Shown: piece by piece, positions 1 through 64,000 of the stretch
Position numbering within the stretch: the first letter of the stretch is position 1
Layout of the letters: each line of letters begins with the position of its first letter
Assembly (NCBI GenBank): GCA_035281225.1
Contig: DATEEI010000035.1
Location: 9,607 to 73,606 of the forward strand
Length of the DNA stretch: 64,000 nucleotides
Source of the DNA: Vicinamibacterales bacterium
GTDB taxonomy: Bacteria; Acidobacteriota; Vicinamibacteria; Vicinamibacterales; JAMQPK01
Direction: 5' to 3'
Notes under the pieces: model-generated
What the model saw: only the letters and a program-made list of their open reading frames with translations
Databases searched by the model: none
Told to the model about the DNA's origin: nothing
Translations under genes and position numbers: made by a program

Positions 1-1489
1 CCGGCATTGCTGGTTTGACCGGGGCGACCGTGCTCGTACGCTGGGGCTCAACCGCCGTCCCCGTCCCTTCCCCAACGTAGGTGAACGCGAGGATCGATCC
101 CTTGTTCGTCATCGTGCGCGTCGGGCCGCCCGTCATCGCCTCGGTGAGCCCGCGAGGATCGGTCGCGATGTAGATCGTCTTGCCGTCGGGGCTGACAGCG
201 GTATCGCGATAGCGGTTTTCGGATTGGAAGTAGCGCGAAAACGGCCCCCGCACCCGCTGCCCATCGTCGCTGAGCGCGACCACGTAGAGCGACCCGCGTT
301 TCAATGTCGTCACCAGCAGCACTTTTTCCCAACCGGGGATGCCGCCGGTGCGTGGGGCTCCGTAGTATTCGAGGCTCGACGGGGCGACCGTCGGCCAGCA
401 GGCATAGTCGGTGCCGCGGCACACCGGATCGCTGAAGTTGTACCCGGTCGGCACGGTAAACATCGTCGCGATCGGCTGTATGAATGGCTTCGTGAACGCG
501 GATTCCGGCTCGTGCGGCACCGTCGAGGGAATCGCCAGATCGCTGAATTTGATCTGCGCGCACGGCGTCGTCGACTCCGCCCACCGGGCGTACTCGTACG
601 CCTGGTCGTCCTTCAGGCCCGCCACATGCGGCCACCCGTAGTTGGCACCCGCCTTCAGAATATTGATCTCGTCGTCGGTCTTCGGGCCGTGCTCCGATTC
701 GTAGAACGTGCCATCCGGGCCGAAGTCGATTCCCTGCGGATTGCGATGGCCGTAGCTGAAGACGTGGCTTCGCACGCCTGCAATCTCTGGATTGTCGTTC
801 GGAATCGAGCCGTCGAGATTCAGCCGCAGCACCTTCCCCACGTACGAGGCGTAGTGCTTCGCCTGGATCTCCGCCTGCGTCGGCAGCCGCTGCGATTCGA
901 TCGGCGTGCAGGAATTGCCGAGTTGATTGTTCCCGAGGTCGCCGATCGTGTAGTACAGCTTGCGATCCGGCCCGATCTTCATCCGCCCAGCCAGATGGTC
1001 GTTGCCCGCGGGCATTCCAGCAATCAGTGTGACCGGATTACCCAGCGTCTCCGTCGCCCGATCGTAGGTCAGGCGCACGATCTTCGTGTAGAGATAACGA
1101 TACGGGCTCGCGGGAGCCCGCATCTCGTGCGGCGGCAAGCTCCGGTCGGTGTACGTGTAGGCCGTGTAGACGACGTGGTTGTCCAGGTCGAGGGCCAACC
1201 CCATCAGCCCGTCCTGTCCTCCTGGAGCGAGGACCTCATCGATGGTCGCCGCCACCTTCTGCTCGCCCGTCGCCGGATTCACGCGAGTGATGCGCTTGCC
1301 CGTGCGCTCGGTCACCCACAGCATATTGTCCGGGCCCCACGTCAGTTCCCATGGCCCGGCGAGTCCCGTCACCACTTCGGTCTGGCGGAACTGCTTCGTT
1401 CCGCGCACCACGGTCTCCGGCCCATCCTGCGCGATCAGCCCAACCAACACCAACAGGCCGCAGACGACTGCGGCAACAACGGTTCTCAT
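1..1489 (-). CDS. PQQ-dependent sugar dehydrogenase (soluble glucose/sorbosone dehydrogenase family, beta-propeller); 3' end runs off the window
   Basis: Absent from the supplied ORF track because it has no in-window stop. Hand translation of the minus strand from ATG at 1489 (GGGAGG just upstream) gives MRTVVAAVVCGLLVLVGLIAQ (signal/anchor) ... GLAGPWELTWGPDNMLWVTERTGKRITRVNP ... HLAGRMKIGPDRKLYYTIGD ... VFSYGHRNPQGIDFGPDGTFYESEHGPKTDDEINILKAGANYGWP. These are hallmark blades of the GSDH/sGDH family. The frame stays open to position 2. Confidence 0.85.
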   Translation of the reverse strand, partial: MRTVVAAVVCGLLVLVGLIAQDGPETVVRGTKQFRQTEVVTGLAGPWELTWGPDNMLWVTERTGKRITRVNPATGEQKVAATIDEVLAPGGQDGLMGLALDLDNHVVYTAYTYTDRSLPPHEMRAPASPYRYLYTKIVRLTYDRATETLGNPVTLIAGMPAGNDHLAGRMKIGPDRKLYYTIGDLGNNQLGNSCTPIESQRLPTQAEIQAKHYASYVGKVLRLNLDGSIPNDNPEIAGVRSHVFSYGHRNPQGIDFGPDGTFYESEHGPKTDDEINILKAGANYGWPHVAGLKDDQAYEYARWAESTTPCAQIKFSDLAIPSTVPHEPESAFTKPFIQPIATMFTVPTGYNFSDPVCRGTDYACWPTVAPSSLEYYGAPRTGGIPGWEKVLLVTTLKRGSLYVVALSDDGQRVRGPFSRYFQSENRYRDTAVSPDGKTIYIATDPRGLTEAMTGGPTRTMTNKGSILAFTYVGEGTGTAVEPQRTSTVAPVKPAMP

Positions 1490-1568
1490 AGCGCCTCCCG
1501 GCAGCCGTTACTATCGCATATTGGGAAAGGAGAATTTATCAGCCGTGAATCAGGCGGCGGGAAGGGCT

Positions 1569-2258
1569 CTACCAGGGGAGTGATTGCCACCCGCCCGCGT
1601 GTTGCCAGGCGTCTTCGGTGTACCAACGGATGTCGGTGAAGCGCTCAGTCGATCGCAGCCACTCATCCAAGAACTCGGACAATCCAAGATTTCCGCGATG
1701 CACAATCAACCATCGATCAGGTCCATCAACTGGCCGGATCGTCATTGGATGGAAATGGTCTTCGGACCATGCAAGCGCGAACGATGCTTCGTTGTTCCGA
1801 CGTTCAATCGGTTTCGTGCGAATGTCCGAGTACGGACGTTCTTTCACTGCGTATTCGGAGAACTCCTCGAGCAGCCGCGAAGCATCCGACAGTGAAGGAT
1901 TCACCTCCGAAATCGCAAACGTGACGACGTTTCGAAGCACCACCGCGATATCCGCGGGCGCGTGATCGCATACATGAGCGTCGCCGGCTTCGGCTAACCT
2001 CCGGATTATTGCTGCGTCATTGCCACGATAGTGAATACAGTCGACTTCCTGCGATCGGAGCACTTTGAGCATTCGGCTTTGTTCGTCGGCGGTGACCGGC
2101 TGTTTGCTCACCCAGCAACCGGTTTCGCTGTCACCGAACAAGTCTGGAGCAATCGCCCACGGTATGCCGCACATGAGACAGCAATCTCTTTCTACGTAGA
2201 AATCGCCAGGCACATTTCTGGGTTCGTCGTCCCGTCGGTCGGGCCGTTCGCTCTTCAC
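1569..2258 (-). CDS. hypothetical protein with N-terminal ferredoxin-like Cys-rich region
   Basis: 229-aa ORF with a GTG start. GDFYVERDCCLMCGIPWAIAPDLF resembles single-cluster 4Fe-4S ferredoxin domains. The C-terminal ~150 aa is unrecognised. Its composition is balanced, unlike the overlapping plus-strand ORFs. Confidence 0.55.
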   Translation of the reverse strand: MKSERPDRRDDEPRNVPGDFYVERDCCLMCGIPWAIAPDLFGDSETGCWVSKQPVTADEQSRMLKVLRSQEVDCIHYRGNDAAIIRRLAEAGDAHVCDHAPADIAVVLRNVVTFAISEVNPSLSDASRLLEEFSEYAVKERPYSDIRTKPIERRNNEASFALAWSEDHFHPMTIRPVDGPDRWLIVHRGNLGLSEFLDEWLRSTERFTDIRWYTEDAWQHAGGWQSLPW

Positions 2259-2335
2259 AAGTTACGGTATCCGTGCATGGCAGGCAGGTTAGCCGGACGA
2301 TTGGGGGTTGTCAAAGGATGAAGGAGGTTCGAACT

Positions 2336-2998
2336 TCACGCGATCCCTGCGCACGTTTCCACAGACTCCGCCGCAATCCATTTTCCTTCACGTTTCTCTA
2401 ACATGAGCTGGCGATACTCGTAGCAGTGCCGATAGGGTGGCTGATTTTCCGCTGTGGGGAAACAGTCGTACTGCACTGTGACCATGGCGCGGGTCTTTTG
2501 CTCGTTGAAACCCACAACAGAAAAGGCCACGAGTCTGCCGCCAGGAAAATGGCGAAAGACTTCGGTGCCTGGCGACTGTTGGCCTGAGAATTTCGACAGG
2601 TCATAGCCGGCCTTTCGCATCATGGATCGCAGGTCCGCCATGCTCACCAAGGAGTACGGCCGTCCCAGGTCAGCATCGGACCGCAGTGTCCGGATACGCG
2701 CGTTTTCCTTCCTGTGGCTCGCCACGACGTGCCGCCATTCAATCGGGACGGTCTTCTCATCAGGGCATGTCGTGACGGCACGAGTTTCCCCGAGCAGCGT
2801 CACCCGATCCGTGGGCCGGCCGCTGTCCGCAGAGCCGACCGTCAACGCCGCTGCGAAGACAGCGTACGACTCAGGGTCGGCAATGACGTCTTCTGATTGC
2901 GCCCATGTGCGACCCCGCTGATGAACCACGATAAGGCAGATGCAAAGAACGCACGCTGTTAAGTGACGTCGGAGTCGGTTCAATGCTTCTGGTCTCAT
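2336..2998 (-). CDS. hypothetical secreted or membrane-anchored protein
   Basis: The ORF track gives 2336..3028. ATG at 2998 is preceded by GAGGAG about 9 nt upstream and yields MRPEALNRLRRHLTACVLCICLIVV (hydrophobic N-terminal anchor). No family recognised. Confidence 0.5.
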   Translation of the reverse strand: MRPEALNRLRRHLTACVLCICLIVVHQRGRTWAQSEDVIADPESYAVFAAALTVGSADSGRPTDRVTLLGETRAVTTCPDEKTVPIEWRHVVASHRKENARIRTLRSDADLGRPYSLVSMADLRSMMRKAGYDLSKFSGQQSPGTEVFRHFPGGRLVAFSVVGFNEQKTRAMVTVQYDCFPTAENQPPYRHCYEYRQLMLEKREGKWIAAESVETCAGIA

Positions 2999-3194
2999 GA
3001 CAATGATCTCCTCACTCAATGTCACCATTCTAGTTGCCTTCGATCGATTCGGAGATCGTGGTGTCCAATCTAAACAGCACCGCGATGGACCGAATCAGTC
3101 GCCCGATGACGGTTTTAGTATGGTCCGATCTGTCTTTTCATCTGGAACGCTCACGGGTTCCCGGGTACTTTGTTTGCAGCCGCTTCGATAACTT

Positions 3195-4490
3195 ATGATG
3201 CCGCGCACAATCGTCGCGCTTGCGTGTTTGGGACTTGCGTTGTGGCCAGGGAGAGCCGATGCCTGCTCATGCGCCGGCTCTGGAAGCCCCTGCGAAGCAG
3301 TCGGACGCGCCGATACGGTCTTCGTGGGACGGGTCGTGTCGACTGACGCCGGTCAGGTGGATTTCGCCGTGGTTGAGTCGTTGCGCGGTGTGCAGGACTG
3401 GCAGGTGCGCATCAACAACAGCGGCGGTAACTGTGGTTACCCGTTCACCACCGGCGAATCGTATCTCGTCTACACGCACCGGACGCCCGACGGCCAAATG
3501 TCGACGAGCATGTGCACGCGCACACGCCCGGTTGCCAACGCAGCCGAAGATCTCGCGTACTTGCGTTCGCTCGCAGCGATTCGCCCGGGAACCCCGGCGC
3601 GCGTGGCCGGCAGGGTGCGATTGATGGACCGGTTCCGGGCCACGAACGATCAGGTAAAGCCCGTGCCGGGCATTGCTGTCAGCGCCACCGGAGAAGGCGG
3701 TACGTTCTCTGCGACGGCGAACGAACGCGGCGAGTTCGTGCTGACCGGCTTGCGCCTCGGTGCGTACCACCTCACGACGAAGGTGCCGGACGGCTATGAG
3801 AGCCAGCCAGCCAGGGTCGAGATCCACGATGCACGCGGCTGCGGCGAGGTCGGACTCGTCGTGTGGTACGACGGCCGCATTACGGGCCGCATCGTCGATC
3901 GCAAGGGCTCGCCCGTCAGGCAGCTCCCACTCGAGCTCGTGCCCGTGGGCGACGTCAATAATGTGCGCGCTGGCGAGCGCTTCCACAACGGGGCGCGGTC
4001 GAACGATGACGGCACGTTCGAGTTGCGGCGCGTCGGACCAGGCGACTACATCGTCGCCGTCGCCGGAACGGCTGCACCGAACGTCGGTATCGCCGATCGC
4101 GAGCTCCGCCCCGACGCTGGGAACGCCGCCCGCGCCTCGACTGTCACGGTGGGTACAGGTGAGCAGGTGAGTTTCCAGAATTTCGTCATCGCGGACAGCC
4201 TGAAGCTCGTCACGATTACCGGCGCGGTCGTGGACGAGAAGAAGCAGCCTGTGCGCGACGTAGAAGTCTCGGTCGGCGGACGCGAGACGGAAGGCGGCTC
4301 CTCCGTTCGACTCCCGGCAGCTTCGGACTCAGAGGGCCGTTTCGTGCTGACGGTTCTGGAGGGCGGGCAGTACGTGGTCTACGTAGCGCGTCGAGCTGGA
4401 GCAAGGCCGTCGCAGATAGGCCGGATGCCATTCACCGCAGCGTCGGGTTCGCCAACTGTCCAGGTCGTGGTTCAGCCGAGCAGGTTCTGA
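3195..4490 (+). CDS. secreted protein with a TIMP/netrin(NTR)-like N-terminal module followed by carboxypeptidase-regulatory-like (prealbumin-fold) domains
   Basis: The signal peptide MMPRTIVALACLGLALWPGRADA is followed by a mature N-terminus CSCAGSGSPCEAVGRADTVFVGRVVS ... NCGYPFTTGESYLVY ... MCTRTRP, which parallels the TIMP pattern CxC...C..AD.V..A..VS ... CG..L...YLI. Downstream segments such as GRITGRIVDRKGSPV and TITGAVVDEKKQPVRDVEVSV are CarboxypepD_reg-like. Confidence 0.65.
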   Translation: MMPRTIVALACLGLALWPGRADACSCAGSGSPCEAVGRADTVFVGRVVSTDAGQVDFAVVESLRGVQDWQVRINNSGGNCGYPFTTGESYLVYTHRTPDGQMSTSMCTRTRPVANAAEDLAYLRSLAAIRPGTPARVAGRVRLMDRFRATNDQVKPVPGIAVSATGEGGTFSATANERGEFVLTGLRLGAYHLTTKVPDGYESQPARVEIHDARGCGEVGLVVWYDGRITGRIVDRKGSPVRQLPLELVPVGDVNNVRAGERFHNGARSNDDGTFELRRVGPGDYIVAVAGTAAPNVGIADRELRPDAGNAARASTVTVGTGEQVSFQNFVIADSLKLVTITGAVVDEKKQPVRDVEVSVGGRETEGGSSVRLPAASDSEGRFVLTVLEGGQYVVYVARRAGARPSQIGRMPFTAASGSPTVQVVVQPSRF

Positions 4491-4491
4491 C

Positions 4492-5901
4492 GTGCCGCCG
4501 CTTCGTATCACGCTCGCCTGTGTCTTGACGCTCAGTTCGGCCGTGAACGGCAACGCATTTCAGTCGCCGTCAGAGCCGGCGCCGTCGCCTGCCGGTGTGA
4601 TTACGGGTACAGTGACTGATGGCGGTGGTAAGCCTGTAGTCGGCGCGAAGGTCCAGGCGGCCGTGCGATTCAAACGTTGGGTCGGCGCGTACTACGAGAT
4701 TGCCGTCGGTCCGACGGATGACACCGACGATCGTGGGCGCTTCCGCCTGCACTCGCTTCCGCGGGGTCAATATGTGGTCGTCGTCACGCTGCAGGACCCA
4801 GCGGGGCCAACGCGGCGCGATTCCACAGGCCAGCGTCGTACCTATCATCCCGGAGTCCTCTCACTCGACGCCGCCACTCCTGTCGCAATCGAGCCTGGAA
4901 ACGAGCTGGATGTGTCGATCCGGTTCGCACCTGTTCGCCTGTTCTCGATTGCGGGCGCTGCGACGACGTCGGCCGGTCTCCCAGCCGCAGGCTTCAACGT
5001 GTCGCTTCGAGGCATTCCGGCAACGATTGGATACACCGGCGTCCCAGTCGGATTCATGACGACCGTAATTGCCGGGGCGACTACCGCGTTGGATGGCTCA
5101 TTCTCCCTTGTGGCAGTGCCACCCGGCTCGTACACGCTGACGGTCACCAACGGCTATGCACGACGCGAGCAGCCGCTCGAGATCAACGAAGTCCGTGTGG
5201 ACGTGAGCGCGCCGGTGACTGGGCTGAAGGTGACGACGGCACGTGGGTCCGTTGTGTCGGGCCGGCTGGAATGGGCGGGGACAGGACCGTCACCCTGGCC
5301 CGGCTCGAAAACCTTCGTGAGCATCCGGGCCACCGGGATCGGACGCGAGTCGAACTTCGGGTCGATAGACACGGACATTCAGCCGGATGGCACCTTCAGG
5401 TTTACCAACCTGTACGGGTTGAGGCGCATCCACTCGACGGTTTTGGCCATTCAGTCGATCGAAGCGCCGAAAGAGGCGATGACGGGGCCGAACCTCAACA
5501 TCACGCCGGGTACCGATGTTACCGACGTCAGGCTTATTGTCACCAATCGCACGGCGACAGTCATGGCGACGCTGGTGGATGAGACCGACAAGCCATTGAG
5601 CGCGTCGCTCGTGCTCATGCCGCGTGACGAAACCAATCTGGATCCGCTGGGCTGGGGGTTTCGCGTGGCGCAGAGCGCTGGATCGACCGGCGGTGTGCCG
5701 CACCACACGATGGGGGGCGTGCTGCCGGGTTCGTACCTCATGATCGGCATCGACGTCGGTGTGCACTTGCTTTCCGCCGACGCGGACCTCATGCAGCGCG
5801 CCCGCGCGGCCGCAACGCCGATCGAGATCACTCCCGGCCTGACACAGCGCCGAATGCAAATCGTCCGCTTACGACCGTTCGTTCGCCCGCCTTTGAAATA
5901 G
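4492..5901 (+). CDS. secreted carboxypeptidase-regulatory-like domain repeat protein
   Basis: The GTG start lies 1 nt after the upstream stop. A signal-like N-terminus is followed by GVITGTVTDGGGKPVVGAKVQA and further Ig/prealbumin-like repeats (PGSYTLTV, GSVVSGRLEW). Confidence 0.65.
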   Translation: MPPLRITLACVLTLSSAVNGNAFQSPSEPAPSPAGVITGTVTDGGGKPVVGAKVQAAVRFKRWVGAYYEIAVGPTDDTDDRGRFRLHSLPRGQYVVVVTLQDPAGPTRRDSTGQRRTYHPGVLSLDAATPVAIEPGNELDVSIRFAPVRLFSIAGAATTSAGLPAAGFNVSLRGIPATIGYTGVPVGFMTTVIAGATTALDGSFSLVAVPPGSYTLTVTNGYARREQPLEINEVRVDVSAPVTGLKVTTARGSVVSGRLEWAGTGPSPWPGSKTFVSIRATGIGRESNFGSIDTDIQPDGTFRFTNLYGLRRIHSTVLAIQSIEAPKEAMTGPNLNITPGTDVTDVRLIVTNRTATVMATLVDETDKPLSASLVLMPRDETNLDPLGWGFRVAQSAGSTGGVPHHTMGGVLPGSYLMIGIDVGVHLLSADADLMQRARAAATPIEITPGLTQRRMQIVRLRPFVRPPLK

Positions 5902-6142
5902 GCGCAAACCTTCTGGCGTCCGCAGGACTGCTCCCGATTACAGTCTTGTGGCTTGACGGAACGGGCCTCGAACCCTCACGATCGTTTCACGATGTTCTTC
6001 TCCCTCGTCTAGTCCTGCCTGCAAGTGGACCGTACTGCGTCCGGTGGGGCGTGGTGCATCTGGTCCGCACACGACATCGACTGCGCGATTCAGGCGTGGC
6101 CGACATCTGCAGATCCAGTTACTAGAACGAAGGGAGGATATC

Positions 6143-7351
6143 GTGTCTTCGGCTGAACGTTTCGTTCGGCATCACAAGCAACAAACCGACCGCGCGATCA
6201 GCCAGGCGTACGCACGCGTGGCCGCAAGCACGCGCGCCTCAGCAACATTCCGCGCGCTGCTGCACGGCGTTCGGAATCGAGCCCCACGGTTGCTGGACGC
6301 GCCCGTGGTCAATGGCCACCATTCTGGCGTGGACGCGCTCGTCAATCTGTCGCGATTTAGGTGGGCACACATCCGGGCGGTCGGCGACTGGCAAGGGACA
6401 TCGGCGTCCTGGCGACCGGCGGTGTATTCGCTTGCACAGCATTTGATCGGCAGGTACACCGTGCCGGCGTTCCTCGCCGCGTCTTGGTATGCGGTCGATG
6501 ATGTGTACGCGGAGAAGAAGCGCGAGTGGTTCGTTGCGCATGCGCATGGCGCCAGCTTTCGATCGCTCGACCTGCCGATCGAAATGACCAGGAAGATGGA
6601 ACACATCTTCCTCACGTCACGCGATCACCTGGCGTTCGAACACGCGATGCGGCGCGCGGAGCTCCTTGCCCTTGGCGGGTCCGACGAACTTGTCCGAGCG
6701 GTGTTGGCGACACGATCGGCAACCGACCTTCGCCACGGTGCGTTCTGGCGGACAGTGTGGATGTTCCTGATTGCGAACGCGCGTGCGATTGAGGCGTCGC
6801 AAATCGGACCGATGATCGATTTCATCCAGGCGATTCGGCACGAGCGGGTGCCCGTTGAAACGCGGGACGGAATCGTCCTGCGGGATCCGCCACAACCGTC
6901 GTTTTCGATGAAGGGGCGAACGGTGCGATCCATGATGCGGTTGATGCAGGATTGGCATCGCAGCCTTGGCCTCGCAAACGGTGGGCTCACGTGGGCACCA
7001 TCACCACTGCAGCCGATGATGATCGAGGAGCCAAGCCAAGACGCGTCTGCACCGCCGAGCGTGTGGCAGCTGATGGAGCTCACGAATGGCGCGCAGCTGC
7101 GGGCGGAAGGCACGGCTCTGCGTCACTGCGTGGCCAGTTACGCTGACCGGTGCTGGCGAGGCGCATCCCGGATTTGGGCGCTCCGTGTCCACCGAGGTGA
7201 AAAGGTTCGCCACGTGCTCACCGTCGAAGTCGACATGAAACGGCGCACCGTCGTCCAAGCGCGTGGCTGGGGCAATCGTGCGGCGTCTGGAAAGCCGCTG
7301 CGGTTACTGCATGATTGGACCGTACGTGAGAGGCTGCGGCTGGCACTCTGA
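6143..7351 (+). CDS. PcfJ-like domain protein
   Basis: The ORF track gives 6044..7351. An in-frame GTG at 6143 is preceded by AGGGAGG. The C-terminus LRAEGTALRHCVASYADRCWRGASRIWALRVHRGEKVRHVLTVEVDMKRRTVVQARGWGNR matches my memory of the PcfJ-like domain of conjugative elements. Confidence 0.6.
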   Translation: MSSAERFVRHHKQQTDRAISQAYARVAASTRASATFRALLHGVRNRAPRLLDAPVVNGHHSGVDALVNLSRFRWAHIRAVGDWQGTSASWRPAVYSLAQHLIGRYTVPAFLAASWYAVDDVYAEKKREWFVAHAHGASFRSLDLPIEMTRKMEHIFLTSRDHLAFEHAMRRAELLALGGSDELVRAVLATRSATDLRHGAFWRTVWMFLIANARAIEASQIGPMIDFIQAIRHERVPVETRDGIVLRDPPQPSFSMKGRTVRSMMRLMQDWHRSLGLANGGLTWAPSPLQPMMIEEPSQDASAPPSVWQLMELTNGAQLRAEGTALRHCVASYADRCWRGASRIWALRVHRGEKVRHVLTVEVDMKRRTVVQARGWGNRAASGKPLRLLHDWTVRERLRLAL

Positions 7352-7537
7352 GCGGTCTGATACTGTTCGTTTTTCTTGCCTATCCGTGGTGGTCTTCGAT
7401 GGGCGTAGTTCTTCCTGTCCTGTTGTTTGTTTCGGGAGTCGCAGTCGGGGTACTTGAGCAGCTTCGACAGCAGGAAAAGGAATGGGAAGAACAATGAAAG
7501 CCGCGGCGAGCTTGAAAGAAGATCTGATGTTACGGAA

Positions 7538-8731
7538 TCATCGGATTATCCTGGAGGGCATCGGCGTCGAACCTTTCCCTCGATCGAAGACAATGCCTGC
7601 GCGCACGAACGGGCCGTCCTGGATCAACTGGGTGGGCGCCGTCGGATCCAGGCGTCGATATCCGCAATCGATGCGGAACCAGCTGTAGTCGCCGAGTTTT
7701 CTGACGATCGCACTCACGCCGGCTTCATAGAAGGTCACGCCTGTCGGTCCGTTGATCCATTCGTAATCGACAACCGCAACTAACGCCCCATTCTTCATTA
7801 GCTTCCGCTCCATGGCCACGGCAATGGCGTCGGTCGAGCTGCTTCGTTTCGGAAAGAAGTTTCCGTGCAGCCATTCAGCGGACAGTACGTTGATCCGATT
7901 TGTGCTGGCCGCGCTACCCCCAAAGCTGAACTGCCACTGGTGGAGCGCCGCCACTCCTCCTGCATCGTCTCCATTTCGATTCACGAATGTTACTTGGGCT
8001 TCCTTCAGCTTGTCGGCGGAGACTCTCGATACACGGAGGGCTTCCATGACGCCATCCCATCTGAGATCCTTCCGACCGCGGTCGGCTAGCGTGAACTCCG
8101 TCCGTCCCCAGGGCTGATCGATTGAGACGCTGAAGCCGAGGACTCTGTCGATTTCCGAAATCTCCGAATGTATGGGCTTCCCGTCACCTTCATAGAGACG
8201 CTTGTTGTTATCGCTGTGCGCCGTCGCGCGGATGTCTCCGACGGTGAACTCGAATCGCTCCGAGAATTTGTGCTGGATGTACACCTCTTTCATGCTGCTC
8301 TGGATGTTTGACGAGGTAAGGGTCGGGTTGACGCGCTGGCCGTTCACTTCGCGGGGGATATAGTTGTCGAGGTAGAAGCGAAATCGCAGCAACGTGCCAT
8401 CGCTTGTCGTCCAACTCGTAAGCACGTATGAGCTGCGGGGCCCGTTGTAGTCCGACGGGTCGTGGCTAAAATTGACTCCGGCTGGTAACGAGAACCGCAG
8501 GTGCTCCCACACTCTGCTCGGCCCCGCATCTTCGGCCGTCGCGGGCTTGACCTCCTCAGTGGTCCCTATTGCCTTGTCGGTGAGAAGGGCGCTCTGCGCT
8601 TCGGCCGGAGTTGCGCTCAGTGAAAACGCAAAGACCCAGAGAAGGACCAGAAGCGGCCGACCTAGGAGTGATTCGGACGCGATCAGTTTGCCGCCGTCGA
8701 TAAAGCTCTCTACTCGATTTCGCATCTGCAC
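7538..8731 (-). CDS. hypothetical secreted protein (possible outer-membrane beta-barrel)
   Basis: 397-aa ORF. The signal-like segment LLVLLWVFAFSLSATPAEAQ is followed by alternating-hydrophobicity segments. No family recognised. Confidence 0.5.
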   Translation of the reverse strand: MQMRNRVESFIDGGKLIASESLLGRPLLVLLWVFAFSLSATPAEAQSALLTDKAIGTTEEVKPATAEDAGPSRVWEHLRFSLPAGVNFSHDPSDYNGPRSSYVLTSWTTSDGTLLRFRFYLDNYIPREVNGQRVNPTLTSSNIQSSMKEVYIQHKFSERFEFTVGDIRATAHSDNNKRLYEGDGKPIHSEISEIDRVLGFSVSIDQPWGRTEFTLADRGRKDLRWDGVMEALRVSRVSADKLKEAQVTFVNRNGDDAGGVAALHQWQFSFGGSAASTNRINVLSAEWLHGNFFPKRSSSTDAIAVAMERKLMKNGALVAVVDYEWINGPTGVTFYEAGVSAIVRKLGDYSWFRIDCGYRRLDPTAPTQLIQDGPFVRAGIVFDRGKGSTPMPSRIIR

Positions 8732-8977
8732 GTGGGCCTGCGCGTCACTGCCCGCGCCGACACGCAGGATACTATGGCATCTCTGACGTCTCGTTGCCAG
8801 CAGCGCACGTATTCATATGGAAATACGCCTGCGAGAGTGGCGAGACAGTCTGGAGAGGTGTCGGATCTGGCGCGGTCGGCAGTTTATCCGCACCCATGCG
8901 GCGCCAGTTGAGTGGCCCACAGGAGCGGGAAAATCTTCTGCGCCATCTTGACGTACTCGGGACGTTGTCGCTGCTCC

Positions 8978-9427
8978 TTACTTGAGGAGGCGCGGATCGA
9001 TCGCGTGCTCGCTTACTTGTATCACTTCCAGCTGCCCAGCGTCCGCATGGCCGGGATTCAGCAGAACATTGAACGTCTCGGGAACCACGGCCGATGGCAC
9101 ACGCAGTAAGGCCGAACGACCGGCCTGCAGCCAACGATCTCCGATAGCACGTGTGCGGTCCGTGTGTTCGAGCCAGTCCGTCGGAAGATCGGCCGCGATC
9201 AGCTCTTCAACGACGAGCGCATCGGGCGCACGAAGCTTCAGCAAGCGGTAGCGCGTCGGCAAATCGCGAACGTCGATCTCGAAGTGAACCAGTATCTCCA
9301 ACAGCGCCGCTGCCGGACTCTCGCTACAATAAACGACTCGACGACCGCGTGTGTGCCAGCGGCCCGACGCTCGCATCCCGCCATCGCCGGCGAGCGACAC
9401 GTGGTTGCTGATTCGCCACAGGAGCAC
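8978..9427 (-). CDS. RES-domain toxin (NAD+-targeting RES family)
   Basis: MLLWRISNHVSLAGDGGMRASGRWHTRGRRVVYCSESPAAALLEILVH is the typical R...E...S RES-domain N-terminus. The GTG start immediately follows the antitoxin stop (TAAGTG). Confidence 0.85.
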   Translation of the reverse strand: MLLWRISNHVSLAGDGGMRASGRWHTRGRRVVYCSESPAAALLEILVHFEIDVRDLPTRYRLLKLRAPDALVVEELIAADLPTDWLEHTDRTRAIGDRWLQAGRSALLRVPSAVVPETFNVLLNPGHADAGQLEVIQVSEHAIDPRLLK

Positions 9428-9886
9428 TTACGCAGCCATGCCCTCGTCGATGCGATAGAGCAGTTCTTCGACGAGCCTTGCACCCGCCTCCGTGACAAGC
9501 AGATCGAGCGGTGCCCGTCTCTGGAACTGACGCTTGGCGTCACGAAGCCAGCGCCAGCCGCGCTCGGGTTCGCCGAATACTTCTTCACACAGTGCCAGCA
9601 CCCGTGCCACGCGAACGACACGATCTGATTCATCGCGGCTGAGCGCTTCGCGACGAGCGCGGCGATGAGTGAGCGTTCGGCGAGGCAGAACGAGGGCGTA
9701 GACCTCTTCGTCGGTCAGTCCGGAGTGTCGCAAGCCGTCAATAGCGCGGGCGGGCAGACGTTCCTCCACGAGCCTCATGACATCCTGGTCCGTACGGAGA
9801 CGTTGCACGCCGAGGATCGCTTGGACCCGTTTGAGAATATTCGGGGACTCGAGTGCGGCGGTGTCGAGCGTTATTGCCTCTGTCAT
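9428..9886 (-). CDS. Xre/MbcA/ParS-type antitoxin (DUF2384 toxin-binding domain)
   Basis: The ORF track gives 9428..9907. ATG at 9886 is preceded by AGGAGGGGAG. The C-terminal segment VVRVARVLALCEEVFGEPERGWRWLRDAKRQFQRRAPLDLLVTEAGARLVEELLYRIDEG is DUF2384-like. The gene sits directly upstream of the RES gene. Confidence 0.8.
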   Translation of the reverse strand: MTEAITLDTAALESPNILKRVQAILGVQRLRTDQDVMRLVEERLPARAIDGLRHSGLTDEEVYALVLPRRTLTHRRARREALSRDESDRVVRVARVLALCEEVFGEPERGWRWLRDAKRQFQRRAPLDLLVTEAGARLVEELLYRIDEGMAA

Positions 9887-9972
9887 CTCCCCTCCTGACC
9901 GTGGCATAATTGCTCACCATTCTATGGCATCTTGCCATTTCAGTCAAAATGCCAGCAATTTTTGGCGGCACA

Positions 9973-10218
9973 TCAACTTCGAGTCGCCCCATAACGCTGT
10001 CGAATCGTTTCTGCCAGCCCGATCGTCCAGCAAACCGGGCAGCCGCGCATAGCCACCAACGCCAGCAAAGCCGCCAACAACGATGCGACAGGGTGCAAAT
10101 GCTGCTGGTCGATGGCAAGGTAGAGCAGGGCAAACGCCACAGCACCGCGGATCACATGACCCGTCAGGGTTTGTGTCGCGAACAAGCCAGATGGACTTTT
10201 TCCAAGAAATTGCTTCAT
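9973..10218 (-). CDS. small two-TM membrane protein with a GCPxC motif (DUF2892/YgaP-like); possible sigma-factor partner
   Basis: 81 aa: HVIRGAVAFALLYLAI ... LLAALLALVAMRGCPVCWTIGL. Its ATG overlaps the sigma-factor stop (ATGA at 10215-10218). Confidence 0.55.
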   Translation of the reverse strand: MKQFLGKSPSGLFATQTLTGHVIRGAVAFALLYLAIDQQHLHPVASLLAALLALVAMRGCPVCWTIGLAETIRQRYGATRS

Positions 10219-10754
10219 TTCTTTCCTCGCGACTCATCGCCTTGCAGGTACTCGCGTAGAAGAGCTCGGCCGCGATGAATACGGCTCTTGCATGCTTCGC
10301 GAGTGATGCGCAAGCGATCGGCCGCCTCGACGATGGTGAGCTGCTCCATATCGCGCAGCAGGATCACTTCGCGGTAGATGTCCGGTAGCGACTCCAGCGC
10401 ACGGACGACGTCGATACGCAGCTCGTCCTTTGGAACCTGCGCAAAGTACTCGGCCACGTGCCGCTCCGTCAGTTCTTCCGCGCCCCGTATCAGCCCCAGC
10501 ACGGGAAGCATGCACAGCCGGGTGACCACGCGGAATATCCAGCCCGCTATGGCCAGAGGGTTGCGCACATTGCCCAGGCGGCGGTACAGCACGATCAGCG
10601 CTTCCTGAACCACGTCCTCAATGGCCGTCGTGCGATGGCACTGGCGCCTTGCATAGCGGCGGATGTCGGGCTGCAGTTCGAGCAGCATCCTCTCTAGAGC
10701 GACCGGATCGCCCGCCTGGGCGGCAGCAAACAACGCTGTATCGACCCGGATCAC
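10215..10754 (-). CDS. ECF-type RNA polymerase sigma-70 factor
   Basis: Region 2 reads DVVQEALIVLYRRLGNVRNPLAIAGWIFRVVTRLC. Region 4 reads REVILLRDMEQLTIVEAADRLRITREACKSRIHRGRALLREYL. The ORF track start is 10793, but GTG at 10754 overlaps the upstream gene stop as GTGA and is the more likely start. Confidence 0.85.
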   Translation of the reverse strand: MIRVDTALFAAAQAGDPVALERMLLELQPDIRRYARRQCHRTTAIEDVVQEALIVLYRRLGNVRNPLAIAGWIFRVVTRLCMLPVLGLIRGAEELTERHVAEYFAQVPKDELRIDVVRALESLPDIYREVILLRDMEQLTIVEAADRLRITREACKSRIHRGRALLREYLQGDESRGKK

Positions 10755-10963
10755 CGCGGACCTTCGAGCGACTTGCGGCCAGCCATGGCACACGCCGGGC
10801 AGAAGCCAATCAGCCCCGTCAGCGCCGTGAGCACGCCACTTGTGGCAAGCACCAAGCCGAGCAGAGTCAGACCGATTTGGGTGAGTGAGCAGGCCACGAT
10901 CAACGCACCGCCGATCACCCGCGCCCAGCTTTCCTTGGAACCCATGTTCTTGCGGTAATACAT
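10751..10963 (-). CDS. DUF2892 (YgaP-like) small membrane protein
   Basis: The ORF track gives 10751..11017. ATG at 10963 is preceded by GAGGTG. The sequence MYYRKNMGSKESWARVIGGALIVACSLTQ...LTALTGLIGFCPACAMAG fits the DUF2892 pattern (N.G..e..R..G ... G.CP.y). Confidence 0.6.
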   Translation of the reverse strand: MYYRKNMGSKESWARVIGGALIVACSLTQIGLTLLGLVLATSGVLTALTGLIGFCPACAMAGRKSLEGPR

Positions 10964-11069
10964 CTCATCACCTCGATCTGCCCGATCACAGCGAGCATCG
11001 TAGACAAGGAGGGGCATTCGGTCGAAAAGGATTCATTTCGCCGCGATGCTGAGTGCCGCCACAAATGTA

Positions 11070-11096
11070 AAAGGTCGCCCGAAACGGGCGACCTTT
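11070..11096 (-). terminator. strong GC hairpin with a T-run on the minus strand (orphan intrinsic-terminator-like element)
   Basis: AAAGGTCGCCC-GAAAC-GGGCGACCTTT forms an 11-bp perfect stem. Read on the minus strand it is followed by TTTTACATTT. A second 7-bp hairpin, GGTTGCG-GGGGCT-CGCAACC, lies at 11113..11132. No annotated minus-strand gene sits upstream of it. Confidence 0.4.
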
Positions 11097-11274
11097 CGCT
11101 GCAAGTTCAAATGGTTGCGGGGGCTCGCAACCACCATTATCTGCTACTTTGGCGGCTAGCGGCTTAAGCCACTGGCGACTCCAACATCTCCACATCCTGC
11201 AGGGTTTGCGCCGTTTTCAGAGTAGGGCTCACGAACGGCAGCGAGCCTCCTTCGGCCCTGTTACCCTGTCCACG

Positions 11275-12312
11275 ATGCCATTCAAGGATTATCTCAGTTC
11301 GATTCTCGACGTATTCTCGAGGCACCGACGCATGGCCGATTCGCCTGAGCTCGCCGCCCCCACTGCATCCCCTAAAAACCACCATTTCGTCCCGCAGATG
11401 TACCTGCGCGCCTTCGCCGACCCCGCCTCGAAGCAAGGGGAGCTCTGGCGCTACGGCCCGGGTTTCAAGCCGCAGCTGAGGGCCCCCAAAGGCGTCGCCT
11501 GGCAGGACTACTTCTACGACGTCGCCGGCGAGTTGCCGCCGGAGGACAACGACATGGAGAAGTTCTACGGCGAGACGGAGACGATCGCGGCGCCTCACCT
11601 GGAGAAGCTGCGCGCCGGGAACATTAAGCTTACGCCCCAAGAGAAGAGCGAACTAGCCACGTTTATCTCGCTGCTGCGAACCCGCACGCGCTCGTACCGC
11701 GAGCAGGTGAACATGATCTTTTCGAAGATGCACGTCCAGGTGGCGAAGGAAACGCTGGAGACGAAGGGCGGCGTCGAGGATCTGATCGAGTCGAACGTCA
11801 AGCTCGGGGGCGAGCGCCTCGAGGTGGAGCAAGTGCGCTCCGCACTCCAGGCCGTCATCGACGGCAGCGTCATCGTCGAGCAGACGAGCAAAGCGTGGAC
11901 GATCAAGCAGGCGCTCGAAAGCTCCGATCAACTCGACGAGCTCATCGAATCAATGAATTGGAACCTTTTCGAGGCGCCGGATGGTTACGCGTTCATCACC
12001 TCCGACAATCCGGCGGTGATCAACGACCCGCTCGGCCGCGCGCTCGGGCCGAAGGGATATCGCCCGACGAAGATGACGCAACTCCACTTTCCGGTGAGCT
12101 CGAAGTACCTCCTGATGGGCGACTTCCTCGGGCCGAACGAGACGGTGCAGAAGGCGTCGGCTGACCGGCTGGCGAAGTACAACTACAACCAGATTGTTAG
12201 CGCGCACAAAGAGATCTACGCGTCCTTTAAATCAAACGAGCTGCAGGCGGATGTGGACCGCGTGTTCAAGGAGAAGCCGCCACTCGTCCCGGACCTGACG
12301 GCCACCCGCTGA
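11275..12312 (+). CDS. DUF4238 domain protein
   Basis: The ORF track gives 11149..12312, and an in-frame ATG lies at 11275. The motif KNHHFVPQMYLRAFA is the signature DUF4238 N-terminus (HH.VP..YLr.F). G+C looks lower than in the flanks. Confidence 0.65.
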   Translation: MPFKDYLSSILDVFSRHRRMADSPELAAPTASPKNHHFVPQMYLRAFADPASKQGELWRYGPGFKPQLRAPKGVAWQDYFYDVAGELPPEDNDMEKFYGETETIAAPHLEKLRAGNIKLTPQEKSELATFISLLRTRTRSYREQVNMIFSKMHVQVAKETLETKGGVEDLIESNVKLGGERLEVEQVRSALQAVIDGSVIVEQTSKAWTIKQALESSDQLDELIESMNWNLFEAPDGYAFITSDNPAVINDPLGRALGPKGYRPTKMTQLHFPVSSKYLLMGDFLGPNETVQKASADRLAKYNYNQIVSAHKEIYASFKSNELQADVDRVFKEKPPLVPDLTATR

Positions 12313-12341
12313 GGACGAGGCCCGTAGATCCGCCGCCCGCC

Positions 12342-13262
12342 TTAGCCCGAATCAGGCAATCGCGCGTGCAGAATGCCTCGACGCGCCTCGTCCAACAGTT
12401 CAGTCGGTGAGACCAGTTGCGCGGCCTGCACTGATCCTGACATCACGACGTGTGCGCGTAGCCGTTCGTCGCCGGTGCAGATGAGCACCGGCAGCGCTAA
12501 CGCCTGGAGCATCTCCAGGTCGAACGAGTCGCCTCGCCGCTTCAGTGCGTCCGCGTTGTAGGACATGCCACCGCCAAGGGCAAGTGCAATAAAGCGAGAG
12601 CGACTACGGATGTAAGCGTCGTTTTGCCGGCGAAGGGTTGCTTCGTCCGGGCGACCACCGAAGAACGCGTGGAACTCAAGTTCCGCGACGTGGTCTTGCG
12701 TTGGCTGATATCCGGCGAGAGCCTGCTTCATCTCGCGAATCATGCCTCGCCATCCATCGCGATGTTCCTCCGACAGCCTTGTGGCGAGGTTCTCCGAACT
12801 CGCGATCCTGTACTGAACGCCATCAGAGCCCTCAAAGGTAGGTCCCGCTTCAAGGTCGGATGGCGCGCGCGCCTGGGACAAAAAGCGCCAGATCGCGATG
12901 CCATGCTCGCGGCGAGAAATCGAAGTACGTCGTGGTGGAGCAAAGAACAGGGACTGCGATTCGTCGTCGCTTGGAAAAAGTGGGGATTCTGGGTCCAGCA
13001 ACGCCGTAACGACACCAACCCGCTCCGACCAGCGGTTCCACGCTATGCGTCCTTCAAAGAGCGCCAGCGCCAATTCGGGCACAGCGTTGTTCGCAAGGCA
13101 CACCGATATGCCTGCCTCCTTCGGAACAAGTCTGTCAAAGTCTCTATATTCGGCATCGGCATACAAGATGCCGCGAACCGCCGACGTATCGAGAAGCACA
13201 CGCAGCAGCGGCACCCGACTAGATCCCTGTTCTTGTTCTTGCGGCTCTAGGTGACGACGCAT
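12342..13262 (-). CDS. hypothetical PIN-like nuclease with a large insertion
   Basis: The ORF track gives 12342..13391, which overlaps the upstream gene by 145 nt. The internal ATG at 13262 reduces the overlap to 16 nt. RVLLDTSAV (first acidic motif) and GDSFDLEMLQALALPVLICTGDERL (distal acidic motifs) resemble a split PIN fold. Weak call. Confidence 0.45.
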   Translation of the reverse strand: MRRHLEPQEQEQGSSRVPLLRVLLDTSAVRGILYADAEYRDFDRLVPKEAGISVCLANNAVPELALALFEGRIAWNRWSERVGVVTALLDPESPLFPSDDESQSLFFAPPRRTSISRREHGIAIWRFLSQARAPSDLEAGPTFEGSDGVQYRIASSENLATRLSEEHRDGWRGMIREMKQALAGYQPTQDHVAELEFHAFFGGRPDEATLRRQNDAYIRSRSRFIALALGGGMSYNADALKRRGDSFDLEMLQALALPVLICTGDERLRAHVVMSGSVQAAQLVSPTELLDEARRGILHARLPDSG

Positions 13263-14014
13263 TGGAACCACTCGATGCCCTGCTCGGCACAGACCAACCG
13301 GTATTGGGGCGGGATGTACTGGCAACAGATTGCGACGCGAACGCGTTCCTTCGCAATACTGTTCTGCGCACAATACAGTTGCCTGTGCCACAGGATCTGT
13401 CCAACAGCTTTGGCAAGTTCGTCAGCCTGAACCTTAACCTCGACGAGCATGAGTCGCCTCTCGCTGTCCTCGAACACTAGATCGACGAAACCGATCTCGC
13501 TATCCTGTGCAACGTGGACATCTCTCCCTTTCAGGGTGAGACCGGTTTCAAGAAGGTGCGGCTTAGAAGTGACCTGATCGATCAAGAGTTTGTGGATACG
13601 GCCTTCCATCCCCTTGCCGGAACGAGTTGTCCACGGTTGGCCTCCGGCGATCTTCTCCAAGTACTCGAGAGGCTCGATCTCATTTCCCGAGATGCGGCAG
13701 GGAAACACTTCGCATAACCGCGTGCCATCGTTAACAAGCAGAACCTGCTCTGGCAGCCATGCGAATGCGGATTTGCGGCTGCCAAAACTCCGACTCAGGC
13801 CGACTTTGCGTCTGACGGCGAAATCACGTAGCCCAAGCTTCTCGAGCCAATCGCGCTGCGCCGCGTACGTGGGAAACCGCGTGTCGGCGTCCTCCGTTGC
13901 GACCTCCCATCCTTTCGACTCAAGCTCGCCGAGCAGATGGCACATCCGGTTATGCGAAGCCTGGCGATCGGGATCCGAAAGAAGCGATGGCCTGTAGAAA
14001 TAAGTGATTCTCAT
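13247..14014 (-). CDS. NucS/DUF91-like PD-(D/E)xK endonuclease domain protein with an unknown N-terminal domain
   Basis: The C-terminus reads LLETGLTLKGRDVHVAQDSEIGFVDLVFEDSERRLMLVEVKVQADELAKAVGQILWHRQLY. This matches the NucS C-terminal/DUF91 pattern (iDll..d..g.lvvvE.K ... a.gQ.l.Y). Confidence 0.6.
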   Translation of the reverse strand: MRITYFYRPSLLSDPDRQASHNRMCHLLGELESKGWEVATEDADTRFPTYAAQRDWLEKLGLRDFAVRRKVGLSRSFGSRKSAFAWLPEQVLLVNDGTRLCEVFPCRISGNEIEPLEYLEKIAGGQPWTTRSGKGMEGRIHKLLIDQVTSKPHLLETGLTLKGRDVHVAQDSEIGFVDLVFEDSERRLMLVEVKVQADELAKAVGQILWHRQLYCAQNSIAKERVRVAICCQYIPPQYRLVCAEQGIEWFQCVVT

Positions 14015-14085
14015 TGGCTGCTCGATACTTTTCGGCCGAGCCTAGCACGGGGTATCACAGAAGCCGTACGTGCTGTGACCACGAC

Positions 14086-14116
14086 AAAAAGCGGCTGAAA
14101 CCCGAAGCGACACCGC
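14086..14116 (-). terminator. weak candidate terminator downstream of the cyclase gene
   Basis: On the minus strand an imperfect hairpin GCGGTG...CAGCCGC (14091..14116) is followed by TTTTT (14086..14090). The stem is short and imperfect. Confidence 0.25.
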
Positions 14117-14203
14117 AGCGGGCGCCGCCCAGAAACAAAAAGGGAATATGCGCTGGCCAAGTGGGATAGAGGAACCGCACTGGCGCCTGGTCGCCGATCA
14201 CCG

Positions 14204-14941
14204 TCACACGGCCCACCACCAGTTGGATCGGTAAAGCGTTACTCCCGGTAGTTTCGTCCAGTTTCGCTGCTCCCACATGTTTCGCTTCGGGCTTCCTCCC
14301 TCTTTTGAGGACTCATTCATCCTCTCGTAAACGTCAGCGGTGATCCACGTCGCAAAGTCGCCTTCGCGCAAATTCGAGAGTTTGGCGGCGTAATTTGCAG
14401 CCCGCCCCACCCACACAAGATCGTTCGAGCCGCGGATGCCGGTTCGGGCCACAAAGATCTCGCTCAGGTCGACACCAACGGCGTGCGTCAGGTTATACGT
14501 CGAGTCCGGATACTGCTTCTTGATTGCCGGGTTGATGATGTGTCGCACTGTATAGTTGATCTGCAGCCCGCATTTGGCAGAATTCGTCCGTTTGTGGTCT
14601 CCGACAAAGACAGCCATGATTCGGTCGCCATCAAAGGCCGTGATCTCGCCATCTCGTTGGCGAACAATCTTTGACGCGCAGTGCAGGAATGCCTTATAGA
14701 CTTCGGCAGCGAACGAGTCGCTGTGCTCGTTCACAAGGGCTGTCGACTCTGCCAGATCGGCGTAGAGAACGGCGGCTTCTTCAAACTTGACCGCGTCGTT
14801 GCCGAGACCCACATCTTCGGCTTCCGGAATGACGTATCCCTTCCGTGTGTTCCACCTGGTTGCGAATATGTCTTGGACCTCTGCAGCGAGTTCTTCTTTC
14901 AGGCCCATCGGAGTCTCTTCGCTCTCCCCATACGCGACCAT
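14204..14941 (-). CDS. pycC: Pycsar-type class III nucleotide cyclase (PycC-like)
   Basis: The ORF track gives 14204..15076, which overlaps the upstream gene. In-frame ATGs lie at 14941 and 14908. Class III cyclase motifs are AAVLYADLAESTALV (metal Asp), EITAFDGDRIMAVF (second Asp) and VWVGRAANYAAKLSN (Asn/Lys). The size and single-domain layout are typical of PycC. Confidence 0.8.
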   Translation of the reverse strand: MVAYGESEETPMGLKEELAAEVQDIFATRWNTRKGYVIPEAEDVGLGNDAVKFEEAAVLYADLAESTALVNEHSDSFAAEVYKAFLHCASKIVRQRDGEITAFDGDRIMAVFVGDHKRTNSAKCGLQINYTVRHIINPAIKKQYPDSTYNLTHAVGVDLSEIFVARTGIRGSNDLVWVGRAANYAAKLSNLREGDFATWITADVYERMNESSKEGGSPKRNMWEQRNWTKLPGVTLYRSNWWWAV

Positions 14942-14975
14942 TTCGTCGAGTTGTGACTCGAGTCGATGACCATAT

Positions 14976-15512
14976 TCATATCGCCTTCCAGGCGACGTAT
15001 GTCCAACCGATGATGATGAGCCCAATACAGAACAGCAGGATCGCCACCTTGATGTTGTGGTGCTTGCGCCCCGCAATGCCTGCCGACAGGTGGATCTGAT
15101 AAATCCAGTCTTCTCGCAGATCCGCAGGACTAACGCTGTTGAGGCGTTCGCGGTAATCTGCGAGAGTCACGTCGGCGATATGACCGAAATAGGTGATGGA
15201 CTTCGGGCCTCGATCCGGGTGCTCACTTTTGGCCCAACGCCACAATCGTATCCACCACTGATCCGAAGTGCGCGGAAACAGCGCTTGGAGCGACTTCGTC
15301 AGAGCGACGATTAGGAACCCGAACCCGACCAAAAACCACAACTTGTTCTCGAACGAGTTGTGCGGATCCTCAATCCACGCGATCAGCGCCGGAATCAGCA
15401 GCGCCAGAACGCCCGCTTCAACAGCCGTAAGAATGTCGACCTTAACGTCGGCGGCACGCGTCCACTCGTGAATGCGATCGAGGATGGGTTCCAAATCTTC
15501 CGTTTCAATCAT
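14976..15512 (-). CDS. pycTM: Pycsar transmembrane effector (PycTM / DUF5706-like)
   Basis: 178 aa. The N-terminus reads RAADVKVDILTAVEAGVLALLIPALIAW. It is followed by a TM hairpin, ALFPR, SITYFGHIADVTLADYRERL and IYQIHLSAGIAGRKHHNIKVAILLFCIGLIIIGW. This matches my memory of the Pycsar effector (DUF5706) family. Confidence 0.7.
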   Translation of the reverse strand: MIETEDLEPILDRIHEWTRAADVKVDILTAVEAGVLALLIPALIAWIEDPHNSFENKLWFLVGFGFLIVALTKSLQALFPRTSDQWWIRLWRWAKSEHPDRGPKSITYFGHIADVTLADYRERLNSVSPADLREDWIYQIHLSAGIAGRKHHNIKVAILLFCIGLIIIGWTYVAWKAI

Positions 15513-15595
15513 GCGATACCACGCGAATCCTGCGTCTGCCGATCAACAGAGAGCCTCAACATGCATCACCCTGCGCACATCCCGTAGTCGCGACG

Positions 15596-16504
15596 TCAGT
15601 TGTTCGGGCCGAGATCGTTGATGATGTCCCTGATCCGGTTGCAGGCAGGCCCCATCGCAGCAGGCAGATCCTTCGGGTCGTACTTGTATGCGATAGCTGT
15701 GATGCCGCTGAGGTCCGACGGCAACTTCACCTCTTCGCCGCGCGGCTCCAGTAACAGCGACCGGTGCCGTCCAAGCCGTCCCATGAAGAATCCGAGCTCG
15801 AAAATGACGTTGTCGCGGGGCGTGGGCTTCGCCTCACCGCGGCTCTCCGTCAGGTCGTCGGGTTGCGCGATGGCGATCGCGAAGTCCGACTGGTCAAGTT
15901 CGCGTTCAAGGCTTTCCACTGGATAGCAGGACGCCCGAAAAACGCCGTCGGTCCAGATGACGACTGTGAATGGATCGTATTCGAATGCATTCTGAACGCC
16001 CCGTGCGATCGGCAGAGCCTCCACGGACGAGATGATAAACACGCGGATCTTCTCGCGCCGCGTTGTGATGAGCAAATTGCGCTGCATGAGGCGGCGCGCC
16101 AGTTCTTTTGCGATGGCCCGGTAGATATTTGGGTATTTCTGTCCAAGGGCCGACAGCTGCGGTTCGGTGAGTTTTAGTACAACCGAGGGTTCCGCCGCGA
16201 CGACCGTGGCGGAACGGCGCTGCGAGGGCTGAATGGCGGCCATCTCGCCGACACAATCGGTCGGACCCCGCATCGCGACCTTCTTGCCATTCACGAGAAT
16301 CGTGAATGAACCGGCGAGGATCAGAAAGCAGTCTGTATCCTGGCCGTTCTGGTCGATTATTGGGGTATCCGGCACGATCTCGCGGAGCTCGCCGACGGCG
16401 GCCATCTCCTCGGCCAGCGCTTCGTTGCCGCCTACAATCTTCTGCTCTTTGAGCACGTCGACCAGGACGCGGCGTCCGTGCTCACCCTCGAATCGATCCT
16501 TCAT
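15596..16504 (-). CDS. cyclic-nucleotide-binding domain fused to a TIR-like (CAP12/PycTIR-type) effector domain
   Basis: The ORF track gives 15596..16582. ATG at 16504 is preceded by GGAGGAG. The cNMP phosphate-binding cassette reads CVGEMAAIQPSQRRSATVVAAEP. The C-terminal half reads IRVFIISSVEALPIARGV ... NVIFELGFFMGRLGRHRSLLL ... KLPSDLSGI, which fits the TIR-like nucleotide-binding domain family. Confidence 0.8.
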   Translation of the reverse strand: MKDRFEGEHGRRVLVDVLKEQKIVGGNEALAEEMAAVGELREIVPDTPIIDQNGQDTDCFLILAGSFTILVNGKKVAMRGPTDCVGEMAAIQPSQRRSATVVAAEPSVVLKLTEPQLSALGQKYPNIYRAIAKELARRLMQRNLLITTRREKIRVFIISSVEALPIARGVQNAFEYDPFTVVIWTDGVFRASCYPVESLERELDQSDFAIAIAQPDDLTESRGEAKPTPRDNVIFELGFFMGRLGRHRSLLLEPRGEEVKLPSDLSGITAIAYKYDPKDLPAAMGPACNRIRDIINDLGPNN

Positions 16505-16557
16505 CGCCCAATCTCCTCCAGCCGCCACGGAGTTCGATGCTTTCGTCGTGAAGTGGC

Positions 16558-17094
16558 TTAGCTCTTTGTCGAACGCGACCACTCGCTCATATATCGAAGT
16601 AGCTTACGCAGGCCGCGAACTCCAGAGTGTTCGTGCTCGTAGTGGATCGCTACGGTTACTGGCAGTGCATTGGGAGTAAAAGCCATCGCCGAGACATCGA
16701 TCCTCCTGCCTGCGGTAAGCGTCGCGATAAGCAGTATGAGGAAGTTGGCGCCCACCTTCGGATCCTCAACGAGGGACTGCATGGTCGCGATGTCGACCGC
16801 GCTTGGCAACGGCTCGAACGTCGGATGCGAATGCCACTCACCGAGATAGTTAAAGCGCGTGAAGTCCTGGCCCGTGCGAGCAAAGAACGATCTGAGCTGC
16901 ACGTCATGGTTCGCTGGATCACGTACGAACTGTGTGTGCGACCCACCGGATCGCTGCACTGACACGTCGACGACGCGAAACACTCCCTCGCGGACATGCT
17001 CACCCATCATGAGTCCGCCGATCTCCTGCGCCCCCGCTCGCTTGAGTTCCCGACGAATTCGCTGGAGGATTCGAGCCGGCAGGAGAAGCTGCAT
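16558..17094 (-). CDS. cap3: JAB/JAMM metalloprotease (Cap3-like)
   Basis: The catalytic Glu context is AQEIGGLMMGEHV. A perfect JAMM motif follows: HSHPTFEPLPSAVD (H-x-H-x7-S-x2-D). Confidence 0.8.
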   Translation of the reverse strand: MQLLLPARILQRIRRELKRAGAQEIGGLMMGEHVREGVFRVVDVSVQRSGGSHTQFVRDPANHDVQLRSFFARTGQDFTRFNYLGEWHSHPTFEPLPSAVDIATMQSLVEDPKVGANFLILLIATLTAGRRIDVSAMAFTPNALPVTVAIHYEHEHSGVRGLRKLLRYMSEWSRSTKS

Positions 17095-18781
17095 TCTGGT
17101 AGTCCGTTAGCAACTGGATAACGGTCGCGATCTCCGCTGCCGCTTCCGGGGAATCGGTGCCCGCGTCTGTGCGCTGCGGCTGGCCGACGTCGATTGGATA
17201 CGTATCGAATGGCGCCTCGAAAATCCAGCCTTTAGAGAGACCGATCAGGTAAACAGAATTCGGGAACATTGACGGTGTCCGTGCGAGAAGCGTGTCGATT
17301 GCCAGCCGTGCTGCATGTGCTGCGAGCACCGTGACATCCGCATCATCGGCAATCAGAGGTGCTTCTTCGGCGCCGCCGTAGTCATTCGCTGCGCGAGCGA
17401 TCGGCTTGCCCCGGTCAGCGCACCAGGCTTCAATCATGCGGCGCATCGACGCCGGATCAGGTTCGTGATCGGGCCGGTGGCGAGCTACCAGACCACCAAA
17501 GCCGCCGCCGAAGACCTCCGCCCAGACCAACGCCCTCTTACCGAGAGCCACTGCGGCACAAAGGTAGTTGAAGGCAACCGGGTTTGCGGTTGCATCCACG
17601 ATGAGATCGCATCCCGCGAGACTTTCGATCAGCGTCTCGACGCTTCCACTTGCTTCCTGGCCACCGAGGCGGTGCCGGCGCCGTTCGCAGCTCGCTCCCG
17701 GGTTAACCAGCTGAATTCGACGTGCTACGCTGTCGGCTTTGTGAGTTCCGATTTCGCGCCAATCCAAATCATGGCGCACGAGATTGTCGGGCAACATCAT
17801 GTCGTCATCGACCAAGAGGAACTTCTTCGCTCCTGAACGAGCCAACATCACCGCGATCTTGCTGCCGATTGAGCCGCACCCGATGACCGCAACTTTTCCT
17901 TCCGCCAAGGCCGCATGATCCGGGTCGAGTCGAGGCGACGTGGGCGGAAGCACGATCACGGCTGGCTGCCAGACCTGAGCATCTTCGTCGCCAAGACCGT
18001 AAGCGTGTATCTGCGATCCCTGCAGCAGCAACACATGCGAGACGTTCGGAATCGACAAGCCGCGTTCGCGTGCTCCCGCTCGAAACTCAGCTGACGTCTT
18101 CACCGACAGTCGCCGGACGCCTTCCGGCCACCTGAAGATTGCGATCTCCCGCTCCCACCCTTCAGCGCGGAAAGGCTCTGGCATTTCATGCTCGACCCAC
18201 GTCTCGCCGCTCGGCATCGCAATGGAACTAATGGCGTTGACCCATGACTCTTCGTGCAATGCGCCCACAGCTTTGGCCGAGACGACGACGTCGTCGTCGA
18301 CCCTCGCTAACGCCTCGGCCGCACCACGCGTGATCACGAACCGCGTAAACCTGTTTCGCAGGTCCTGTCCGAGAGTGGTCTTGTGACGAGACGGGACGAG
18401 AGCCGCTTCGCCGGTGATACTCTCGCTGCTCAGCAGTCGATAGGCGCTGAGGATCATGTCGGCGCCGGTAATCTCCGGATGCCAATTGTCCGGGCCATAT
18501 TCGAGACACAATTCACCGCCCGGTCCGTACTGGTGCGACGACCAATGCTCCGAGTCACCGCGTGGAAGGACCACAGGTGGTGAGTGCGGAAAGTGATTGG
18601 GGTACCGCAATGACACGGGATAAGTACGCTCGTGCGTCGAAAGATCAATGTCCCAGATGAGACGCAGCGATTCGTCGACCCTGAGCCCGAGCGGCGTCAT
18701 CCACGTAACCTGTGACGCGAGCGTTTCGATCGCTTCCCGTTCGCGTTTGCTGCGCGCGGGATTGTCGAAATACCAGATCAT
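17000..18781 (-). CDS. cap2: E2-like + E1 (ThiF)-like fusion protein (Cap2-like)
   Basis: The N-terminal prokaryotic E2-like region reads YPNHFPHSPPVVLPRGDSEHWSSHQYGPGGELCLEYGPDNWHP. The central ThiF/E1 Rossmann fold reads KVAVIGCGSIGSKIAVMLARSGAKKFLLVDDDMMLPDNLVRHDL ... CDLIVDATANPVAFNYLC. Its ATG overlaps the cyclase stop (ATGA at 18778-18781). Confidence 0.8.
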   Translation of the reverse strand: MIWYFDNPARSKREREAIETLASQVTWMTPLGLRVDESLRLIWDIDLSTHERTYPVSLRYPNHFPHSPPVVLPRGDSEHWSSHQYGPGGELCLEYGPDNWHPEITGADMILSAYRLLSSESITGEAALVPSRHKTTLGQDLRNRFTRFVITRGAAEALARVDDDVVVSAKAVGALHEESWVNAISSIAMPSGETWVEHEMPEPFRAEGWEREIAIFRWPEGVRRLSVKTSAEFRAGARERGLSIPNVSHVLLLQGSQIHAYGLGDEDAQVWQPAVIVLPPTSPRLDPDHAALAEGKVAVIGCGSIGSKIAVMLARSGAKKFLLVDDDMMLPDNLVRHDLDWREIGTHKADSVARRIQLVNPGASCERRRHRLGGQEASGSVETLIESLAGCDLIVDATANPVAFNYLCAAVALGKRALVWAEVFGGGFGGLVARHRPDHEPDPASMRRMIEAWCADRGKPIARAANDYGGAEEAPLIADDADVTVLAAHAARLAIDTLLARTPSMFPNSVYLIGLSKGWIFEAPFDTYPIDVGQPQRTDAGTDSPEAAAEIATVIQLLTDYQNAASPAGSNPPANSSGTQASGGAGDRRTHDG

Positions 18782-20334
18782 GCAAACCCATCCGGTTTCG
18801 CGGGACCTGCCGGTCGACTCGGGAAGGTGAAAGACGAAGGCGCAGGCGTTGCCGGTTTCAGCGACCCGGCCGCGGCCATCGCCCGAGCGGCTTTAGCAGT
18901 GGCGTCATTCTTGTCGGCCAACTCTCTGACCGCGATGTCGTAAGTCAGCCCCGATCGCTTCCGCGATTTCCCGAACACCGCGCGCACTGCATCGTTACCG
19001 CTGTCGTACGCGATGGACCCAATCGCCGTTTCCGTGCCGGCGCAGCGCGACTGCTCGCGTTCGGCGGCAACAACGCCGCGGCTAGCCGAACAGCGTACCA
19101 ACTCGCCCTTGATGCCAAGGCGCGTTACGTTCATCGGTCCGTACTCGAATCCGATGGCCAGGCCAAGACTGCTAGCGTCGGTGCCATTCGCCTTGAGCTT
19201 CGAGATGGCGAGCTCAAAGCTGCTGCGCATGCCGCCGGCGCACAGCGTCTGGTTGCTGATGGTCTCGATCTCGTCCGACGTCTGCGCTGTGCCCTCTACA
19301 AGGAGCCCATGAACGCAGTCGCCGATAAACCGCACTTTCCGGCCGGCGAAGTCGGTGTGAAGCACAGCGTCCAGTTCACTGCGCAGCACATGCAACGCGC
19401 GCACGACGTGTTTAGCGGTGGCGTCAGTTGTGATGTTCTTGGTCACGTAGGCGGTGAAGCCGTCGACATCGGCATAGACCGTAGCCGCATCCTGACGTCG
19501 CGTGTTCTTCACCGACAGCTCTTCGATGTCGAGCGTGCTGAAGGGCGGCGTATGCCCGCTGAAGCCAAAGGCGCCGATAGGACTATTCTTGAGATCGTCC
19601 TTCCATTCCTTCACAATCTCGTCGGCCGTGACATCCAAGGCCGCCTTGTCTTGTGACTTCGAGATCTCCTGGGCGGTGAGCGGCGTGGTGTCTTCGTTGT
19701 CGACGCGCTTCAGACCGAGCGTCTCGCGGGCTTTGTTCGTCAGATAGATTCCCGTCGCCGCCCCTCCCGATGCGCGCTTCGCGGCTTGATTCGCTGGCTC
19801 TCCAAGGAACAGGGGTTCCCGATGGCCTCGGCGTCCGTTGTTCACGGCGAGGGCTTCACCGGTGTCGATCCCCACTCTGACCTTCGCGGCAGGATGGTCG
19901 GCGTCCTCGCCGGTCTGCGCGAGCACGTCGATGATCAGCTGCGCCACGGCGACGGCCTTGTGAATGCGGTCGATCTCCGAGTCATACGGCTTCGCGATCA
20001 CCGAGTGCAGACGCTGATTGTGAAAGTCGACAAAGATGGCGTCCACCCGCTGAAGGGTCCGATGGACGGCTCGGTAATGCAGGTTGAGGAATCGGAGCGT
20101 CCGCCGGTGGCAAGTCTCGCCTTCCACCTCGGTGACGTGAAGCATGTCCGCTAGGTTGAGAATGTCGGCGTAGAGGTGGACGCCGTGGAGGCGGTACGCG
20201 ATGTTCCGAGGCAGGCTGGTCAGGTCCGTCTCGCGCACGAACTTCTTGATCACGATGTCGCCGATCGGAAGGTCAGCGATGCAGGCATCGATGCGCTTCG
20301 CGGCTCGGTCTTTGTCCCAGGTACGTGTAGCCAC
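18778..20334 (-). CDS. tandem class III nucleotide cyclase (two cyclase-homology domains in one chain, PycC-related)
   Basis: The ORF track gives 18778..20415 with a TTG start and no SD. GTG at 20334 is preceded by GGAGGAAGAAGAC and is the more plausible start. Domain 1 motifs are HLYADILNLADM and RVGIDTGEALAVNNGRRGHREPLFLGEPANQAAKRAS. Domain 2 motifs are ATVYADVDGFTAYV, VRFIGDCVHGLL and GLAIGFEYGPMNVTRLG. Confidence 0.75.
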   Translation of the reverse strand: MATRTWDKDRAAKRIDACIADLPIGDIVIKKFVRETDLTSLPRNIAYRLHGVHLYADILNLADMLHVTEVEGETCHRRTLRFLNLHYRAVHRTLQRVDAIFVDFHNQRLHSVIAKPYDSEIDRIHKAVAVAQLIIDVLAQTGEDADHPAAKVRVGIDTGEALAVNNGRRGHREPLFLGEPANQAAKRASGGAATGIYLTNKARETLGLKRVDNEDTTPLTAQEISKSQDKAALDVTADEIVKEWKDDLKNSPIGAFGFSGHTPPFSTLDIEELSVKNTRRQDAATVYADVDGFTAYVTKNITTDATAKHVVRALHVLRSELDAVLHTDFAGRKVRFIGDCVHGLLVEGTAQTSDEIETISNQTLCAGGMRSSFELAISKLKANGTDASSLGLAIGFEYGPMNVTRLGIKGELVRCSASRGVVAAEREQSRCAGTETAIGSIAYDSGNDAVRAVFGKSRKRSGLTYDIAVRELADKNDATAKAARAMAAAGSLKPATPAPSSFTFPSRPAGPAKPDGFA

Positions 20335-20523
20335 GTCTTCTTCCTCCAGGTAGTTCACCCTGCTCGGCTGTGCTTCGGGAGGTAAATCCTGCGGAAGCGG
20401 GCGGAACCGGCTCAATGCACGGTTGACCGATGGTGCCGATGAGCGTACTCTTAAATGGGCCTAGTTTCTAGGACCAGTATAGTTAATATACCCATTCTGG
20501 CAGTGCTCAGCAAGGGGGTTTTT
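20335..20523. promoter_or_regulatory. divergent promoter/operator region between the cyclase operon and the WYL regulator
   Basis: This is a locally AT-rich patch in a GC-rich window. It contains a perfect palindrome CCTAG-TTT-CTAGG (20460..20472) and an inverted repeat GTATA-GTTAA-TATAC (20477..20491). Confidence 0.45.
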
Positions 20524-21465
20524 TTGGACAATGATCGTCGGCGTCGAGGGCCTGAGCAGCGCCTTGAATTCATCGAGTTCCGACTGTATTGGGAAGGGGC
20601 GGTAAACCGGAGCGACCTCGTTGAGCGGTTCGGCGTGTCTGTGCCCCAAGCGTCAAATGACCTGACGGCGTATCGGCAGCTAGTACCCGAGAACGTGGCC
20701 TACGATTTGAGCGGGAAGCGATACGTCCCTGCCACGACCTTCCGCCCGAAGTTCCTGAAGCCGAATCCAGACCGATACCTCGCCCAGTTGAAAGCCATGT
20801 CCGACGGAATCCTCGACGTCACCGATACATGGCTCGCCAGTCAGCCTGACACCGGCGTCTTGCCGATCCCGAACCGACGCACAGACCCGTCAGTGTTGCG
20901 GGCTGTGCTGATGGCCGTCCGAGCAAAGGGCAGCGTCCACGTGGAATACCAATCAACCAGTCCTGAGAATCCGGACCCGATTTGGCGGTGGATCACTCCG
21001 CACGCATTTGGGTTCGATGGACTGCGGTGGCACGTCCGTGCGTTCTGTCATCGTGACAATCGCTTCAAGGACTTCATTCTCGGCCGCTGTCTCGCCGTCG
21101 GCGAGCAAGGTCCCGCCGCCGCAGTGGCCGAAAAGGATTGGCAGTGGCAAACGTTCTTTGAAGTCGTTCTGCAGCCTAACCCAGATCTGGCGGACGGTCA
21201 GCGCCGAGCGGTTGCTCTCGACTACAACATGATCGAGGGGAGGATCGCAGTCCCCGTACGCTTTGCTCTGTTGTACTACTTCAACAAGCGCCTACGCCTG
21301 GATGTCGCCGAGCGGTTTGACAAGCCACGCGAGCGCCCAGTCGTCGTGGCAAACCAGGCGGACTTTGAAGCCGCACTGCAAAAGGCAGACGCCCCGTTAT
21401 CCACGTCAGAGAGAGTCGCGCAGCAAGCTGAAGGTGCCACGGCTTCTAGCCACTTGAGTCCGTGA
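20524..21465 (+). CDS. WYL-domain transcriptional regulator (CapW/BrxR-like)
   Basis: The ORF track start is ATG 20455, but the first 23 codons are AT-rich rare codons spanning the palindromes. TTG at 20524 follows AAGGGGG. The N-terminal wHTH reads RLEFIEFRLYWEGAVNRSDLVERFGVSVPQASNDLTAYRQL. The WYL-like core reads SVHVEYQSTSPENPDPIWRWITPHAFGFDGLRWHVRAFCHRDNRFKDFILGRC. Confidence 0.8.
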   Translation: MDNDRRRRGPEQRLEFIEFRLYWEGAVNRSDLVERFGVSVPQASNDLTAYRQLVPENVAYDLSGKRYVPATTFRPKFLKPNPDRYLAQLKAMSDGILDVTDTWLASQPDTGVLPIPNRRTDPSVLRAVLMAVRAKGSVHVEYQSTSPENPDPIWRWITPHAFGFDGLRWHVRAFCHRDNRFKDFILGRCLAVGEQGPAAAVAEKDWQWQTFFEVVLQPNPDLADGQRRAVALDYNMIEGRIAVPVRFALLYYFNKRLRLDVAERFDKPRERPVVVANQADFEAALQKADAPLSTSERVAQQAEGATASSHLSP

Positions 21466-21561
21466 TGGTCGCGAATGGGATACTGGCCGAAGAAAGCGGC
21501 TGGGCCCTCAGTTCCGCAACGTCCGCGCGGATGCATGCCCGCGCCATGTCACGCCACTGAC

Positions 21562-21987
21562 TTACGACGAGCCAGCGTCCTCGAGCATGAGCTGTCGGTT
21601 CACGGTGGCAACGAAGTCGTAGAGTTCTCCAGAGCGGACGACCTCCGCTCCAAGCGCCAGTTTTCCTTGCGCAGCACGAATCACCGTTTTCATCGTCGCG
21701 TCGAAACCGATAACGATCCACCACTCCTGACCGTCAACCTCCGTAGACCAGGCTGTGTTCACGAACTTTCCCTTATCAGTCCGGACCTCGGCGGTCATCA
21801 GACGCCAACGATCTGGATCGAAGTTCTGAAGTTGTTCGAGAGGAGCGCCACGTTCATAGCTGCGGTCTTGAACATGGCGAGCGTGGGTCTTCAACACTCG
21901 CACGTCCCGCATTTTGAAGCGAACCCGCTCAAAGAGTTCTGGTGGGCCGGTCAATGTGTGGAAACGAGCAACATGAAACTTCGGCAT
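21562..21987 (-). CDS. small hypothetical protein (possibly DUF4258/RelE-fold-like), the last gene of the large defence operon
   Basis: The ORF track gives 21562..22041. ATG at 21987 shares 1 nt with the PLD stop (TGATG). The segment THARHVQDRSYERGAPLEQLQNF loosely resembles DUF4258. Weak family call. Confidence 0.4.
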   Translation of the reverse strand: MPKFHVARFHTLTGPPELFERVRFKMRDVRVLKTHARHVQDRSYERGAPLEQLQNFDPDRWRLMTAEVRTDKGKFVNTAWSTEVDGQEWWIVIGFDATMKTVIRAAQGKLALGAEVVRSGELYDFVATVNRQLMLEDAGSS

Positions 21988-24566
21988 CAAGCTCCGACGA
22001 CTCGCTGAGAAGCGGCGTCCATGGTGACCCACTCGACGCACTTGACATGAGTCGTGAGGAATTGGCGTTCCTCGTCTTCAACCTCAGCGTCGAAGACTGT
22101 GATCTTGTCCGAGGCGCCAGAAGGGACGACTTCGAGAGCGATGCGAACACGTGGATCGAGCGCCGAGCCGAGGATGACGAGGTCACCGGGACGGGGCGCG
22201 CGACCGGACTTCCGGACCGCCTCCGGGGTCTTCTCGACATCGGCCAAAAAATCTGCCAGGCGAAGATGACTCGCGACCCAGGAGTTGCCGTCAGCATCTC
22301 TTCGCGCTGTCCGACCGACGGCCTGGCTGAGGGTATCGCGCGCTTCTAGGTCGCCAGCTAGCTGACCGGCGATCGCGGCAAACACCTGAATCGGGTACCA
22401 CGGGCTGTCCTCCTCCTCCAGGTCGATTGGGCTAGTCCGGTTGACCGCGGCCCTAACGTTGATCTCCATTTCCCACGCTAACCACGCTAGCAATCCAATC
22501 GCGAGGGATAGTTCCTGGAATGGCTCGCCATCCCCCTCCTTTAGCGATCTTGGCGCTAACGATGAACCGCCCCAAGTGAGCGCCAACCCGCCAGCTTCGA
22601 ACAGCACCCACTCATCATTTGGGTCCACGAGCGTCAGATGCTTCGAGCGCCACTCCGTCCGCTGCTCCATGGTACGAAGGGTGTGCACGACGCTGAGGAC
22701 TGCGGCAAGCTGCACGACTGCACGCCGAGCGACACCATCGCGCGCTGCATCGAGCTGTTTCACCATTCGCCTAATCAGCCGACCGACCTTACCGCGGCAC
22801 AAATCCGCCAAGACTTCGTACGGAGGGGGAGGCGGTGGAGGCTCCTCATCTCCGGCGTCGTCGTCGGTGACGGGCAGCACTTCTTCAGCTGGTGGACGCG
22901 GCGGCGCCGGCGCCAACAGGCCCTCGCCGAGCCGGCACATCAAGGCATCCAACAGAACGAGGATGTCGCCGCTGGCCAACCGTTTCTTCTTCCGACCGGA
23001 GCGTCGGCCAGCCGCGTCCACGGCGAGCGACTCTGGGCCGGGTTCATGGGTCTCTGCACGGTTGGTCTCCGTCTTTCGACGGATGGCAGGTTCGGGAGTG
23101 ACTACGTCGTCCGAGTCGAAGATTACCTTCTGTGTCAGCTTCAGGAGCGCGTCGAGCTGTGCAGGATCCTCGTCGAGTGCTCCGAGGAGTTGTCGCAATT
23201 CACGCTGCCGGTCACCGCCAACGTTCCTGGCAACTTCATCAGGTCGATGGACCAGCACCACCACCCGTTTCTTTCCGGGACCGAACCCACGCAAGGTCTG
23301 TGCGGCGTCGCGTACGGCATCCGCTGCGTCGATGGCCAATTCGTTACCCGTGCGCGTGAGTGCTTGGCCCAGGTTGCTGCCATCTGCAGCGAAGGCATCG
23401 AGCACGATTCGCGGGCCTATCGGTCGCTCGAGTGCAAAGCCGTCGTCTGAGGGGACGGCAAGCACTACCGTCCCGCGGCCGTCCGACTTCTCCTCGACGA
23501 GGTCGGCCTGCCTATCTGCGACTTTGGTCCATTCCTTCGCTCCAACACTCGGTGCAGCCACGAACGCGTCAATGCCGAGTGCCTTCGCGGCTCCTTCGCG
23601 ACGATCGACAACCACAGCTTCGGCGTTTCTGAAGTGGTCCACCGGCAAAAAAGCCGCTTGCGAGGGATTTGCACTACCGGTCACGAGGAGCTCACCTTCA
23701 GAGCCCTCGAACCAAAGAACCTTCGCGTGCAGATACGTCGTGGCGGACTCTCGGCGATTGGGCACGCGCGGGAGTCCCGCAACGTTTACGAATTCGGCAC
23801 CACGGAACTTTCGAACCGACGCAGGGTCGATCTCGACTGACTCTGGGTCGATTCCGACGACAAGCCTGCGCGGCTTCACATCATCAAGGAGCTGTTGCAG
23901 AAATCCGAGCTTCTTGTCGAAGTACGGCCCGCACACGAAGGCTGTCGATGGTCGCTTGGGAACCATGGGCCTAATTCGTGACCACAGATCCGCATCATCA
24001 CCGGTTGTTGTCAGAAGGATTCGTTCGGTCGATTCAACGGCCATCGGACCGTCAAGCCATGGAATGTTCCGTCCGACGGAAGCGAACACCTGGTCCATGT
24101 CGGTGAGCCCGGTCGGCACGAATGTCCGCAGGTAGTCCAGCGCTGCGCGAATGACCGCGGCCCCTTGGCGGGCTCCCGCTCCACTGGTTCTGAACTCATT
24201 CGTGATCTCGTCGTTCAATCCAAAGCCTGCAAGTGTCGTGTTATGGCTGCCGACGAACAACGCACCTTTCGATTTTCCGAGAGCGACGATGAGTTTCGGA
24301 TGAAACGCTCCGCGGAGATGAACCGGAACCAGCGTGTAGTCGCGGCCGGCGCGCTTAGGTCGCGTGTCGTCGCACGCGAAAGCCTCAGCACACAGAGCGG
24401 CGTCGACAAGCAAGATGTTGTTGGTGCAACCCCGGTCCAGCAGACGACGAAGTACGACCTCCTCGTAGAAAGGAAAGTAGCAGCAGTACGTGGCTATTAT
24501 CGAAGCCTGAAAGCCGGTCTCGGAAAGTGCTTCGAGCAATGAGAACGACGCTGCCTCACGAGGCAC
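21987..24566 (-). CDS. PLD-family (two HKD motifs) nuclease-like protein with a long uncharacterised C-terminal region
   Basis: HKD-1 reads FHPKLIVALGKSKGALFVGSHNTTLAG and HKD-2 reads YLHAKVLWFEGSEGELLVTGSANPSQAAF. An acidic poly-Pro linker DDDAGDEEPPPPPPPYEVL follows. The remaining ~350 aa is unrecognised. Confidence 0.8.
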   Translation of the reverse strand: MPREAASFSLLEALSETGFQASIIATYCCYFPFYEEVVLRRLLDRGCTNNILLVDAALCAEAFACDDTRPKRAGRDYTLVPVHLRGAFHPKLIVALGKSKGALFVGSHNTTLAGFGLNDEITNEFRTSGAGARQGAAVIRAALDYLRTFVPTGLTDMDQVFASVGRNIPWLDGPMAVESTERILLTTTGDDADLWSRIRPMVPKRPSTAFVCGPYFDKKLGFLQQLLDDVKPRRLVVGIDPESVEIDPASVRKFRGAEFVNVAGLPRVPNRRESATTYLHAKVLWFEGSEGELLVTGSANPSQAAFLPVDHFRNAEAVVVDRREGAAKALGIDAFVAAPSVGAKEWTKVADRQADLVEEKSDGRGTVVLAVPSDDGFALERPIGPRIVLDAFAADGSNLGQALTRTGNELAIDAADAVRDAAQTLRGFGPGKKRVVVLVHRPDEVARNVGGDRQRELRQLLGALDEDPAQLDALLKLTQKVIFDSDDVVTPEPAIRRKTETNRAETHEPGPESLAVDAAGRRSGRKKKRLASGDILVLLDALMCRLGEGLLAPAPPRPPAEEVLPVTDDDAGDEEPPPPPPPYEVLADLCRGKVGRLIRRMVKQLDAARDGVARRAVVQLAAVLSVVHTLRTMEQRTEWRSKHLTLVDPNDEWVLFEAGGLALTWGGSSLAPRSLKEGDGEPFQELSLAIGLLAWLAWEMEINVRAAVNRTSPIDLEEEDSPWYPIQVFAAIAGQLAGDLEARDTLSQAVGRTARRDADGNSWVASHLRLADFLADVEKTPEAVRKSGRAPRPGDLVILGSALDPRVRIALEVVPSGASDKITVFDAEVEDEERQFLTTHVKCVEWVTMDAASQRVVGA

Positions 24567-26196
24567 GACATGCCTCCAGCTCCTTCCGCCCGTTACTCGT
24601 CAGGATCGGCCATGCGTCAGCGTCGAGGTCTGTCAGGTCGAGGTCACGCAGAATCTGAAATGCTTTACCGAGTCGAGGGACTGTCGCGGCGGGGGGCGGT
24701 ACTTCGACGACACGAAGTTCTTGTTCCAGTGGACGGATCCTGAACGTGTCGCGGCGCTCCCCTCGAAGCTTGCGAAGAGCCACGCTCAGGTGACGCTGAA
24801 TTCCCCAATGCACAGACAACCATCGAACCCATTGCTCGACCGTCATGTCCGCCCACGTGGATTGCCACGCCTGCTTGAACGAGAGCAGGTGGACTTCCCT
24901 GGGGTCGAAGTAGTCAGGCTCGAACTCGAACTCCGCGTACGGATTTTCGTCAAGGCCTCTAGCGAGCAACGACAGCAGGATCTGGATCCCTTCCTCGACC
25001 TGTACCTCAAGCGCAGTTTCGTCAGCGTGCGTCTCGAGAATCTTCCAACCGCGCTGGATCTCGTGACCGTCGTTCTGCCACGCGCTGATGTCAGGCAAGC
25101 CCGACGCAAGGTCCGAGACGACGTCCGCGAGACGGCGTTTACGAAACCGGCCAGACGAGGGGAGGAGATTTACGCAGATATCACCTGCCGCCGCGGCGGT
25201 CGGCAGTCTCCCCGAGTGGTCGCGCTCTATCGCGCGAAGAACGGCAGCAAACAGGGCTTGCAATGCGAGAGAGAGCAGTTCGTTCTGTTCGTAAATCGCC
25301 CAACCGCCTTGAACGCGGAGAAATGATGAGGGCACATCCCACGGCTTGCCGTCGGGAAGTGCCCTACTGTATGTCGCTGCGCGGAAGACACTCTCCAAGC
25401 TGTAGCCCTCAAGCCGACTACAGCGGTCGACGAGGTCCAAGGCCAATGCGAGGGTTACGCGGCGGTTCGTTGACTCCGCCGACTGGTACGCTTCCGATCT
25501 AACGAGAAAGAGATCGAGAAGCAGCGTGCGCTCCACCTGACGGTTGCGTAAGCTGCACGGACAGAACTCAGCGAGGCCATCAAGCTCGGACCAGCGGATC
25601 TTCGGCCTCTCCAGTAGCCGGAAGAACTCATCCTCAGGCATTCCCGTCGCAAATGCCTCGGCTAGGGCGCTACCCCGCACTTTGTCATAGCCCGGGATTG
25701 CTCCGTCTTTCTCGGACGTGTAATCGAGGACCCGAAGATCGCGTAACGCACCGAAGTAGTACTGACCCAGGCCTCCAGCTGGATTCTTGAAGTACCGACT
25801 GGAACCCTCTAAATCTGCATGGTCGTCCAGTCTGATCGCGTCGGAGTCTTCTGCGATTCTAAGCAGGCTCTGTCTGCCAACCATTCCAAGACCATGGCGT
25901 CCAGCGTCACGATCGTTCAGCACTCGAGCATGACGAATTGCTATCAGGGCGAACAAACACTCCGCCCGGCGCAGAACGCGACGGAACTCTTCGATGGAGT
26001 GGTCTCGATAACGTTGTTCAAACGACCGAATCAGCCAAGGATTAAAGCTGTAATACCGCGCGCGGTCGGTAACGTTAGTGATGCCCGGAACCAGCTGGGA
26101 GTACAAGGCGATGCACGGCGCCTGCACGCCGAGGTGATCAAGTCCCCTAATGGGCTTCGCGGGCTCTACCCAGCCGAGGTCGGTCGGTCGACTCAT
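24556..26196 (-). CDS. hypothetical protein (546 aa), operon component of unknown function
   Basis: Clean ATG start with balanced composition. The N-terminal motif GLDHLGVQAPCIALYSQLVPGITNVTDRARYYSFNPW is reminiscent of uncharacterised families linked to DNA-modification systems, but I cannot name one with confidence. The gene overlaps the PLD gene by 11 nt. Confidence 0.55.
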   Translation of the reverse strand: MSRPTDLGWVEPAKPIRGLDHLGVQAPCIALYSQLVPGITNVTDRARYYSFNPWLIRSFEQRYRDHSIEEFRRVLRRAECLFALIAIRHARVLNDRDAGRHGLGMVGRQSLLRIAEDSDAIRLDDHADLEGSSRYFKNPAGGLGQYYFGALRDLRVLDYTSEKDGAIPGYDKVRGSALAEAFATGMPEDEFFRLLERPKIRWSELDGLAEFCPCSLRNRQVERTLLLDLFLVRSEAYQSAESTNRRVTLALALDLVDRCSRLEGYSLESVFRAATYSRALPDGKPWDVPSSFLRVQGGWAIYEQNELLSLALQALFAAVLRAIERDHSGRLPTAAAAGDICVNLLPSSGRFRKRRLADVVSDLASGLPDISAWQNDGHEIQRGWKILETHADETALEVQVEEGIQILLSLLARGLDENPYAEFEFEPDYFDPREVHLLSFKQAWQSTWADMTVEQWVRWLSVHWGIQRHLSVALRKLRGERRDTFRIRPLEQELRVVEVPPPAATVPRLGKAFQILRDLDLTDLDADAWPILTSNGRKELEACRAS

Positions 26197-26214
26197 CGAA
26201 ATCGCACTCGAAAC

Positions 26215-29200
26215 TCAATCCTTCTCAAATCCTTGGCTCGTGAACTTCAACGTCCGCCCGTTCTCGGTCACGGTTCTGACAACCTGATCGGGAGCACCGT
26301 CGGGCATCTGCGCTTCGATCTCGAGCGTCACTTTGACGTTCGCACCTACCAGACCCGTGAGATGGGAGATAACCTCATCGGCCACCCGGCTGGCGTCACG
26401 TCCGACGCGCGTTGAGTCGAGAGCGACAGTCCCATGGAACCGCTTGGGTTTGGCAGCGGTCGGAGTGACGACTGCTGCGCCGCCCATGCCACCGGCCACA
26501 ACAGATGGGACAGCTCCTCCCGTTCCAGTTGAAGATGATCCGCCGATGGCAACAGCGGCGGCCGCAGCGTCCGCGTCCTGCTGTGTCTGTGCCCGCTCAG
26601 GCCGGACCAGTAGTCCGCTCAGATTCGACGCCGAGACGTTCACCTGCTGGCCACATCTGAGCCCACGATATCGCCCCGCTGCTTCGTCGAAGCTGTCGGC
26701 ATACGCGAAGGAGTCCTGCATCCACAGGAGTAGCCCAAGGCCCTCGCGGATGGCGTCCAACAAGACGGCGGTGTCGCGGAGGCGCGGCAAGTACGCGTAC
26801 CGTCCGAAGTCGTCGACCAGTTGCTTCAACTCGACGTGATCTCCGCGCCACAGCGGTACGCGATCGAGTTCCATTCTCAGACGGGTCGATGCGAAGCCGG
26901 TGACAAGCAGTTCGTCGCTACGCAGCTTCTTGCTGGCCCGTACGGCGAGGGCGTCCTGGCCGGAGAGTCGTATCGCTTGCCATTCGACCGCAGCTTGGGG
27001 CGAGCTTTGGACTGGAACCAACAGCCACTGATACGCCTCAGGAATCCGTGCCGTGACAGCGCCGTCGGCGCTCGCGCGCTGCGTCTCGGCCTGCTTCACC
27101 TGGTGCGGCGACAAGTCGAGCGTGTCTTTCTCGGTGAGGATCGACTCCCAGGCGAGATACCGTCGGACTGCTTCATCGAGATCCTGAAGTCGGGTCTTGT
27201 CGACGGCGAGGAACACAAGGGCGTTCCGATACAAGCGCGGAGAGTTGCCTCGTGACTCGAGAATCGTTTTGGCAGCTGCTTCGCCAGCGTTGCCCGGATC
27301 CTTGCTGTAAGGGTGGTCGATCCCAAGAACGACAAGCCGGGCGTCCGGATCGTCTGGCACGTCTTGGCCCGACTGCGGCAAGGGATGGATCCGACTGAAG
27401 TCCCCAGCCTTGCGGAGATCGACCCTCAAGCGTTTGTCGAGCTCCTGAGCAACGGCGTCCGGGTCACGTTTCAATTGCTCCGCGCGGTCTTCAGCAATCT
27501 TCGTGACTGTGGGCTGCGTGGAGTACCAGTAACGCGCGGCGTCCTGATACAAGTAGGTGGCTGCCGCACTTAAGCGTCTCAAGGCGTCCCCGAAGATGGC
27601 CGGCGACTCGCCGGGCATCACACATCCGAGCTTTATCTGGCGGTCCTCGATGCCGCGGTTCGCGGCTCCCGCCGTCGGGGCTGAGCCCAAATAGATCGTA
27701 CGGGCGACGCGGCGAGAGGCCGCGAACTTGCCTAGGTTCGGGACTTCTCCGTCGAGACGTAGCGGAAGCGCGCTTGGGCCGTCGACATCCTTCTCAATCA
27801 CGGGAACCCAGTTATCGGACAAGTAACGCGTCAGCTCAAACTGCACCCGCGGGTCGTCGATTGGAACATTGGCGGGCAGAATCAGCGGATTGCGGTCGCC
27901 CTTCTCCCACAAGCTGTGAATAACGGCCGCCATCAGCCGCAACACGCCGCGCGTTCGCTGAAATTTCACAAGTGTGGACCAGTCGTTGTACAGGCGATCG
28001 AAGACCTCCGGATGAATCGGATAGGCCGCCTTAATGCGCTTCTCATATTCCGGGTCGTGGCATTCAGGGGGGAACTCTTGGTGCTGCGTGCGATAAAGAT
28101 CGTAGAAAGCACGTGCGACAGTGTCACGGGCGACAAACTGCGGTTGTTCAACGATGGGCTCGAAAAGGCGTCGTCTAACGATTTCGAAACCCTCCTCGGC
28201 GCTGGCAGGACGCCACGATGCCTCTACACGACCGACGGCATTTCGAAGTCGATCGAGGGCGGCGCGACCGCGCTCTCCACCGACTTCGACGTCGCTTACA
28301 GGCGCATGGGGTGAACCAGTCGTATCCGAAGCGGGCAAGCTGATTACGAGCAGGCAGTTGCCCGCGAGTTTCGCCGACTCCGTAAGCGCCTGAGCAAACG
28401 TAAAGTGCGTTTCAAAACTGCCAGCCGGGAGGTCTCCCTGGTCGTGCAGCTGGCGGGCGTATGCCACCCATTCATCAACGAGTACGAGGCACGGTCCGTA
28501 CTCGTTGAACAACTCGCGCAGCACGTCTCCCGGACTCGTCGCCTTCTCGTCGTCGGCCTTCACGCGCGCGAATGCCCTTTTGCCCCCCAGCTGCCAAGCC
28601 AGTTCACCCCACAATGTCCGGACGACGGTGCCGTCCGACTTCGTGCTCGGATTTCCAGGGGAGATCTTGTTGCCCACTAAAACGACACGCTTTACTGTCG
28701 GCAACTTGCTAACGCCAGCTTCAGCCAGGATCGCATCGATGCCGAGCAGTTCGCTGGGCGCGGCACCGCCAAACAGGTGATACAGCGCAAGCATCGAGTG
28801 CGTCTTGCCGCCACCAAAGTTGGTCTGAAGTTGGACGACCGGATCGCCCTGCTGGCCAGAGAGACGCTGGACAGCGCCTACGAGCAACTGCTTCAAACTG
28901 TGGGTCAGGTAAGTGCGACGGAAGAACTCGACCGGCTTCCTGTATTCGTCGCTCCCTTCGCCGATATGGACCTGCCACAGATCAGCGGCGAACTCGGCCT
29001 GCTGGTACCTGCCGGTCGCAACGTCCTTGTGAGGTGTAACGACTTCTCGCCATGGCTTCAGCGTCCCGGTCGCTTGACTTTCGATCGCGGTGCCGGCGGT
29101 ACGGCGTTTCTCCGTTCGCATCTGTTCGTCGAAGCGAAGGCGGAGCAGCTCCATCTTCATCTTGTCGAGCTCGTCTGCCTGTGGCGCGGACACCGCGAGC

Positions 29201-29562
29201 AACAGTCTGTGCGACGAATCGAGCGCCCGATACGCGTCGTCGCTCGAAAACGGGTTCTGATGCGCCCAGCGGTTGCGCACGTCGCGAAGTTCACTGACAA
29301 GCGTCCTCTCGGCCTGCCCTAGAGTCTTCCGGAACACGAGCTGCCACTGGTTCCACATCACGGCCAAGAGCGATGCGGCGTCCCACTGCGGTTCGCCAGC
29401 CTTCTTGAACAAATGGGACTGCGACTCGCTAACGGCGCCGCGAGCTTCTTCGATCCACAGCTGCGCGTGCTGGGACTTCATCTCGCGTTCGACGAACGGC
29501 TGGAGTCCCTCCTTAACGAGGTCAAGAGCTTTGCCGACACGCTCGTGATTGCTGATGGCCAT
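26215..29562 (-). CDS. Swt1-like HEPN domain fused to a DUF499 P-loop ATPase
   Basis: The N-terminal HEPN reads ERVGKALDLVKEGLQPFVEREM ... ELRDVRNRWAHQNPFSSDDAYRALDS (R-x4-H). Walker A reads TNFGGGKTHSMLALYHLF and Walker B-like reads CLVLVDEWVAY. The length and layout are typical of DUF499. Confidence 0.85.
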   Translation of the reverse strand: MAISNHERVGKALDLVKEGLQPFVEREMKSQHAQLWIEEARGAVSESQSHLFKKAGEPQWDAASLLAVMWNQWQLVFRKTLGQAERTLVSELRDVRNRWAHQNPFSSDDAYRALDSSHRLLLAVSAPQADELDKMKMELLRLRFDEQMRTEKRRTAGTAIESQATGTLKPWREVVTPHKDVATGRYQQAEFAADLWQVHIGEGSDEYRKPVEFFRRTYLTHSLKQLLVGAVQRLSGQQGDPVVQLQTNFGGGKTHSMLALYHLFGGAAPSELLGIDAILAEAGVSKLPTVKRVVLVGNKISPGNPSTKSDGTVVRTLWGELAWQLGGKRAFARVKADDEKATSPGDVLRELFNEYGPCLVLVDEWVAYARQLHDQGDLPAGSFETHFTFAQALTESAKLAGNCLLVISLPASDTTGSPHAPVSDVEVGGERGRAALDRLRNAVGRVEASWRPASAEEGFEIVRRRLFEPIVEQPQFVARDTVARAFYDLYRTQHQEFPPECHDPEYEKRIKAAYPIHPEVFDRLYNDWSTLVKFQRTRGVLRLMAAVIHSLWEKGDRNPLILPANVPIDDPRVQFELTRYLSDNWVPVIEKDVDGPSALPLRLDGEVPNLGKFAASRRVARTIYLGSAPTAGAANRGIEDRQIKLGCVMPGESPAIFGDALRRLSAAATYLYQDAARYWYSTQPTVTKIAEDRAEQLKRDPDAVAQELDKRLRVDLRKAGDFSRIHPLPQSGQDVPDDPDARLVVLGIDHPYSKDPGNAGEAAAKTILESRGNSPRLYRNALVFLAVDKTRLQDLDEAVRRYLAWESILTEKDTLDLSPHQVKQAETQRASADGAVTARIPEAYQWLLVPVQSSPQAAVEWQAIRLSGQDALAVRASKKLRSDELLVTGFASTRLRMELDRVPLWRGDHVELKQLVDDFGRYAYLPRLRDTAVLLDAIREGLGLLLWMQDSFAYADSFDEAAGRYRGLRCGQQVNVSASNLSGLLVRPERAQTQQDADAAAAAVAIGGSSSTGTGGAVPSVVAGGMGGAAVVTPTAAKPKRFHGTVALDSTRVGRDASRVADEVISHLTGLVGANVKVTLEIEAQMPDGAPDQVVRTVTENGRTLKFTSQGFEKD

Positions 29563-29565
29563 TAG

Positions 29566-32460
<2,895 letters not shown>

Positions 32461-32521
32461 GATCAATGAGCCGGGCGTCCGTTCCGTCGAAGCAGCTTGT
32501 GGCTTACTGTCGACTCTGGCG

Positions 32522-33517
32522 CTAGGATTCCTTGTCCTTCCTGACCTTCATTCGCTCGCGACCCATCTGCTCGATCAAACCGGCCGCCTTCAAAACGCAG
32601 TCGAGGCTGATAGCCGGCGTCTCTGGGTTGCCTTTGACGTATCCGGACAGGTACTCGTCGGACGGATTGTCGATGCCGAGCCTGCTGCAGACGAGAAACG
32701 CCACTGATTCCGCTTCGAATTCCCGAACAGCCACAGGGAGCCCCCGACGGTCCGGCCACCAATGCTCGTTCGGCGTTCCCAGATGTCCACAGTACAAATG
32801 GGCGAGCTCGTGAACCAGCGTGACGTACTTGGCCTCTGGAGAGTGTTTGGCGTTCAAGAGGAGTTCGTACCTCACGGCGAAATCACGATACACGGGCTCC
32901 GGACGCGACTTTATCAAGAACTTGACCGACGCCCCGGGTTTCGCGATGCCGATCTGCCCGGCGCTCTGCGAGCCGGCATCTCGCTCCACGACACGAACGC
33001 CGTCCCGTTTCGCATTCTCTACGGACCGTCCGAGTTCATTGCCCACTCGTCCACCTCGGACCTCGAAAGGCTTTTCGACATCTCTCGGCAGAGGCTTTGC
33101 GTCGGGAAGCGGCTCGGTGTCGCTGACATCGAATGCGAACATCACGGGTCCCATCGGTTGGAGGAGGACGACGGGGCGCGCTCCCGGCTTGATTCGACGT
33201 CCGTAGTCGCGCGTCCATCGATACGGTGGCGCGACGAACGTGGCACCAGGCATCTGAATGTGCGCAAGCATCGCGTTGAACGGCGAGTAGAGCCGAAACC
33301 GGGCGATGAAGCGCATCAAACCATTGAACGATTCGCTACTCGTGTACTGGCGAGCGAACTGAAACAGTTCGTCGAGCGATCGCTGCGCGCTGTTTCGATC
33401 CCACTCCGCCGCCCCCGCCTCAATGGAGTCCGCCTCCTCGAACAGCGACTCCTGAGCTACGTGATTACCAATCGTCGAGTCTGGCCCGCGGCCGGGTACC
33501 TTGGGGCTAGGGGTCAT
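32522..33517 (-). CDS. putative zinc metallopeptidase-like protein (HExxH)
   Basis: The motif [17 protein letters not shown] is HExxH-type. The N-terminal half, [39 protein letters not shown], vaguely recalls ArdC-like N-domains. Its ATG overlaps the upstream stop (ATGA). Confidence 0.5.
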
Positions 33518-36500
33518 GCTTGAACACCGACGACGAGTCGATAGGCGGCCGGATAGATCTTTAGCTGTCCCTGGGCAACCATCGCCCGCAACGATGCCCC
33601 TGGTACCTCGATCGGATCACCGAAAGGGGAAGCCAACACCAATGAGTACCGGTCAGGAAACTTGTCGATGAGCCCCCAGAGGTCTGCACCCAACTGGAGT
33701 GGCTCCTGGTCCAAGCAGTGCTCCTTTCCCCAGTACGCACGCACTAGCTCGCCACCCGCAGTGCGTCTCTCCCACGGGAACGGCGCACCACTGATCCGGG
33801 CGATCCAAGCACCGTCAGGGTGGTAGAAGCGATCATCGCCGTCTTTCAGGAACCCCAGCGACCGAGCGAATCGGTCAATGATTGAAGGCTTCTGGGCTGG
33901 ATGATGCCGGTGACGAGCCGGCGCTTCTTGTGATGTTGCGACACTGTCAGCCTCAGCATCCACGCTGCCACTTGCCGCTGATTCCTCGGCCGCGACCTCC
34001 AACGTCGATGGCTCGGTCTCGGTGCTATCCGTCACCCGCGGGCTTATGTTGGCAGCCGGCTCCGTGGCTGCGGCTTGGGAACCGTCCGAGGTGACGACCG
34101 TTCTAGGAACCAGATTGAAGTTCTCTTCCATGTAGTCGGTTACGAAGTCCGGTGGACGGTCGAAGCACAACTTGATCGCATCCGCTATGTCCTGGCGACG
34201 AAACGTGCGTCCTAACTCCTGGGATACAACACGAGCGAGCCGCGCGGCCGGACGGCGCACAACATGGAGCGTCCGATCGGCCCACACTGCGTCGGCTCTC
34301 CGAGGTGTCCCGGCCGGCGTGCCGCCAATGTACGGAACCAACTCCAGTTCCGGTCCCTCCACCCACACAGTCTGCTCGAGCCGCTCCGCCAACGTTGCGA
34401 TCCACGCAACCTCGGCGCCGTCATCCAGCTGTACCCGACGCAGTTCCACTCCCAATTGCGTAAGCCAAGTCTTCCGCTCTGGCGTACCAACCACCAGCAA
34501 AGCCATGTTGAGCCGTTCTTCGATGCTTTCGGCGAGCCGCGGAATCGCGGCGAACGGCGGGCCGTCGGCGATCTCAGTCGAGACGCGCTGCAGGTCCGCC
34601 GTGGCTTGCTTGACCCACTCATGAAGGTGGCTCCAAGGCACGAGCGACTGCATCGTAAGCGCGTATGAAAGGTCGGCCACTGGGGCCCATTGTGCAGCCA
34701 GGTTAAGCCAATGCCCTGTCTCGCTCCAGACGCGCCCCGGATGTCGCGCGAGCAATGCCCGCACTCGTCGAAGGTCGTCCTGAGATAACGATTGCTCTGA
34801 CGTCAGTTCGGACAACCACCTCAACGCGAGGTCGGCACTCGGGCGATCAGCCACACCGACCTTATGCCAGAGAGCAAGATCCTGCACCGAAGCGCGGACG
34901 ATCGCAGCACCTGGGACGTCCTCCTCATCAGCGTTCAAGAACACGCCACCCGCTGTTGCCCATGCGCCGCCGTCCGTGAAGATCAGTTTCTCGGTGCCGA
35001 ATACGTTCCGAATCTTCGCGGCTTCGGTCGTCGATGCGGTGTCAAGCATCTGGTCCAGCCGCCGATACCACTTCTCGACTTCTGCGACCGGTGGCTTGTC
35101 GACAGCCGCCAACGCGCGAAGACAGTTGATGAGACGGTCAGGCGTGGTGGGCGTGTCGCGAACGCCCAGTAAGGTAAGGAGCGGGCGCGCTGCTTCCACG
35201 TCGAGAACCGCATGAACAAAGAACTCGACGTCGAGAAAAGGCTCTGTCTGTGGCGTTCGGCGAAGGAGATCGCCGGGCTTGCGGGGCGTTCCCCGTGTGT
35301 CGCGCAGACACGGCAACTCTCTGAACCTCAGAATCCACGACGGAATGATCGGGTCATAGGTCGCGGGCTTGGTGTTCCCTGTTGTGGCGGTCTGAAGCGC
35401 GCGCGCCGTCCTTGCCTTCGTCGTATAGGTATCCGGCTGCGAGAGAATCCGCTCGACGAGGTGGCCCCACAGCGCCGAGTCCTGATGCGCGAGCGTCGCC
35501 CAGTGTTTCCACAACAACTCGTCGAAGTCCCAGTCATCGAGGCTGAAAGACGACGTGACGTACGGTGGTGAAACCGTACCAGCGAACGCGCGACGCAGAA
35601 GCTCGTCATCAAGCTGTCGACGGCTCCAAAAGTTCTGGCTCTTTGGCCGAAGTGGCGGCAATGTTGAGAGCGCGGCCCGACCTGAAGTGATCCACTTCGT
35701 CCATTCATCCGAGGTGCACGAGGCGAATTTCGCGTAGTCCTGGTGCAGGCAATGACTGGCGCACCAGGCCTCAGGAAGAATCGCTTCCAATGTGCCGTCG
35801 ACGTCGAACAGCACATCTTGGTCGATCCCTCGGAGCTTCAGATCCCGAGTCGCAAACCGAAAGCTTTTATTCGCGGCGGCTCCAAGCTTGGCAGCTATCT
35901 GTGCGAACTGAACGCAGCCCGCAAGCGGTATGCTCTCGCTCGCAAAGAAGTCGGCGGCGACGCGATCGAGAACGTAGCTGGCGTCGCTGGAGTCTACGAG
36001 ACCAAGCGACGAGAGGACCGCATATGCAGCTTCGACGTCAGTGCGGTTTGATCCTTGATCCTCCGCCAGCCGACGCTGTTCTGCGAGAAAACGCGTCCAG
36101 TTCTGGTTTAGGACAAGAAGGTGCGCCGCAAGAAACTCCCAATCGGCCTCCGATTGCAGAAGCCGCTTCTCGCCAAGTCGCACGACTTCAGTGGCGCTGT
36201 ACAAGACATCCTGGCCCTGAACCGGAGCAATCCGAATGTGCTGTTTCGTAGCGTAGTACTGGTAGTGCGTGAGCTCCGGCGCCAAGTACGCCCACAGATT
36301 AAGCAGGTGTCGCCACGATTCAGGCTTGGGTACGTGTGTTGTCCGAAGGACTTCCAGCAGCTTGGCCTTTGAGATGGCCTCGATGACGTTCCAGCGACTG
36401 AGCTTCTGCTGATCGGCTGCCGCGATCTGCCGCGAAAGGGCGGGACGGGCCGCAGCGTCCAAGATCGCCGCGGCTTGGGCCTCGGGCCACACATCCAGCA

Positions 36501-37677
36501 CGGCCGCGGGAATGAGAACGGCGCCGCCAGCCGGCTGGAGGTCGCCGGATTCAGTCAGCAGGAACGCGGTTCCGGTAATGGCAGCGTCGAATGCCTCCTC
36601 AACGGTTGCTCCACACGACCCCTCCAGTGACGTGTCTTCGCGGTCGACGTCCGGAAAGACTGAGTACGCCTCTGCGCGGGCGGCGACGGAGCCCGTCGAA
36701 GGCTTCAGCCATTCCAACATCACTGCCGCCGCCAAGCGACCTACACGTTCGAGCAACCATTGATTCGTCGGCGATGTCTCGGGATCCTTGATCTTGAGAC
36801 GCGCCGGATCTTGAATGAAAGGCGCATTGCAGGCGAACGGCAGCGGCGTTTCCACGCCCGTTGGCAGGACAACATACAGCTGTCCCTTGACACCAACCAC
36901 GATCTCGACCTTGCAGGGAGGGAACTCGGTCTCGTGGTCGACGCTGAGCAGGCGTTCCTGACGGATCTCGTTGAGCGCTTCAGCGGGGAATGCCTCTGCC
37001 TCTGACGTGGCGACGAGGTACGACTCGTCGGGATCGTCGTGAAGAGCCATCCATTCGCTATCGCGAACCGGTCCGGGACCGAGACTGCCCCAGTGGACCT
37101 CGTCTTCCCCGATTCGCATTCGACGAATGTGCTTGAAGAACAGCAGCGACAGTGGGCTCTTGAGCCAATCATGCAAGTTCTTCTCGACTTCACGACGCAC
37201 GTGATCGCTCGTGAGGGCGACGCGTATCGTTGTCTGCTGCCCGGCCGCCAGCTCGACGGCGAGCCAGCGCGGTTCAGTGAATCTGGTTCGGTCGAAGGCG
37301 ACCGACAGAGTCGGTGTGTGCAGTTCAACGACATCACCGAGACTGAAGGTGCTCTTGAAGCCAATGCCGCGAAAACCGATCGTGTGGAGTGCTCGCTTGT
37401 TTGAGTACCCGAAGCGGCACAGCGACGCGAAATGTTCTTCTGTGAAATCCTCCCCGTTGTGCGTGAACACGAAGTACCCGCCGTCGATGCGGACACCGGT
37501 CTCGGTCGCGCCGGCGTCGTCGGCGTTCTGCAGCAGCTCGGACAGAACGTGTCGCGGGCTTTGGACCTGCTTGAACAGCTGATGCCAGGGAGCCGCGAGC
37601 TCGGGATCGGATTCCAGTTGGTCCCATCGGCTACGCGACCGCCTTCGGATTTCGTCGAAGTAGGCCGGGCAGTTCAT
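33514..37677 (-). CDS. giant GHKL/sacsin-like ATPase domain protein (1387 aa)
   Basis: The N-terminus reads PRHVLSELLQNADDAGATETGVRIDGGYFVFTHNGEDFTEEHFASLCRFGYSNK ... GFRGIGFKSTF, a sacsin/HATPase_c_3-type Bergerat fold. The rest is unrecognised. Its ATG shares 1 nt with the helicase stop (TAATG). Confidence 0.7.
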   Translation of the reverse strand: MNCPAYFDEIRRRSRSRWDQLESDPELAAPWHQLFKQVQSPRHVLSELLQNADDAGATETGVRIDGGYFVFTHNGEDFTEEHFASLCRFGYSNKRALHTIGFRGIGFKSTFSLGDVVELHTPTLSVAFDRTRFTEPRWLAVELAAGQQTTIRVALTSDHVRREVEKNLHDWLKSPLSLLFFKHIRRMRIGEDEVHWGSLGPGPVRDSEWMALHDDPDESYLVATSEAEAFPAEALNEIRQERLLSVDHETEFPPCKVEIVVGVKGQLYVVLPTGVETPLPFACNAPFIQDPARLKIKDPETSPTNQWLLERVGRLAAAVMLEWLKPSTGSVAARAEAYSVFPDVDREDTSLEGSCGATVEEAFDAAITGTAFLLTESGDLQPAGGAVLIPAAVLDVWPEAQAAAILDAAARPALSRQIAAADQQKLSRWNVIEAISKAKLLEVLRTTHVPKPESWRHLLNLWAYLAPELTHYQYYATKQHIRIAPVQGQDVLYSATEVVRLGEKRLLQSEADWEFLAAHLLVLNQNWTRFLAEQRRLAEDQGSNRTDVEAAYAVLSSLGLVDSSDASYVLDRVAADFFASESIPLAGCVQFAQIAAKLGAAANKSFRFATRDLKLRGIDQDVLFDVDGTLEAILPEAWCASHCLHQDYAKFASCTSDEWTKWITSGRAALSTLPPLRPKSQNFWSRRQLDDELLRRAFAGTVSPPYVTSSFSLDDWDFDELLWKHWATLAHQDSALWGHLVERILSQPDTYTTKARTARALQTATTGNTKPATYDPIIPSWILRFRELPCLRDTRGTPRKPGDLLRRTPQTEPFLDVEFFVHAVLDVEAARPLLTLLGVRDTPTTPDRLINCLRALAAVDKPPVAEVEKWYRRLDQMLDTASTTEAAKIRNVFGTEKLIFTDGGAWATAGGVFLNADEEDVPGAAIVRASVQDLALWHKVGVADRPSADLALRWLSELTSEQSLSQDDLRRVRALLARHPGRVWSETGHWLNLAAQWAPVADLSYALTMQSLVPWSHLHEWVKQATADLQRVSTEIADGPPFAAIPRLAESIEERLNMALLVVGTPERKTWLTQLGVELRRVQLDDGAEVAWIATLAERLEQTVWVEGPELELVPYIGGTPAGTPRRADAVWADRTLHVVRRPAARLARVVSQELGRTFRRQDIADAIKLCFDRPPDFVTDYMEENFNLVPRTVVTSDGSQAAATEPAANISPRVTDSTETEPSTLEVAAEESAASGSVDAEADSVATSQEAPARHRHHPAQKPSIIDRFARSLGFLKDGDDRFYHPDGAWIARISGAPFPWERRTAGGELVRAYWGKEHCLDQEPLQLGADLWGLIDKFPDRYSLVLASPFGDPIEVPGASLRAMVAQGQLKIYPAAYRLVVGVQA

Positions 37678-40600
37678 TAGCTCGGTGCCTCCGCCCGGAC
37701 CAGCAACTCGGCGAAGTCGTAGTTGACGCTTGTGACGCCGAAGTCGGGTTCTCGTTGAAAGGGCCGGCGAACGTAGTGAACCGTGTGCGAGTGTTCGTCG
37801 TGGAACTCGACGATCCCGAGGATGAAGTCATCGGGCTTGTTCAAAGAGTAGAGGATCTCGTTGCGAGTGACTGTGATCGTGGAGGCACCCGCGATCCGGC
37901 CCTTCACCTCTATGAACCGAAGTCGTCCGGTACCGGGGATTGCGCTCTCGATGTCGTACCCGAGCTTGTCCGCTTCCTTGTCGACTGGGTCGAACCCCAA
38001 CCGTCGTTCGACGTCCATGATCGCCGCCCGCGCCCGCGCTGCAGACGCCAAGGTGTCCGGTGCCACGGAAACCGTGGGTCGGCCTGCAATCGCATTCAGA
38101 AGCCCGAGCGGAACGACCAGGAGGCCGCCAAGAACCACAGGCGGAAGTGGTGAAAGCTGCCGCTCAAGCCGCAATTCTTCCAGCCGCTTTTCAAGCCTTC
38201 CCTGCAGCGAGTCCGCGCGCTTTCGAGCTTCCGCTGAATTGAGCTTCGCGTTCGGTTTGCCGGCGCGCTCTTGCAGACGGAGTTCCTCGGCTCGGTGGTC
38301 CCAGTAGTTGATTTCCTTCGTCAACCGATCCTTGACGGCGGCTTCTGTCTTCTCAATCCTCGAAACCGTTCTCGCGCGAACCTCGCCGATGTGTTCAGGC
38401 ACAACTGTCGCGATGGCGTGCCCCTGTGCTTTCGCTTCCAACTCGCGTGTGATCCAGGCGCACTCGGGCCGCGCGAGGATCGTCGCAACGTCTGGCTCGC
38501 TCGCTTCGAGGGGGCGGTAGTCGAGGTACGGGGCGTATTGGAGGTGCTTCGCGTTGCCCGAAGCATCGAGTTCCACATAGAGCATCCTCTTGGACACGAT
38601 CCGTCGGTCGCCGGCACGAGTGGGAATCGCGTCCTGGATCGCGTGCTCAAGATAGAACACGACGCGAGGTGAGAGGCCTGCGTCTCGCTCATCGACCAGC
38701 ACAGCTCCACGGCGAAGCAAGTCACGGTGACGCTCCAACGTGAGATCGATTGTGGAGTCGAGCAACGGGTGGCCTGGAAACACGTACGCTGCGAGCGGCT
38801 GCCCCTGAGGCGCGACAAGCGATTTCTCGAATGCGATCCGCTCGTAGCGCGGCAGGACCGGCTCGCCAACTCCGATAAGTCGGTCGCGATTCCGGACCGG
38901 CGCGGGCACGTGTGTAATCTCGTACCGCCGTGTTTCCCGCTGCTTGGCCGTGCCTCCAAGGCGCTGGAATGCCTCAAGGAAGAATGACTCGATATAGTGC
39001 GGTTGGAGTCGACGAGCATCTGCTCGCTCCATGTCTTCACGGATGCGATGGACTCGACTAGCGTCCATCGAGTCATGCGCGAGCGCTCGCTCTTCCAGCA
39101 AGTCCTGGATCTGGGTCCGGTCGAAGGCATTGGCGACTACTTGAGAAAGTCGGCCACGGACCTCGGGCTGCTCTCCGTAGCGGATGGCTTCGATCAAGAG
39201 CTCTCGCAGAGGGCGGCCCTCGAACTGGAGCTTACCCAAGACGTCGAACACTTGGCCGCCAAGTGCCTTGCGCGCTTCGTCCAGCTTCTCGAGGAGGGTT
39301 CGATAAACCTCTCCCTCCCTGGTGCCTTCGGCAATCAGGTTCCAGAGATGGCACACTTCCGTCTGGCCGATTCGGTGGATACGACCAAATCGCTGTTCTA
39401 TGCGGTTCGGATTCCAGGGCAGGTCGTAGTTCACCATCAGGTGGGCGCGCTGCAGGTTGATGCCTTCGCCCGCTGCATCCGTCGCCACGAGAACTTGAAC
39501 AACCGGATCGTGCTTGAACGCCTCTTGGGCCTTCGTTCGGTCCTCTCGACCCATCCCGCCGTGGATGACGACGACGGCATCCTTGCGGCCAAGAAGCGTC
39601 GTGATTCGCTGTTCGAGATAGTTGAGCGTGTCGCGTTGCTCTGTGAAGATGACAAGTTTCTGGCTTGGCGAGGCAGCGACGCCAACCGCTGACGCGCTCG
39701 TCGGCGTTGTCGGGTCTTCGTTTGCTGGCGATGGCGTCACCGCGAAGATCTCACTGAGAAGACTCGCGAGCTCGCGCCACTTTCGATCCTCGCCGCCGCG
39801 CCGAACGACGAGCGCCAGATTTTCCAGCCGCTTCAGTGTTTCGATTTCCGCCTGAAGTTCGGCGATCGTGCGCGCGGCCGTCGCCTGATCGACGACTTCT
39901 TCGACAACTTGCTCTTGTTCTGCATCGGGGGAGTCTTCGATGTCTTCGATGTCCTCGTCCGTCATCTCCGGGAGCGTTGCTGCGGCGTCCAGGTTTGCAA
40001 GCGCACCGCGCTGGAGTTGTTCCTCCTCCCGCAGACGCTTTTCAAGCCGTTCTTTGCGGCGCCGGAGCGACTGATAGATCGCCTCCGGCGAAGAAGCCAG
40101 CCGCCGCTGGAGAATTGTGAGCGCGAAACCCACGGTGCCGGCTCGCTTGTCGTTCTGCAGCGCCTCTGCCCGATTGAATTCCTGGCGAACGTAATCAGTG
40201 ACCGCGGTGTAGAGTTGAGACTCCGCAGTCGAGAGCTGGTACGGAACCGTGTACGCGATGCGTTCAGGGAACAGCGGCGTCGCGTCAAACTTCAGCAGGC
40301 TCTCTTTGACCATGCGACGCATCAAATCGGAGACGTCCGCGGTGTGCACGCCGTCCCGGAAGCGACCCTCGAAGCGATCGCCATCGAGCAGAGCCATGAA
40401 CAGCTGAAAATCTTCTTCCTTCCCGTTGTGGGGCGTGGCTGTCATCAAGAGGAAGTGCCGCGTCACCGTCGACAGAAGCTGGCCAAGCTTGTATCGCTTC
40501 GTGTACTTGATTTCGCCTCCGAAGAACGTCGCCGACATCTTGTGCGCCTCATCGCACACAACGAGATCCCATCGGCAATCAGGAGCCGCCAGCTTCGCCT

Positions 40601-41246
40601 GCACATCCTCATTGCGGGAGAGTTTGTCGAGCCGAGCGATAGCGAGGTTGGTTTCGAAAAACCAGTTGCCGGTTCGTGCAGCTTCGAGCTTGTCGTTGGT
40701 CAGGATCTCGAACGGCAAGTTGAAGCGGCGGTACAGCTCGTCTTGCCATTGCTCCGCGAGCATGCCGGGGCACACAACCAGGCACCGTTGAAGATCGCCG
40801 CGTGCGATCAGTTCCTTGATCAGGAGGCCAGCCATGATGGTCTTGCCGGCTCCTGGGTCGTCGGCCAGCAAGAACCTCAGAGGTTGTCGCGGCAGCATCG
40901 AGCCGTAGACTGCCGTGATCTGGTGGGGCAACGGCTCGACCTGCGAGGTATGCACCGCCAGAAGCGGATCGAAGAGGTGTGCGAGGCGGATGCGGTGAGC
41001 CTCGGACACGAGTCGAAACAGGCCACCCTCGCCGTCAAAACTCCATGGTCGGCCCTGTTCCACCACCTCGATCCTGGGCTCGTCGTGGCGGTACAAGAGC
41101 TCGTTGGCCACCTTGCCAGCAGCGGTCTTGTAGGTCAGTTCCAGCGCCTCCGAACCGAACCACTGAGTACTGACGACAGTAACCAAGGCGTCCGGCAAAA
41201 TGCCCTTTACGGCCGCATTTGTTCGAAGATCTTCGAGTTTGCTCAT
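37677..41246 (-). CDS. SNF2/DEAD-like superfamily 2 helicase with a C-terminal DUF3883 (restriction-endonuclease-like) domain
   Basis: The ORF track start is 41282, and ATG at 41246 gives MSKLEDL. Motif I reads LLADDPGAGKTIMAGLLI and motif II reads LVVCDEAHKM. Motif VI-like reads NPNRIEQRFGRIHRIGQ. The C-terminus reads GYDIESAIPGTGRLRFIEVKGRIAGASTITVTRNEILYSLNKPDDFILGIVEF (DUF3883-like). Confidence 0.85.
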   Translation of the reverse strand: MSKLEDLRTNAAVKGILPDALVTVVSTQWFGSEALELTYKTAAGKVANELLYRHDEPRIEVVEQGRPWSFDGEGGLFRLVSEAHRIRLAHLFDPLLAVHTSQVEPLPHQITAVYGSMLPRQPLRFLLADDPGAGKTIMAGLLIKELIARGDLQRCLVVCPGMLAEQWQDELYRRFNLPFEILTNDKLEAARTGNWFFETNLAIARLDKLSRNEDVQAKLAAPDCRWDLVVCDEAHKMSATFFGGEIKYTKRYKLGQLLSTVTRHFLLMTATPHNGKEEDFQLFMALLDGDRFEGRFRDGVHTADVSDLMRRMVKESLLKFDATPLFPERIAYTVPYQLSTAESQLYTAVTDYVRQEFNRAEALQNDKRAGTVGFALTILQRRLASSPEAIYQSLRRRKERLEKRLREEEQLQRGALANLDAAATLPEMTDEDIEDIEDSPDAEQEQVVEEVVDQATAARTIAELQAEIETLKRLENLALVVRRGGEDRKWRELASLLSEIFAVTPSPANEDPTTPTSASAVGVAASPSQKLVIFTEQRDTLNYLEQRITTLLGRKDAVVVIHGGMGREDRTKAQEAFKHDPVVQVLVATDAAGEGINLQRAHLMVNYDLPWNPNRIEQRFGRIHRIGQTEVCHLWNLIAEGTREGEVYRTLLEKLDEARKALGGQVFDVLGKLQFEGRPLRELLIEAIRYGEQPEVRGRLSQVVANAFDRTQIQDLLEERALAHDSMDASRVHRIREDMERADARRLQPHYIESFFLEAFQRLGGTAKQRETRRYEITHVPAPVRNRDRLIGVGEPVLPRYERIAFEKSLVAPQGQPLAAYVFPGHPLLDSTIDLTLERHRDLLRRGAVLVDERDAGLSPRVVFYLEHAIQDAIPTRAGDRRIVSKRMLYVELDASGNAKHLQYAPYLDYRPLEASEPDVATILARPECAWITRELEAKAQGHAIATVVPEHIGEVRARTVSRIEKTEAAVKDRLTKEINYWDHRAEELRLQERAGKPNAKLNSAEARKRADSLQGRLEKRLEELRLERQLSPLPPVVLGGLLVVPLGLLNAIAGRPTVSVAPDTLASAARARAAIMDVERRLGFDPVDKEADKLGYDIESAIPGTGRLRFIEVKGRIAGASTITVTRNEILYSLNKPDDFILGIVEFHDEHSHTVHYVRRPFQREPDFGVTSVNYDFAELLVRAEAPS

Positions 41247-41885
41247 CTTGGGCTCAAACCCACAAAGTCGGACCTCGCGCATCCGCGAAGCGCGACTGTA
41301 ACGTTAACCGAAACGAAGAGATCCCGAGAGTCGGAACTGACGTCGCCCAGTGCTACGGCCGTCGCCGTTGGGGTACCGCCAGATTGAACACAACAGAATA
41401 TCGAAGAGGGTGACAGGCTAGGTCACACGCGTACGAGCGCCACGATGGGCGGCGCATCAGGAGCTGAAGTCACTGAGCGGGGTCTTCCGACGCCCGGCGT
41501 GCGCCTGCCTTTCGGCGTGTCGAGCCACGATAACGCGCCCGGCGCGGCAAAATGTACGAGTAATTTTTTCCGGCGTGTCAGCCTTCACGACACCGTCTTG
41601 GCGCCGACATTTTGATTCTTGCCTGTTTTGTGAAGCGCGCGCTAACAGCCGAGCGGTACTCTTCTTGCCTTTTGACGGCGCACGCGGGACCGCTCAGTCA
41701 GGGATTTCCCGTTGCAATTCCCTCCCCGGTAACCCGCCACAAATCAATCTCTGTCCGCCAATTGAATTGGAACCGCTAATCGTCTGTCCGCGCGGGCCGA
41801 CAATACGCACGCGTGTATACATCACAATACGTAAGCTTGTATACGTTATGAACATTCGTGAACCGCGGTCCGAGATGGAGTCCGT

Positions 41886-42209
41886 TTAAGTCTTGTCTTG
41901 TTTCCCGCGACGCCGCTGCTTGGCCCATCTTGCCTGAACGGCCCGCCGGAGAATCTCACTCCGCTCCTCCGCGCTGACGTTTCGCCACCTCGCCGCACCA
42001 AGACCCACGGCAGTGCGTTTTATCGGTTCTGGCGCGAGTTTTTTGCTCGCAACGTCAAGCAGTTCAAGGGCGAGATCGAGCAGGACTTCTGCCGGCAGAC
42101 CGGTGTGTCGCATCACGGCGCGAAGCCGGGTGCTACGTCGGACGCCGAGCGCGCGCGAGAGATCTGACGCCACTGCGGGATCTGGAACTTTTTTTGCTAG
42201 CGTCGGCAT
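41886..42209 (-). CDS. small basic hypothetical protein, possible DNA-binding regulator divergent from the T4SS operon
   Basis: 107 aa with an ATG start. The C-terminus ARWAKQRRRGKQDKT is lysine/arginine-rich. No family recognised. Confidence 0.4.
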   Translation of the reverse strand: MPTLAKKVPDPAVASDLSRALGVRRSTRLRAVMRHTGLPAEVLLDLALELLDVASKKLAPEPIKRTAVGLGAARWRNVSAEERSEILRRAVQARWAKQRRRGKQDKT

Positions 42210-42260
42210 ACAGATGCTTGTATGGTAACAGAGGTTAGACTTTCTAGCACGGAGGTTCTA

Positions 42261-42551
42261 ATGAGCGGCAGACTCGTTCCACTGAGTCGCATCGGAGTCG
42301 CGACGCTCGCAATTCTCGTGCTCGCTCCAACGATTGCCCTGGCGCAGGGATCGCCTTGGGAGCGCGCGGCGAACAACCTCGCGCTCACTTTCACCGGGCC
42401 ACTTGCCCGGTCCCTTGCGCTCGTCGCCATCGTCATCGGCGGACTGATGTTCATGTTCGGCGAGGGCGGGGCCAAGCGACAGATTTCAGGAATCGTGTTT
42501 GGTGGGGGACTCGCGCTGTTTGCCGGGCAGTTCCTCTTGTGGTTGTTCTGA
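42261..42551 (+). CDS. virB2: VirB2/TrbC-type conjugative pilin
   Basis: The ORF track start is 42222, and ATG at 42261 follows ACGGAGG. The long leader MSGRLVPLSRIGVATLAILVLAPTIALA is followed by two hydrophobic helices, LVAIVIGGLMFMFGEGG and ISGIVFGGGLALFAGQFLLWLF. Confidence 0.7.
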   Translation: MSGRLVPLSRIGVATLAILVLAPTIALAQGSPWERAANNLALTFTGPLARSLALVAIVIGGLMFMFGEGGAKRQISGIVFGGGLALFAGQFLLWLF

Positions 42552-42584
42552 CGATTCAGCAGCAGGTTCTTCGGAGATCGGGTT

Positions 42585-42881
42585 ATGAAAGACCGCCCGA
42601 CGTACAGGCCCGTCTACAAGGCCCTTCATCGTCCGCTCACCATTTGCGGGGTTGACCGCCGTCTGTTCTTCCTCGCGCTCACGATGGGCGCGGCGACCTT
42701 CAACCTCTTCTACTCGTTCCTTGCCGGCCTCCTGGTCGCGGGCAGTCTCTTCGTGTTCGCGCTCTGGGCAATGAAGAGAGACCCGGAGATGCTCCGCATC
42801 CTGTTGTCTTCGTCGCGGTTCAAGAGCCGCTACGACGGCGCGAAGCACGCGCGCGTCGACATCGAGGTGCGCCCATGCTGA
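42585..42881 (+). CDS. virB3: VirB3/TrbD-like T4SS protein
   Basis: YRPVYKALHRPLTICGVDRRLFFLALTMGAATFNLFYS...FALWAMKRDPEMLRIL fits the typical VirB3 pattern. The gene sits immediately upstream of virB4 and overlaps it. Confidence 0.75.
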   Translation: MKDRPTYRPVYKALHRPLTICGVDRRLFFLALTMGAATFNLFYSFLAGLLVAGSLFVFALWAMKRDPEMLRILLSSSRFKSRYDGAKHARVDIEVRPC

Positions 42882-45304
42882 GCCTGAAGCGGATCGTGCG
42901 GGACTACGAGCAAGCAGGCAGCGTGAACAGCCTCCTTGCCATCTGGGGCTTCGTCGATGAACACACGTTCCTGACGAAGGCCGGTCACGTAGGCATGGTC
43001 TACCGCCTCGCCGGCGTTGACTACGAATGTCTTGACCAAGCGCAGCGCCGAGACGTCGTCCACCGCTTTGAAGCGGCATTGCGACTGCTCGACGAGTCCT
43101 GCCGCGTCTACCAGTACCTGTGCAAGCGCCGTATCGATCCCATCGAGGCCGCACTCTGCCGCCAGCCGATCGCCGACAAGGCGATTCAGGGCCGCGTCGA
43201 CTACCTGAATGGTCGGCGGGCGGAACTCCACGAAATCACGCTGTATCTGGTGCTTGTGTACGAAGGCGTTCGAACCGGTGCCGGCACGAGCACGCGCCTG
43301 CGGGAATTCTGGCGACAGCCACGACGCGCGATGCAGGAATGGCTGTCAACGAAGACGACGTGCGCGCTGCTCGAGGCCGAACTCGATCGTGCGATTGCGC
43401 AGCTTCATCATCGTGCCTCCGCCTTCGAGGTGCAGCTCGCTGATAGTGTCCGGCCGTCACGGCTTGGCAAAGCCGACGCTTTCCAATTCCTCCGGCGACT
43501 GGTGAACTACGCGCCGCACAAGGCGACCGGAGCGGCGCTCAAGTACGACACGCACCTGGATTATTTCGTCGCGGATTCATCAATCGACTGTCATCGCAGC
43601 CATCTCGAAATCGATGACGTACGCGCCAAAGTCCTCACGATGAAAGAGGCCCCGAGCACCACCTTCGCGCATCTACTCGAGGACTTGTATACGGTTCCGG
43701 GCGAATTCATCGCGTGTCTGGAATGGCGTCGGATTTCGAATGACCGGATGCGCCGTGACATCCAGACCCGGCGCCGGCATTTCTTCAACAAGCGCGTGTC
43801 CCTCGTCAACTACGTGTCGCCCGACACCCGGCCGGAGGAAATGCTCGTGGACGAGAGTGCGAGCGCCACTGTCAAACAGTTAGGGGACGCACTGACAGAG
43901 CTGGACGTCAACGGCCACTTCTTCGGAGAGTGTTCGCTTGCCCTCGTCCTCTTCGATCGAGATGCGCAGGCGTTGGAGCGCATGGCCGCCGAAGCGATCA
44001 AGGTGATGGCGGCTCACGACGGGGCCGTGTTCGAGGAGACGTACAACCTGCTGAACGCGTGGCTGAGCGTGATTCCCGGCAACAGCGCTCACAACCTTCG
44101 CCGGCTGGCGCTTCTGGAGACGAACTACGCCGATCTGAGCTTCCTCTTCACGCTCGACGGCGGCCACCGGCAGTGTCGTCATCTGAGGCACGATGCGCTC
44201 GCCATCTTCGAGACGCGCCACCAGACACCGTTCCACTTCACCCTGCACGTCCAGGATGTAGGCCATGCGCTTGTGCTCGGCGCGACCGGCAGCGGCAAAA
44301 GCTTCCTGCTGAATTTCCTCCTGACGCACGCTCAGAAATACGACCCGATGACGGTTGTCTTCGACCTCGGTCAGAGCTACCGCAAATTGGCCACGCTACT
44401 CCAGGGCAGCTATCTGGAGCTGGGCCTGCGTCAGCGCGGGGTCACGATCAATCCGTTCACGCTCGACCCGACTCCCGAGAACCTCCACTTCCTCCATGCG
44501 TTCGTCCGAGTGTTGCTCGAAGGATCGGACGGCTACCAGCTCAGTGATCTCGAAGACCGCGAAGTGTACGACGCGGTCGAGAACCTGTACGTCCTCGACC
44601 GGACACAACGGCGGCTATTCACGCTGGCGAACCTGCTGCCTCGAGCCCTCTCGAACCGACTCAGTAAGTGGATCGAGGGCGGCCGTTACGCCGACCTGTT
44701 CGATCACCTCGAAGACACGCTCAGTATTCAGCAATTCCAGGTCTTCGACTTCGACGCGATGCGAGCTTATCCCGCCCTCATCGAGCCGCTGCTGTTCTAC
44801 GTGCTTCATCGCGTCCGAGCACGCATTGATGACTCGAACACAACTGGGCTCAAGGTCTGCGTCATGGATGAAGCGTGGCGCTTTATCCAGCACCCCACTC
44901 TCCGTGCGTACGTCGAGGAAGCGCTCAAGACCTGGCGCAAGCGGAATGGCGCCATCCTGCTGGCCACCCAGTCCGTCGACGATTTCGCATCTGCAGATCT
45001 CTTGCGCACGGTCGTCGAGGGGTGTCCGACGAAGTTGTTGTTGGCCAACCCGGCGCTCGATCGCACGAAGTACGCCGAGCTGTTCCAATTGAACACGACA
45101 GAGCTCGACCTGCTCACGGAACTCATCCCGCGTCGTCAGATGTTGCTCAAGCGTCCGGACCTGGCCAAGGTCCTCAACCTGAATGTCGATCCGCGGTCCT
45201 ACTGGCTCTACACAAACACGCCATTCGACAACGACCGTGTCGCTGCCGCGTTTCGGGAATACGGATTCGAGGCTGGTCTCGACCAGTTGGCCGCCTCGGC
45301 TTGA
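42875..45304 (+). CDS. virB4: VirB4/TrbE T4SS ATPase
   Basis: 809 aa. Walker A reads HALVLGATGSGKSFLLNFLL and Walker B reads KVCVMDEAWRFI, followed by ILLATQSVDDF. The N-terminal domain is typical of VirB4. Confidence 0.9.
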   Translation: MLSLKRIVRDYEQAGSVNSLLAIWGFVDEHTFLTKAGHVGMVYRLAGVDYECLDQAQRRDVVHRFEAALRLLDESCRVYQYLCKRRIDPIEAALCRQPIADKAIQGRVDYLNGRRAELHEITLYLVLVYEGVRTGAGTSTRLREFWRQPRRAMQEWLSTKTTCALLEAELDRAIAQLHHRASAFEVQLADSVRPSRLGKADAFQFLRRLVNYAPHKATGAALKYDTHLDYFVADSSIDCHRSHLEIDDVRAKVLTMKEAPSTTFAHLLEDLYTVPGEFIACLEWRRISNDRMRRDIQTRRRHFFNKRVSLVNYVSPDTRPEEMLVDESASATVKQLGDALTELDVNGHFFGECSLALVLFDRDAQALERMAAEAIKVMAAHDGAVFEETYNLLNAWLSVIPGNSAHNLRRLALLETNYADLSFLFTLDGGHRQCRHLRHDALAIFETRHQTPFHFTLHVQDVGHALVLGATGSGKSFLLNFLLTHAQKYDPMTVVFDLGQSYRKLATLLQGSYLELGLRQRGVTINPFTLDPTPENLHFLHAFVRVLLEGSDGYQLSDLEDREVYDAVENLYVLDRTQRRLFTLANLLPRALSNRLSKWIEGGRYADLFDHLEDTLSIQQFQVFDFDAMRAYPALIEPLLFYVLHRVRARIDDSNTTGLKVCVMDEAWRFIQHPTLRAYVEEALKTWRKRNGAILLATQSVDDFASADLLRTVVEGCPTKLLLANPALDRTKYAELFQLNTTELDLLTELIPRRQMLLKRPDLAKVLNLNVDPRSYWLYTNTPFDNDRVAAAFREYGFEAGLDQLAASA

Positions 45305-45320
45305 TCAGGAGGTTGTCGTC

Positions 45321-46088
45321 ATGCGTGCTCAAGTCCTCGTCGCTGCTTTGGTTCTTGCTCCGATGGGCATCACATCTCTCGCAGCCCAGACGGTCGGCAT
45401 CCGTGAAGTCACCGCTTCGGAGCGGAGCGTTGTTCCACTGAACACGAAGATCCGCTACACCACGATGATCGTGCTGCCGGACGACGAGGAGATCCTCGAC
45501 GTCGTCTGTGGCGACAAGGACTTCTGGGTGATCTCGGCGACCCAGAACATCGCGCACGTCAAGCCCGCAAAGGAAGGCGCCGCCACCAATCTCAACCTCG
45601 TGACGGCGAGCGGCATGGTCTATTCGTTCCTGCTGACTGAAGGAAAACAGGCGCAGCCGGATCTCAAGCTGTACGTCGCGGCCGACCCAAATGCGAAGAG
45701 GGGTAAGCCGAAGTATTTCTCCGCGACGCAGGTCAGTGCCCTGCAGGCTGAACTGACCCAGGCGCGCGGCGCGATTGAAGCAGCCACCCACCGGAGCAGT
45801 GATGCAATCGCGAGCTTCAGAAACGAGTATCCGGCGCGCCTCGCCTTCAGCTACGGGACGCCGAAGTACGAGAAGCCGTTCTTCGTGCGCTCCATCTGGC
45901 ATGACGGCGAGTTCACGTACATCAAGTCGGACGCGCGAGAACTGCCTGCGCTATACGAGTTGAAGGACGGACAGCCGTCGCTGGTGAACTTCCAGGTCCA
46001 GCAGGGCACGTACGTCGTCCCGAAGGTACTGGAACGGGGGTATCTCGCGCTCGGGAAGGAGCGCTTCTCCTTCCAGCAAGGACAGTAG
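45321..46088 (+). CDS. virB9: VirB9/TrbG-like T4SS outer-membrane core protein
   Basis: The ORF track start is 45183, and ATG at 45321 follows AGGAGG. A signal peptide MRAQVLVAALVLAPMGITSLAAQ is followed by IRYTTMIVLPDDEEILDVVCGDKDFWVISATQNIAHVKPAKEGAATNLNLVTASGMVYSFLL, the VirB9 N-domain pattern. Confidence 0.7.
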   Translation: MRAQVLVAALVLAPMGITSLAAQTVGIREVTASERSVVPLNTKIRYTTMIVLPDDEEILDVVCGDKDFWVISATQNIAHVKPAKEGAATNLNLVTASGMVYSFLLTEGKQAQPDLKLYVAADPNAKRGKPKYFSATQVSALQAELTQARGAIEAATHRSSDAIASFRNEYPARLAFSYGTPKYEKPFFVRSIWHDGEFTYIKSDARELPALYELKDGQPSLVNFQVQQGTYVVPKVLERGYLALGKERFSFQQGQ

Positions 46089-46090
46089 CC

Positions 46091-47371
46091 ATGGCCGACA
46101 CCGCTCCCGGAACAGCGCCCGTCACCGACAGTCGCATCGCTCCGCGCGGCGTGCTTCCGCGCAACGCACAGACGTATCTGATGCTGGCCGTCGCCGTGGG
46201 CATTCTCGGCATCATCGTTCTGACCGGCAACCGCGAGCCGGAATCGCGTCCGGTCTCACCGGCGACTTCGCCTGCCACGATGGCGTTGAATTCCGATCGG
46301 CTGCGGGACTATCAGGATCGCTTGCGTGTCCTCGATGACCGCGCGCGGCAGGCGCTCAATGAACCTCGTGTCGAGCAACCAGCCCGACTCGGCGGGTATC
46401 AGGAGCCGGCCGTGTCTGCGGCTCCTGATCCGCTCGAAGCAGAACGAAAGCGACGGGAGTACGAAAGCCTCTTCTCGAGCAACGTCGTCCTGAGCCGGCG
46501 GCCCGACGGCCAACGACTCAGCTCGAATGACACCCCGGCGCGATGGACGCCCTCCGCAGCACCGGACCAAGGCATTCCGCCGCCGCCAACGATCGATCAA
46601 GTGGCGGATGCTGTTATCCGCGCAAGCTCGCGGTACGGGCAACCGACCGCGCCGCACACGACAGCAGTGACGGCTACGTCCCCAACCGACATTGGGGCGC
46701 CCTCGTCACCGCAAGCCACATTACGTCCTGTTGCCACAGGCCCTATCAGCTCTAGTGGCCCTTTGCATCCCGTCCTCGAGGGAACGTTGATGGATGCCGT
46801 CCTCACAAACCGTCTGGACGGTAGTGCGGCCGCCCCAGTCAACTGCCTCGTTACGAATCCGATCTATTCGCATGACGGTCGATTCGTGTTGATACCCGCG
46901 GGATCGCGCGTGTTGGGCGAAACCAAGCCTGTGCAGACGTTCGGCGATACGCGTCTCGCGGTGTACTTCAATCGATTGGTGATGCCTGACGGGCGCACGT
47001 ACCGCCTCGATCAGTTCATGGGCCTGAACGACATCGGCGATGCGGGTCTGCGCGATCAGGTAAACCAGCACTACAAATCAACGTTCGGTGCATCTGCCGC
47101 AATCGGTCTCATCAGCGGCTTGGCCCAGTTCCTCGGCACCGCAGGCTTCAACCGTGGGGATGGGGATCGCACTGTCATCATCGCTGGCGGCGTCGGCGAC
47201 GCCACTTCGCAAGCCACCGCCCAGGCGATGAATCGCTTTCTCAATCGACCGCCAAGCATCACGATTCGCGAAGGGCACCGCGTCAAGGTGTATGTGACGA
47301 GTGATTTTCAATTGCCAGCGTACCAATCGTCGGGACCAGGCAGCCGCCAAGTGTTGGCGGTGAATCGCTGA
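46091..47371 (+). CDS. virB10: VirB10/TrbI-like T4SS protein
   Basis: The layout is an N-terminal TM segment, a Pro-rich linker, and a C-terminal TrbI-type domain: VLIPAGSRVLGETKP ... RLAVYFNRLVMPDGRTYRLD ... GLRDQVNQHYKSTFGASAAIGLISG. Confidence 0.8.
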   Translation: MADTAPGTAPVTDSRIAPRGVLPRNAQTYLMLAVAVGILGIIVLTGNREPESRPVSPATSPATMALNSDRLRDYQDRLRVLDDRARQALNEPRVEQPARLGGYQEPAVSAAPDPLEAERKRREYESLFSSNVVLSRRPDGQRLSSNDTPARWTPSAAPDQGIPPPPTIDQVADAVIRASSRYGQPTAPHTTAVTATSPTDIGAPSSPQATLRPVATGPISSSGPLHPVLEGTLMDAVLTNRLDGSAAAPVNCLVTNPIYSHDGRFVLIPAGSRVLGETKPVQTFGDTRLAVYFNRLVMPDGRTYRLDQFMGLNDIGDAGLRDQVNQHYKSTFGASAAIGLISGLAQFLGTAGFNRGDGDRTVIIAGGVGDATSQATAQAMNRFLNRPPSITIREGHRVKVYVTSDFQLPAYQSSGPGSRQVLAVNR

Positions 47372-47382
47372 GGAACACGAAT

Positions 47383-48156
47383 ATGAAACCCGTTCTCCTC
47401 GTCGCCATCCTTCTCACAGTCCTAGTACAACCCGCGCGCGCGCAATTGGTCGTGGTCGACCCAGGCAATCTCGCGCAGACCGTTCTGATCGCTGAACGTA
47501 CGCTGCGCGAATACGAGATCTTGTTTGCGCAGTACCAGACGATCGTTCGCATGGCGCGGGGCCTCGGAAACATGGAGGGCTATCGCATTCCGACGATTGC
47601 TGGCGCACGCCATGACCCAAGCCGCTGGGAGTATGGAGGCGAATGGCTGCAGGCCCTGAACAGCGGCGATGCGGATGGTTCGAAGTACTGGCGCAGTACG
47701 CGGCAGATCGAACGGCCTGGTACCACGCTCCGACAGTTGCCGCCGGCGGCTCGCCGCGCCGTAGAACAAGCGTACGCGACCGTCGAAATCACCGACTCAG
47801 TCGCTTCGATGGGCGGACACCAGGTCGCACTCGTGCGCGGGTACGGCGGAGAGCTACAGCAGGCAATTGACGCTCTCGAAAGCGACGTGCTGAATGACCT
47901 GCCCCGCTTCCACGAGATCACGGCCATTCTGGACAAGGTGGCAGCCGGTGAGCTGCTCGGCCGCCGCCAGGACATGGCCACCAATCAGTTGCTCTCCCAT
48001 ACGCTCGAACAACTACTCGTTCGAAGCAAACGCCAGCGAGACACCGAGGCCGCCACGATGAACATGCGCCTCGTCGGCCTGCGCAGTGGACGCGCGGCCA
48101 GTGAAAGCGTGGTACGAGGCGCCGCTAACGACTTACGGACATGGAGGCAGCCATGA
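47383..48156 (+). CDS. TrbJ/VirB5-like secreted T4SS protein (paralog 1)
   Basis: Signal peptide MKPVLLVAILLTVLVQPARA is followed by QLVVVDPGNLAQTVLIAERTLREYEILFAQYQTIVRMARGL, a TrbJ-like N-terminus. The protein ends in NDLRTWRQP. Confidence 0.55.
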   Translation: MKPVLLVAILLTVLVQPARAQLVVVDPGNLAQTVLIAERTLREYEILFAQYQTIVRMARGLGNMEGYRIPTIAGARHDPSRWEYGGEWLQALNSGDADGSKYWRSTRQIERPGTTLRQLPPAARRAVEQAYATVEITDSVASMGGHQVALVRGYGGELQQAIDALESDVLNDLPRFHEITAILDKVAAGELLGRRQDMATNQLLSHTLEQLLVRSKRQRDTEAATMNMRLVGLRSGRAASESVVRGAANDLRTWRQP

Positions 48157-48977
48157 CCCGCGGTATTCCATGGCGTTATCGCCGGATCGTGTTCGGCGTC
48201 TCTGTCGCGGTCTTGAGCGTCGGTTTGGGATCTGCCTGGGCTCAGATCGTCGTCACGGATCCAGTCACCACGGCTCGCAATGCGATGACTGCGGTACTGA
48301 AGAGTCAGATTGTGGAGACGCTAATTGAGCAGCACGGACGCGTTCGCCGCATGGCGCGGCGGCTGAGTGCATTCACGAATCTGGACAAGTATGCCGTTCC
48401 GGATCCGCCAAAGTGGCGAACCCACGGATCGGACGACTTTCTGTTTTCACGGGATTACAACGACGCCTTGATCTTCGGCGATGCCGCAGGAAGCGCGTAT
48501 CTCGGCATCAGCCGCTCCGTCGTCGCTGCTCAGGATGCGTTAGCCCGGCTGAGTCCGTCGGCACGCCGCGCGCTGATGGCGCAGCTCGCCACCCTCGACC
48601 TAACCGATGCGACGGTGATCGCGGGAACCCATCAGACCGGACAATTGCGGTTCAACGGGCGGAAGCAGGAGTTGCGGGCAATCGACCTGCTCGAAGCGCA
48701 TGTCATCGATCCTTCGGACGAGCAGAGTGCGACGGCAGTCCTCGACAAGATCAGTGGTGCGGTGCTGATCGAAACACGGCAAAAACAGGCGCGGCTTCAA
48801 CTCCTCACCGCGATCGTGGAGCAGCTGGTTGTCGACAACAAGCGCACGCGCGATACCGAAGCTGCTGTCCTGAACATGCAGCTTGGGCGGCTGCGCGCCA
48901 TCGCCGACTGGAGTGAAGGCGGCAGCGGGTTTCTGAGCGGAGCTGGTAACGACCTGCGTACGTGGCGTCAGCCATGA
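48153..48977 (+). CDS. TrbJ/VirB5-like secreted T4SS protein (paralog 2)
   Basis: The ORF track start is 48141, and ATG at 48153 overlaps the upstream stop (ATGA). The sequence QIVVTDPVTTARNAMTAVLKSQIVETLIEQHGRVRRMARRL is clearly paralogous to 47383..48156. It also ends in NDLRTWRQP. Confidence 0.55.
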   Translation: MTRGIPWRYRRIVFGVSVAVLSVGLGSAWAQIVVTDPVTTARNAMTAVLKSQIVETLIEQHGRVRRMARRLSAFTNLDKYAVPDPPKWRTHGSDDFLFSRDYNDALIFGDAAGSAYLGISRSVVAAQDALARLSPSARRALMAQLATLDLTDATVIAGTHQTGQLRFNGRKQELRAIDLLEAHVIDPSDEQSATAVLDKISGAVLIETRQKQARLQLLTAIVEQLVVDNKRTRDTEAAVLNMQLGRLRAIADWSEGGSGFLSGAGNDLRTWRQP

Positions 48978-48987
48978 GGGAATAGCC

Positions 48988-49827
48988 ATGGAACCACAAC
49001 CACGCCTGGCCATCGTTGGGAGCATCCAGCAGGCCATCACCGCTCTGCTGACGACGTACGAACCCGAGTTCCTGCGGTTTGGGTACTCACTGTTCGTATC
49101 TTTCGCTACGATCCTGATTGTGTGGCAGGGCATCAAGATGATGCTGCAGCACGACTCGCTCGGCGACAACGTCTTTGACTTCGCGAAGCTGCTGCTCTTC
49201 ATCTCGTTCGGGTATGCGCTGATCGCCTTTTACGAGTCGCCCATTCCGGGTATCGGCGTGTCGTTCAGCAACCTGATCACCGATCAGGCCCACGTCTTCG
49301 CCAACATTCTGGACGCACGATCCCTCGAACTCGTATTCGACCATCTCGACCAGCTGTGGGGTCATTTCGTTCAGCCGGACGCCTGGTCGATTCTTGCGAA
49401 TCTCCTCTACTGGCTGCTGCTCATCGTAGTCACTCTGGCAAAGGTTATTTCGTTGGCGATTGTAGCGTTCGGCCTGATCGCGAGTGCCGTCTGTGCGTTG
49501 CTGGGGCCCATCTTCGTGCCGTTTTTCATCGTGCCGAAGCTCGATTGGCTGTTCTGGTCGTGGTTCAAGGCGTTCATTCAGTACTCGTTCATGCCGGTCG
49601 TTGCGTTCGCGTTCCTGATGATTTTCGAGCGGTTCATCTTTCAGTACCTGACGACGCTGCCGCAGGGCATCACGGAGGACTACTACCTCGTTTACGGGCT
49701 TCAGGCGCTCGTGATCATCGGCGTCTTCGCGGCTGGAATCCTGCTCGTGCCGACGCTCACGACTTCAATCTTCTCCGGTCGTGGCGGCGGGAGCGTGCTT
49801 CCCGAGCGCCTCAGCTACCGCCTGTGA
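48988..49827 (+). CDS. virB6: VirB6/TrbL-like polytopic T4SS membrane protein
   Basis: 279 aa with about 6 hydrophobic helices. It occupies the usual position between the VirB5-like and VirB8-like genes. Confidence 0.7.
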   Translation: MEPQPRLAIVGSIQQAITALLTTYEPEFLRFGYSLFVSFATILIVWQGIKMMLQHDSLGDNVFDFAKLLLFISFGYALIAFYESPIPGIGVSFSNLITDQAHVFANILDARSLELVFDHLDQLWGHFVQPDAWSILANLLYWLLLIVVTLAKVISLAIVAFGLIASAVCALLGPIFVPFFIVPKLDWLFWSWFKAFIQYSFMPVVAFAFLMIFERFIFQYLTTLPQGITEDYYLVYGLQALVIIGVFAAGILLVPTLTTSIFSGRGGGSVLPERLSYRL

Positions 49828-49839
49828 AGGGGGGACGAG

Positions 49840-49989
49840 ATGCGTTATCAGCGCGAACTTGACACCACCGCCGGGCCGAGATTCACACGTTGGTACGTGA
49901 AAGCCTTTGGCATCGCTGCCGCCATCGGGCTTCTCCTCGGCCTGGTCTGGGTCATCGCCGGCCTGTTGCACTTCAACCCGCTCTGGTAG
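49840..49989 (+). CDS. small single-TM protein (49 aa), not in the ORF track because it is under 60 aa
   Basis: Hand translation gives MRYQRELDTTAGPRFTRWYVKAFGIAAAIGLLLGLVWVIAGLLHFNPLW*. ATG at 49840 is preceded by GAAGGGGGGACGAG. It exactly fills the gap between the virB6-like and virB8-like genes. Confidence 0.4.
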   Translation: MRYQRELDTTAGPRFTRWYVKAFGIAAAIGLLLGLVWVIAGLLHFNPLW

Positions 49990-49998
49990 GAGCCATTT

Positions 49999-50700
49999 AT
50001 GTCCGCCACCGTCGCCGACCTCAACCCGAAAACGATCGAAAACGCGAAGCGACAGTTTGTCGAGCTGTACGGCTCCGCATTGGTGATGAACACTTACCTC
50101 AAGCTTGCCTTGCTCCTCGCCTGTCTCCTCGCCCTTGGTCTGCTGGTCTTGAACTTTCGGACGCAGGCCGCTGCCGCCAACGTGAAGCCGCTGGTAGTCC
50201 GGATCGACGACGTGGGAAGGGCGGAGGTGGTGCAGTACGACGCAAGCGCGTACCGTCCGCAGGCGCCAGAGCTTCGTTACTTCCTGACGCAGTTCGTCGT
50301 GAAGCACTTCAGCCGTATCCGAGCGACGGTTCAGCGGGAGTATTCCGATTCGCTCTTCTTCCTTGATGGGCAGCTGGCAGACGCCACGATCGCCCAGAAC
50401 GAACAGAGCCGCGCGATGGAGACGTTTCTGACGAATCCGTCGGCCGACGAAGTGGACATCATCGTTCAGAACGTGAGCCTGAGTGAGCTGACGAAGCCTC
50501 CATACAAGGCATCTGTAGCGTTTCAGAAGGTTTTCTACACCCCTGGGACGCGCACAGAACGAGGGCAGCAGACATACGTCGCTCAGATTGACTTCGTGAT
50601 GCGGGATCACGTGCCCAACGAATTCGTGCGTGTGAACCCGCTGGGACTCCAGATCACGTACTTCCGCGTGGACCAGGCCTTCGAGGAGATACGGCGGTGA
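49999..50700 (+). CDS. virB8: VirB8/TrbF-like T4SS protein
   Basis: An N-terminal TM segment LKLALLLACLLALGLLVLNF is followed by an NTF2-like periplasmic domain (LRYFLTQFVVKHFSRIRATVQREYSDSLFFL ... YVAQIDFVM). RBS GGTAGGAG. Confidence 0.75.
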   Translation: MSATVADLNPKTIENAKRQFVELYGSALVMNTYLKLALLLACLLALGLLVLNFRTQAAAANVKPLVVRIDDVGRAEVVQYDASAYRPQAPELRYFLTQFVVKHFSRIRATVQREYSDSLFFLDGQLADATIAQNEQSRAMETFLTNPSADEVDIIVQNVSLSELTKPPYKASVAFQKVFYTPGTRTERGQQTYVAQIDFVMRDHVPNEFVRVNPLGLQITYFRVDQAFEEIRR

Positions 50701-50996
50701 TCAAGAACACGGCCTTCCTCGCGGCGCTGACAGTGTTTCTGCTTGCATCATGGCTCGCAGGTGAACTGAGTTTTCTCGCCCAGTACAAGGTCGCCCTCTT
50801 CCGGTATTACGGCATGGCCATCGCGGTTGGGGCTCTGCTCGTTTTCTTCAACCTGTGCGCGGCCTACTACGGCCTCGCACGATGGCTCTTTCTGCGCGAT
50901 ACCGGGCGCAAGCTCATGCACGTTGATCGACAGCTGATTGCCTCTGACGGCGTCCACCAGGACTTGCCGGTCGAGGAATGGTCGGCCCGACGGTGA
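50697..50996 (+). CDS. small two-TM membrane protein
   Basis: Its GTG start overlaps the virB8 stop (GTGA). It has two hydrophobic helices. No family recognised. Confidence 0.45.
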   Translation: MIKNTAFLAALTVFLLASWLAGELSFLAQYKVALFRYYGMAIAVGALLVFFNLCAAYYGLARWLFLRDTGRKLMHVDRQLIASDGVHQDLPVEEWSARR

Positions 50997-51002
50997 CGAC
51001 GT

Positions 51003-51908
51003 ATGTGGGACGAACTAGACCCTCGCTCTTTCGACAGCCGGGACCGCGAGAACGATCCCCGCGACGCTGAACCAGTCGACCCACGGGACGTGTTCACCCA
51101 GGGACTCGATTTGCCTCGCGGCTTGGAACGGGAGCGTGTCCACGTGCACGACCACGACTATGAGCTGCGGGGCTCGGAGGTGCGGACTCTGGCGACGATC
51201 GGCGCGTTTCGCGTCGTGCCTCTAAGCGATCTCCACAACCACGACGGGCGCGCGGCCGACCTGTGGCATGGAGACCTTGATCGCCTCCGTTCGGCGGGAC
51301 TCATCAGGGTGGCCGGGCATCTGGATCATGAGGACCGCACGCCGCTTCTGACGCTCACGGAACGCGGCCGTGAGCTGCTCGACAGCCATCGCACGCCGGA
51401 GTACGAGCGGGGCCAAACCTTCTATGCCGGCCTGGTCAGAAGCCGCGAAGTGCGGCATGACTCGCACGTCTTTCGAGCCTATCTACGGAGCGCCGAACGG
51501 CTTCGTGCAAAGGGCGCTCTCGTCCATCGCGTCGTCCTCGATCACGAGCTCAAGCGTGAGTACCAGCGGTTCCTCCAAGAGCGAAATCGCGATCGGCCGG
51601 ACAGTGACGGACGTCCTGACCGCACGCGCGAAGAGATTCAAGATTGGGCACATGAACACGACCTGCCGATGGACGAAGACGGCGTGCAGTTTCCTGACGT
51701 GCGGATCGAATACGAGCTGCCAGACGGCCGCCGGGATGTGGAAGACGTAGAGGTCACGACGCCGCATTACCGAGGTGCACACGCGGCGGCGAAGGCCCGC
51801 GCGGGCTTTAGTCGATATCGCGCTGGCGGCGGCCGCGTTGGCGGTCGGAGCGGCCGTGGCGGTGGGCGGTCTTCAGATGTACGGCTTGCGGAGGAGCTGC
51901 TGGAATGA
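51003..51908 (+). CDS. hypothetical protein, possibly of the replication-relaxation (Replic_Relax-like) family
   Basis: It has an acidic N-terminus, then LATIGAFRVVPLSDL ... LRSAGLIRV (wHTH-like), then HDSHVFRAYL ... FPDVRIEYELPDGRRDVEDVEV (nuclease-like D/E-K pattern). The assignment is from memory only. Confidence 0.4.
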   Translation: MWDELDPRSFDSRDRENDPRDAEPVDPRDVFTQGLDLPRGLERERVHVHDHDYELRGSEVRTLATIGAFRVVPLSDLHNHDGRAADLWHGDLDRLRSAGLIRVAGHLDHEDRTPLLTLTERGRELLDSHRTPEYERGQTFYAGLVRSREVRHDSHVFRAYLRSAERLRAKGALVHRVVLDHELKREYQRFLQERNRDRPDSDGRPDRTREEIQDWAHEHDLPMDEDGVQFPDVRIEYELPDGRRDVEDVEVTTPHYRGAHAAAKARAGFSRYRAGGGRVGGRSGRGGGRSSDVRLAEELLE

Positions 51909-52882
51909 CCTGGCAGGAGCGGGTCGATGCCGTCCGGCTTATGGGGTTCACGGAGCGCCAAGCCGGCTTCCTCGTCACCGTGATGCTCTATGCCGGCGTC
52001 TGTTTCGGCCGGCACTACTGCACCTACGGGCGAATTGCGTACGGCCAGAAGATGCATGACTTCTTCCAATCTCTGCTGTCGCGGGGTTTCGCAACGGCGC
52101 GAGGCTGCGGTCACAACCGCGCCCGCCTGTACCACATCCACTACAAACCTCTGTACAGGGCAATCGGCGAAGCGGACAACCGCCATCGCCGGTCGATAAG
52201 CCTTGGCCGTGCCCTCGAGCGGCTGATGGTGCTCGACGCGGTGATCACCGACCCAGACCGGACGTGGCTGGCCACCGAGCAAGAGAAGCTCCAGCATTTC
52301 ACGCTCACGCACAAGATCCCTCGTCGCGATCTGCCAGTGCTGACGTTCCGCGCCGACGACGCCGAGACGCCGCGGTACTTCCCGGAAAAGCTGCCCGTCG
52401 GTTTCGATCGGGAGCGAGGCAACCACATCTTTCTCTATGTCTTGACGAAGGACCTGCCGATCGACTTCCGCGCCTTCTTGGAACGGCATGCGGAGCTGCT
52501 CCGCGCGTTGCCGGCCTGGACGTTGCGGCTGCTGGTGCCGCGCCATAAGACCCAGGCGATTCCCCAGTATCAGGCAGCCTTTCGCGAACAGCTGACAAAG
52601 CCGCTGGAGCCGTCAGTGCTCGACGATCTTCGTTGGTACTTTCACGCGCGTCGAGCACGGCTCAAGGGTCCGCACGAACGATTCGATCAGGCGGCGCGAG
52701 CGTTTCGCGCCCCGCGGTTCAAAGCGCTGTATCGGGCCTGGCTCGAGCGCGGTGAACCTGCACTCGATGCCACGTTATCTCCCGTCCTTGGCGACCACGT
52801 CGCGTGGGGAACGGGTCAGTTGGAGTGCCATGTCCTGCCTCACCCTTATGCGCGTCTCTTGTCTCTCGTCGGCACGTCGTAA
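51905..52882 (+). CDS. hypothetical protein (325 aa)
   Basis: Its ATG overlaps the upstream stop (ATGA). The N-terminus MTWQERVDAVRLMGFTERQAGFLVTVMLYAGVCFGRHYC is a possible wHTH. No family recognised. Confidence 0.45.
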   Translation: MTWQERVDAVRLMGFTERQAGFLVTVMLYAGVCFGRHYCTYGRIAYGQKMHDFFQSLLSRGFATARGCGHNRARLYHIHYKPLYRAIGEADNRHRRSISLGRALERLMVLDAVITDPDRTWLATEQEKLQHFTLTHKIPRRDLPVLTFRADDAETPRYFPEKLPVGFDRERGNHIFLYVLTKDLPIDFRAFLERHAELLRALPAWTLRLLVPRHKTQAIPQYQAAFREQLTKPLEPSVLDDLRWYFHARRARLKGPHERFDQAARAFRAPRFKALYRAWLERGEPALDATLSPVLGDHVAWGTGQLECHVLPHPYARLLSLVGTS

Positions 52883-53104
52883 CGCTGTGTGGCTGAAGAG
52901 ACACGGGAAGAGAACCGGGGGGAGTCTCTTCCCTTGGATGGTGGGTCTCCATCGCGATCCGAGTGGGTGCTGGACAACCAGCATTCGACGGGTGCGAGCT
53001 GGCGCTTATCGTCACGCCTTCACGAAGTTAGGCGCCGCAGCGCGCCCGTTCTCCGCTGCGAACGGGCGGCGTTTTGTGCCGCCCGCGATTCGGGCGATAG
53101 GACA

Positions 53105-53187
53105 GCAGACAGGACGTGAGCGACCCCGCCTCTTGAACGCGCGGTCATCCCAGACGCGATCCGCGGGGTCGCTCACGTCCTGTCTGC
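53105..53187. repeat. 25-bp perfect inverted repeat with a 33-nt spacer (candidate oriT or structured element)
   Basis: The left arm GCAGACAGGACGTGAGCGACCCCGC (53105..53129) is the exact reverse complement of 53163..53187. Two overlapping, mutually exclusive hairpins precede it: CGCCCGTT/AACGGGCG (53042..53067) and GGGCGGC/GCCGCCC (53063..53083). Confidence 0.9.
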
Positions 53188-53333
53188 CGGTGTTCTTCTT
53201 ATCTTCCTGCGGCTCGGGACCCGCTCGTCATCGTGACAGTGAGCCCACCCGCAGACCGGCGTCATCCGCTACGCCACATGGCCAGCGAGTGAGGCGCCAG
53301 ACCCGTCGTTAGACCTGTTTGTGAGGAGCTGTT

Positions 53334-53639
53334 ATGTCGCTCATCAAACCGAGGACACGAGGCAGACAACGCGTCCAGCACCGCACTCGCCTGGATCGCG
53401 AAAACCACGAGACGTTGTACGCATATGCCGCGTTCATCAATGAAGACTCGGAGTATGTGCTCAACGAGCTGATCGACACGGTGCTCGCGAGGGACAAGGA
53501 CTACATGAAGTGGCGCGCTGAGCACTCGGAATCCTTTGCGCCACGCGGCGTGGCTGCACGCGCACGGCAGCGTCCCGTGGCTCGCGACGCAGCTACCGCG
53601 CGCGCGTCGGCCTCCGGCCTAGGTGACGCTCGCGTCTAG
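53334..53639 (+). CDS. small hypothetical protein upstream of the coupling protein (possible relaxosome accessory or DNA-binding protein)
   Basis: ATG at 53334 with GAGGAG upstream. The protein is 101 aa with a basic N-terminus, KPRTRGRQRVQHRTRLDRENHETLYAYAAFINEDSEYVLNELIDTVLARD, which is helix-rich and RHH-like. Confidence 0.5.
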   Translation: MSLIKPRTRGRQRVQHRTRLDRENHETLYAYAAFINEDSEYVLNELIDTVLARDKDYMKWRAEHSESFAPRGVAARARQRPVARDAATARASASGLGDARV

Positions 53640-53652
53640 AAGAGCTGTCGTC

Positions 53653-55638
53653 ATGCTGCACGCAATTCTCGGTGCACGCGTTCTGTTAGCGATGGTCGTG
53701 GCGGCCTGTGTGGGCACTTGGGGCCTGCTCGTGTATCCAGTTCAACCGGACAACGCGTTCCTGGCGTTGATTCAACTTGAACGGCCCCTCGTGTTCCACA
53801 TCCTCTCGTACGGGTACGCCACGCTCTGGTTCACGACACCGTTCCTCATTGCGTCCCTCCTCACCTCCGTGATTGCGATCGTGGCGTACCGATACCCGCA
53901 GTCGACGCCGACGCGTGCGCTCCCGCCATACGCACCGCCTGAGTCCAGGCCGGCTCCCAGCCTGGTGCTCGGCGAGACGCATTTTGGGCGACGGCCGGGT
54001 CGGTCACCGGCGCCCACGTGGCTGACGATTCCGCAGCGCGGCTTGTACACCGGCGTGATGATTCTGGGCGCCGTCGGATCTGGCAAGACGTCGGCGTGCA
54101 TGTACCCGTACGTGCAGCAGCTTCTGCGGTGGCGCGCGGACGACCCCGCACAGAAGCTTGGTGGGCTGGTGCTCGAAGTCAAAGGTGACTTCTGCTGCCA
54201 AGTGCGCAGCATGCTCGCAGCCGCGAATCGCGAAGGCGATTATCTCGAGATCGGGCTAAACACTGGCGTCTGCTACAACCCACTGCACAACGACCTCGAT
54301 CCGTACGCGGTCGCATACGCCATCGGGAGTCTGCTGAACAACTTGTTCGGCAAGTCGAAGGAGCCATTCTGGCAGCAGGCATACACCGATCTGCTCAAGT
54401 TCGTGATCTCGTTGCGCCGCATCACGGACGGGTACACGACGCTGGCGGAGGTGTATCGCTACATCATCGAGGACAGCCGGATCGACAAGAACATCCGCAC
54501 GCTCGAGGACCAATTCAGGGAACCGGCACCGGTGATCGTCATCGAAGCCGAATGGCTGCAGGGAGATGTCAAGCAAGCATGGACGTTGTGGACGTGGCTG
54601 GGCCAGACGCACGCCGCGCACCCATACGATGCGGAGTTGGAATCGTACCTCGCCGAGCGAGGGGTCCCATTTGAGGTCCGAACGGGCAGCGCGGCGATCT
54701 CTGCAGATCGTCGGCACCGTCTAGAAGCCATTCAGCGGTGGTACAACCACACCTGGAGAAAACTCGATGGCAAGGTGAAGGCCTCCATCATCGAGGGCAT
54801 CGTGGTATTCCTGTCGCTCTTCGACGAGAGCCCGGATGTGTACCGCGCCTTCTGCCCAGAACGGTCCGCGTATATCAACCCGCCTCGACCCGGGGAGCCT
54901 CGACCGCTTCCACCGCTTGAAGATCTCCTTGAGAGTGGTCATGTCCTCGGGTTGAACTTCCCGGTTGCCATGAACCCTGCGCTGGCGCGTGGCCTCGGCG
55001 TGATGCTGAAGCTGGACTTCCAGCGCGCGGTCCTTCAACGCATTCCTAAGATGGGTGCCAAGCCGGAAGGACCGTGGCGGGACCTACTGTTCATCGCCGA
55101 CGAGTACCACGCGTTTGCGACAGTTGGTGAAACGGACCCTACCGGCGACGAACGCGCATTCGCGTTGTCTCGTCAGGCACGCCTCATCCCCATCGTGGCG
55201 ACGCAAAGCGTGTCATCGCTTCGCTCCGCGCTCGGCAGCGATGAGGGATGGCGCACCCTCATGCAGTGCTTCCGTACGAAGGTCTTCCTGGCGACGAGCG
55301 ACGAGTTCACGGCTCGCACCGCAGCAGAGTTGTGTGGCCGCGCGGACCGACTCAAGGCGCGGTACTCATTGACGGAAGGCGGACAGGACGCGCACATCTC
55401 GCTGCTCACCGGGTCCGCCACTGCAGCTAAGCACAGTCTGAGTGCGAGCAAGACGTACATGGTGGAGTCGGATTACGTGTTTCAGCCGCGCGTGTTCACG
55501 GAGTTGCAGCACGCGCAGGCGATCGCATTGCCGTATGACGGACTCAATCCTCTTCCAGCGCAGTACTGCTACTTGAAGCCGCACTACCTGGATGTCCAAA
55601 CCAGTTACTTCGATCACGTGGCTGGAGGGACGTTATGA
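53653..55638 (+). CDS. virD4: type IV coupling protein (VirD4/TraG/TraD-like)
   Basis: The ORF track start is GTG 53623, and ATG at 53653 lies just past the upstream stop. The protein has N-terminal TM helices. Walker A reads VMILGAVGSGKTSACMYP and Walker B reads LLFIADEYHAFATVG, followed by IPIVATQSVSSL. Confidence 0.85.
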   Translation: MLHAILGARVLLAMVVAACVGTWGLLVYPVQPDNAFLALIQLERPLVFHILSYGYATLWFTTPFLIASLLTSVIAIVAYRYPQSTPTRALPPYAPPESRPAPSLVLGETHFGRRPGRSPAPTWLTIPQRGLYTGVMILGAVGSGKTSACMYPYVQQLLRWRADDPAQKLGGLVLEVKGDFCCQVRSMLAAANREGDYLEIGLNTGVCYNPLHNDLDPYAVAYAIGSLLNNLFGKSKEPFWQQAYTDLLKFVISLRRITDGYTTLAEVYRYIIEDSRIDKNIRTLEDQFREPAPVIVIEAEWLQGDVKQAWTLWTWLGQTHAAHPYDAELESYLAERGVPFEVRTGSAAISADRRHRLEAIQRWYNHTWRKLDGKVKASIIEGIVVFLSLFDESPDVYRAFCPERSAYINPPRPGEPRPLPPLEDLLESGHVLGLNFPVAMNPALARGLGVMLKLDFQRAVLQRIPKMGAKPEGPWRDLLFIADEYHAFATVGETDPTGDERAFALSRQARLIPIVATQSVSSLRSALGSDEGWRTLMQCFRTKVFLATSDEFTARTAAELCGRADRLKARYSLTEGGQDAHISLLTGSATAAKHSLSASKTYMVESDYVFQPRVFTELQHAQAIALPYDGLNPLPAQYCYLKPHYLDVQTSYFDHVAGGTL

Positions 55639-56636
55639 GCAGCCTGGACCGCATCCTGCCATTCCTCAAGCCAATCGAGGACCTGCTCGTGGATCCAAGC
55701 GTCACGGAGGTGATGGTCAACGACGGTGGGCGGCGTGTGTTTGTCGAACGGGACGGCGCGCTGGCGACGGTACTTGACCGGACGCTGGAGTCCAGAAATC
55801 TGACCGTTGCGATCAAAAACATTGCACGAGCGTGCGGGGACGAAATCTCGGACGCGCAGCCCATCCTCGATGCACGGCTCGAGGATGGCTCACGCGTCGC
55901 CGCGATGTTCCCGCCGTGTGCAGTCGGTGGACCAGCCCTGACGATTCGGAAGTTCACGCGCCGCTACACCCTTGAGCAGTTGGTCGCCGTCGGTTCAATC
56001 ACGCCTGACGTCTCAGCTGCGCTCGCGGACGCGGTCACGTCGCAGCAGAACATCCTCATCTCGGGAGGAACTGGAACTGGGAAGACCACGCTCCTGAATG
56101 CGCTTGCCGCGCGCATCCCAGACGACGAACGCCTCGTCGTCATCGAGGAGACGGCTGAGATCCATCTCGCCAAGCCCAATCTGCTGCGATTTGAAGCACG
56201 GCGCGCGCAGCTCCCAATGGGCCAGGAAGCGCCGTTGCCAGCCGTGACGATTTCCGATTTGGTCCGGGCATCGCTGCGCCATCGACCTGATCGCATTCTG
56301 GTAGGCGAGGTCCGCGGCCCCGAGGCCTTCGATCTGTTGCAGGCCCTCAACACGGGCCACCTGGGGAGTCTCAGCACTATCCATGCGAACTCCGCTGAGC
56401 AGGCGCTGACGCGTCTAGCGCATTGCGTGCTGACCGCCAACGTTGGGTTGCCTCACCGCAGCACGCGTGAGGCGATCGCGCTGGCCATCCACCTGATTGT
56501 GCATGTTGCACGCGTTGCTGGACAGCGACGCGTGACGCAAGTCCTGACCGTCCGTGAATACGACGGGCAAGCCGATCGGTTCCACCTCGATCCGTACCTG
56601 CCGAACGTTCCCGTCCAGCAAGGAGCATTGGTATGA
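55635..56636 (+). CDS. virB11: VirB11/TrbB-type T4SS hexameric ATPase
   Basis: Walker A reads NILISGGTGTGKTTLLNALA. Other motifs are RLVVIEETAEIHL, RHRPDRILVGEVRGPEAFDLLQALNTGHLGSLSTIHAN. Its start overlaps the T4CP stop as ATGA, with GGAGGG upstream. Confidence 0.9.
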   Translation: MSSLDRILPFLKPIEDLLVDPSVTEVMVNDGGRRVFVERDGALATVLDRTLESRNLTVAIKNIARACGDEISDAQPILDARLEDGSRVAAMFPPCAVGGPALTIRKFTRRYTLEQLVAVGSITPDVSAALADAVTSQQNILISGGTGTGKTTLLNALAARIPDDERLVVIEETAEIHLAKPNLLRFEARRAQLPMGQEAPLPAVTISDLVRASLRHRPDRILVGEVRGPEAFDLLQALNTGHLGSLSTIHANSAEQALTRLAHCVLTANVGLPHRSTREAIALAIHLIVHVARVAGQRRVTQVLTVREYDGQADRFHLDPYLPNVPVQQGALV

Positions 56637-57115
56637 CCGTACGTGCACTGCGAAGCACGGCGACGGTGCTGTCGCTGTTAACGATCTCTGCATGCGGGGG
56701 CTCCTCATCTAGCCCGACCGCACCGTCGGGCGGACAGTCATTTCTCGCCGGCACCTGGCGCGGAACGGTGACCATCCAGCCGAACGCCGATGAACCGAAC
56801 GCGCCAGCCGCGACGAGTGGCGCGACAACGTGGACGTTTGAGGTCGTGCCACAGACGAACCTCCAATCGTTCCGGGCGAGCATTCGCTCGGAGCACTCCT
56901 GGCTTCCGATCAGCACGATCGCTACGGCAGCGATTATTCCCGGCAACACCGCGCCGGCGCAGATTAGCACTCAGGGGGACTATACGTCGCCGCGCGGCTG
57001 TCGGGGCACGTTTGGCAGCTTCGGAGTCGCAGAGGCCAGACGGATCGACGCGGACTTCACGGGCGTCGATTGCAATGCGACCTTTAGGGGCCGCGTGGTC
57101 CTCACAAAGGACTGA
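56633..57115 (+). CDS. lipoprotein (lipobox LTISAC)
   Basis: MTVRALRSTATVLSLLTISACGGSSSSP carries a lipobox. Its start overlaps the virB11 stop as ATGA, with AAGGAG upstream. Confidence 0.6.
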   Translation: MTVRALRSTATVLSLLTISACGGSSSSPTAPSGGQSFLAGTWRGTVTIQPNADEPNAPAATSGATTWTFEVVPQTNLQSFRASIRSEHSWLPISTIATAAIIPGNTAPAQISTQGDYTSPRGCRGTFGSFGVAEARRIDADFTGVDCNATFRGRVVLTKD

Positions 57116-57120
57116 AGGCG

Positions 57121-58032
57121 ATGCCGATTGTCGATCGCCAAGCGCCGCTACGCTTTCTGGAAACGGCATACCAGCCTGACGACTGGGTTGCGGTGTTCTT
57201 GAAGTCGTACGAGACAGGCAGAACCGCCCAGCGAGTCGGTCCAGTCTCGTTGATCGCTGATGCCCGCTTCCAGGCGTGGTTGCGAGCCGAGAACGCCGGC
57301 CACGCAAACGTGTACATCTCGGTCAATGCGATTACACCGGGTAGGCGTTCTCGCACGCGTGATGCGATTCGTGCCGTTCGGCACGTCTTCCTCGAAGCAG
57401 ACACCGACGGGCCGCTGGTATTGGCGGCGATCGATGAACGTGCCGACCTGCCGCGGCCTTCCTATATCCTCCACTCGTCACCCAACCGCGTGCATGTGTT
57501 TTGGCGAGCGACGCACTTCCCGATTGATTTGGCGGAAGCGTTGCAGAAACAACTGGCACGCGAGCTCCACACAGATCCTGCGGCTACGCCGTGCTCACAG
57601 ACGACGCGGCTACCGGGTTTCTTCAATCACAAGTACGAGCCGGCCCATCTCGTCACCGTCGATTACCGAAGTATCGAGTGCCGCTATACACCAGCGGATT
57701 TCCCGCGCCCGGTCGCGTTCGCCACGCCGATCCGGCGCACGCGCCCAGTGCTCCACCCGCTGAGGCCCGACGTCATGGCGCGGGCGCGCCGGTATGTAAA
57801 AGCTGTTCCACCGGCGATCGCTGGCCAGCATGGTGATCTGCATACGTTTCGCGTGTGCTGCCGGCTGGTGCGCGGGTTCGCGCTGACGGATGCGGACGCC
57901 CTGGAGCTGCTGGCTGAATGGAACGCGCATTGTCAGCCGCCATGGTCCGAGCGAGAGCTGTGCGACAAGTTGCGGCGCGCGCGGCGATATGGCCGTGAGC
58001 CGATCGCCGGGCTCTTAGAGGCGCAGTCATGA
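57121..58032 (+). CDS. RepB-like plasmid primase domain protein
   Basis: NVYISVNAITPGRRSRTRDAIRAVRHVFLEADTDGPLVLAAI ... PSYILHSSPNRVHVFWRA ... TRLPGFFNHKY matches the RSF1010 RepB-prime primase-like catalytic domain pattern, as I remember it. Confidence 0.6.
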   Translation: MPIVDRQAPLRFLETAYQPDDWVAVFLKSYETGRTAQRVGPVSLIADARFQAWLRAENAGHANVYISVNAITPGRRSRTRDAIRAVRHVFLEADTDGPLVLAAIDERADLPRPSYILHSSPNRVHVFWRATHFPIDLAEALQKQLARELHTDPAATPCSQTTRLPGFFNHKYEPAHLVTVDYRSIECRYTPADFPRPVAFATPIRRTRPVLHPLRPDVMARARRYVKAVPPAIAGQHGDLHTFRVCCRLVRGFALTDADALELLAEWNAHCQPPWSERELCDKLRRARRYGREPIAGLLEAQS

Positions 58033-58173
58033 ACACGCGCCAACGATCTTTCGTCGACGCGCACGCGCCACACGGCCGTGCGTGTAACCCCTGTTCGCAC
58101 GCGTCTACATCGACCCGTGCGAACGTAGCCGGCGCCGTCGGCCCCAGGCCCTCGGCGTCCTTGGAGGATCCGT

Positions 58174-58494
58174 ATGTCCAAGAACACAGGCGAACTCGTG
58201 TCCGTGAAGATCATCCCGAACGACAAAGGCAGTCCCCCAGGAAAACTGGCGGATGCCGAGGTGATCTTCGAAGCCGACGCAGGCCCGCTCAGCGGGATGA
58301 AGTTGGTCGGCTTCGCAGTGTGGGAACGTCGCGAAGGGGGAAAGAACGTGACGTTTCCCTCCCGGCAGTACTCCGTGAACGGAGGCCGCCGGAGTTTTGC
58401 GTTGCTGCGCTCCTCGACCGAGGATCGCACGACGCAAGACGCAATTCGGGATTGCATCCTCGACGCGTACAACCGCCTCGAGCCTGCTTCCTGA
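58174..58494 (+). CDS. small SpoVG-like protein
   Basis: GKLADAEVIFEADAGPLSGMKLVGFAVWERREGGKNVTFPSRQYSVNGGRRSFALLRSS ... IRDCILDAY parallels the SpoVG pattern (klkA.asi.f...f.v..i.v.....g.fV.mPs+...dg.f+D...p). GGAGGA lies upstream. Confidence 0.4.
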   Translation: MSKNTGELVSVKIIPNDKGSPPGKLADAEVIFEADAGPLSGMKLVGFAVWERREGGKNVTFPSRQYSVNGGRRSFALLRSSTEDRTTQDAIRDCILDAYNRLEPAS

Positions 58495-58648
58495 ACGGTC
58501 TACTGCTGTACCAGGTGGCGGGCACATCGCCCGCCGCCTGGGGCCGTTCTGCTCATGCCGTTCGAACGCAATACGTCATTCACGTTTCAGCTATTCACCG
58601 CATTCGGGTTTCGGTCGCCCGGCTGATAGCCGATTGAAAGGATTCGCG

Positions 58649-59785
58649 ATGGATACCGTGGCCTCAATCGCACAACGTCGAGAAGAATTGGCAACATCCG
58701 CGGTCCCGACCGCAACGATCGAGGCGAATCGGACCCTTGTGGTCACCGCGACGTATCTGCTGTCAGAGGACGGTCGGAAGGCGTCGCTGTTGATGGGTGG
58801 CGATGGCCGCGCCGTGCAACAGCTGACTGTCAATGTGCCGACCAATCGGCTACACCTGGTCAGCGTTGACGCCGACGGGGTCGCACGACTGAAGCTGCGT
58901 CCTCGCTATGATACGGATGGTGAACAGCGCCTCGTGCGAATCGACGCGCCGCCGACGTACGATTCGCCGCCCGATATTGAGGCGCTGTTCCGCGAAGCAG
59001 CGCGGAATCATCAACTCGAGCGCGCGTACGAGACGGAACGCCGGTCTGCGAAGGCCAAGCGTCGCGAGGTCGATCGCGAGCGGCGGGCGCAGCTCGCCAC
59101 CGCATTCCTGAATGACCCGACACAACGCGCTCTCGTCCATCCGGCGCCGACGCCAAAGCGTTGCTGGCTCGGTACGGCTACTGGCCGGGTGGTCTTCGAC
59201 ACGAACACCGACGAAGCGCCTGCGCGGGAGGTGCCGCTTGAAGCGCATCGCCGCTTCCGCGCGGATTTGCGCTGCCGTCGCGAAGAGAACCTGACCCGAC
59301 GCGCCGAGCAGTTGGCGCTGCACGAGGAGAAGAAGCGCTTCATTGCAGAATGGATTGCGGCCCATGGCTCGCCGGAGCAGCAGTCGCGGCAAGCCGCTGG
59401 CGTGCTCCCGATCGATGAAGCGATCGAGGCAATGACCGACCAAGCATTCGCCGCATTAACCGATCGGCCGCGTTACAGCCACGACGGCTTCGAGAGGCTG
59501 CAAGCGCACCTGCGGCAGTATCGCCAGTACGCCGAGGCAGTCGTCACGCGGGACGAACTATTAGTGAATAGCGCCAACGCGGGACAGGCGACCGCGTCGC
59601 AGTGGGCGCTGGTGAAAGAGTTTCAGGCATTACTGCCTGAGGCGACAGTGACGCTAAGAGTTCATAAGCTGACCTGGAAGCAGGATCTCAAAGCGCCAGC
59701 GTTAACAGTTCTTGGTGTGCTGCTGACCCAGAAGTTCGGACCGTTTACGTTGCGGCGTGAGTATGCGCAAGCGAACGTCGATTGA
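58649..59785 (+). CDS. hypothetical protein (378 aa)
   Basis: The ORF track start is 58397, which overlaps the previous gene. In-frame ATG at 58649 follows GAAAGGA. The sequence is charged and helix-rich. No family recognised. Confidence 0.5.
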   Translation: MDTVASIAQRREELATSAVPTATIEANRTLVVTATYLLSEDGRKASLLMGGDGRAVQQLTVNVPTNRLHLVSVDADGVARLKLRPRYDTDGEQRLVRIDAPPTYDSPPDIEALFREAARNHQLERAYETERRSAKAKRREVDRERRAQLATAFLNDPTQRALVHPAPTPKRCWLGTATGRVVFDTNTDEAPAREVPLEAHRRFRADLRCRREENLTRRAEQLALHEEKKRFIAEWIAAHGSPEQQSRQAAGVLPIDEAIEAMTDQAFAALTDRPRYSHDGFERLQAHLRQYRQYAEAVVTRDELLVNSANAGQATASQWALVKEFQALLPEATVTLRVHKLTWKQDLKAPALTVLGVLLTQKFGPFTLRREYAQANVD

Positions 59786-59822
59786 GGTGACACGAAGTTC
59801 GTCTAATCGTTTGTCAACTCAG

Positions 59823-59840
59823 GGCGCAATAATTTGCGCC
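59823..59840. terminator. hairpin between convergent genes
   Basis: GGCGCAA-TAAT-TTGCGCC has a 7-bp stem. There is no T-run on either side. Confidence 0.3.
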
Positions 59841-59905
59841 GTTCCCACGGTGCGCGGCTCAGCGCGATCGTTAGGAGTGATAACGATTCGCCGCCGCTGT
59901 CAACG

Positions 59906-60706
59906 TCAACTAGTGGAACGCTCAATCGCGCGTCTCAACCGAGCACTCTCCTTATCTAATCCTGCTTTCTGTAGGGCGTACACCGCATCCCACACGAGCC
60001 GTTCGAGACGCTGAATCTCTGTGTCGCGCCGAGCGATTGCAGCGTCCTGTCCGGCCCATTGCCTCAGCAATGCCCATGATGCGCGGAATTCATTCAGCAA
60101 GCTGACCATATGCTTTTCGCCAGGCAGAGCTGCTTCGCGCGCCCAGTCCTGCTCGGTCGCTTCAATGCTCGCAAGGATGACGGCGGGTTCAGCAGCGCAA
60201 AACCGACGCGCAATTTCTACGGCTTCGTCGAAAGGTATGTGAATCGTGGCGGCTCGATCCGTGTAGGCGTACGGCGAGGACTTGTCGACAGGCATTCCTG
60301 CTCGCGTCTTAACACGCGCCAGCGGCTCGGGCTTGCTGGTCAACACACCACGGTAATAGCTGACATCGTCGCCTACGTTCTCAAATACCTGATAGAGCGC
60401 TTGATCAACCGGCGAGTCTTTCACCCACCCGCACTCGACGTTGTGTTGCCTCAGTCGTTCCGCATCGGATTCTTCCCGCAGGAATGCCTTCAGCTGTTTC
60501 CAAGGGCAAAGCAGATGGCCGGACTCCACGTAATGGACCAGACCCGAATTCGGATCGATCCACTGCGCCTTCCATCGATTGCCGCGAACATGTTCGAGGA
60601 TCCGCACGCGTTGGATGGGCGCCTCGCGCTTCTCGCGCAAGGCATACTCCGAGTCTCGCACGATGGTCGATTTGTACACGCCGCTAACGACAGTAATGTG
60701 AGGCAC
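59906..60706 (-). CDS. hypothetical protein (266 aa)
   Basis: ORF with balanced composition. No family recognised. Confidence 0.5.
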   Translation of the reverse strand: MPHITVVSGVYKSTIVRDSEYALREKREAPIQRVRILEHVRGNRWKAQWIDPNSGLVHYVESGHLLCPWKQLKAFLREESDAERLRQHNVECGWVKDSPVDQALYQVFENVGDDVSYYRGVLTSKPEPLARVKTRAGMPVDKSSPYAYTDRAATIHIPFDEAVEIARRFCAAEPAVILASIEATEQDWAREAALPGEKHMVSLLNEFRASWALLRQWAGQDAAIARRDTEIQRLERLVWDAVYALQKAGLDKESARLRRAIERSTS

Positions 60707-60870
60707 TTCGTTCCGTCAACCGGCCGGCCCAGGGCCACAACTGAGATGAAATCCGCGTCGATTGATCCTCGAACGGTTTCGGGATGATGGTCAGGTCAAG
60801 TTCATGCGGGTGAAGGCGAGGTGCGCCCACCATGGGTAACACGGCGCAGTCGGGCCGTGCGCTCGACGCG

Positions 60871-63000
60871 TCATCGGCCTACGGGCACGCTCCTCGACGC
60901 AACCATCATGAAGTCGGTCCAGATCGGCAGGGCAGCCTCCGCGCCTGTGAGACCGAGAGGCGCGTTGTCGTCTCGTCCGACCCAAACAACCGCCAGAAGG
61001 TCGCCCGAGAAGCCCGCGAACCACGCGTCGCGCTGATCATCGGTCGTGCCTGTCTTGCCAGCCGCTGACGCGATAAAACCCATTTGCCGCGACGCACGCG
61101 CCGTTCCGACCTCGAAGACTGCGCGCATCATCTCGGCGACGTTCCTGGCACTCCCGGCACCAGCAACTCGAATCGCCAGCGGCGCCGGCATATGCGCCAC
61201 GCCGTTCGGCCGAACCGCATCACCGACGAATCTAAGCGGTCGGGCAATTCCTCCGTTCGCGAACACCGTATACGCCTGCGCGACTTGGGCTGGCGTCGCC
61301 TCGGTCGCACCGAGGGCGAACGATGGGTAAACTACGTCGACGGGACGGCCCGTTGCCCTGGCCCAGAGTGTCGCCACCCGCTGAAAACCCGCCCAGGCAG
61401 AGACCTTTACGGCGGCCACATTCTTCGAGTGCGCTAGTGCGTGCCGCCATGTGATCGATCCGCCGTACTGGCCGCCGTAGTTGCGCGGACTCCATGGCAT
61501 GTTGGCGAACCGAAAGACTGTCGGCACGTCCGCAACGATGCTGTCCGGCGACAGCGCCACGCCTTCTTCGCTCCCTCGCTCGAAGGCAGCAAGATAGTCG
61601 TAGGGCTTCACCAGCGACCCGACTTGCCGACCGCCCATCGTCGCGCGATTGAACTGCGACACCTGATATGAGCGACCGCCCACCATGGCTCGCACCTCGC
61701 CAGTACGAGGATCGACCACGATCAACGCGACCTGGACGAGCGATGCGGGCGACTTTCCAAGCCGCTCCTCGAGTCGCGCTACACCCGCAATGACCGCGAG
61801 GTCTGCTGCGCGTTGAAACCGGCCGTCAACTGTTAGATAAGTTCGCCCCTCATCGCCGGAGGACACGAGCGGCGCAGCGTGATCCGTGAAATACGCTGCG
61901 TCCAACCGACGACCGTGCGGAACGTGGTCCGCGAGAAACGAAAGAGGTTGCGCCTGGGCGTTCTGGATGACGCTGGCGGAGTATCGTTCAGGAAATCTTG
62001 CTCCGGCGAGGCGCAGGACGCGGTCTCGCTGGGCTTTTAAGGGCGCAACATTACCGGCGCGAACTTCAGCGATGTATCCGTCCGGGCGGTTCAGCGAAGC
62101 GACCAGCGTCGCAGCCTGCGCCAATGTCAATCGCCGGAGATCGCTGACGCCGAGCAGTTCCTCAGCTGCGACCGCGAATCCGCGCAACTCGCGACCACCA
62201 AGCGTACCAAGGTAGATGCGCGTTACGTAGGCATCGAGAATCTCGTTCTTGTCATACTTCCGGTCAATTGCCATCGCTAGACCGATCTCTGCGAGCTTGC
62301 GCGGAACCGTCCGACTACGCTCGTGGAGAACCGTCTGCCTTGCGACTTGCATGGCCAGGGTGGAGGCGCCGGTGCCGTTCACCACAGCGCGGACCAACCG
62401 CAGCAAATCGACGCCATGCTGTTCGTGAAAGCGGCCCTCCTCGCTGGCGATGAGGGCGTCAAGCAACGTGCCACCGCGAAGTGCTGCGACGGGCGCCGGA
62501 AGCTGCAGGATTTCATGTTCGACGCCGTCCATGCCCACGTCCCACGCCTGGAGCGTCTCGGGCTCGATGGTCATGACATCGAGCGCCTGGCCTGAAAGGT
62601 CGTGAACGCTGGCGACGCTGGCGCCCGACCAGCGGATGGTAGCCGCGCGGAACTCCGCGAACCGCGGATGAATTGTGATCGAATCTTCGGTTACCGAATA
62701 GGACGCCGCGGACGGGACGGCGCTGTCGTAGTACCCAATCCGCCGGAGGTGCTCGAGGACTTCGGCACGCCCTATGGGCTCACCCGCTCTTAAAGATAAA
62801 GGCGTGGCAAGGAGCCGCCGACCCCCGTCGTGAATGTTGACCGCTTGCAGCCGTCGAATCGACGTGGCGTAAAGAGCCGCCGTCGCAACCTGGGCGAGGA
62901 CCGCCGCCGCGCAGCAGACGGCGAGACCGGCAGTGACTCCACGGCGAAGGTGCCTCAAGCGGCCTCTTCCTGCGGCGTTGCGACGACGGTCTCGAACCAC
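60871..63000 (-). CDS. class A penicillin-binding protein (glycosyltransferase GT51 + transpeptidase)
   Basis: GT51 motifs are EEGRFHEQHGVDLLRLVRAVV..GASTLAMQVARQ and RKLAEIGLAMAIDRKYDKNEILDAYVTRIYLG. Transpeptidase motifs are GSLVKP (SxxK), HSKN (SxN) and KTGTT. Confidence 0.85.
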   Translation of the reverse strand: MVRDRRRNAAGRGRLRHLRRGVTAGLAVCCAAAVLAQVATAALYATSIRRLQAVNIHDGGRRLLATPLSLRAGEPIGRAEVLEHLRRIGYYDSAVPSAASYSVTEDSITIHPRFAEFRAATIRWSGASVASVHDLSGQALDVMTIEPETLQAWDVGMDGVEHEILQLPAPVAALRGGTLLDALIASEEGRFHEQHGVDLLRLVRAVVNGTGASTLAMQVARQTVLHERSRTVPRKLAEIGLAMAIDRKYDKNEILDAYVTRIYLGTLGGRELRGFAVAAEELLGVSDLRRLTLAQAATLVASLNRPDGYIAEVRAGNVAPLKAQRDRVLRLAGARFPERYSASVIQNAQAQPLSFLADHVPHGRRLDAAYFTDHAAPLVSSGDEGRTYLTVDGRFQRAADLAVIAGVARLEERLGKSPASLVQVALIVVDPRTGEVRAMVGGRSYQVSQFNRATMGGRQVGSLVKPYDYLAAFERGSEEGVALSPDSIVADVPTVFRFANMPWSPRNYGGQYGGSITWRHALAHSKNVAAVKVSAWAGFQRVATLWARATGRPVDVVYPSFALGATEATPAQVAQAYTVFANGGIARPLRFVGDAVRPNGVAHMPAPLAIRVAGAGSARNVAEMMRAVFEVGTARASRQMGFIASAAGKTGTTDDQRDAWFAGFSGDLLAVVWVGRDDNAPLGLTGAEAALPIWTDFMMVASRSVPVGR

Positions 63001-63281
63001 ACGACGGCCTCGTCAATCGGCGCAGCCGGGGCATGGGCGAGTCTGGGCGCCTTTGCGCCGGCCACTGGCGGGCTCACGCGTTTTGCTACAAGTTCGGGCG
63101 CGAAGATCACCCGTCGCGGCAGGGCAATCGCGACAGCCGCAGCGATATTCAGCATCGCGACGACACACGAAACCGCGTACGGGACCGGGACGCCAAGTTG
63201 GCGGTCGGCGGCCACAAGGGCTGCTAGTGCGGCTATCGACGCCAAGCCGCTCGCGGCGACGGTTACGCTGACAAATCTCAA
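62955..63281 (-). CDS. possible small membrane protein
   Basis: 108-aa ORF with a TTG start that overlaps the upstream stop. It has two hydrophobic helices. It overlaps the annotated PBP start by 46 nt and could be a high-GC artefact. Confidence 0.3.
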   Translation of the reverse strand: MRFVSVTVAASGLASIAALAALVAADRQLGVPVPYAVSCVVAMLNIAAAVAIALPRRVIFAPELVAKRVSPPVAGAKAPRLAHAPAAPIDEAVVWFETVVATPQEEAA

Positions 63282-63973
63282 GGCTGAACCTCCACACGAA
63301 CCACGAGGGGCCGACCTTCCAGTTGTCCGAGCAACGGCTGATCTGCCTCTATAAGCTCGCCGCTCGCTGTGCTTAAACCCACGATGACGGCTCTCCCAGA
63401 AGCGCGCCTCGGAACCTCCGCGATCGCCTCTTCAAGCCTGGGCATGCAGTCGCGCGCTGTTGACGAAGGAAGGAGCCGTGCTCGAAGCACGCCCTTCACT
63501 TGAAACGGTTCCACCAACATCGGCACATTGACGAGCGGAACACGACCGCGAAGCACATCGTGCACGTCGCTAATTCGGCGCCGCACTTCCAGCAGGCGAA
63601 CCGCCATCGGAATCTTGCGGCCCCCTCGGAACAGTGCCACCAGCGGAAGGATTTCGATGAGCGCGGCCGTCGTCCACGCCAGTATTGCCGGCGCGGATCG
63701 CGCCAGCGTCTCGCGCACGACAACGCTTTGAAGATCCGTGCTCGGCTCGGCCAGCAACTCGTAGGCCGGCACGTTCGGTACCGCGTCGATCACCGAACGA
63801 GCGTCGGCGTCAAGGGCGCGGAGAGATTGAAAGGACGCGCTCAATGCGCGCAGAGCCTCGGCGTGATCGTCCGGTGGTTCGGCCGGTGGAGTCGTCGCTC
63901 CCACCACACGAGTTCGCACCGACGCAATGCCCGCTGCTCTCCGGCGAAGCGCGCGCAACCGGTCTGTCGACAC
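63278..63973 (-). CDS. hypothetical protein
   Basis: 231-aa ORF close to the window edge, so the true start could lie upstream. No family recognised. Confidence 0.45.
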   Translation of the reverse strand: MSTDRLRALRRRAAGIASVRTRVVGATTPPAEPPDDHAEALRALSASFQSLRALDADARSVIDAVPNVPAYELLAEPSTDLQSVVVRETLARSAPAILAWTTAALIEILPLVALFRGGRKIPMAVRLLEVRRRISDVHDVLRGRVPLVNVPMLVEPFQVKGVLRARLLPSSTARDCMPRLEEAIAEVPRRASGRAVIVGLSTASGELIEADQPLLGQLEGRPLVVRVEVQP

Positions 63974-64000
63974 CGGCAGTTTCTGCGCCCGCGCCGCCGC

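Follow-up and report, generated by a model that had tools for sequence, protein, structure and literature searches.

The locus studied here raises the question of whether two Pycsar cyclase genes that stand together in one block belong to one defence system, to two, or to two that share a signal. The block lies in a stretch of 64,000 nt from a Vicinamibacterales bacterium, referred to below as the window, and consists of six consecutive minus-strand genes encoding a tandem cyclase, Cap2, Cap3, PycTIR, PycTM and a small PycC. The initial annotation had seen a canonical Pycsar pair in the last two genes and offered three readings of the block: two independent systems stacked together, one composite system with two signals, or a shared signal with dual effectors. 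The explanation that we favour, with a probability of about 0.6 for the whole, is that the pair is a clade B Pycsar unit, that it stands beside a separable Type II Pycsar, that this adjacency is non-random, and that the two modules may be cross-wired through cUMP.

The segment 14204-15512 is, with near certainty, a complete canonical clade B Pycsar unit of PycTM and PycC. The 178-aa ORF matched Pfam family PF18967 with an E-value of 3.5e-13, exceeding the curated cut-off, and the PADLOC PycTM model PDLC02364 with 1.2e-28, so its assignment to the Pycsar effector family was borne out by both profile searches. It possesses three hydrophobic segments (residues 25-49, 57-79 and 150-178), and all of its homologues with 55-92% identity carry PF18967 and are followed by a small cyclase. 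The matches of the cyclase to PDLC00766 and to the structure 7R65 complete the identification of the pair, and all three cyclase motifs quoted earlier (LYADLAESTALV, FDGDRIMAVF and GRAANYAAKLSN) were found in the sequence. No NCBIfam model was found for either PycC or PycTM.

The longest reading of the cyclase gene is a 290-aa ORF at 14204-15076 on the minus strand, which we rejected as the true protein. The PycC model PDLC00766 (E 2e-102) covers its residues 57-290 only, and small PycC homologues are 230-234 aa in length. Comparison with the close relatives L170 and L171 shows that the DNA upstream of the ATG at 14908 is unconserved and carries indels of lengths not divisible by three; at the ATG itself, ATGGGCCTGAAAGA and a GAAGAG/GAGGA ribosome-binding site have been preserved. 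The start of PycC was thus placed at M57 of the long ORF, and consequently the PycTM and PycC genes do not overlap and are 67 nt apart. The spacer between them is unconserved in the close relatives, where it measures 107 nt.

The small PycC aligns with BcPycC (PDB 7R65) over residues 3-234 with an E-value of 1.4e-57, and BcPycC is a clade B enzyme (PMC11224242). The metal-binding aspartates D51 and D95 and the Asn/Lys motif N172/K176 are present and invariant among 23 homologues. Equally invariant in these homologues is the triad Y49/D93/R96, which aligns with Y50/D94/R97 of BcPycC, the residues said to select UTP and to exclude guanine (PMC11224242; 10.64898/2026.08.12.744502).

Table 1. Features of the six-gene block and its borders, in positions of the window
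Feature	Position	Strand	Support
Terminator-like hairpin followed by UUUUU (tentative)	14085..14129	-	RNA fold of 14050-14206
PycC, single-domain clade B Pycsar cyclase, 234 aa	14204..14908	-	PADLOC PDLC00766; PDB 7R65
PycTM/PycC spacer, 67 nt	14909..14975	-	GAAGAG ribosome-binding site 6 nt ahead of ATG
PycTM, three-helix membrane effector, 178 aa	14976..15512	-	PF18967; PADLOC PDLC02364
PycTIR/PycTM spacer, 83 nt, possible internal promoter (putative)	15513..15595	-	Read from sequence
PycTIR (cNMP-binding domain and TIR NADase), Type II effector	15596..16582	-	PF10137 and PF00027; PADLOC PDLC00731, E 1.8e-133
Cap3-like JAB peptidase	16558..17094	-	Pfam Prok-JAB, E 6.7e-14; PADLOC JAB, E 8e-61
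Cap2-like E2-E1 fusion	17000..18781	-	PADLOC E1-E2 PDLC00855, E 1.3e-200; Pfam ThiF
Clade A tandem two-domain PycC (PaPycC-like), 545 aa	18778..20415	-	PADLOC PDLC00762, E 5.9e-215; PDB 6YII
WYL-domain regulator, divergent	20455..21465	+	Pfam WYL; PADLOC WYL

The four upstream genes and the WYL regulator constitute the named Type II Pycsar, separate from the PycTM-PycC pair. All four parts of this system, namely the tandem cyclase, Cap2, Cap3 and a cNMP-gated effector, were matched by profiles. The tandem cyclase aligns with 6YII, which is treated as the clade A two-domain enzyme PaPycC (PMC11224242), with an E-value of 3.2e-174; the metal Asp motifs are preserved in its domain 2 and the Asn/Lys motif in its domain 1. 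The PycTIR protein matches the solved PycTIR structure 8JSJ (E 2.8e-48), and in this alignment retains the phosphate-binding cassette GEMA...RRSA, the stacking Arg and the uracil-specific Asn, ligand residues that were named in PMC11224242. The first four genes overlap by 4, 95 and 25 nt, the last of these being the overlap of PycTIR with cap3. The WYL regulator has a 92% identical counterpart at the same position in L005.

The pair was described initially as lying on the same strand 83 nt past the cNMP-TIR effector with no terminator in between, and inspection of this spacer agrees with that description. A consensus scan for terminators and promoters, which leaves non-sigma-70 promoters outside its range, found none in the 83-nt and 67-nt spacers, and their RNA folds showed no significant structure against shuffled controls (z-scores of 0.98 and -0.01, respectively). 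The sequence of the 83-nt spacer is unconserved in L170 and L171 except beside the start codon. About 75 nt beyond the PycC stop codon lies a terminator-like hairpin, the sole such element in the six-gene block; it was missed by the simple consensus terminator scan. The spacers and the downstream hairpin would allow transcription to run on from the Type II operon, whether or not an internal promoter contributes, and all six genes may be co-transcribed.

Similar motifs had led to the suggestion that the small PycC and one domain of the tandem cyclase share a local duplication history. The idea that the small cyclase was born by such a duplication draws on the class III cyclase motifs common to both enzymes, and it did not survive the comparison. 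BLASTP aligned the small PycC with the tandem cyclase at 39% identity over only 33 aa in domain 1 and at 26% over 136 aa in domain 2, in contrast to 50-69% identity with clade B cyclases of many phyla and the strong match to 7R65 (E 1e-57). The best structure for the tandem cyclase is the different 6YII (E 3e-174), and the two-domain build is kept in all sampled clade A relatives as well as in the crystallised PaPycC. We consider a local origin extremely improbable; judging from these alignments, the small and tandem cyclases represent old and separate clades.

The position of the effector gene ahead of the cyclase gene had also been singled out. It is true of the window, but it is not unusual. 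We collected a clade B set of 80 genome loci from many phyla with small-cyclase homologues of 50-69% identity, and searched them with the window proteins and with a PycTM profile built for this analysis. The gene directly upstream of the small cyclase encodes PycTIR in 52-56 of the 80 loci and PycTM in 17, so that an effector in front is the norm for the clade (about 70 of 80 loci). The distance between PycTM and the cyclase ranges from -16 to +29 nt in these loci, and the window differs from most relatives in its spacer of 67 nt. Tandem small cyclases are present in L049, L052, L172 and L173.

The commonest layout in the clade B set is PycTIR followed by PycC, and we therefore considered whether the PycTIR of the window is the partner of the small cyclase, with PycTM inserted between them. 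In a phylogenetic tree of PycTIR proteins, that of the window falls into a well-supported clade of 16 members, thirteen from tandem-cyclase loci and three from clade B-only loci. Its nearest single relative (L061, 71%) precedes a small cyclase, and the upstream sequence there is too short to classify. Because PycTIR overlaps cap3 by 25 nt, because 13 of the 16 clade members are from tandem loci and because L061 is unclassifiable, this assignment was rejected as the main reading.

Homologues of both systems were looked for around the tandem cyclase, and they do occur together. The clade A set comprises 80 metagenome loci in which the tandem cyclase is 55-88% identical to that of the window; counts from it are uncorrected for relatedness. 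The core of these loci is the tandem cyclase with Cap2/Cap3 or E2 and with PycTIR or, in some of them, PycTM. A small PycC was found near the core, at a distance of 69-2709 nt, in 22 of the 80 loci, and in 10 of the 21 loci that have long flanks (no less than 4 kb on the upstream and 5 kb on the downstream side). Clustering of the ORFs in the 80 loci gave families of PycTIR (58 loci), Cap2 (47), Cap3 (44), small PycC (22), PycTM (21) and E2 (20), and every other real family was present in nine loci or fewer. In the reciprocal clustering of the 80 clade B loci, the top non-core neighbours are the tandem cyclase (10 loci), its E2 (8) and WYL (7). Clade A and clade B are thus each other's commonest non-core neighbour.

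The ten clade B loci with a tandem cyclase are spread over roughly six lineages: an acidobacterial MAG, Sphingomonadaceae, Hyphomicrobium, Salinarimonas, an alphaproteobacterial MAG and Pyrinomonadaceae. In them, the tandem cyclase is followed by Cap2/Cap3 or by the gene for an E2-only protein (PF20298 and PF20272). The exact six-gene order of the window recurs in L171 and in a JGI contig, at about 80% amino-acid identity, and in L132 at 40-60%. Among 400 other genomes drawn evenly from the phylum, clade A was present in three and clade B in two. Both were present in one genome, where they are located 1.9 kb apart and the tandem-E2-PycTIR genes are convergent with PycTM-PycC. The base rates are thus about 0.5-1% of genomes against an adjacency of 28-48%, in samples uncorrected for relatedness. 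The adjacency of clade A and clade B is recurrent and strongly non-random.

The association is nevertheless not an obligate one. No small PycC is found in 58 of the 80 clade A loci, 11 of them from among the 21 with long flanks, and many clade A loci with flanks of 8-10 kb are among those without it. The pair also occurs apart from Type II genes: a 66%-identical PycTM stands beside small cyclase genes in a different neighbourhood, with no Type II genes in the 4.9 kb of upstream flank. PycTM and the small PycC are accordingly not constant members of Type II Pycsar. Where they do meet, the pair may lie on either side of the Type II core, in convergent or divergent arrangement, on the same or the opposite strand (opposite in L035, L086, L114 and L174). 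In a tree of 106 small cyclases, those adjacent to a tandem cyclase are polyphyletic and this state needs at least 14 changes, which indicates that the association of the two clades was made or lost repeatedly. The variable orientation and order, together with this polyphyly, establish the pair and Type II Pycsar as two separable modules rather than one obligate operon.

The nearest genome locus, L005, shows how such loci may be remodelled. Starting on the WYL side, its DNA is 81.6% similar to that of the window until two-thirds of the way into cap3; the similarity is lost there and returns, at 70%, inside the small cyclase. Between these conserved flanks L005 has another allele of PycTIR and lacks PycTM, a pattern which points to effectors having been swapped between conserved cyclase flanks. 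Within the genus, a homologue of the island was found in only one of 24 genomes, where it is 44% identical and interrupted by a stop, and the other 23 lack it; the island is accessory. Two points weigh against the favoured explanation: defence genes in general cluster in islands, and the count in 400 genomes contains a single genome with both clades.

Several loci carry both cyclases and a single effector (L005, L071, L076, L114, L149 and the L022 group of sphingomonads); the single-effector status of the last two was assigned with the PycTM profile over long flanks. PycTM is the sole effector of some clade A cores (L126 and L150). The uracil-specific Asn noted above in the PycTIR of the window is present in 37 of the 38 PycTIRs from clade A-only loci. 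Two cyclases with one effector, effector families that serve both clades, and this Asn together with the UTP triad of the small cyclase suggest that cUMP is a signal common to both modules. Published views on the enzymes differ. Clades A-D are said to convert UTP to cUMP (PMC11224242), and E2-associated 'Pycsar-like-4' cyclases were predicted from AlphaFold3 ligand scores to prefer ATP (10.64898/2026.08.12.744502); if the latter is true, the two modules would be insulated from each other.

The products of the two cyclases and the ligand of PycTM are predictions, and we give roughly even odds to the model in which both modules would be cross-wired through shared cUMP. The small PycC would act as a BcPycC-like uridylate cyclase that makes the signal upon infection, and PycTM would kill or arrest the cell once the cyclic nucleotide rises. 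Under cross-activation, either cyclase could raise cUMP, and cUMP could trigger PycTIR, which would deplete NAD+, as well as PycTM, which would disrupt the membrane. One signal would then link two sensors of infection that work independently with two ways of killing the cell. Among the three readings offered initially, a shared signal with dual effectors fits best, given the one-effector relatives, the UTP triad and the uracil-specific Asn. Held only tentatively, with chances somewhat below even, is the proposal that Cap2/Cap3- or E2-regulated clade A cyclases and clade B cyclases with shared effectors form a functionally integrated dual-sensor network on cUMP, constituting a defined multi-cyclase subtype. 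Such a network would either sense a wider range of phage cues or keep the alarm working when a phage inhibits one of the cyclases or the conjugation step. In some lineages the second effector would have been lost, so that two cyclases are left with one effector.

The shared-cUMP reading has to be weighed against the possibility that two Pycsar systems, fully independent of each other, just happen to occupy one defence island or mobile cassette and are transferred together, their signals being different or insulated, such as cAMP from clade A and cUMP from the small cyclase. Each module is complete alone and is found apart, their relative orientation varies, and the island is an accessory one, missing in 23 of 24 same-genus genomes, all of which speak for independence; the AlphaFold3-based ATP preference of E2-associated cyclases (10.64898/2026.08.12.744502) points in the same direction. 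Yet an adjacency of 28-48% over base rates of about 0.5-1% lies far above generic clustering in islands, and the two clades are mutually top neighbours. Without a common ligand, loci with two cyclases and one effector would be difficult to account for, and both the Asn found in 37 of 38 clade A-only PycTIRs and the reported synthesis of cUMP from UTP by clades A-D (PMC11224242) argue against independence as well. We regard full independence as unlikely, though it deserves more weight than the remaining alternative.

That alternative is a single obligate composite operon of six genes, in which the small cyclase and PycTM would depend on the Cap2/Cap3-regulated tandem cyclase, for example through a relay where the first signal activates the second cyclase. 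The block itself has the appearance of such an operon, with six genes on one strand, spacers lacking a terminator and a terminator-like hairpin only past PycC. The order is conserved in L171, L132 and the JGI contig, and relay-like signalling has been raised for multi-cyclase loci (10.64898/2026.08.12.744502). Stand-alone PycTM-PycC and PycTIR-PycC pairs, however, make up the majority of clade B loci, and pairs of the BcPycC type were reported to confer defence by themselves (Tal 2021, summarised in PMC11224242). It is common for the two modules to lie on opposite strands (L035, L086, L114 and L174), and even in the window the first four genes overlap while gaps precede each of the last two. 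With modules found in every orientation and also apart, this reading, the second of those proposed initially, is improbable.

Compared with known systems, the pair of the window resembles BcPycC and BcPycTM of Burkholderia cepacia LK29 (PDB 7R65), a type of pair named 'Pycsar-1' in the preprint 10.64898/2026.08.12.744502. Both have a single-domain class III cyclase of about 230 aa, and the window pair keeps the metal Asp pair, the Tyr/Asp/Arg UTP pocket and the PF18967 three-helix effector. What sets it apart from the Burkholderia pair is its place, in the same orientation, right after a Type II Pycsar. The four upstream genes and WYL correspond to Type II Pycsar with the clade A enzyme PaPycC (6YII; 'Pycsar-like-4', with E2/E1/JAB and WYL), in which PycTIR is the usual effector. 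Unlike the named Type II set, the window possesses PycTM and the small PycC as an extra module, found beside about one third to half of such loci. The effector-first two-gene layout and the same two effector classes are also known from Pucsar (PucC with PucTIR or PucTM, cGMP). The window cyclase, however, carries the Tyr/Asp/Arg triad said to exclude guanine and has BcPycC as its best solved relative; judged from these two features, it does not appear to be a Pucsar member.

Loci with more than one Pycsar-type cyclase have likewise been described, in one sentence, as multi-cyclase Pycsar-1 loci (10.64898/2026.08.12.744502). No description of the reciprocal association of clade A with clade B, of its frequency or of the one-effector variants was found in the searchable literature. 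Taken alone, the pair is an ordinary additional clade B Pycsar, and what is added by this study is the quantified reciprocal association and the one-effector variants. One rare system, carried by about 1% of genomes, is accompanied in a third to half of cases by a second rare system next to it. This frequency and the one-effector variants point to cooperation of signal-making enzymes in cyclic-mononucleotide immunity, and published mentions of cooperation between Pycsar cyclases have so far been made in passing only. If confirmed, it would show that bacteria combine a ubiquitin-like-primed sensor and an unprimed one on a single second messenger, and would offer an uncomplicated example in which cross-talk between defence systems can be put to the test.

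At some clade A cores, either E2-only or with Cap2/Cap3, PycTM and not PycTIR is the only detectable effector. In an alignment of 106 PycTIR sequences, the position of the uracil-reading Asn (PMC11224242) is occupied by Asn in 37 of the 38 proteins from loci with clade A cyclases only, and in only 21 of the 43 from loci with clade B cyclases only, where the other residues include Ser (11) and Gly (5). The low count in the latter reflects either an alignment slip in that helix or a different base read by some of these proteins.

At L005, the locus of the closest genome relative, PycTM is absent. The PycTIR there, with cap3 on one side and the small cyclase on the other, is split into two frames near 9660; the cause is a frameshift or else a fault in the assembly. 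As assembled, this locus has two cyclases with a single effector that is possibly broken. At L134, a truncated PycTM of 128 aa follows the tandem cyclase, Cap2, Cap3 and PycTIR, the small cyclase is absent, and the next gene is unrelated and lies on the other strand; the truncated PycTM looks like the remnant of a decayed second module. At L042, from an alphaproteobacterial MAG, a PycTM-profile match and a small cyclase share a single open frame; effector and cyclase may be fused here, or a stop may have been missed.

A third Pycsar unit is present in the genome of the window (L002, contig C115, 541-1904), with PycTM and small PycC in divergent orientation. This PycC is 38% identical to the small PycC of the window, and in the tree of small cyclases its branch is very long. 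Just downstream of the window PycC, at 12342-14014, a NucS-C-like nuclease gene and an overlapping ORF of 349 aa were found, the latter without any family match.

Features at the comparison loci and in the window
Feature	Locus	Positions	Strand or arrangement	Profile	E
PycTM	L002	541-1134	minus	PDLC02364	1e-24
Small PycC	L002	1173-1904	plus	PDLC02367	3e-76
PycTIR, split into two frames	L005	9079-9959			
PycTM, truncated	L134	14690-15076			
PycTM match and small cyclase	L042	9482-10702	single frame		
Clade A core, PycTM only effector	L126/L127	3273-4633			
Clade A core, PycTM only effector	L150	13945-14442			
Two small PycC-like genes	L172	4088-6056	opposite strands, PycTM between		
Two small PycC-like genes	L173	322-2312	tandem		
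Two small PycC-like genes	L049	9290-10690	tandem		
Two small PycC-like genes	L052	10001-11428	tandem		
NucS-C-like nuclease gene	window	13247-14014		PF01939	6e-7

One effector is accompanied by two small PycC-like genes at L172, L173, L049 and L052. Multi-cyclase loci therefore exist inside the small-cyclase clade too, as is remarked in one sentence of a 2026 preprint (10.64898/2026.08.12.744502).

What the first reader, a model, noticed from the sequence alone, without database searches (positions are those of the whole stretch)
15596..20415. Class III (Pycsar-type) cyclase operon carrying a Cap2-like E2-E1 fusion and a Cap3-like JAB protease: a ubiquitin-like-regulated cyclic-mononucleotide defence module
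Four co-directional, tightly packed minus-strand genes make up this module.
1. A 545-aa protein with two class III cyclase-homology domains.
2. A 593-aa protein with an E2-like region (GGELCLEYGPDNW) plus a ThiF/E1 domain (VAVIGCGSIGSKIAVMLARSG...DDDMMLPDNLVRHDL). Its start overlaps the cyclase stop as ATGA.
3. A JAMM protease (EIGG, HSHPTFEPLPSAVD).
4. A cNMP-binding + TIR-like effector.

In characterised type II CBASS, Cap2 and Cap3 regulate a CD-NTase (Pol-beta fold). Pycsar as described is a class III cyclase plus an effector, without ubiquitin-like machinery. Here the Cap2/Cap3 pair is attached to a class III cyclase, and the receptor is a canonical cNMP-binding domain. No CD-NTase-like ORF is present nearby. 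That makes this a hybrid, a type II Pycsar logic. I do not know of an experimentally characterised example. Comparative-genomic catalogues may already list it, and I cannot check.
Basis: partly seen in the sequence, partly recalled or inferred. Interest (0 to 1): 0.9.

Follow-up and report, generated by a model that had tools for sequence, protein, structure and literature searches.

The report
Type II Pycsar anti-phage operon
This is a real bacterial anti-phage signalling operon in which a nucleotide cyclase is paired with ubiquitin-ligase-like and protease genes, but the arrangement is widespread and already named "Type II Pycsar", so it is a new member of a known kind.

Summary
Four tightly packed minus-strand genes encode a two-domain class III cyclase, a Cap2-like E2-E1 fusion, a Cap3-like JAB protease and a cNMP-binding TIR effector. 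No CD-NTase was called within about 10 kb.

The novelty claim does not hold. The cyclase is a clade A PycC (E 3e-174 to PaPycC, PDB 6YII), and PADLOC 2023 has near-full-length models for all four proteins. The literature already names "Type II Pycsar" (PMC11601596) and describes a "Pycsar-like-4" subclade with E2/E1/JAB/WYL partners (bioRxiv 2026.08.12.744502). In a one-genome-per-species scan, 50 of 70 informative clade A loci carry the Cap2-like gene. The rest checked carry an E2-only gene.

New supporting evidence:
- All 55 Cap2-linked cyclases end in G-[F/Y]-[A/S] (50 GFA). None of 22 Cap2-less ones does. This points to the cyclase C-terminus as the Cap2 substrate, as in type II CBASS.
- The cluster is larger than reported. 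A PycTM effector and a clade B PycC follow directly, and a BrxR/CapW-like WYL regulator is divergent upstream.
- Gene starts need correcting: the cyclase is 518 aa and the TIR protein 302 aa.

I found no experimental test of the Cap2/Cap3 role in Pycsar. Interest is about 0.3.

The parts
20455..21465 (+). BrxR/CapW-like WYL transcription regulator, divergent from the cyclase operon
   Evidence: Pfam WYL. Precomputed WHD_BrxR, WYL and BrxR_CTD. PADLOC WYL 2.2e-11. Homologs lie divergent and immediately upstream of the cyclase in at least 10 other loci.
20335..20454 (.). Divergent intergenic region of 120 bp, the presumed promoter/operator. It contains the SD GGAGGA for the cyclase.
   Evidence: Sequence read. 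The consensus promoter scan showed no excess over shuffles. An imperfect inverted repeat at 20454-20496 overlaps the WYL start. The regulatory function is inferred, not shown.
18778..20334 (-). Clade A PycC: a two-domain class III cyclase of 518 aa (maximal ORF to 20415 = 545 aa) with a conserved C-terminal ...KPDGFA tail
   Evidence: PADLOC PycC 5.9e-215. 6YII/PaPycC 3.2e-174. Clade A is defined by two cyclase domains (PMC11224242). Start. Tail. The C-half keeps D316/D366 and the N-half keeps N209.
17000..18781 (-). Cap2-like E2-E1 fusion of 593 aa. Its start overlaps the cyclase stop (ATGA).
   Evidence: ThiF 2e-21 and weak UQ_con. PADLOC E1-E2 1.3e-200. Foldseek top hit Cap2 7TO3, E 1.5e-18. 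Invariant C92, G301xGSxG306, R336 and K348; D392 in 52 of 53.
16558..17094 (-). Cap3-like JAB/JAMM isopeptidase of 178 aa. It overlaps the Cap2 3' end by 95 nt.
   Evidence: Prok-JAB 6.7e-14. PADLOC JAB 8e-61 from residue 1. Sub-threshold NCBIfam Cap3 hit. E24, H88xH90, S98 and D101 conserved.
15596..16504 (-). PycTIR effector of 302 aa: cNMP-binding domain plus TIR NADase domain (maximal ORF to 16582)
   Evidence: Pfam cNMP_binding plus CAP12-PCTIR_TIR. PADLOC TIR effector 1.8e-133 and PycTIR 6.7e-121. PDB PycTIR 8JSJ 7.7e-48. G112-E113, R123-x-A125 and E262 conserved, numbered on the 328-aa ORF.
14976..15512 (-). PycTM membrane effector of 178 aa, 83 nt downstream of PycTIR
   Evidence: Pfam PycTM 3.5e-13. 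PADLOC PycTM 1.2e-28. PycTM also follows JAB or TIR in type II loci L064 and L057.
14204..14941 (-). Second cyclase: a single-domain clade B-type PycC of about 234-245 aa
   Evidence: PADLOC PycC PDLC00766 2e-102. BcPycC 7R65 1.5e-57. A homolog lies within 9 kb of the clade A cyclase in 25 of 80 loci.

Best explanation
The locus is a Type II Pycsar abortive-infection operon inside a defence island of a Vicinamibacterales (Acidobacteriota) metagenome-assembled genome.

**Proposed mechanism.**
1. The clade A PycC is a fused pseudo-heterodimer with one composite active site. Metal-binding Asp316 and Asp366 come from the C-terminal half, and Asn209 comes from the N-terminal half. It makes a 3',5'-cyclic mononucleotide. 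cUMP is most likely, going by the literature assignment for clade A.
2. By analogy with type II CBASS, the Cap2-like E1 domain adenylates the cyclase's own C-terminal alanine (...GFA).
3. The acyl group passes to the invariant E2 cysteine C92 and then onto a target amine. This primes the cyclase.
4. The Cap3-like JAB isopeptidase reverses the conjugation and limits signalling.
5. The cyclic nucleotide binds the CNBD of PycTIR, and probably PycTM. That triggers NAD+ depletion and membrane damage and aborts infection.
6. A divergent BrxR/CapW-like WYL protein controls transcription.

**Shown here:** protein identities, intact catalytic motifs, the conserved architecture, and the tail-Cap2 co-occurrence.

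**Inferred:** conjugation of the cyclase, the nucleotide product, priming, the immunity phenotype and the regulator's role.
For: **Protein identities.** Family and structure matches support all four proteins.

**Conserved architecture.** It recurs across Acidobacteriota, Nitrospirota, and Alpha-, Beta- and Gammaproteobacteria. Among 70 informative loci, 50 have Cap2, 46 also have JAB, and 42 also have TIR.

**C-terminal tail.**
- All 55 Cap2-linked cyclases end G-[F/Y]-[A/S]; none of the 22 Cap2-less ones does.
- 116 of the 120 closest database homologs end in GFA, although the preceding Ala/Pro-rich tail is variable.
- No separate ubiquitin-like gene was called within about 10 kb of the operon.

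**Translational coupling.** The cyclase stop overlaps the Cap2 start as [A/G/T]TGA in 39 of 52 loci.

**Catalytic residues.**
- E2 C92 is invariant in 53 sequences.
- The JAMM motif is intact.
- The cyclase catalytic residues are split between the two halves.
- The TIR glutamate and the CNBD phosphate-binding cassette are conserved.

**Context.** The neighbours are defence genes: Hma, DUF4238-Pers, and PycTM plus a clade B PycC.

**Literature.**
- "Type II Pycsar" uses a fused E2-E1 protein (PMC11601596).
- The Pycsar-like-4 subclade has E2/E1/JAB/WYL associations.
- Clades A-D are reported to make cUMP (PMC11224242).
Against: - I found no biochemical or genetic test of Cap2/Cap3 in any Pycsar system in the searchable literature.
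- The tail-Cap2 correlation follows a subclade split, so it may reflect few evolutionary events.
- The candidate E1 catalytic cysteine (C454) is present in only 35 of 53 orthologs. Some orthologs have no cysteine in the E1 part other than C302, which sits in the nucleotide-binding GxGSxG loop. The canonical E1~thioester step may therefore not apply.
- The nucleotide product is uncertain. AF3 ligand scoring in the 2026 preprint favours ATP for this subclade.
- The crystallised relative PaPycC belongs to the E2-only subtype, not the Cap2/Cap3 subtype.
- The window's PycTIR is more similar to TIRs that sit next to clade B cyclases (52-63%) than to TIRs directly after JAB in those loci (42-45%). 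Which cyclase feeds which effector is unresolved.
- The Cap2 model is only moderate (pLDDT 68.8).
Confidence: 0.75

Rival explanations
1. Two independent Pycsar systems lie side by side with no cross-talk. One is a type II unit (clade A PycC, Cap2, Cap3, PycTIR). The other is a canonical type I unit (PycTM plus clade B PycC). The six-gene cluster is then only defence-island packing.
For: PycTM plus a single-domain PycC is a standard Pycsar pair. Fifty-five of 80 clade A loci have no clade B cyclase within 9 kb, so the four-gene unit can stand alone.
Against: A clade B PycC lies within 9 kb in 25 of 80 loci. It is often directly upstream of the clade A cyclase (L010, L015, L025), or it shares the only TIR gene present (L061, L070, L076). 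PycTM also follows JAB or TIR in type II loci that lack a clade B cyclase (L057, L064). The spacers are 34-83 nt with no terminator signal above chance. Both clades are reported to make cUMP.
Confidence: 0.4
2. The clade A protein is not the signal generator. It is a nucleotide-binding sensor or modifier that Cap2 conjugates to targets in the manner of a ubiquitin-like protein. Any cyclic nucleotide comes from the neighbouring clade B PycC.
For: The PDB entry for the ortholog is named only "Transcriptional regulator". One of the two cyclase domains is degenerate. A second, canonical cyclase is present in the cluster.
Against: The residues for one complete active site are at least 97% conserved across 80 sequences. 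Most loci have no second cyclase yet still carry a cNMP-dependent effector. RefSeq names the ortholog a uridylate cyclase, and the literature lists clade A as cUMP-producing.
Confidence: 0.07
3. Cap2/Cap3 act on a substrate other than the cyclase, such as a host or phage protein or a ubiquitin-like protein encoded elsewhere. They are only co-transcribed with the Pycsar genes.
For: Conjugation of the cyclase has not been demonstrated. Bil and Bub systems use separate Ubl proteins.
Against: No Ubl-like gene was called in the cluster. The G-[F/Y]-[A/S] terminus occurs only, and always, when Cap2 is present. Stop/start overlap couples cyclase and Cap2 translation.
Confidence: 0.06
4. These are housekeeping genes: a cAMP/cGMP signalling cyclase next to a ThiF/MoeB-type sulfur-carrier adenylyltransferase and a JAB peptidase for cofactor biosynthesis.
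For: Generic annotations read this way, for example "ThiF family adenylyltransferase", "molybdopterin/thiamine biosynthesis adenylyltransferase" and "class 3 adenylate cyclase".
Against: All NCBIfam ThiF/MoeB hits are far below their cut-offs. The protein has an N-terminal E2 domain and folds like Cap2. The effector is a TIR NADase. The context is a defence island, and the genes occur patchily on plasmids and across phyla.
Confidence: 0.02

Closest known systems
Type II Pycsar (term used in PMC11601596), equivalent to the "Pycsar-like-4" subclade loci with E2-E1 and JAB genes (bioRxiv 10.64898/2026.08.12.744502)
   Same: A class III PycC-type cyclase, a fused E2-E1 protein, a JAB peptidase, a CNBD-TIR effector and a WYL regulator. 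Gene order and tight coupling match 40-50 species loci found here.
   Different: Nothing essential differs. This locus additionally carries PycTM and a clade B PycC directly downstream. Its effector and JAB are much more diverged from its closest relatives than its cyclase is (cyclase 90%, Cap2 75-77%, JAB 56%, TIR 40-43%).
P. aeruginosa clade A Pycsar (PaPycC, PDB 6YII, with PaPycTIR)
   Same: A two-domain clade A cyclase (E 3.2e-174; 56% identity by tblastn) and a CNBD-TIR effector.
   Different: The Pseudomonas locus has an E2-only gene overlapping the pycC stop. It has no E1 domain and no JAB, and its cyclase tail ends ...QKVDGSR rather than GFA. The effector lies upstream of the cyclase.
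Type II CBASS (CD-NTase, Cap2, Cap3 and effector; E. cloacae Cap2-CdnD02, PDB 7TO3)
   Same: An E2-E1 fusion with the same overall fold, a JAB isopeptidase with an intact JAMM motif, a signalling enzyme with a short conserved C-terminal tail ending in a small residue, and a CapW-like WYL regulator.
   Different: The signalling enzyme is a class III cyclase, not a Pol-beta-fold CD-NTase. The signal is a cyclic mononucleotide read by a CNBD, not SAVED/STING/CapV-type receptors. Sequence identity to Cap2 is about 15%. The E1 cysteine is not conserved.
Canonical (type I) Pycsar, e.g. B. cepacia BcPycC plus PycTIR, or E. coli PycC plus PycTM
   Same: The cyclase family and both effector families. 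The downstream PycTM plus clade B PycC pair in this window is of this kind.
   Different: Canonical systems have two genes and no ubiquitin-like machinery. The cyclase is single-domain and homodimeric.

Membership tests
Pycsar | Class III-type PycC cyclase | tested here: met
   PADLOC PycC PDLC00762 5.9e-215, near full length. PDB 6YII (PaPycC) 3.2e-174. Pfam Guanylate_cyc in two stretches.
Pycsar | Effector with a cyclic-nucleotide-binding domain fused to TIR, or a PycTM membrane protein, adjacent to the cyclase | tested here: met
   cNMP_binding plus CAP12-PCTIR_TIR. PycTIR 8JSJ 7.7e-48. PycTM 3.5e-13.
Pycsar | Cyclase synthesises cUMP or cCMP | not testable with these tools
   Catalytic residues are conserved. 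The literature assigns cUMP to clade A, but AF3 scoring in a preprint favours ATP.
Pycsar | Confers phage resistance by abortive infection | not testable with these tools
   Only context is available: a defence island with Hma, DUF4238-Pers and a second Pycsar.
Type II Pycsar | Fused E2-E1 (Cap2-like) gene in the PycC operon | tested here: met
   PADLOC E1-E2 1.3e-200. Foldseek top hit Cap2 7TO3. ATGA overlap with the cyclase. Invariant E2 Cys92.
Type II Pycsar | JAB/JAMM peptidase (Cap3-like) with an intact active site | tested here: met
   Prok-JAB 6.7e-14. E24, H88xH90, S98 and D101 conserved.
Type II Pycsar | The signalling enzyme is conjugated through its C-terminus | tested here: inconclusive
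   The G-[F/Y]-[A/S] terminus occurs in 55 of 55 Cap2-linked cyclases and 0 of 22 Cap2-less ones. This supports the feature but is indirect. No biochemistry was possible.
Type II CBASS | CD-NTase (Pol-beta fold) signalling enzyme | tested here: not met
   The cyclase is class III. No CD-NTase was found among called genes within about 10 kb.
Type II CBASS | Cap2 E2-E1 fusion plus Cap3 JAB | tested here: met
   NCBIfam Cap3 and 6A-MBL cap2_3 hits are below their cut-offs.
Type II CBASS | Conserved E1 catalytic cysteine for a thioester relay | tested here: inconclusive
   C454 is present in the window protein but in only 35 of 53 orthologs. Some orthologs lack any candidate cysteine.

The most novel reading that the evidence does not exclude
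The cluster may be a single composite unit with two sensors and two effectors. A Cap2/Cap3-gated clade A cyclase and an ungated clade B cyclase would be co-transcribed and feed the same cyclic-nucleotide pool, which both PycTIR and PycTM read. This recurrent dual-cyclase arrangement (25 of 80 loci) would widen phage sensing or amplify the signal. In addition, this Cap2 lineage may pass the cyclase acyl-adenylate directly to the E2 cysteine without an E1 thioester. Several orthologs have no E1-region cysteine outside the nucleotide-binding loop.
Probability: 0.25. Interest if true: 0.55.

Novelty: new member of a known kind. Interest (0 to 1): 0.3.

Why it matters
The Cap2/Cap3 conjugation machinery is a portable regulator. 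It has been attached to unrelated signalling enzymes: CD-NTases, class III cyclases and, per a 2025 preprint, Thoeris TIRs. The role of Cap2/Cap3 in Pycsar appears to be untested experimentally.

The strict link found here between a Cap2 gene and a G-F-A cyclase terminus gives a sharp, cheap prediction to test. The dual-cyclase, dual-effector layout is a candidate example of built-in sensor redundancy. None of this changes the classification, because the locus itself is an ordinary member of a catalogued system.

Tried and rejected
- **Primary Pycsar and CBASS papers.** I tried to read Tal et al. 2021, Ledvina et al. 2023, Hobbs & Kranzusch 2024 and Burroughs et al. 2015 to see what they say about E1/E2/JAB genes in Pycsar. 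None is held. Prior art therefore rests on PMC11601596, PMC11224242 and the 2026 preprint.
- **Literature searches.** "Pycsar + JAB + PycC" returned nothing. "Type II Pycsar" returned one work.
- **NCBIfam.** No model reached its cut-off for any of the seven proteins. There were only sub-threshold hits to ThiF/MoeB, Cap3, Cap12 and 6A-MBL cap2_3.
- **Promoter and terminator scan.** It gave no signal above shuffles, so operon boundaries are not established.
- **Operator search.** I found one imperfect inverted repeat (71% complementary) overlapping the WYL start. It is not convincing.
- **E1 cysteine.** I considered C454 as the E1 catalytic cysteine on positional grounds. I rejected it as a conserved feature after the 53-sequence alignment.
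- **Maximal ORFs.** I rejected the 545-aa cyclase and 328-aa TIR reading frames as the real gene models.
- **System-level classifiers.** PADLOC and DefenseFinder rules could not be run. Only the PADLOC HMMs were available.

Full report
**1. Observation**

The four co-directional minus-strand ORFs exist at the stated coordinates.

Profile searches give unambiguous assignments:
- The first protein matches Pfam Guanylate_cyc in two stretches. It matches the PADLOC PycC model PDLC00762 nearly end to end (5.9e-215).
- The second matches ThiF (2e-21), with a weak UQ_con hit at residues 52-120. It matches the PADLOC E1-E2 model PDLC00855 (1.3e-200).
- The third matches Prok-JAB and the PADLOC JAB models (8e-61).
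- The fourth matches cNMP_binding plus CAP12-PCTIR_TIR, and the PADLOC TIR-effector and PycTIR models (1.8e-133 and 6.7e-121).

Against solved structures:
- The cyclase matches 6YII at 3.2e-174. A 2024 paper identifies 6YII as PaPycC, the clade A Pycsar cyclase, and says clade A is defined by two consecutive cyclase domains (PMC11224242).
- The effector matches PycTIR 8JSJ at 7.7e-48.

An AlphaFold2 model of the E2-E1 protein was built from a 41-sequence alignment (mean pLDDT 68.8). Its best Foldseek hit is E. cloacae Cap2 (7TO3), E 1.5e-18 over 615 columns. That is eight orders of magnitude better than the next family.

The ATGA stop/start overlap is confirmed. Called genes with Pfam hits within about 10 kb include no CD-NTase.

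**2. Corrections to the gene models**

- Most of the 120 closest cyclase homologs are 518 aa and begin M/V-A-T-R-x-W.
- In the window, GTG 20334 has GGAGGA seven bases upstream. The cyclase is therefore most likely 518 aa rather than the 545-aa maximal ORF.
- PycTIR most likely starts at ATG 16504, giving 302 aa. It has a GGAGGA SD, and the HMM matches start at residues 26-27.
- The 178-aa JAB start is needed to include the catalytic Glu24. It overlaps the poorly conserved Cap2 tail by 95 nt.

**3. Catalytic competence**

*Cap2.* Across 53 Cap2-like orthologs of 35-77% identity, the following are conserved:
- the E2 cysteine C92 (in GGELCLE), invariant
- the nucleotide-binding loop G301xGSxG306, R336 and K348, invariant
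- D392, present in 52 of 53

*JAB.* E24, H88-S-H90, S98 and D101 are conserved.

*PycTIR.* The CNBD phosphate-binding residues and the TIR glutamate in FELG are conserved.

*Cyclase.* I aligned its two halves with the single-domain PycC of the same window.
- The C-terminal half keeps both metal-binding aspartates (YAD316 and GD366).
- The N-terminal half has lost the second aspartate (NQ in its place) but keeps the Asn209-containing motif, which the C-half lacks.

The protein is therefore a fused pseudo-heterodimer with one composite active site. This mapping is an inference from motifs.

*An unexpected point.* The positional candidate for the E1 catalytic cysteine, C454, is present in only 35 of 53 orthologs. 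Some Bradyrhizobium and Afipia orthologs have no cysteine in the E1 part apart from C302, which sits in the nucleotide-binding loop.

**4. How common the architecture is**

The cyclase family is large, with 1,436 proteins at E <= 1e-10 among the scored candidates.

A scan of one genome per species found 169 species with a relative, and I analysed the best 80 loci. They span Acidobacteriota, Nitrospirota, and Alpha-, Beta- and Gammaproteobacteria.

Among the 70 loci with a complete cyclase and more than 2.5 kb downstream:

| Feature | Loci |
|---|---|
| Cap2-like gene immediately downstream | 50 |
| also a JAB gene | 46 |
| also a CNBD-TIR gene, co-directional or convergent | 42 |

The cyclase stop overlaps the Cap2 start as [A/G/T]TGA in 39 of 52 loci.

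In the two Cap2-less loci I examined (L050 and the PaPycC locus L082), an E2-only gene sits between or beside cyclase and effector. It matches PADLOC E2 at 3.3e-94 and Pfam E2-ntca plus E2-Crich. Most other Cap2-less loci show a similar unassigned gap of about 0.8-1 kb between cyclase and TIR.

The crystallised PaPycC belongs to this E2-only subtype.
- On P. aeruginosa plasmid p382, RefSeq annotates pycTIR and pycC.
- An unlisted 257-aa E2-like ORF overlaps the pycC stop.

A Mesorhizobium plasmid carries the four-gene version under generic names: cyclase, ThiF family, Mov34/MPN/PAD-1 and TIR.

**5. Evidence for the mechanism**

The strongest new evidence concerns the cyclase C-terminus.
- All 55 cyclases followed by a Cap2-like gene end in G-[F/Y]-[A/S] (50 GFA, 4 GFS, 1 GYA).
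- None of the 22 cyclases without Cap2 does. Most of those carry an RP[YHF] motif about 3-7 residues before a variable end.
- In the wider database, 116 of the 120 closest homologs end in GFA. The Ala/Pro-rich stretch before the tail motif varies freely.

[quoted passage not shown] No ubiquitin-like gene was called in or near the operon. The cyclase itself is therefore the likely Cap2 substrate.

The caveat is that the correlation coincides with a subclade split, so the number of independent events is small.

**6. Extent and context**

The module continues beyond the reported coordinates.
- Downstream: PycTM starts 83 nt after PycTIR (15512..14976), followed by a clade B PycC (14941..14204; BcPycC 7R65, 1.5e-57).
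- PycTM is a genuine partner of type II loci elsewhere. L057 has cyclase-Cap2-JAB-TIR-PycTM, and L064 has cyclase-Cap2-JAB-PycTM with no TIR detected.
- A clade B PycC lies within 9 kb in 25 of 80 loci. It is often directly upstream of the clade A cyclase or adjacent to the only TIR gene.
- Upstream and divergent: a BrxR/CapW-like WYL regulator (20455..21465). Homologs sit in the same position in at least ten loci.

The wider region is a defence island:
- Hma system: HmaA 37677-41282, HmaB 29566-32466 and HmaC 26215-29562, with TmtA-like and RT-like genes inserted
- a PLD/ZacB-like protein
- a NucS-like protein
- DUF4238-Pers

The window comes from ENA contig ERZ27257124 k141_1517608. The Cap2 protein is identical to an NCBI entry from a Vicinamibacterales MAG.

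**7. Comparison with what is known, and novelty**

- A 2026 preprint co-authored by Burroughs and Aravind defines the "Pycsar-like-4" subclade by its association with E2-like proteins, "sometimes" fused to E1-like domains. It also notes JAB peptidases and WYL regulators, and suggests ligation by the E1-E2 ligases.
- PADLOC 2023 has dedicated HMMs.
- A 2025 preprint reports the same Cap2/Cap3 add-on in Thoeris, with the same C-terminal-tail argument.

What I could not find is any experiment on Cap2/Cap3 in a Pycsar system.

The nucleotide product is also unsettled. The literature lists clade A as cUMP-producing. AF3 ligand scoring in the 2026 preprint favours ATP for this subclade.

**8. Verdict**

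- The functional interpretation is supported, but the novelty claim is not.
- The locus is a new metagenomic member of a known kind, Type II Pycsar.
- It is embedded in a slightly richer cluster than reported, with a second effector, a second cyclase and a WYL regulator.

Three points remain of residual interest:
- the strict Cap2-GFA link, which is a directly testable prediction
- the recurrent dual-cyclase layout
- the lack of a conserved E1 cysteine

Interest is 0.3.

Noticed in passing
window 14204-15512 (minus strand): A PycTM effector and a clade B single-domain PycC follow PycTIR after spacers of 83 and about 34 nt. This makes a six-gene cluster with two cyclases and two effectors. A clade B PycC lies within 9 kb of the clade A cyclase in 25 of 80 species loci. 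It is often directly upstream of the clade A cyclase or next to the only TIR gene.
   Followed up: partly
Cap2-like protein, window 17000-18781, residue C454; orthologs in L016-L031: The positional candidate for the E1 catalytic cysteine is conserved in only 35 of 53 orthologs (Phe in 13). L018 and L023 have no cysteine in the E1 part except C302 in the nucleotide-binding loop. Only the E2 cysteine C92 is invariant.
   Followed up: partly
L082 6539-7312 (P. aeruginosa plasmid p382) and L050 10536-11324: Clade A loci without Cap2/JAB carry an E2-only gene (Pfam E2-ntca plus E2-Crich). In the locus of the crystallised PaPycC, this ORF overlaps the pycC stop and is absent from the PLSDB gene table. 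Cyclases of this subtype lack the GFA terminus and share an RP[YH] motif instead.
   Followed up: partly
window 21562-41282 (minus strand): An Hma defence system lies upstream: HmaA 37677-41282, HmaB 29566-32466 and HmaC 26215-29562. A TmtA-like 1387-aa gene (33514-37677) and an RT-like 331-aa gene (32522-33517) sit between HmaA and HmaB. After HmaC come a 546-aa protein, a PLD/ZacB-like 859-aa protein (21987-24566) and a 141-aa ORF.
   Followed up: partly
window 11149-14014: Further defence-island genes: DUF4238-Pers (11149-12312, plus strand), an unassigned 349-aa ORF (12342-13391) and a NucS_C-like nuclease (13247-14014).
   Followed up: no
window 20454-20496: An imperfect 17-nt inverted repeat (71% complementary, 9-nt spacer) overlaps the annotated start of the WYL gene. 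It may be an operator, or a sign that the WYL start is mis-set.
   Followed up: no
L001 and L002 versus window 15596-20334: Identity to the closest relatives is discordant along the operon: cyclase 90%, Cap2 75-77%, JAB 56%, TIR 40-43%. This suggests recombination or module swapping at the 3' end. The TIR gene in L001 appears split into two ORFs.
   Followed up: no
L064 12851-17085: In Ideonella sp. the type II operon ends with PycTM and no TIR was detected. It is followed by two TniQ-like genes, which hints at carriage next to or on a Tn7-like element.
   Followed up: no
window 42875-45304: An 809-aa protein gives a weak PADLOC mad8 (MADS system) hit at 4.2e-14.
   Followed up: no

What the first reader, a model, noticed from the sequence alone, without database searches (positions are those of the whole stretch)
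18778..20415. Tandem cyclase looks like an intramolecular pseudo-heterodimer with complementary degenerate half-sites
Domain 2 keeps both canonical metal-binding Asp contexts (VYADVDGFT and FIGDCVHGLL). It appears to lack the Asn/Arg transition-state motif, with SRGVVAAEREQS in that position. Domain 1 keeps the Asn motif (GEPANQAAKRAS, close to the neighbouring PycC motif GRAANYAAKLSN). It has a degenerate second metal site (DFHNQRLHSVI instead of xxGDxxxxxF) and YADILNLA instead of D.xGFT. This complementary division mirrors the C1/C2 arrangement of eukaryotic adenylyl cyclases, which form one active site and one regulatory pseudo-site. Known PycC enzymes are single-domain homodimers.
Basis: inference. 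Interest (0 to 1): 0.7.

Follow-up and report, generated by a model that had tools for sequence, protein, structure and literature searches.

The report
Known two-domain Pycsar cyclase (clade A)

Summary
All six quoted motifs are in the ORF 18778-20415 (-). The true start is probably the GTG at 20334, giving 518 aa.

Both halves are class III cyclase folds. Domain 2 carries the two metal-binding Asp residues (D316, D366). Domain 1 carries the Asn/Lys pair (N209, K213). These four are invariant or nearly invariant in 65 homologues of 25-78% identity, while the reciprocal positions are degenerate across the family.

The pseudo-heterodimer reading therefore holds. The claim that known PycC enzymes are single-domain homodimers is wrong. 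Clade A PycC enzymes are reported to have two consecutive cyclase domains. P. aeruginosa PaPycC has a crystal structure (6YII), and my model matches it at TM 0.96 and 56% identity. A full-length PADLOC PycC model hits at E = 6e-215.

The gene heads a "Type II Pycsar" operon: PycC, an E2-E1 fusion (Cap2-like), a JAB peptidase (Cap3-like) and PycTIR.

- Its disordered tail ends in Gly-Phe-Ala.
- That ending tracks the E2-E1 gene in 57 of 58 related loci.
- It is absent from 20 loci that carry an E2-only gene instead.

Verdict: a new member of a known kind, of low interest.

The parts
18778..20334 (-). Tandem (clade A type) PycC cyclase gene, 518 aa from the probable GTG start. The ORF as listed extends to a TTG at 20415.
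   Evidence: PADLOC PycC PDLC00762 E = 5.9e-215 over the full length. PDB 6YII E = 3.2e-174. Homologues are 518 aa and start MATRTW. GGAGGA lies upstream of the GTG.
19720..20253 (-). Cyclase domain 1 (aa ~55-232 of the 545-aa ORF). It is C2-like: it supplies the transition-state Asn209 (19789-19791) and Lys213 (19777-19779). Its metal site is degenerate: D84 (20164-20166) is kept here, but the second Asp is Q134 (20014-20016).
   Evidence: Pfam PF00211 23.1 bits, profile positions 69-156. A208-N209 are 65/65 and K213 is 60/65 in the family. D84 is Asp in 25/65 and position 134 is variable. Register from hhalign.
19585..19674 (-). Helical linker between the two cyclase domains (aa ~248-277).
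   Evidence: Secondary structure of the AF2 model, helices 221-231 and 237-250 in 518-aa numbering.
18952..19506 (-). Cyclase domain 2 (aa ~304-488). It is C1-like: it supplies both metal-binding Asp residues, D316 (19468-19470) and D366 (19318-19320). The Asn position is V449 (19069-19071). The Lys/Arg position is R453 (19057-19059) here but is not conserved.
   Evidence: Pfam PF00211 23.2 bits, profile positions 3-119. D316 and G365-D366 are 65/65. Position 449 is variable and mostly hydrophobic. Position 453 is variable. This part aligns to the C1 domains of AC8 and AC5.
18781..18867 (-). Disordered C-terminal tail ending ...KPDGFA. It is the candidate site for E2-E1 (Cap2-like) conjugation.
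   Evidence: pLDDT below 50 for the last ~25 residues. The tail is conserved in close homologues. A G-F/Y-A/S ending is present in 57/58 loci with a downstream E2-E1 gene and in 0/20 loci with an E2-only gene.
17000..18781 (-). E2-E1 fusion protein (Cap2-like). Its start overlaps the PycC stop by 4 nt.
   Evidence: PADLOC E1-E2 PDLC00855 E = 1.3e-200. Pfam ThiF 2e-21 plus a weak UQ_con hit. PDB Cap2 7TO3/7TSQ match the E1 region and UBC9 matches aa 53-122.
16558..17094 (-). JAB/JAMM isopeptidase (Cap3-like).
   Evidence: Pfam Prok-JAB 6.7e-14. PADLOC JAB 8e-61. NCBIfam Cap3 2.9e-09, below the cut-off. An HSHP...S..D motif is visible in the translation.
15596..16582 (-). PycTIR effector: a cyclic-nucleotide-binding domain plus a TIR NADase domain.
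   Evidence: Pfam cNMP_binding 3.3e-12 and CAP12-PCTIR_TIR 2.1e-34. PDB NpPycTIR 8JSJ 2.8e-48. The uracil-recognising Arg/Asn pair is kept as R164/N169.
20455..21465 (+). Divergently transcribed BrxR-type WYL regulator, possibly controlling the operon.
   Evidence: Pfam WYL 4.8e-06. Precomputed WHD_BrxR and BrxR_CTD hits. WYL association is reported for this cyclase subclade.

Best explanation
The gene encodes a clade A (two-domain) Pycsar cyclase. The two class III cyclase domains of one chain pack head-to-tail into an intramolecular pseudo-heterodimer.

Only one of the two interface pockets is catalytic. It combines the two metal-binding Asp residues of the C-terminal domain (D316, D366) with the transition-state Asn/Lys of the N-terminal domain (N209, K213). 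The symmetry-related pocket has lost the second Asp (Q134) and the Asn (V449).

By homology to PaPycC, and from the uracil-type receptor encoded downstream, the product is most likely 3',5'-cUMP. On phage infection, cUMP would activate the PycTIR NADase, deplete NAD+ and abort the infection (inferred).

The operon is of the 'Type II Pycsar' kind. The E2-E1 fusion probably conjugates the cyclase to a target through its flexible Gly-Phe-Ala C-terminus, which would prime it. The JAB peptidase would reverse or process this. That step is inferred by analogy with Type II CBASS.
For: **Family membership.** PADLOC PycC E = 5.9e-215 over the full length. PDB 6YII, which is PaPycC, hits at E = 3.2e-174.

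**Fold.** The AF2 model has pLDDT 92.6 and pTM 0.90. Foldseek places it on 6YII at TM 0.96 and rmsd 1.6 A. The next hits are single-chain C1-C2 cyclases.

**Two homologous domains.** hhalign gives 99.55%, E = 2.4e-23, with register D84/D316, Q134/D366, N209/V449 and K213/R453.

**Conservation in 65 homologues of 25-78% identity.**
- D316 65/65
- G365-D366 65/65
- A208-N209 65/65
- K213 60/65
- The reciprocal positions are variable.

**Pfam.** The model recognises only the Asp-bearing part of domain 2 and the Asn-bearing part of domain 1.

**Literature.**
- Clade A PycC has two cyclase domains, and clades A-D make cUMP.
- P. aeruginosa PycC produces only cUMP.
- 'Type II Pycsar' uses a fused E2-E1 protein.

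**Receptor.** PycTIR matches cUMP-binding NpPycTIR at 2.8e-48 and keeps the uracil-specifying Arg/Asn pair.

**Tail and E2-E1 co-occurrence.**
Against: - No biochemical data exist for this protein.
- I could not read the model coordinates, so I did not measure the proximity of D316/D366 to N209/K213. It is inferred from the fold match to 6YII and to C1-C2 cyclases.
- A 2026 preprint predicts, from AlphaFold3 ligand confidence, that the E2-associated 'Pycsar-like-4' subclade prefers ATP. 6YII was deposited as an 'ATP-binding protein'. The product could therefore be questioned.
- The window's PycTIR could equally answer to the neighbouring single-domain PycC.
- Conjugation through the GFA tail rests on co-occurrence and analogy only.
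Confidence: 0.8

Rival explanations
1. Both halves are catalytically competent, so the protein is simply a fused homodimer with two active sites.
For: In this particular protein, domain 1 still has Asp at the first metal position (D84) and domain 2 has Arg at the Lys/Arg position (R453).
Against: The second metal Asp is Gln (Q134) and the transition-state Asn is Val (V449). All four positions of this second site vary freely in the family: D84 is Asp in 25/65, and positions 134, 449 and 453 have no consensus. All four positions of the other site are invariant or nearly so.
Confidence: 0.03
2. The protein is a nucleotide-binding (ATP-binding) sensor or an adenylate cyclase rather than a uridylate cyclase. 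The degenerate pocket or the main pocket binds ATP, and the signal is not cUMP.
For: The closest solved structure was deposited as a 'Class III adenylyl cyclase-like ATP-binding protein'. A 2026 preprint reports an AlphaFold3-based ATP preference for the E2-associated Pycsar-like-4 subclade. In two of the closest related loci (L001, L002) the PycTIR has Ser, as CRP does at its adenine-recognising position, instead of the uracil-specifying Asn.
Against: Papers citing Tal et al. 2021 state that P. aeruginosa PycC (clade A) produces only cUMP and that clades A-D convert UTP to cUMP. The metal and transition-state residues are invariant, which is not expected of a non-enzyme. The window's PycTIR keeps the uracil-recognising Arg/Asn pair, and Asn is present in 65 of 68 related loci.
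Confidence: 0.12
3. The two domains pair between chains, as a domain-swapped dimer of tandem proteins, giving two composite sites per dimer rather than an intramolecular pseudo-dimer.
For: Class III cyclase domains dimerise generically. One PycC (AnPycC) is reported to run as a monomer in solution yet to form a dimer in the crystal.
Against: The single-chain AF2 model is confident as a compact two-domain unit (pTM 0.90). It superposes on the single chain of 6YII at TM 0.96, and on single-chain C1-C2 cyclases over both domains.
Confidence: 0.05

Closest known systems
PaPycC, clade A Pycsar uridylate cyclase of Pseudomonas aeruginosa (PDB 6YII)
   Same: Same length class and the same two-domain architecture. 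The sequence match has E = 3.2e-174 over aa 30-519. The model superposes at TM 0.96 and rmsd 1.6 A with 56% identity. The quoted motifs are shared, for example YADI.NL, VDFH.QRLHS, LFLG.PAN.AAK, YADIDGFTAY and VRFIGDCV. Both are paired with a PycTIR effector.
   Different: I did not determine PaPycC's operon context or C-terminal tail. The window protein carries the GFA tail and an E2-E1/JAB pair. Its organism is an uncultured soil-type bacterium: the closest loci are Acidobacteria and delta-proteobacterial MAGs.
Single-domain PycC cyclases (clades B-E), e.g. BcPycC 7R65 and the neighbouring gene at 14204-15076
   Same: Same class III fold and the same PycC-type motif ...LVW/LFLG..AN.AAK with Lys in place of the canonical Arg. 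Same defence role.
   Different: These are homodimers with two symmetric, complete sites. Each chain has both Asp residues and the Asn. They have no GFA tail.
Mammalian membrane adenylyl cyclases (C1/C2) and soluble adenylyl cyclase ADCY10
   Same: Two homologous class III domains in one chain form a pseudo-heterodimer with one catalytic pocket and one degenerate pocket. After 6YII these are the best whole-chain structural matches, at TMq about 0.5-0.56.
   Different: The domain order is reversed: here the metal-binding domain is C-terminal. Sequence identity is only 10-16%. The substrate is a pyrimidine. It is not known whether the degenerate pocket binds a regulator, as the forskolin and bicarbonate sites do.
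Type II CBASS (CD-NTase with Cap2 E2-E1 and Cap3 JAB)
   Same: Same accessory pair: PADLOC E1-E2 E = 1.3e-200 and JAB 8e-61. The signalling enzyme is directly upstream with an overlapping stop and start. It has a flexible C-terminal tail ending in a small residue.
   Different: The signalling enzyme is a class III cyclase, not a CD-NTase. The literature already names this arrangement 'Type II Pycsar' or 'Pycsar-like-4'.

Membership tests
Class III nucleotidyl cyclase catalytic domain (Pfam PF00211), two copies | Each half independently matches the family model or fold. | tested here: met
   Each half alone scores 23.1 and 23.2 bits against a gathering score of 21.9. The halves align to each other at 99.55%. 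Foldseek hits include many class III cyclases.
Class III nucleotidyl cyclase catalytic domain (Pfam PF00211), two copies | A complete catalytic set: two metal Asp residues plus a transition-state Asn and Arg/Lys, forming at least one site across a dimer interface. | tested here: met
   D316 and D366 (domain 2) and N209 and K213 (domain 1) are present and conserved at 65/65, 65/65, 65/65 and 60/65. Their spatial proximity was not measured. It is inferred from the fold match to 6YII and to C1-C2 cyclases.
Clade A PycC (two-domain Pycsar cyclase) | Two consecutive nucleotide cyclase domains in one polypeptide (PMC11224242, citing Tal 2021). | tested here: met
Clade A PycC (two-domain Pycsar cyclase) | Close full-length homology to the clade's reference member, PaPycC (6YII). 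| tested here: met
   E = 3.2e-174 over aa 30-519. TM 0.96 with 56% identity. The full-length PADLOC PycC model hits at 5.9e-215. I did not build a phylogeny against clades B-E.
Clade A PycC (two-domain Pycsar cyclase) | Makes 3',5'-cUMP from UTP. | not testable with these tools
   Inferred from the literature on PaPycC and from the uracil-type PycTIR. A computational prediction of ATP preference for this subclade exists.
Pycsar defence system | The cyclase gene is adjacent to a cyclic-nucleotide-sensing effector (PycTIR or PycTM). | tested here: met
   PycTIR lies at 15596-16582 in the same operon. In the related loci PycTIR is found in 63 of 80.
Pycsar defence system | Protects against phage. 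| not testable with these tools
   Not tested. The setting is a defence island, with an Hma system, a second Pycsar and a BrxR-type regulator nearby.
Type II Pycsar (E2-E1/JAB-assisted) | A fused E2-E1 protein and a JAB peptidase are encoded with the cyclase. | tested here: met
   The arrangement is conserved in 58 of the 78 related loci that hold sequence downstream of the cyclase.
Type II Pycsar (E2-E1/JAB-assisted) | The cyclase C-terminus is conjugated to a target by the E2-E1 protein. | tested here: inconclusive
   Only indirect evidence: a disordered tail, and a G-F/Y-A/S ending in 57/58 loci with E2-E1 and 0/20 loci with E2-only. There is no biochemical test.

The most novel reading that the evidence does not exclude
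The 'dead' pocket may not be mere decay. It may be a conserved ligand-binding or regulatory site, for example for ATP. Residues on the degenerate metal side of domain 1 are as conserved as catalytic residues: Y82 64/65, R135 62/65, H137 65/65.

The fusion into one chain may also exist so that each catalytic unit has exactly one C-terminal tail for E2-mediated conjugation. Every one of the 78 related loci with downstream sequence has an E2-family gene directly after the tandem cyclase.

Either idea would link the pseudo-heterodimer design to how the cyclase is kept off until infection.
Probability: 0.2. Interest if true: 0.45.

Novelty: new member of a known kind. Interest (0 to 1): 0.15.

Why it matters
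It matters little as a discovery. The two-domain design, its crystal structure and its link to E2/E1/JAB genes are all in the literature, and standard defence-system models annotate this gene.

The work does give a clean, family-wide residue map. It shows which half supplies which catalytic residues, and that the order is reversed relative to mammalian C1/C2.

It also gives a sharp comparative signal: the Gly-Phe-Ala tail tracks the E2-E1 gene. That could guide experiments on how Type II Pycsar cyclases are primed.

Tried and rejected
- **First AlphaFold run.** Using 36 close homologues (at least 74% identical) gave a poor model (pLDDT 52.8), which I discarded. A 65-sequence diverse alignment fixed this.
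- **The search for related loci with the diverse alignment.** I reran it with the close alignment.
- **Papers I could not read.** The Linder et al. 2020 paper on 6YII, Tal et al. 2021 and Ledvina et al. 2023 are not held. What I say about them comes from papers that cite them or from the PDB title.
- **Model coordinates.** They are not exposed to scripts, so I could not measure inter-residue distances in the composite site.
- **Complete second site.** I considered it and rejected it on conservation.
- **Non-cyclase half.** I considered that one half might not be a cyclase and rejected it.
- **NCBIfam.** It has no model for the cyclase.
Full report
**What is there**

Thirty-five homologues of 74-90% identity are almost all 518 aa and start MATRTW. 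In the window a GTG at codon 28 is preceded by GGAGGA, so the gene most likely runs 18778-20334. I keep the 545-aa numbering below so that positions can be compared with the finding.

**Is it a tandem cyclase?**

Yes, on five lines of evidence.
- The whole protein matches PADLOC's 508-position PycC model PDLC00762 end to end, at E = 5.9e-215. It also matches two further long PycC models.
- Pfam PF00211 is found in two stretches.
- Each half scanned alone just passes the gathering score, at 23.1 and 23.2 bits against 21.9.
- Profiles of the two halves, cut from a 65-sequence family alignment, match each other at 99.55% probability, E = 2.4e-23, over 188 columns at 15% identity.
- An AlphaFold2 model built on that alignment is confident (pLDDT 92.6, pTM 0.90). 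It shows two alpha/beta domains joined by a helical linker, with a disordered tail.

**How the catalytic residues are divided**

The profile-profile register pairs D84 with D316, Q134 with D366, N209 with V449 and K213 with R453.

I aligned 65 full-length homologues of 25-78% identity. They were drawn from 465 cluster representatives. Conservation is as follows.
- Domain 2, metal Asp residues: D316 65/65, G365-D366 65/65.
- Domain 1, transition-state pair: A208-N209 65/65, K213 60/65.
- Reciprocal positions: D84 is Asp in only 25/65, and positions 134, 449 and 453 have no consensus.

Pfam independently sees only the Asp-bearing part of domain 2 (profile positions 3-119) and only the Asn-bearing part of domain 1 (profile positions 69-156). 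Domain 2's N-terminal part aligns to the C1 domains of AC8 and AC5. Domain 1's C-terminal part aligns to sGC beta-1 and to BcPycC.

Three refinements apply.
- In this protein the first Asp of domain 1 (D84) and the Arg of domain 2 (R453) survive. The second site still lacks its second Asp and its Asn.
- PycC enzymes use Lys, not Arg, four residues after the Asn.
- The order is reversed relative to mammalian cyclases: the C1-like domain is C-terminal.

**Is it new?**

No.
- The best PDB sequence hit is 6YII chain A (514 aa), at E = 3.2e-174 over residues 30-519.
- Foldseek places the model on 6YII at TM 0.96, rmsd 1.6 A and 56% identity. The entry is titled 'Class III adenylyl cyclase-like ATP-binding protein from Pseudomonas aeruginosa' and was released in 2020.
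- PMC11224242 identifies 6YII as PaPycC, a clade A PycC. Citing Tal et al. [quoted passage not shown]
- PMC12489823 states that P. aeruginosa PycC produces only cUMP.

After 6YII, the best whole-chain structural matches are single-chain C1-C2 cyclases: the AC9 catalytic core and human soluble AC, at TMq about 0.5-0.56. This fits the pseudo-heterodimer fold.

**Operon and mechanism**

On the same strand, directly downstream, lie three genes.
- An E2-E1 fusion at 17000-18781. PADLOC E1-E2 gives 1.3e-200, Pfam gives ThiF plus a weak UBC hit, and the PDB gives Cap2 and UBC9 hits. Its start overlaps the cyclase stop by 4 nt.
- A JAB peptidase at 16558-17094.
- PycTIR at 15596-16582, with a cNMP-binding domain and a TIR domain. 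It matches NpPycTIR 8JSJ at E = 2.8e-48.

The literature calls this arrangement 'Type II Pycsar'. A 2026 preprint describes an E2/E1/JAB/WYL-associated 'Pycsar-like-4' subclade. A BrxR-type WYL gene sits divergently at 20455-21465.

PsPycTIR recognises uracil through R138 and N143. The window's PycTIR has the equivalent R164 and N169, and 56 of 68 PycTIR genes in related loci keep both. This supports cUMP as the signal.

The same preprint predicts an ATP preference for this subclade from AlphaFold3 ligand confidence, and 6YII was deposited as an ATP-binding protein. I therefore keep a 12% rival in which the nucleotide is not UTP/cUMP.

**Comparative genomics**

A scan of one genome per species returned 170 relatives, of which 80 loci were kept. 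They come from Acidobacteriota and from Alpha-, Beta- and Gammaproteobacteria.
- 58 loci have the E2-E1 gene directly after the cyclase, usually followed by JAB and PycTIR.
- In 57 of those 58 the cyclase ends in G-F/Y-A/S: GFA 52, GFS 4, GYA 1.
- The 20 loci without E2-E1 that extend far enough all carry an E2-only gene in that position (PADLOC E2 3.3e-94). Their cyclases end differently (...RPY...), and none ends in GFA.
- The tail is disordered in the model.

This is good indirect evidence that the tail is the conjugation handle, as in Type II CBASS. It is co-occurrence only. The loci were also selected through two conserved peptides, so the sample is not unbiased.

**Left unexplained**

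Y82 (64/65), R135 (62/65) and H137 (65/65) sit in the 'dead' metal region of domain 1, yet they are as conserved as catalytic residues. By register, Y82 and R135 correspond to BcPycC Y50 and R97, which PMC11224242 lists among the UTP-recognition residues. They may therefore serve base recognition in the live site, or line a conserved pseudo-site. I could not decide between these, because the model coordinates are not readable.

**Verdict**

This is a new member of a known, structurally characterised family in a known operon type. Interest is 0.15.

Noticed in passing
window 14204-15512 (-): A second, two-gene Pycsar system lies immediately downstream. It comprises PycTM (14976-15512, Pfam PycTM 3.5e-13) and a single-domain PycC (14204-15076, probably starting at Met57). 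The PycC matches the cUMP synthase BcPycC 7R65 at E = 2.3e-57. About 25 of the 80 related loci also have a single-domain PycC near the tandem one.
   Followed up: partly
window 26215-41282 (-): An Hma defence system: HmaA helicase 37677-41282, HmaB methylase 29566-32466 and HmaC ATPase 26215-29562, all with E = 0 in PADLOC. Two extra genes lie between HmaA and HmaB: a 1387-aa TmtA-like protein (33514-37677, E = 7.5e-59) and a 331-aa protein (32522-33517) with a weak RT_III-A hit.
   Followed up: partly
window 21987-26196 (-): An 859-aa protein with a faint PLD hit and a ZacB-like hit (PADLOC 9.8e-17), followed by a 546-aa protein with no defence-model hit. They lie between the WYL regulator and the Hma system and may be another defence module.
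   Followed up: no
window 20455-21465 (+): A BrxR-type WYL regulator (WHD_BrxR, WYL, BrxR_CTD) is transcribed divergently from the tandem cyclase operon, with about 120 bp between the probable starts.
   Followed up: partly
L052 7536-8324 and 19 other loci (L036, L051, L056, L060-L065, L067, L069-L072, L074-L078): A sister group of tandem PycC genes lacks E2-E1 and JAB. Instead it has a ~260-aa E2-only gene between the cyclase and PycTIR (PADLOC E2 3.3e-94). These cyclases lack the GFA tail and end in a conserved ...RPY... motif.
   Followed up: partly
L001 9980-10567; L002 9907-10809: Two of the closest relatives (90% identical cyclase) carry a divergent PycTIR, 40-43% identical. It has Ser where other PycTIR proteins have the uracil-specifying Asn. 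CRP uses Ser at the same position for adenine. This hints at a possible change of signal or receptor specificity.
   Followed up: no
window 20005-20172 (-), residues Y82, R135, H137: Residues in the degenerate metal-binding region of domain 1 are conserved in 62-65 of 65 homologues. Their role is undetermined: base recognition in the live site, or a conserved pseudo-site.
   Followed up: partly
window 11149-14014: A NucS_C-like endonuclease domain protein (13247-14014, Pfam 5.8e-07) and a DUF4238-type protein (11149-12312, PADLOC 8.8e-17) flank the Pycsar genes. Both fit a defence-island setting.
   Followed up: no

What the first reader, a model, noticed from the sequence alone, without database searches (positions are those of the whole stretch)
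18778..18915. Disordered C-terminal tail of the cyclase ending in ...PDGFA, directly abutting the E1-E2 gene: a candidate conjugation handle
The last ~45 residues (AKAARAMAAAGSLKPATPAPSSFTFPSRPAGPAKPDGFA*) are rich in A/P/S/G and of low complexity. They end in small residues. In type II CBASS the Cap2 E1 domain activates the flexible C-terminus of the cyclase, and Cap3 removes or trims conjugates. An analogous tail on a class III cyclase would be the expected substrate feature if the Cap2/Cap3-like genes act on it.
Basis: inference. Interest (0 to 1): 0.6.

Follow-up and report, generated by a model that had tools for sequence, protein, structure and literature searches.

The report
Conjugation handle on a Pycsar cyclase
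The anti-phage cyclase in this window ends in a floppy tail whose last residues (…KPDGFA) are kept only in relatives that sit next to a ubiquitin-like E2-E1 ligase and a JAB peptidase, so the tail is most likely the point where that ligase attaches the cyclase to other proteins; this extends a mechanism already known from CBASS to a named but little-studied Pycsar variant.

Summary
The minus-strand cyclase ends …SFTFPSRPAGPAKPDGFA*, and its stop overlaps the E2-E1 start (ATGA). The last 45 residues are the most A/P/S/G/T-rich, lowest-entropy stretch of the protein.

Two corrections. Only residues 489-518 are predicted disordered, because 478-488 form the last helix. The final ~17 residues are a conserved motif, not noise. 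The gene also starts at GTG 20334 (518 aa), not TTG 20415.

The operon is a clade-A tandem PycC, a Cap2-like E2-E1, a Cap3-like JAB and a PycTIR effector. This layout is already named "type II Pycsar" or "Pycsar-like-4".

I examined 160 related loci:
- All 99 cyclases followed by an E2-E1 end in G-[F/Y]-[A/S], with one K-F-A exception.
- All 55 without one are followed by a stand-alone E2 and end in [R/K/N]-[P/A]-[H/Y/F] plus 2-8 residues.
- None lacks both partners.
- Two cyclases whose cores nest inside the E2-E1 clade carry the other tail together with the other enzyme.

The conjugation-handle reading is well supported by comparison but is not shown biochemically. It is a new member of a known kind, of moderate interest.

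The parts
18778..20334 (-). Clade-A (tandem-domain) Pycsar cyclase PycC, 518 aa. The likely start is GTG 20334; the mechanical ORF extends to TTG 20415.
   Evidence: PADLOC PycC PDLC00762, E=5.9e-215. Pfam Guanylate_cyc, two stretches. PDB 6YII (PaPycC, clade A), E=2.3e-174, and Foldseek TM 0.96, rmsd 1.6 A. Shine-Dalgarno plus GTG. Homologue lengths.
18871..18903 (-). Last helix of the folded core (residues 478-488, ATAKAARAMAA).
   Evidence: AlphaFold2 model with mean pLDDT 92.3 shows a helix at 478-488. Homology with the E2-only branch continues through this helix.
18832..18870 (-). Variable A/P/S/T-rich linker (residues 489-501, AGSLKPATPAPSS).
   Evidence: No secondary structure from residue 489, and pLDDT below 50 from residue 493. 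This is one of the least conserved stretches of the protein (information 2.3-2.8 bits against 3.3 for the core), and it varies in length between loci.
18781..18831 (-). Conserved C-terminal motif (residues 502-518, FTFPSRPAGPAKPDGFA). Ala518 is the proposed residue to be adenylated and conjugated.
   Evidence: Position-by-position conservation. G-F/Y-A/S is invariant in 57 distinct sequences from E2-E1 loci. The motif is absent from all 55 E2-only loci.
18778..18781 (-). ATGA overlap of the cyclase stop and the E2-E1 start (translational coupling).
   Evidence: Read directly from the sequence. The stop and start overlap in 53 of 58 related loci: NTGA in 39 and TGATG in 14.
17000..18781 (-). 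Cap2-like E2-E1 fusion protein, 593 aa. E2 Cys92; adenylation domain about 285-560.
   Evidence: PADLOC E1-E2 PDLC00855, E=1.3e-200. Pfam ThiF 2e-21 and weak UQ_con. PDB ThiF, Cap2 (7TSQ, 7TSX, 7TO3) and UBC9. C92 and the adenylation residues are invariant in 53 family members.
16558..17094 (-). Cap3-like JAB/JAMM metallopeptidase, 178 aa (E24, H88-S-H90, S98, D101).
   Evidence: Pfam Prok-JAB 6.7e-14. PADLOC JAB 8e-61. Rpn11 hits in the PDB. Motif positions.
15596..16582 (-). PycTIR effector: a cyclic-nucleotide-binding domain plus a TIR NADase domain. The probable true start is Met27, at about 16504.
   Evidence: Pfam CAP12-PCTIR_TIR 2.1e-34 and cNMP_binding 3.3e-12. PADLOC PycTIR 6.7e-121, aligned from residue 27.
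20455..21465 (+). Divergently transcribed WYL-domain regulator (CapW/BrxR-like), probably the transcriptional control of the operon.
   Evidence: Pfam WYL 4.8e-6 and PADLOC WYL 2.2e-11. A 92%-identical gene sits at the same position in L002, and homologues sit upstream of PycC in L022, L057, L058, L062, L064, L067 and L072.

Best explanation
The locus is a four-gene 'type II' Pycsar anti-phage operon: PycC, E2-E1, JAB and PycTIR, under a divergent WYL regulator.

PycC is a tandem class III cyclase. Its folded core ends in a helix at residue 488. A ~13-residue variable A/P/S/T linker follows, and then a conserved 17-residue end, …F-x-F-P-x-R-P-x-G-P-x-K-P-x-G-F-A.

Proposed mechanism, all steps inferred by analogy with type II CBASS:
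1. The E1 (ThiF-like) domain of the E2-E1 protein binds the free C-terminus and adenylates Ala518 with ATP.
2. The acyl group passes to a cysteine. That is certainly E2 Cys92 at some stage, possibly via E1 Cys454.
3. The acyl group then passes to a lysine of an unknown target. This gives PycC-target isopeptide conjugates that prime or boost cyclic-nucleotide synthesis during infection.
4. The JAB peptidase cleaves after Ala518, which reverses or limits conjugation.
5. The cyclic nucleotide binds the CNBD of PycTIR and switches on its TIR NADase.

Shown here:
- The anatomy of the locus.
- Predicted disorder of the tail.
- Conservation of the tail's end.
- Intact adenylation, E2 and JAMM catalytic residues.
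- Strict co-occurrence of the tail type with the enzyme type.

Not shown here: any covalent intermediate, the target, or the effect on cyclase activity.
For: - Gene identities.
- Tail shape: a high-confidence AF2 model has a folded core (pLDDT above 90), no secondary structure from residue 489 and pLDDT below 50 at 493-511 and 515-518. The crystal chain of the homologue 6YII holds 473 residues of a 514-aa chain sequence, which is compatible with an unmodelled tail.
- Conserved end: it is nearly invariant in 119 close homologues and in 57 distinct sequences at 55-91% identity, while the linker drifts.
- Co-variation: 99 of 99 E2-E1 loci have an x-[F/Y]-[A/S] end (98 with Gly at -3). 0 of 55 E2-only loci do.
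- Tail tracks the enzyme, not the core: on a tree built from tail-less cores the neighbour type changes only twice. The second change (L036, L129) carries the tail swap with it.
- Coupling: the stop/start overlap is conserved in 53 of 58 loci, and synonymous codon variation occurs at Phe-Ala.
- Intact enzymes: E2 Cys92 and the adenylation residues G301/G303/G306/K308, R315, D325/D327, N333/R336, K348 and D392 are conserved in at least 95% of 53 family members. The JAMM motif is intact.
- Precedent: a CD-NTase terminal Gly/Ala is required for the Cap2 thioester and conjugation, and is conserved only with full-length Cap2 and Cap3 (PMC10097602). The CD-NTase tail is disordered with a conserved end, and the tail-AMP adduct was seen in the Cap2 E1 site (bioRxiv 10.1101/2022.03.31.486616).
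- The same logic has been applied to Thoeris TIRs that have Cap2/Cap3 neighbours (bioRxiv 10.64898/2025.12.03.692087).
Against: - There is no biochemical evidence for this protein or, in the papers I could read, for any PycC (one search found none). The paper cited for type II Pycsar (van den Berg 2024) is not held.
- The association rests on about two evolutionary switches, not 154 independent samples.
- The candidate E1 catalytic Cys (C454) is Cys in only 35 of 53 family members. The chemistry may therefore differ from CBASS Cap2 (C548).
- The penultimate Phe and the long conserved motif have no described counterpart in CD-NTases. Part of the motif may serve something else, such as JAB or E2 recognition.
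Confidence: 0.72

Rival explanations
1. The tail is a non-covalent docking peptide. It recruits or regulates E2-E1 or JAB, or auto-inhibits the cyclase, but is not itself adenylated or ligated. E2-E1 would then modify some other substrate.
For: A 17-residue conserved motif is longer than an E1 needs for a terminal Gly/Ala. CD-NTases show little conservation beyond the last residue (PMC10097602; PMC12948482). The E1 Cys is not universally conserved.
Against: The strongest conservation is at the very last three residues, and the protein ends exactly there in 99 of 99 loci. A free carboxylate at a fixed position is what an adenylating enzyme needs, not what a docking motif needs. No ubiquitin-like gene is present in the tightly packed operon; the genes overlap and no ORF is left over.
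Confidence: 0.13
2. The tail is a C-terminal degradation or quality-control tag. Its non-polar end would be recognised by a housekeeping protease such as Tsp or ClpXP, keeping cyclase levels low. The link with E2-E1 would be incidental.
For: Short non-polar C-termini after a flexible stretch can act as degrons in bacteria (general knowledge, not tested here). Every basic residue of the tail is followed by Pro (K-P, R-P, K-P), which suggests that proteolytic accessibility matters.
Against: A host-protease degron would not switch sequence class in step with the neighbouring gene across Acidobacteriota, Alpha-, Beta- and Gammaproteobacteria.
Confidence: 0.05
3. The tail is just a fast-evolving, functionless low-complexity extension. 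Its similarity among homologues reflects recent common descent.
For: Residues 489-501 are poorly conserved and vary in length.
Against: The last 8-10 residues are more conserved (3.5 bits) than the protein average (3.3 bits) at 55-91% identity. Synonymous changes accumulate at the terminal codons without amino-acid change. The motif is replaced as a unit when the partner enzyme changes.
Confidence: 0.03

Closest known systems
Type II CBASS: CD-NTase C-terminus + Cap2 (E2-E1) + Cap3 (JAB) (Ledvina 2023; Jenson 2023, PMC10097602)
   Same: - A signalling nucleotide cyclase with an extended disordered tail and a conserved small terminal residue (Ala here; Gly/Ala there).
- An adjacent E2-E1 fusion and a JAB gene.
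- The terminal conservation is restricted to operons that have both enzymes.
   Different: - The cyclase is a tandem class III (Pycsar) enzyme, not a CD-NTase fold.
- The conserved end is much longer (about 17 residues with invariant G-F-A), whereas CD-NTases vary at the penultimate position.
- The E2-E1 matches a separate PADLOC model (PDLC00855) and matches PDB Cap2 only over about 100 residues of the E1 domain, at E of about 1e-6.
- The E1 catalytic Cys is not conserved across the family.
'Type II Pycsar' (Ye et al. 2024 preprint, 10.1101/2024.11.21.623953) / 'Pycsar-like-4' (bioRxiv 10.64898/2026.08.12.744502)
   Same: The operon class is the same: a Pycsar-type cyclase with E2, E2-E1 and JAB genes and often a WYL regulator. 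Both papers already suggest or state ligation of the signalling enzyme.
   Different: The passages I could read do not describe the cyclase's C-terminal motifs or their co-variation with the enzyme type. The primary reference (van den Berg 2024) could not be read.
E2-CBASS ('type II short'): CdnG + stand-alone E2 (bioRxiv 10.1101/2022.05.25.493364; PMC12948482)
   Same: It is the analogue of the sister branch found here, PycC plus a stand-alone E2. In E2-CBASS the E2 cleaves a C-terminal extension and becomes covalently linked to the cyclase C-terminus without an E1.
   Different: - The window's operon is the E2-E1/JAB type, not this type.
- In the PycC E2-only branch the conserved residue before the short extension is aromatic or His (RP[Y/H/F]) rather than Gly.
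- The E2 there is the E2-ntca + E2-Crich family.
Thoeris operons with Cap2/Cap3 (bioRxiv 10.64898/2025.12.03.692087)
   Same: Another non-CD-NTase signalling enzyme (the TIR protein ThsB) has acquired a C-terminal tail with a conserved Gly when it is paired with Cap2/Cap3.
   Different: The signal-producing enzyme and the tail sequence are different.
PaPycC, PDB 6YII (clade-A PycC of Pseudomonas aeruginosa)
   Same: 56% identical, with the same tandem-cyclase fold (TM 0.96).
   Different: Its C-terminal region resembles the E2-only type (compare L079). It is therefore probably not a GFA-tail protein.

Membership tests
Cap2/Cap3-type conjugation substrate (as defined for type II CBASS CD-NTases) | Extended, disordered C-terminal region beyond the folded catalytic core | tested here: met
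   AF2 (mean pLDDT 92.3): the core is above 90, there is no secondary structure from residue 489, and pLDDT is below 50 at 493-511 and 515-518. The tail has the highest TOP-IDP score and the lowest entropy in the protein.
Cap2/Cap3-type conjugation substrate (as defined for type II CBASS CD-NTases) | Conserved Gly or Ala as the very last residue | tested here: met
   The last residue is Ala518. It is Ala in 53 and Ser in 4 of 57 distinct sequences. In the second set the ends are GFA, GFS or KFA.
Cap2/Cap3-type conjugation substrate (as defined for type II CBASS CD-NTases) | The terminal conservation is present only when full-length E2-E1 and JAB are encoded alongside | tested here: met
   99 of 99 E2-E1 loci have the ending against 0 of 55 E2-only loci. 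L036 and L129 are natural swaps. A few E2-E1 loci (L005, L018, L021) lack a detectable JAB and look decayed.
Cap2/Cap3-type conjugation substrate (as defined for type II CBASS CD-NTases) | Forms an acyl-adenylate, a thioester with E2-E1, and isopeptide conjugates through its C-terminus | not testable with these tools
   This needs biochemistry.
CBASS (membership of the system itself) | The signal is made by a CD-NTase (cGAS/DncV-like nucleotidyltransferase) | tested here: not met
   The enzyme is a class III cyclase (Pfam Guanylate_cyc, PADLOC PycC, PDB 6YII). The locus therefore works like type II CBASS but is not a CBASS.
Pycsar, clade A PycC + PycTIR | Two consecutive class III cyclase domains in one chain, and a CNBD-TIR effector in the operon | tested here: met
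   Two Guanylate_cyc stretches. The tandem fold superposes on 6YII. PycTIR is identified by Pfam and PADLOC. The definition of clade A is taken from PMC11224242.
Pycsar, clade A PycC + PycTIR | Produces a cyclic pyrimidine mononucleotide (cUMP/cCMP) on infection | not testable with these tools
   PMC11224242 says clades A-D make cUMP. A 2026 preprint predicts an ATP preference for this lineage from AF3 models. The question is unresolved.
Cap2-like E2-E1 fusion | N-terminal E2 domain with a catalytic Cys | tested here: met
   Cys92 in G-E-L-C-L-E-Y-G-P-D-N-W is invariant in 53 of 53. UBC9 and UQ_con match residues 52-122.
Cap2-like E2-E1 fusion | C-terminal ThiF/Atg7-like adenylation domain with intact nucleotide and Mg sites | tested here: met
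   Pfam ThiF 2e-21. Invariant GxGxxGxK, D325/D327, N333/R336, K348 and D392.
Cap2-like E2-E1 fusion | E1 catalytic Cys (C548 in E. cloacae Cap2) | tested here: inconclusive
   The window protein has Cys454 at roughly the expected offset. That column is Cys in only 35 of 53 members and F, S or W in the others, and no other Cys in the E1 domain is invariant. Structural equivalence was not established.
Cap3-like JAB peptidase | JAMM motif E…HxH…S…D | tested here: met
   E24, H88-S-H90, S98 and D101. Pfam Prok-JAB and JAB.

The most novel reading that the evidence does not exclude
All tandem (clade-A) Pycsar cyclases may be obligate partners of ubiquitin-type enzymes, and they may use two non-canonical handles.

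1. In the E2-E1/JAB branch the handle is a long motif ending in G-F-A. It would be activated by an E2-E1 family that has no universally conserved E1 cysteine. That implies direct transfer from the acyl-adenylate to E2 Cys92.
2. In the E2-only branch the handle ends in R-P-[Tyr/His/Phe] followed by a propeptide of 2-8 residues (most often 4). The stand-alone E2 would cleave the propeptide and ligate through an aromatic or His C-terminus, not through Gly/Ala.

Tail and enzyme would then be exchanged together as one module between cyclase lineages.
Probability: 0.3. Interest if true: 0.6.

Novelty: new member of a known kind. Interest (0 to 1): 0.4.

Why it matters
It extends the rule that a signalling enzyme can act as its own ubiquitin-like modifier from CD-NTases to an unrelated cyclase fold, and it does so with a clean comparative test. 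It also supplies concrete reagents:
- the residue to delete (Ala518, or the G-F-A end);
- the cysteine to mutate (Cys92);
- a natural control branch with a different tail and a different enzyme.

The targets and purpose of cyclase conjugation are still unknown even in CBASS. A second, independent substrate class with a much longer conserved recognition motif could help to separate what the E1, the E2 and the JAB each read. None of this overturns current understanding.

Tried and rejected
- AF2 with a shallow alignment (35 sequences, at least 75% identical) gave a poor model (mean pLDDT 53). I rejected it as evidence for disorder and replaced it with the 62-sequence run.
- I built a paired alignment of E1 domain + GS linker + tail from 25 loci, imitating the crystallised Cap2-tail fusion, to ask whether GFA docks in the adenylation site.
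- The 62-sequence alignment was too diverse for the search for related loci. A 22-sequence subset worked.
- BLASTP of the window's E2 domain against the stand-alone E2 found no significant similarity (E=0.19). I do not claim that the two E2s are the same family.
- Several papers are not held: Ledvina 2023 (final version), Tal 2021, van den Berg 2024 and the Hobbs & Kranzusch review. A search for PycC with 'conjugat' returned only unrelated yeast and Plasmodium papers.
- I computed a Fisher test on rough locus counts and do not use it. The loci are related and the neighbour type changes only about twice on the tree.
- The + strand ORF 18712-19656, antisense to the tail, was treated as a by-product of high G+C. 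It matches nothing, and the minus-strand frame is conserved across 160 loci.


Full report
**What is in the window.** On the minus strand lies a tightly packed operon:
- A cyclase ORF at 18778-20415. Its likely real start is GTG 20334, which has a GGAGGA 8 bases upstream. That gives 518 aa, the length of most homologues.
- A 593-aa E2-E1 fusion at 17000-18781.
- A 178-aa JAB peptidase at 16558-17094.
- A CNBD-TIR effector at 15596-16582.
- A WYL regulator at 20455-21465, transcribed divergently on the + strand.

PADLOC identifies these genes as PycC (E=5.9e-215), E1-E2 (1.3e-200), JAB (8e-61) and PycTIR. The cyclase is 56% identical to PaPycC (PDB 6YII) and superposes on it with TM 0.96. PaPycC is the structural representative of clade-A PycC, the clade with two consecutive cyclase domains (PMC11224242).

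**Check of the observation.**
- The quoted sequence, the coordinates and the ATGA stop/start overlap are all correct.
- The last 45 residues are 67% A/P/S/G/T against 35% elsewhere.
- They have the lowest entropy of any 45-residue window and sit at the 99th percentile of disorder propensity.
- A first AF2 model from a shallow alignment was unusable.
- A second model, from 62 diverse homologues, has mean pLDDT 92.3. It shows a helix at 478-488, no secondary structure from residue 489, and pLDDT below 50 at 493-511 and 515-518.
- The flexible tail is therefore about 30 residues long.

**The tail is not merely low-complexity.**
- In the 120 closest database homologues (at least 74% identical), 119 end in …F-[S/T]-F-P-N-R-P-T-G-P-[S/A]-K-P-[D/A]-G-F-A. 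The middle of the tail varies.
- Across 57 distinct sequences at 55-91% identity, Gly(-3) is invariant, Phe(-2) is replaced only once (by Tyr), and the last residue is Ala in 53 and Ser in 4. Pro(-5), Lys(-6), Pro(-8) and Phe(-15) are strongly conserved.
- The last ten residues carry more information (3.5 bits) than the protein average (3.3 bits). The linker carries 2.3-2.8 bits.
- All four Ala codons and both Phe codons are used at the last two positions. The constraint is therefore on the peptide.

I fetched two sets of loci with flanks:
- 80 genome loci, from a scan with a moderately diverse alignment.
- 80 metagenome loci, from a scan seeded with distant relatives.

| Gene after PycC | Genome set | Metagenome set | Total | Cyclase C-terminus |
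|---|---|---|---|---|
| E2-E1 (nearly always with JAB and PycTIR) | 58 | 41 | 99 | G-[F/Y]-[A/S] in 98; K-F-A in one (L095) |
| Stand-alone E2 of about 260 aa (Pfam E2-ntca + E2-Crich) | 20 | 35 | 55 | [R/K/N]-[P/A]-[H/Y/F] plus 2-8 residues (mode 4 in the genome set) |
| Contig cut short | 2 | 4 | 6 | not assessable |
| Neither partner, locus complete | 0 | 0 | 0 | – |

Homology between the two tail types runs through the last helix up to a shared …P-A and then stops.

On a neighbour-joining tree of tail-less cores, the E2-E1 type forms essentially one clade. The neighbour type changes only twice. The 154 loci are therefore not independent samples. The second change is informative, though. 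L036 and L129 have cores that nest among E2-E1-type cyclases. The window's PycC is among the nearest neighbours of L129, and L036 is 64% identical to it. Yet both carry the RP[Y/H] tail and a stand-alone E2. The tail type follows the enzyme, not the core.

**The enzymes look competent.**
- In 53 family members at 33-77% identity, E2 Cys92 is invariant, and so are the adenylation-site residues GxGxxGxK, D325/D327, N333/R336, K348 and D392.
- The JAB has E24, H88-S-H90, S98 and D101.
- Stop/start overlap between PycC and E2-E1 is kept in 53 of 58 loci.
- One difference from CBASS Cap2 stands out. The only plausible E1 cysteine (C454 here) is Cys in just 35 of 53 members. Cap2 uses C548.

**Most likely mechanism.** This is inferred by analogy with type II CBASS (PMC10097602; bioRxiv 10.1101/2022.03.31.486616):
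1. The E1 domain adenylates the free carboxylate of Ala518.
2. The acyl group moves to cysteine (E2 Cys92, perhaps via C454).
3. It then moves to lysines of unknown targets, priming the cyclase.
4. JAB cleaves after Ala518.
5. The cyclic nucleotide activates the PycTIR NADase.

The protein ends exactly at the conserved Ala, so JAB is not needed to expose it. I put this mechanism at 0.72. The rivals are a non-covalent docking or auto-inhibitory peptide (0.13), a protease degron (0.05) and a functionless extension (0.03). They fit the co-variation and the exact-terminus conservation less well.

**Relation to what is known.**
- The operon class is already named 'type II Pycsar' and is said to conjugate its signalling enzyme.
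- A 2026 preprint calls the lineage 'Pycsar-like-4'. It notes the E2, E1, JAB and WYL associations and suggests ligation to targets.
- The same tail logic has been applied to Thoeris TIRs with Cap2/Cap3 neighbours.
- The E2-only sister branch parallels E2-CBASS, where the E2 cleaves a C-terminal extension and links to the cyclase.
- In the papers I could read I found no description of the PycC tail motifs or of their co-variation, and no PycC conjugation experiment. The key primary paper (van den Berg 2024) is not held.

**Verdict.**
- The locus works like type II CBASS but is not a CBASS.
- It is a member of an already recognised Pycsar variant.
- Interest is moderate (0.4).
- The more novel leads are the aromatic-ended handle of the E2-only branch, the missing E1 cysteine, and the fact that no clade-A PycC was found without an E2-type partner.

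Noticed in passing
L036, L052, L055, L057, L061-L066, L069, L070, L072-L077, L079, L080; L081-L090 and others (the gene directly after PycC, e.g. L055:8536-9324): A sister branch of clade-A PycC has no E2-E1 or JAB. Between PycC and PycTIR it has a ~260-aa stand-alone E2 (Pfam E2-ntca + E2-Crich). These cyclases end in [R/K/N]-[P/A]-[H/Y/F] plus 2-8 residues (e.g. …RPYAEGK, …PRAHSDR). That looks like a propeptide to be cut, as in E2-CBASS, but after an aromatic or His residue instead of Gly.
   Followed up: partly
L036 (PycC 7001-8512) and L129 (PycC 4001-5515): These two cyclases have cores that nest within the E2-E1-type clade, but they carry the RP[Y/H] tail and a stand-alone E2. This suggests that the tail and the enzyme are exchanged together as one 3' module.
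   Followed up: partly
All 160 loci L001-L160: No complete locus has a clade-A (tandem) PycC without either an E2-E1 or a stand-alone E2 next to it (99 + 55; 6 contigs are truncated). PaPycC (PDB 6YII) looks like the E2-only type, judging by its C-terminal region.
   Followed up: partly
window 17420-17422 (Cys454 of E2-E1); family alignment of 53 sequences: The only candidate E1 catalytic cysteine is Cys in 35 of 53 family members and F, S or W in the rest. E2 Cys92 is invariant. The adenylate may be attacked directly by the E2 cysteine in this family.
   Followed up: partly
window 18781-18861 (tail residues 492-518): Every basic residue in the tail is followed by proline (K-P, R-P, K-P), and this is conserved in homologues. 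The tail would resist trypsin-like cleavage. That matters for the design of mass-spectrometry experiments and perhaps for the biology.
   Followed up: no
window 14204-15512, minus strand: A second, two-gene Pycsar lies directly downstream. It has a PycTM effector (14976-15512) and a single-domain PycC (ORF 14204-15076, probable start Met57 at about 14908). A similar short PycC + TM pair follows PycTIR in L062 (10185-11526).
   Followed up: no
window 20455-21465 (+): A WYL-domain regulator is transcribed divergently from PycC. A 92%-identical copy sits at the same place in L002. WYL genes also sit upstream of PycC in both branches (L022, L058, L067; L057, L062, L064, L072).
   Followed up: no
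window 17000-17094: The E2-E1 ORF overlaps the JAB ORF by 95 nt. The overlapping part encodes a low-complexity C-terminal extension of E2-E1 (…NAASPAGSNPPANSSGTQASGGAGDRRTHDG). The extension varies among relatives.
   Followed up: no
window 13247-14014 and 21987-26196, minus strand: Other probable defence genes flank the operon. They are a NucS_C-like nuclease (255 aa), an 859-aa PLD-like protein with a weak PADLOC ZacB hit, and an adjacent 546-aa ORF. The region looks like a defence island.
   Followed up: no
L095 (PycC end at about 4869); L005, L018, L021: L095 is the single E2-E1 locus whose cyclase ends in K-F-A instead of G-F-A. L005, L018 and L021 keep the GFA tail, but their E2-E1 is truncated or altered and no JAB is detectable. 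These may be decaying operons.
   Followed up: no
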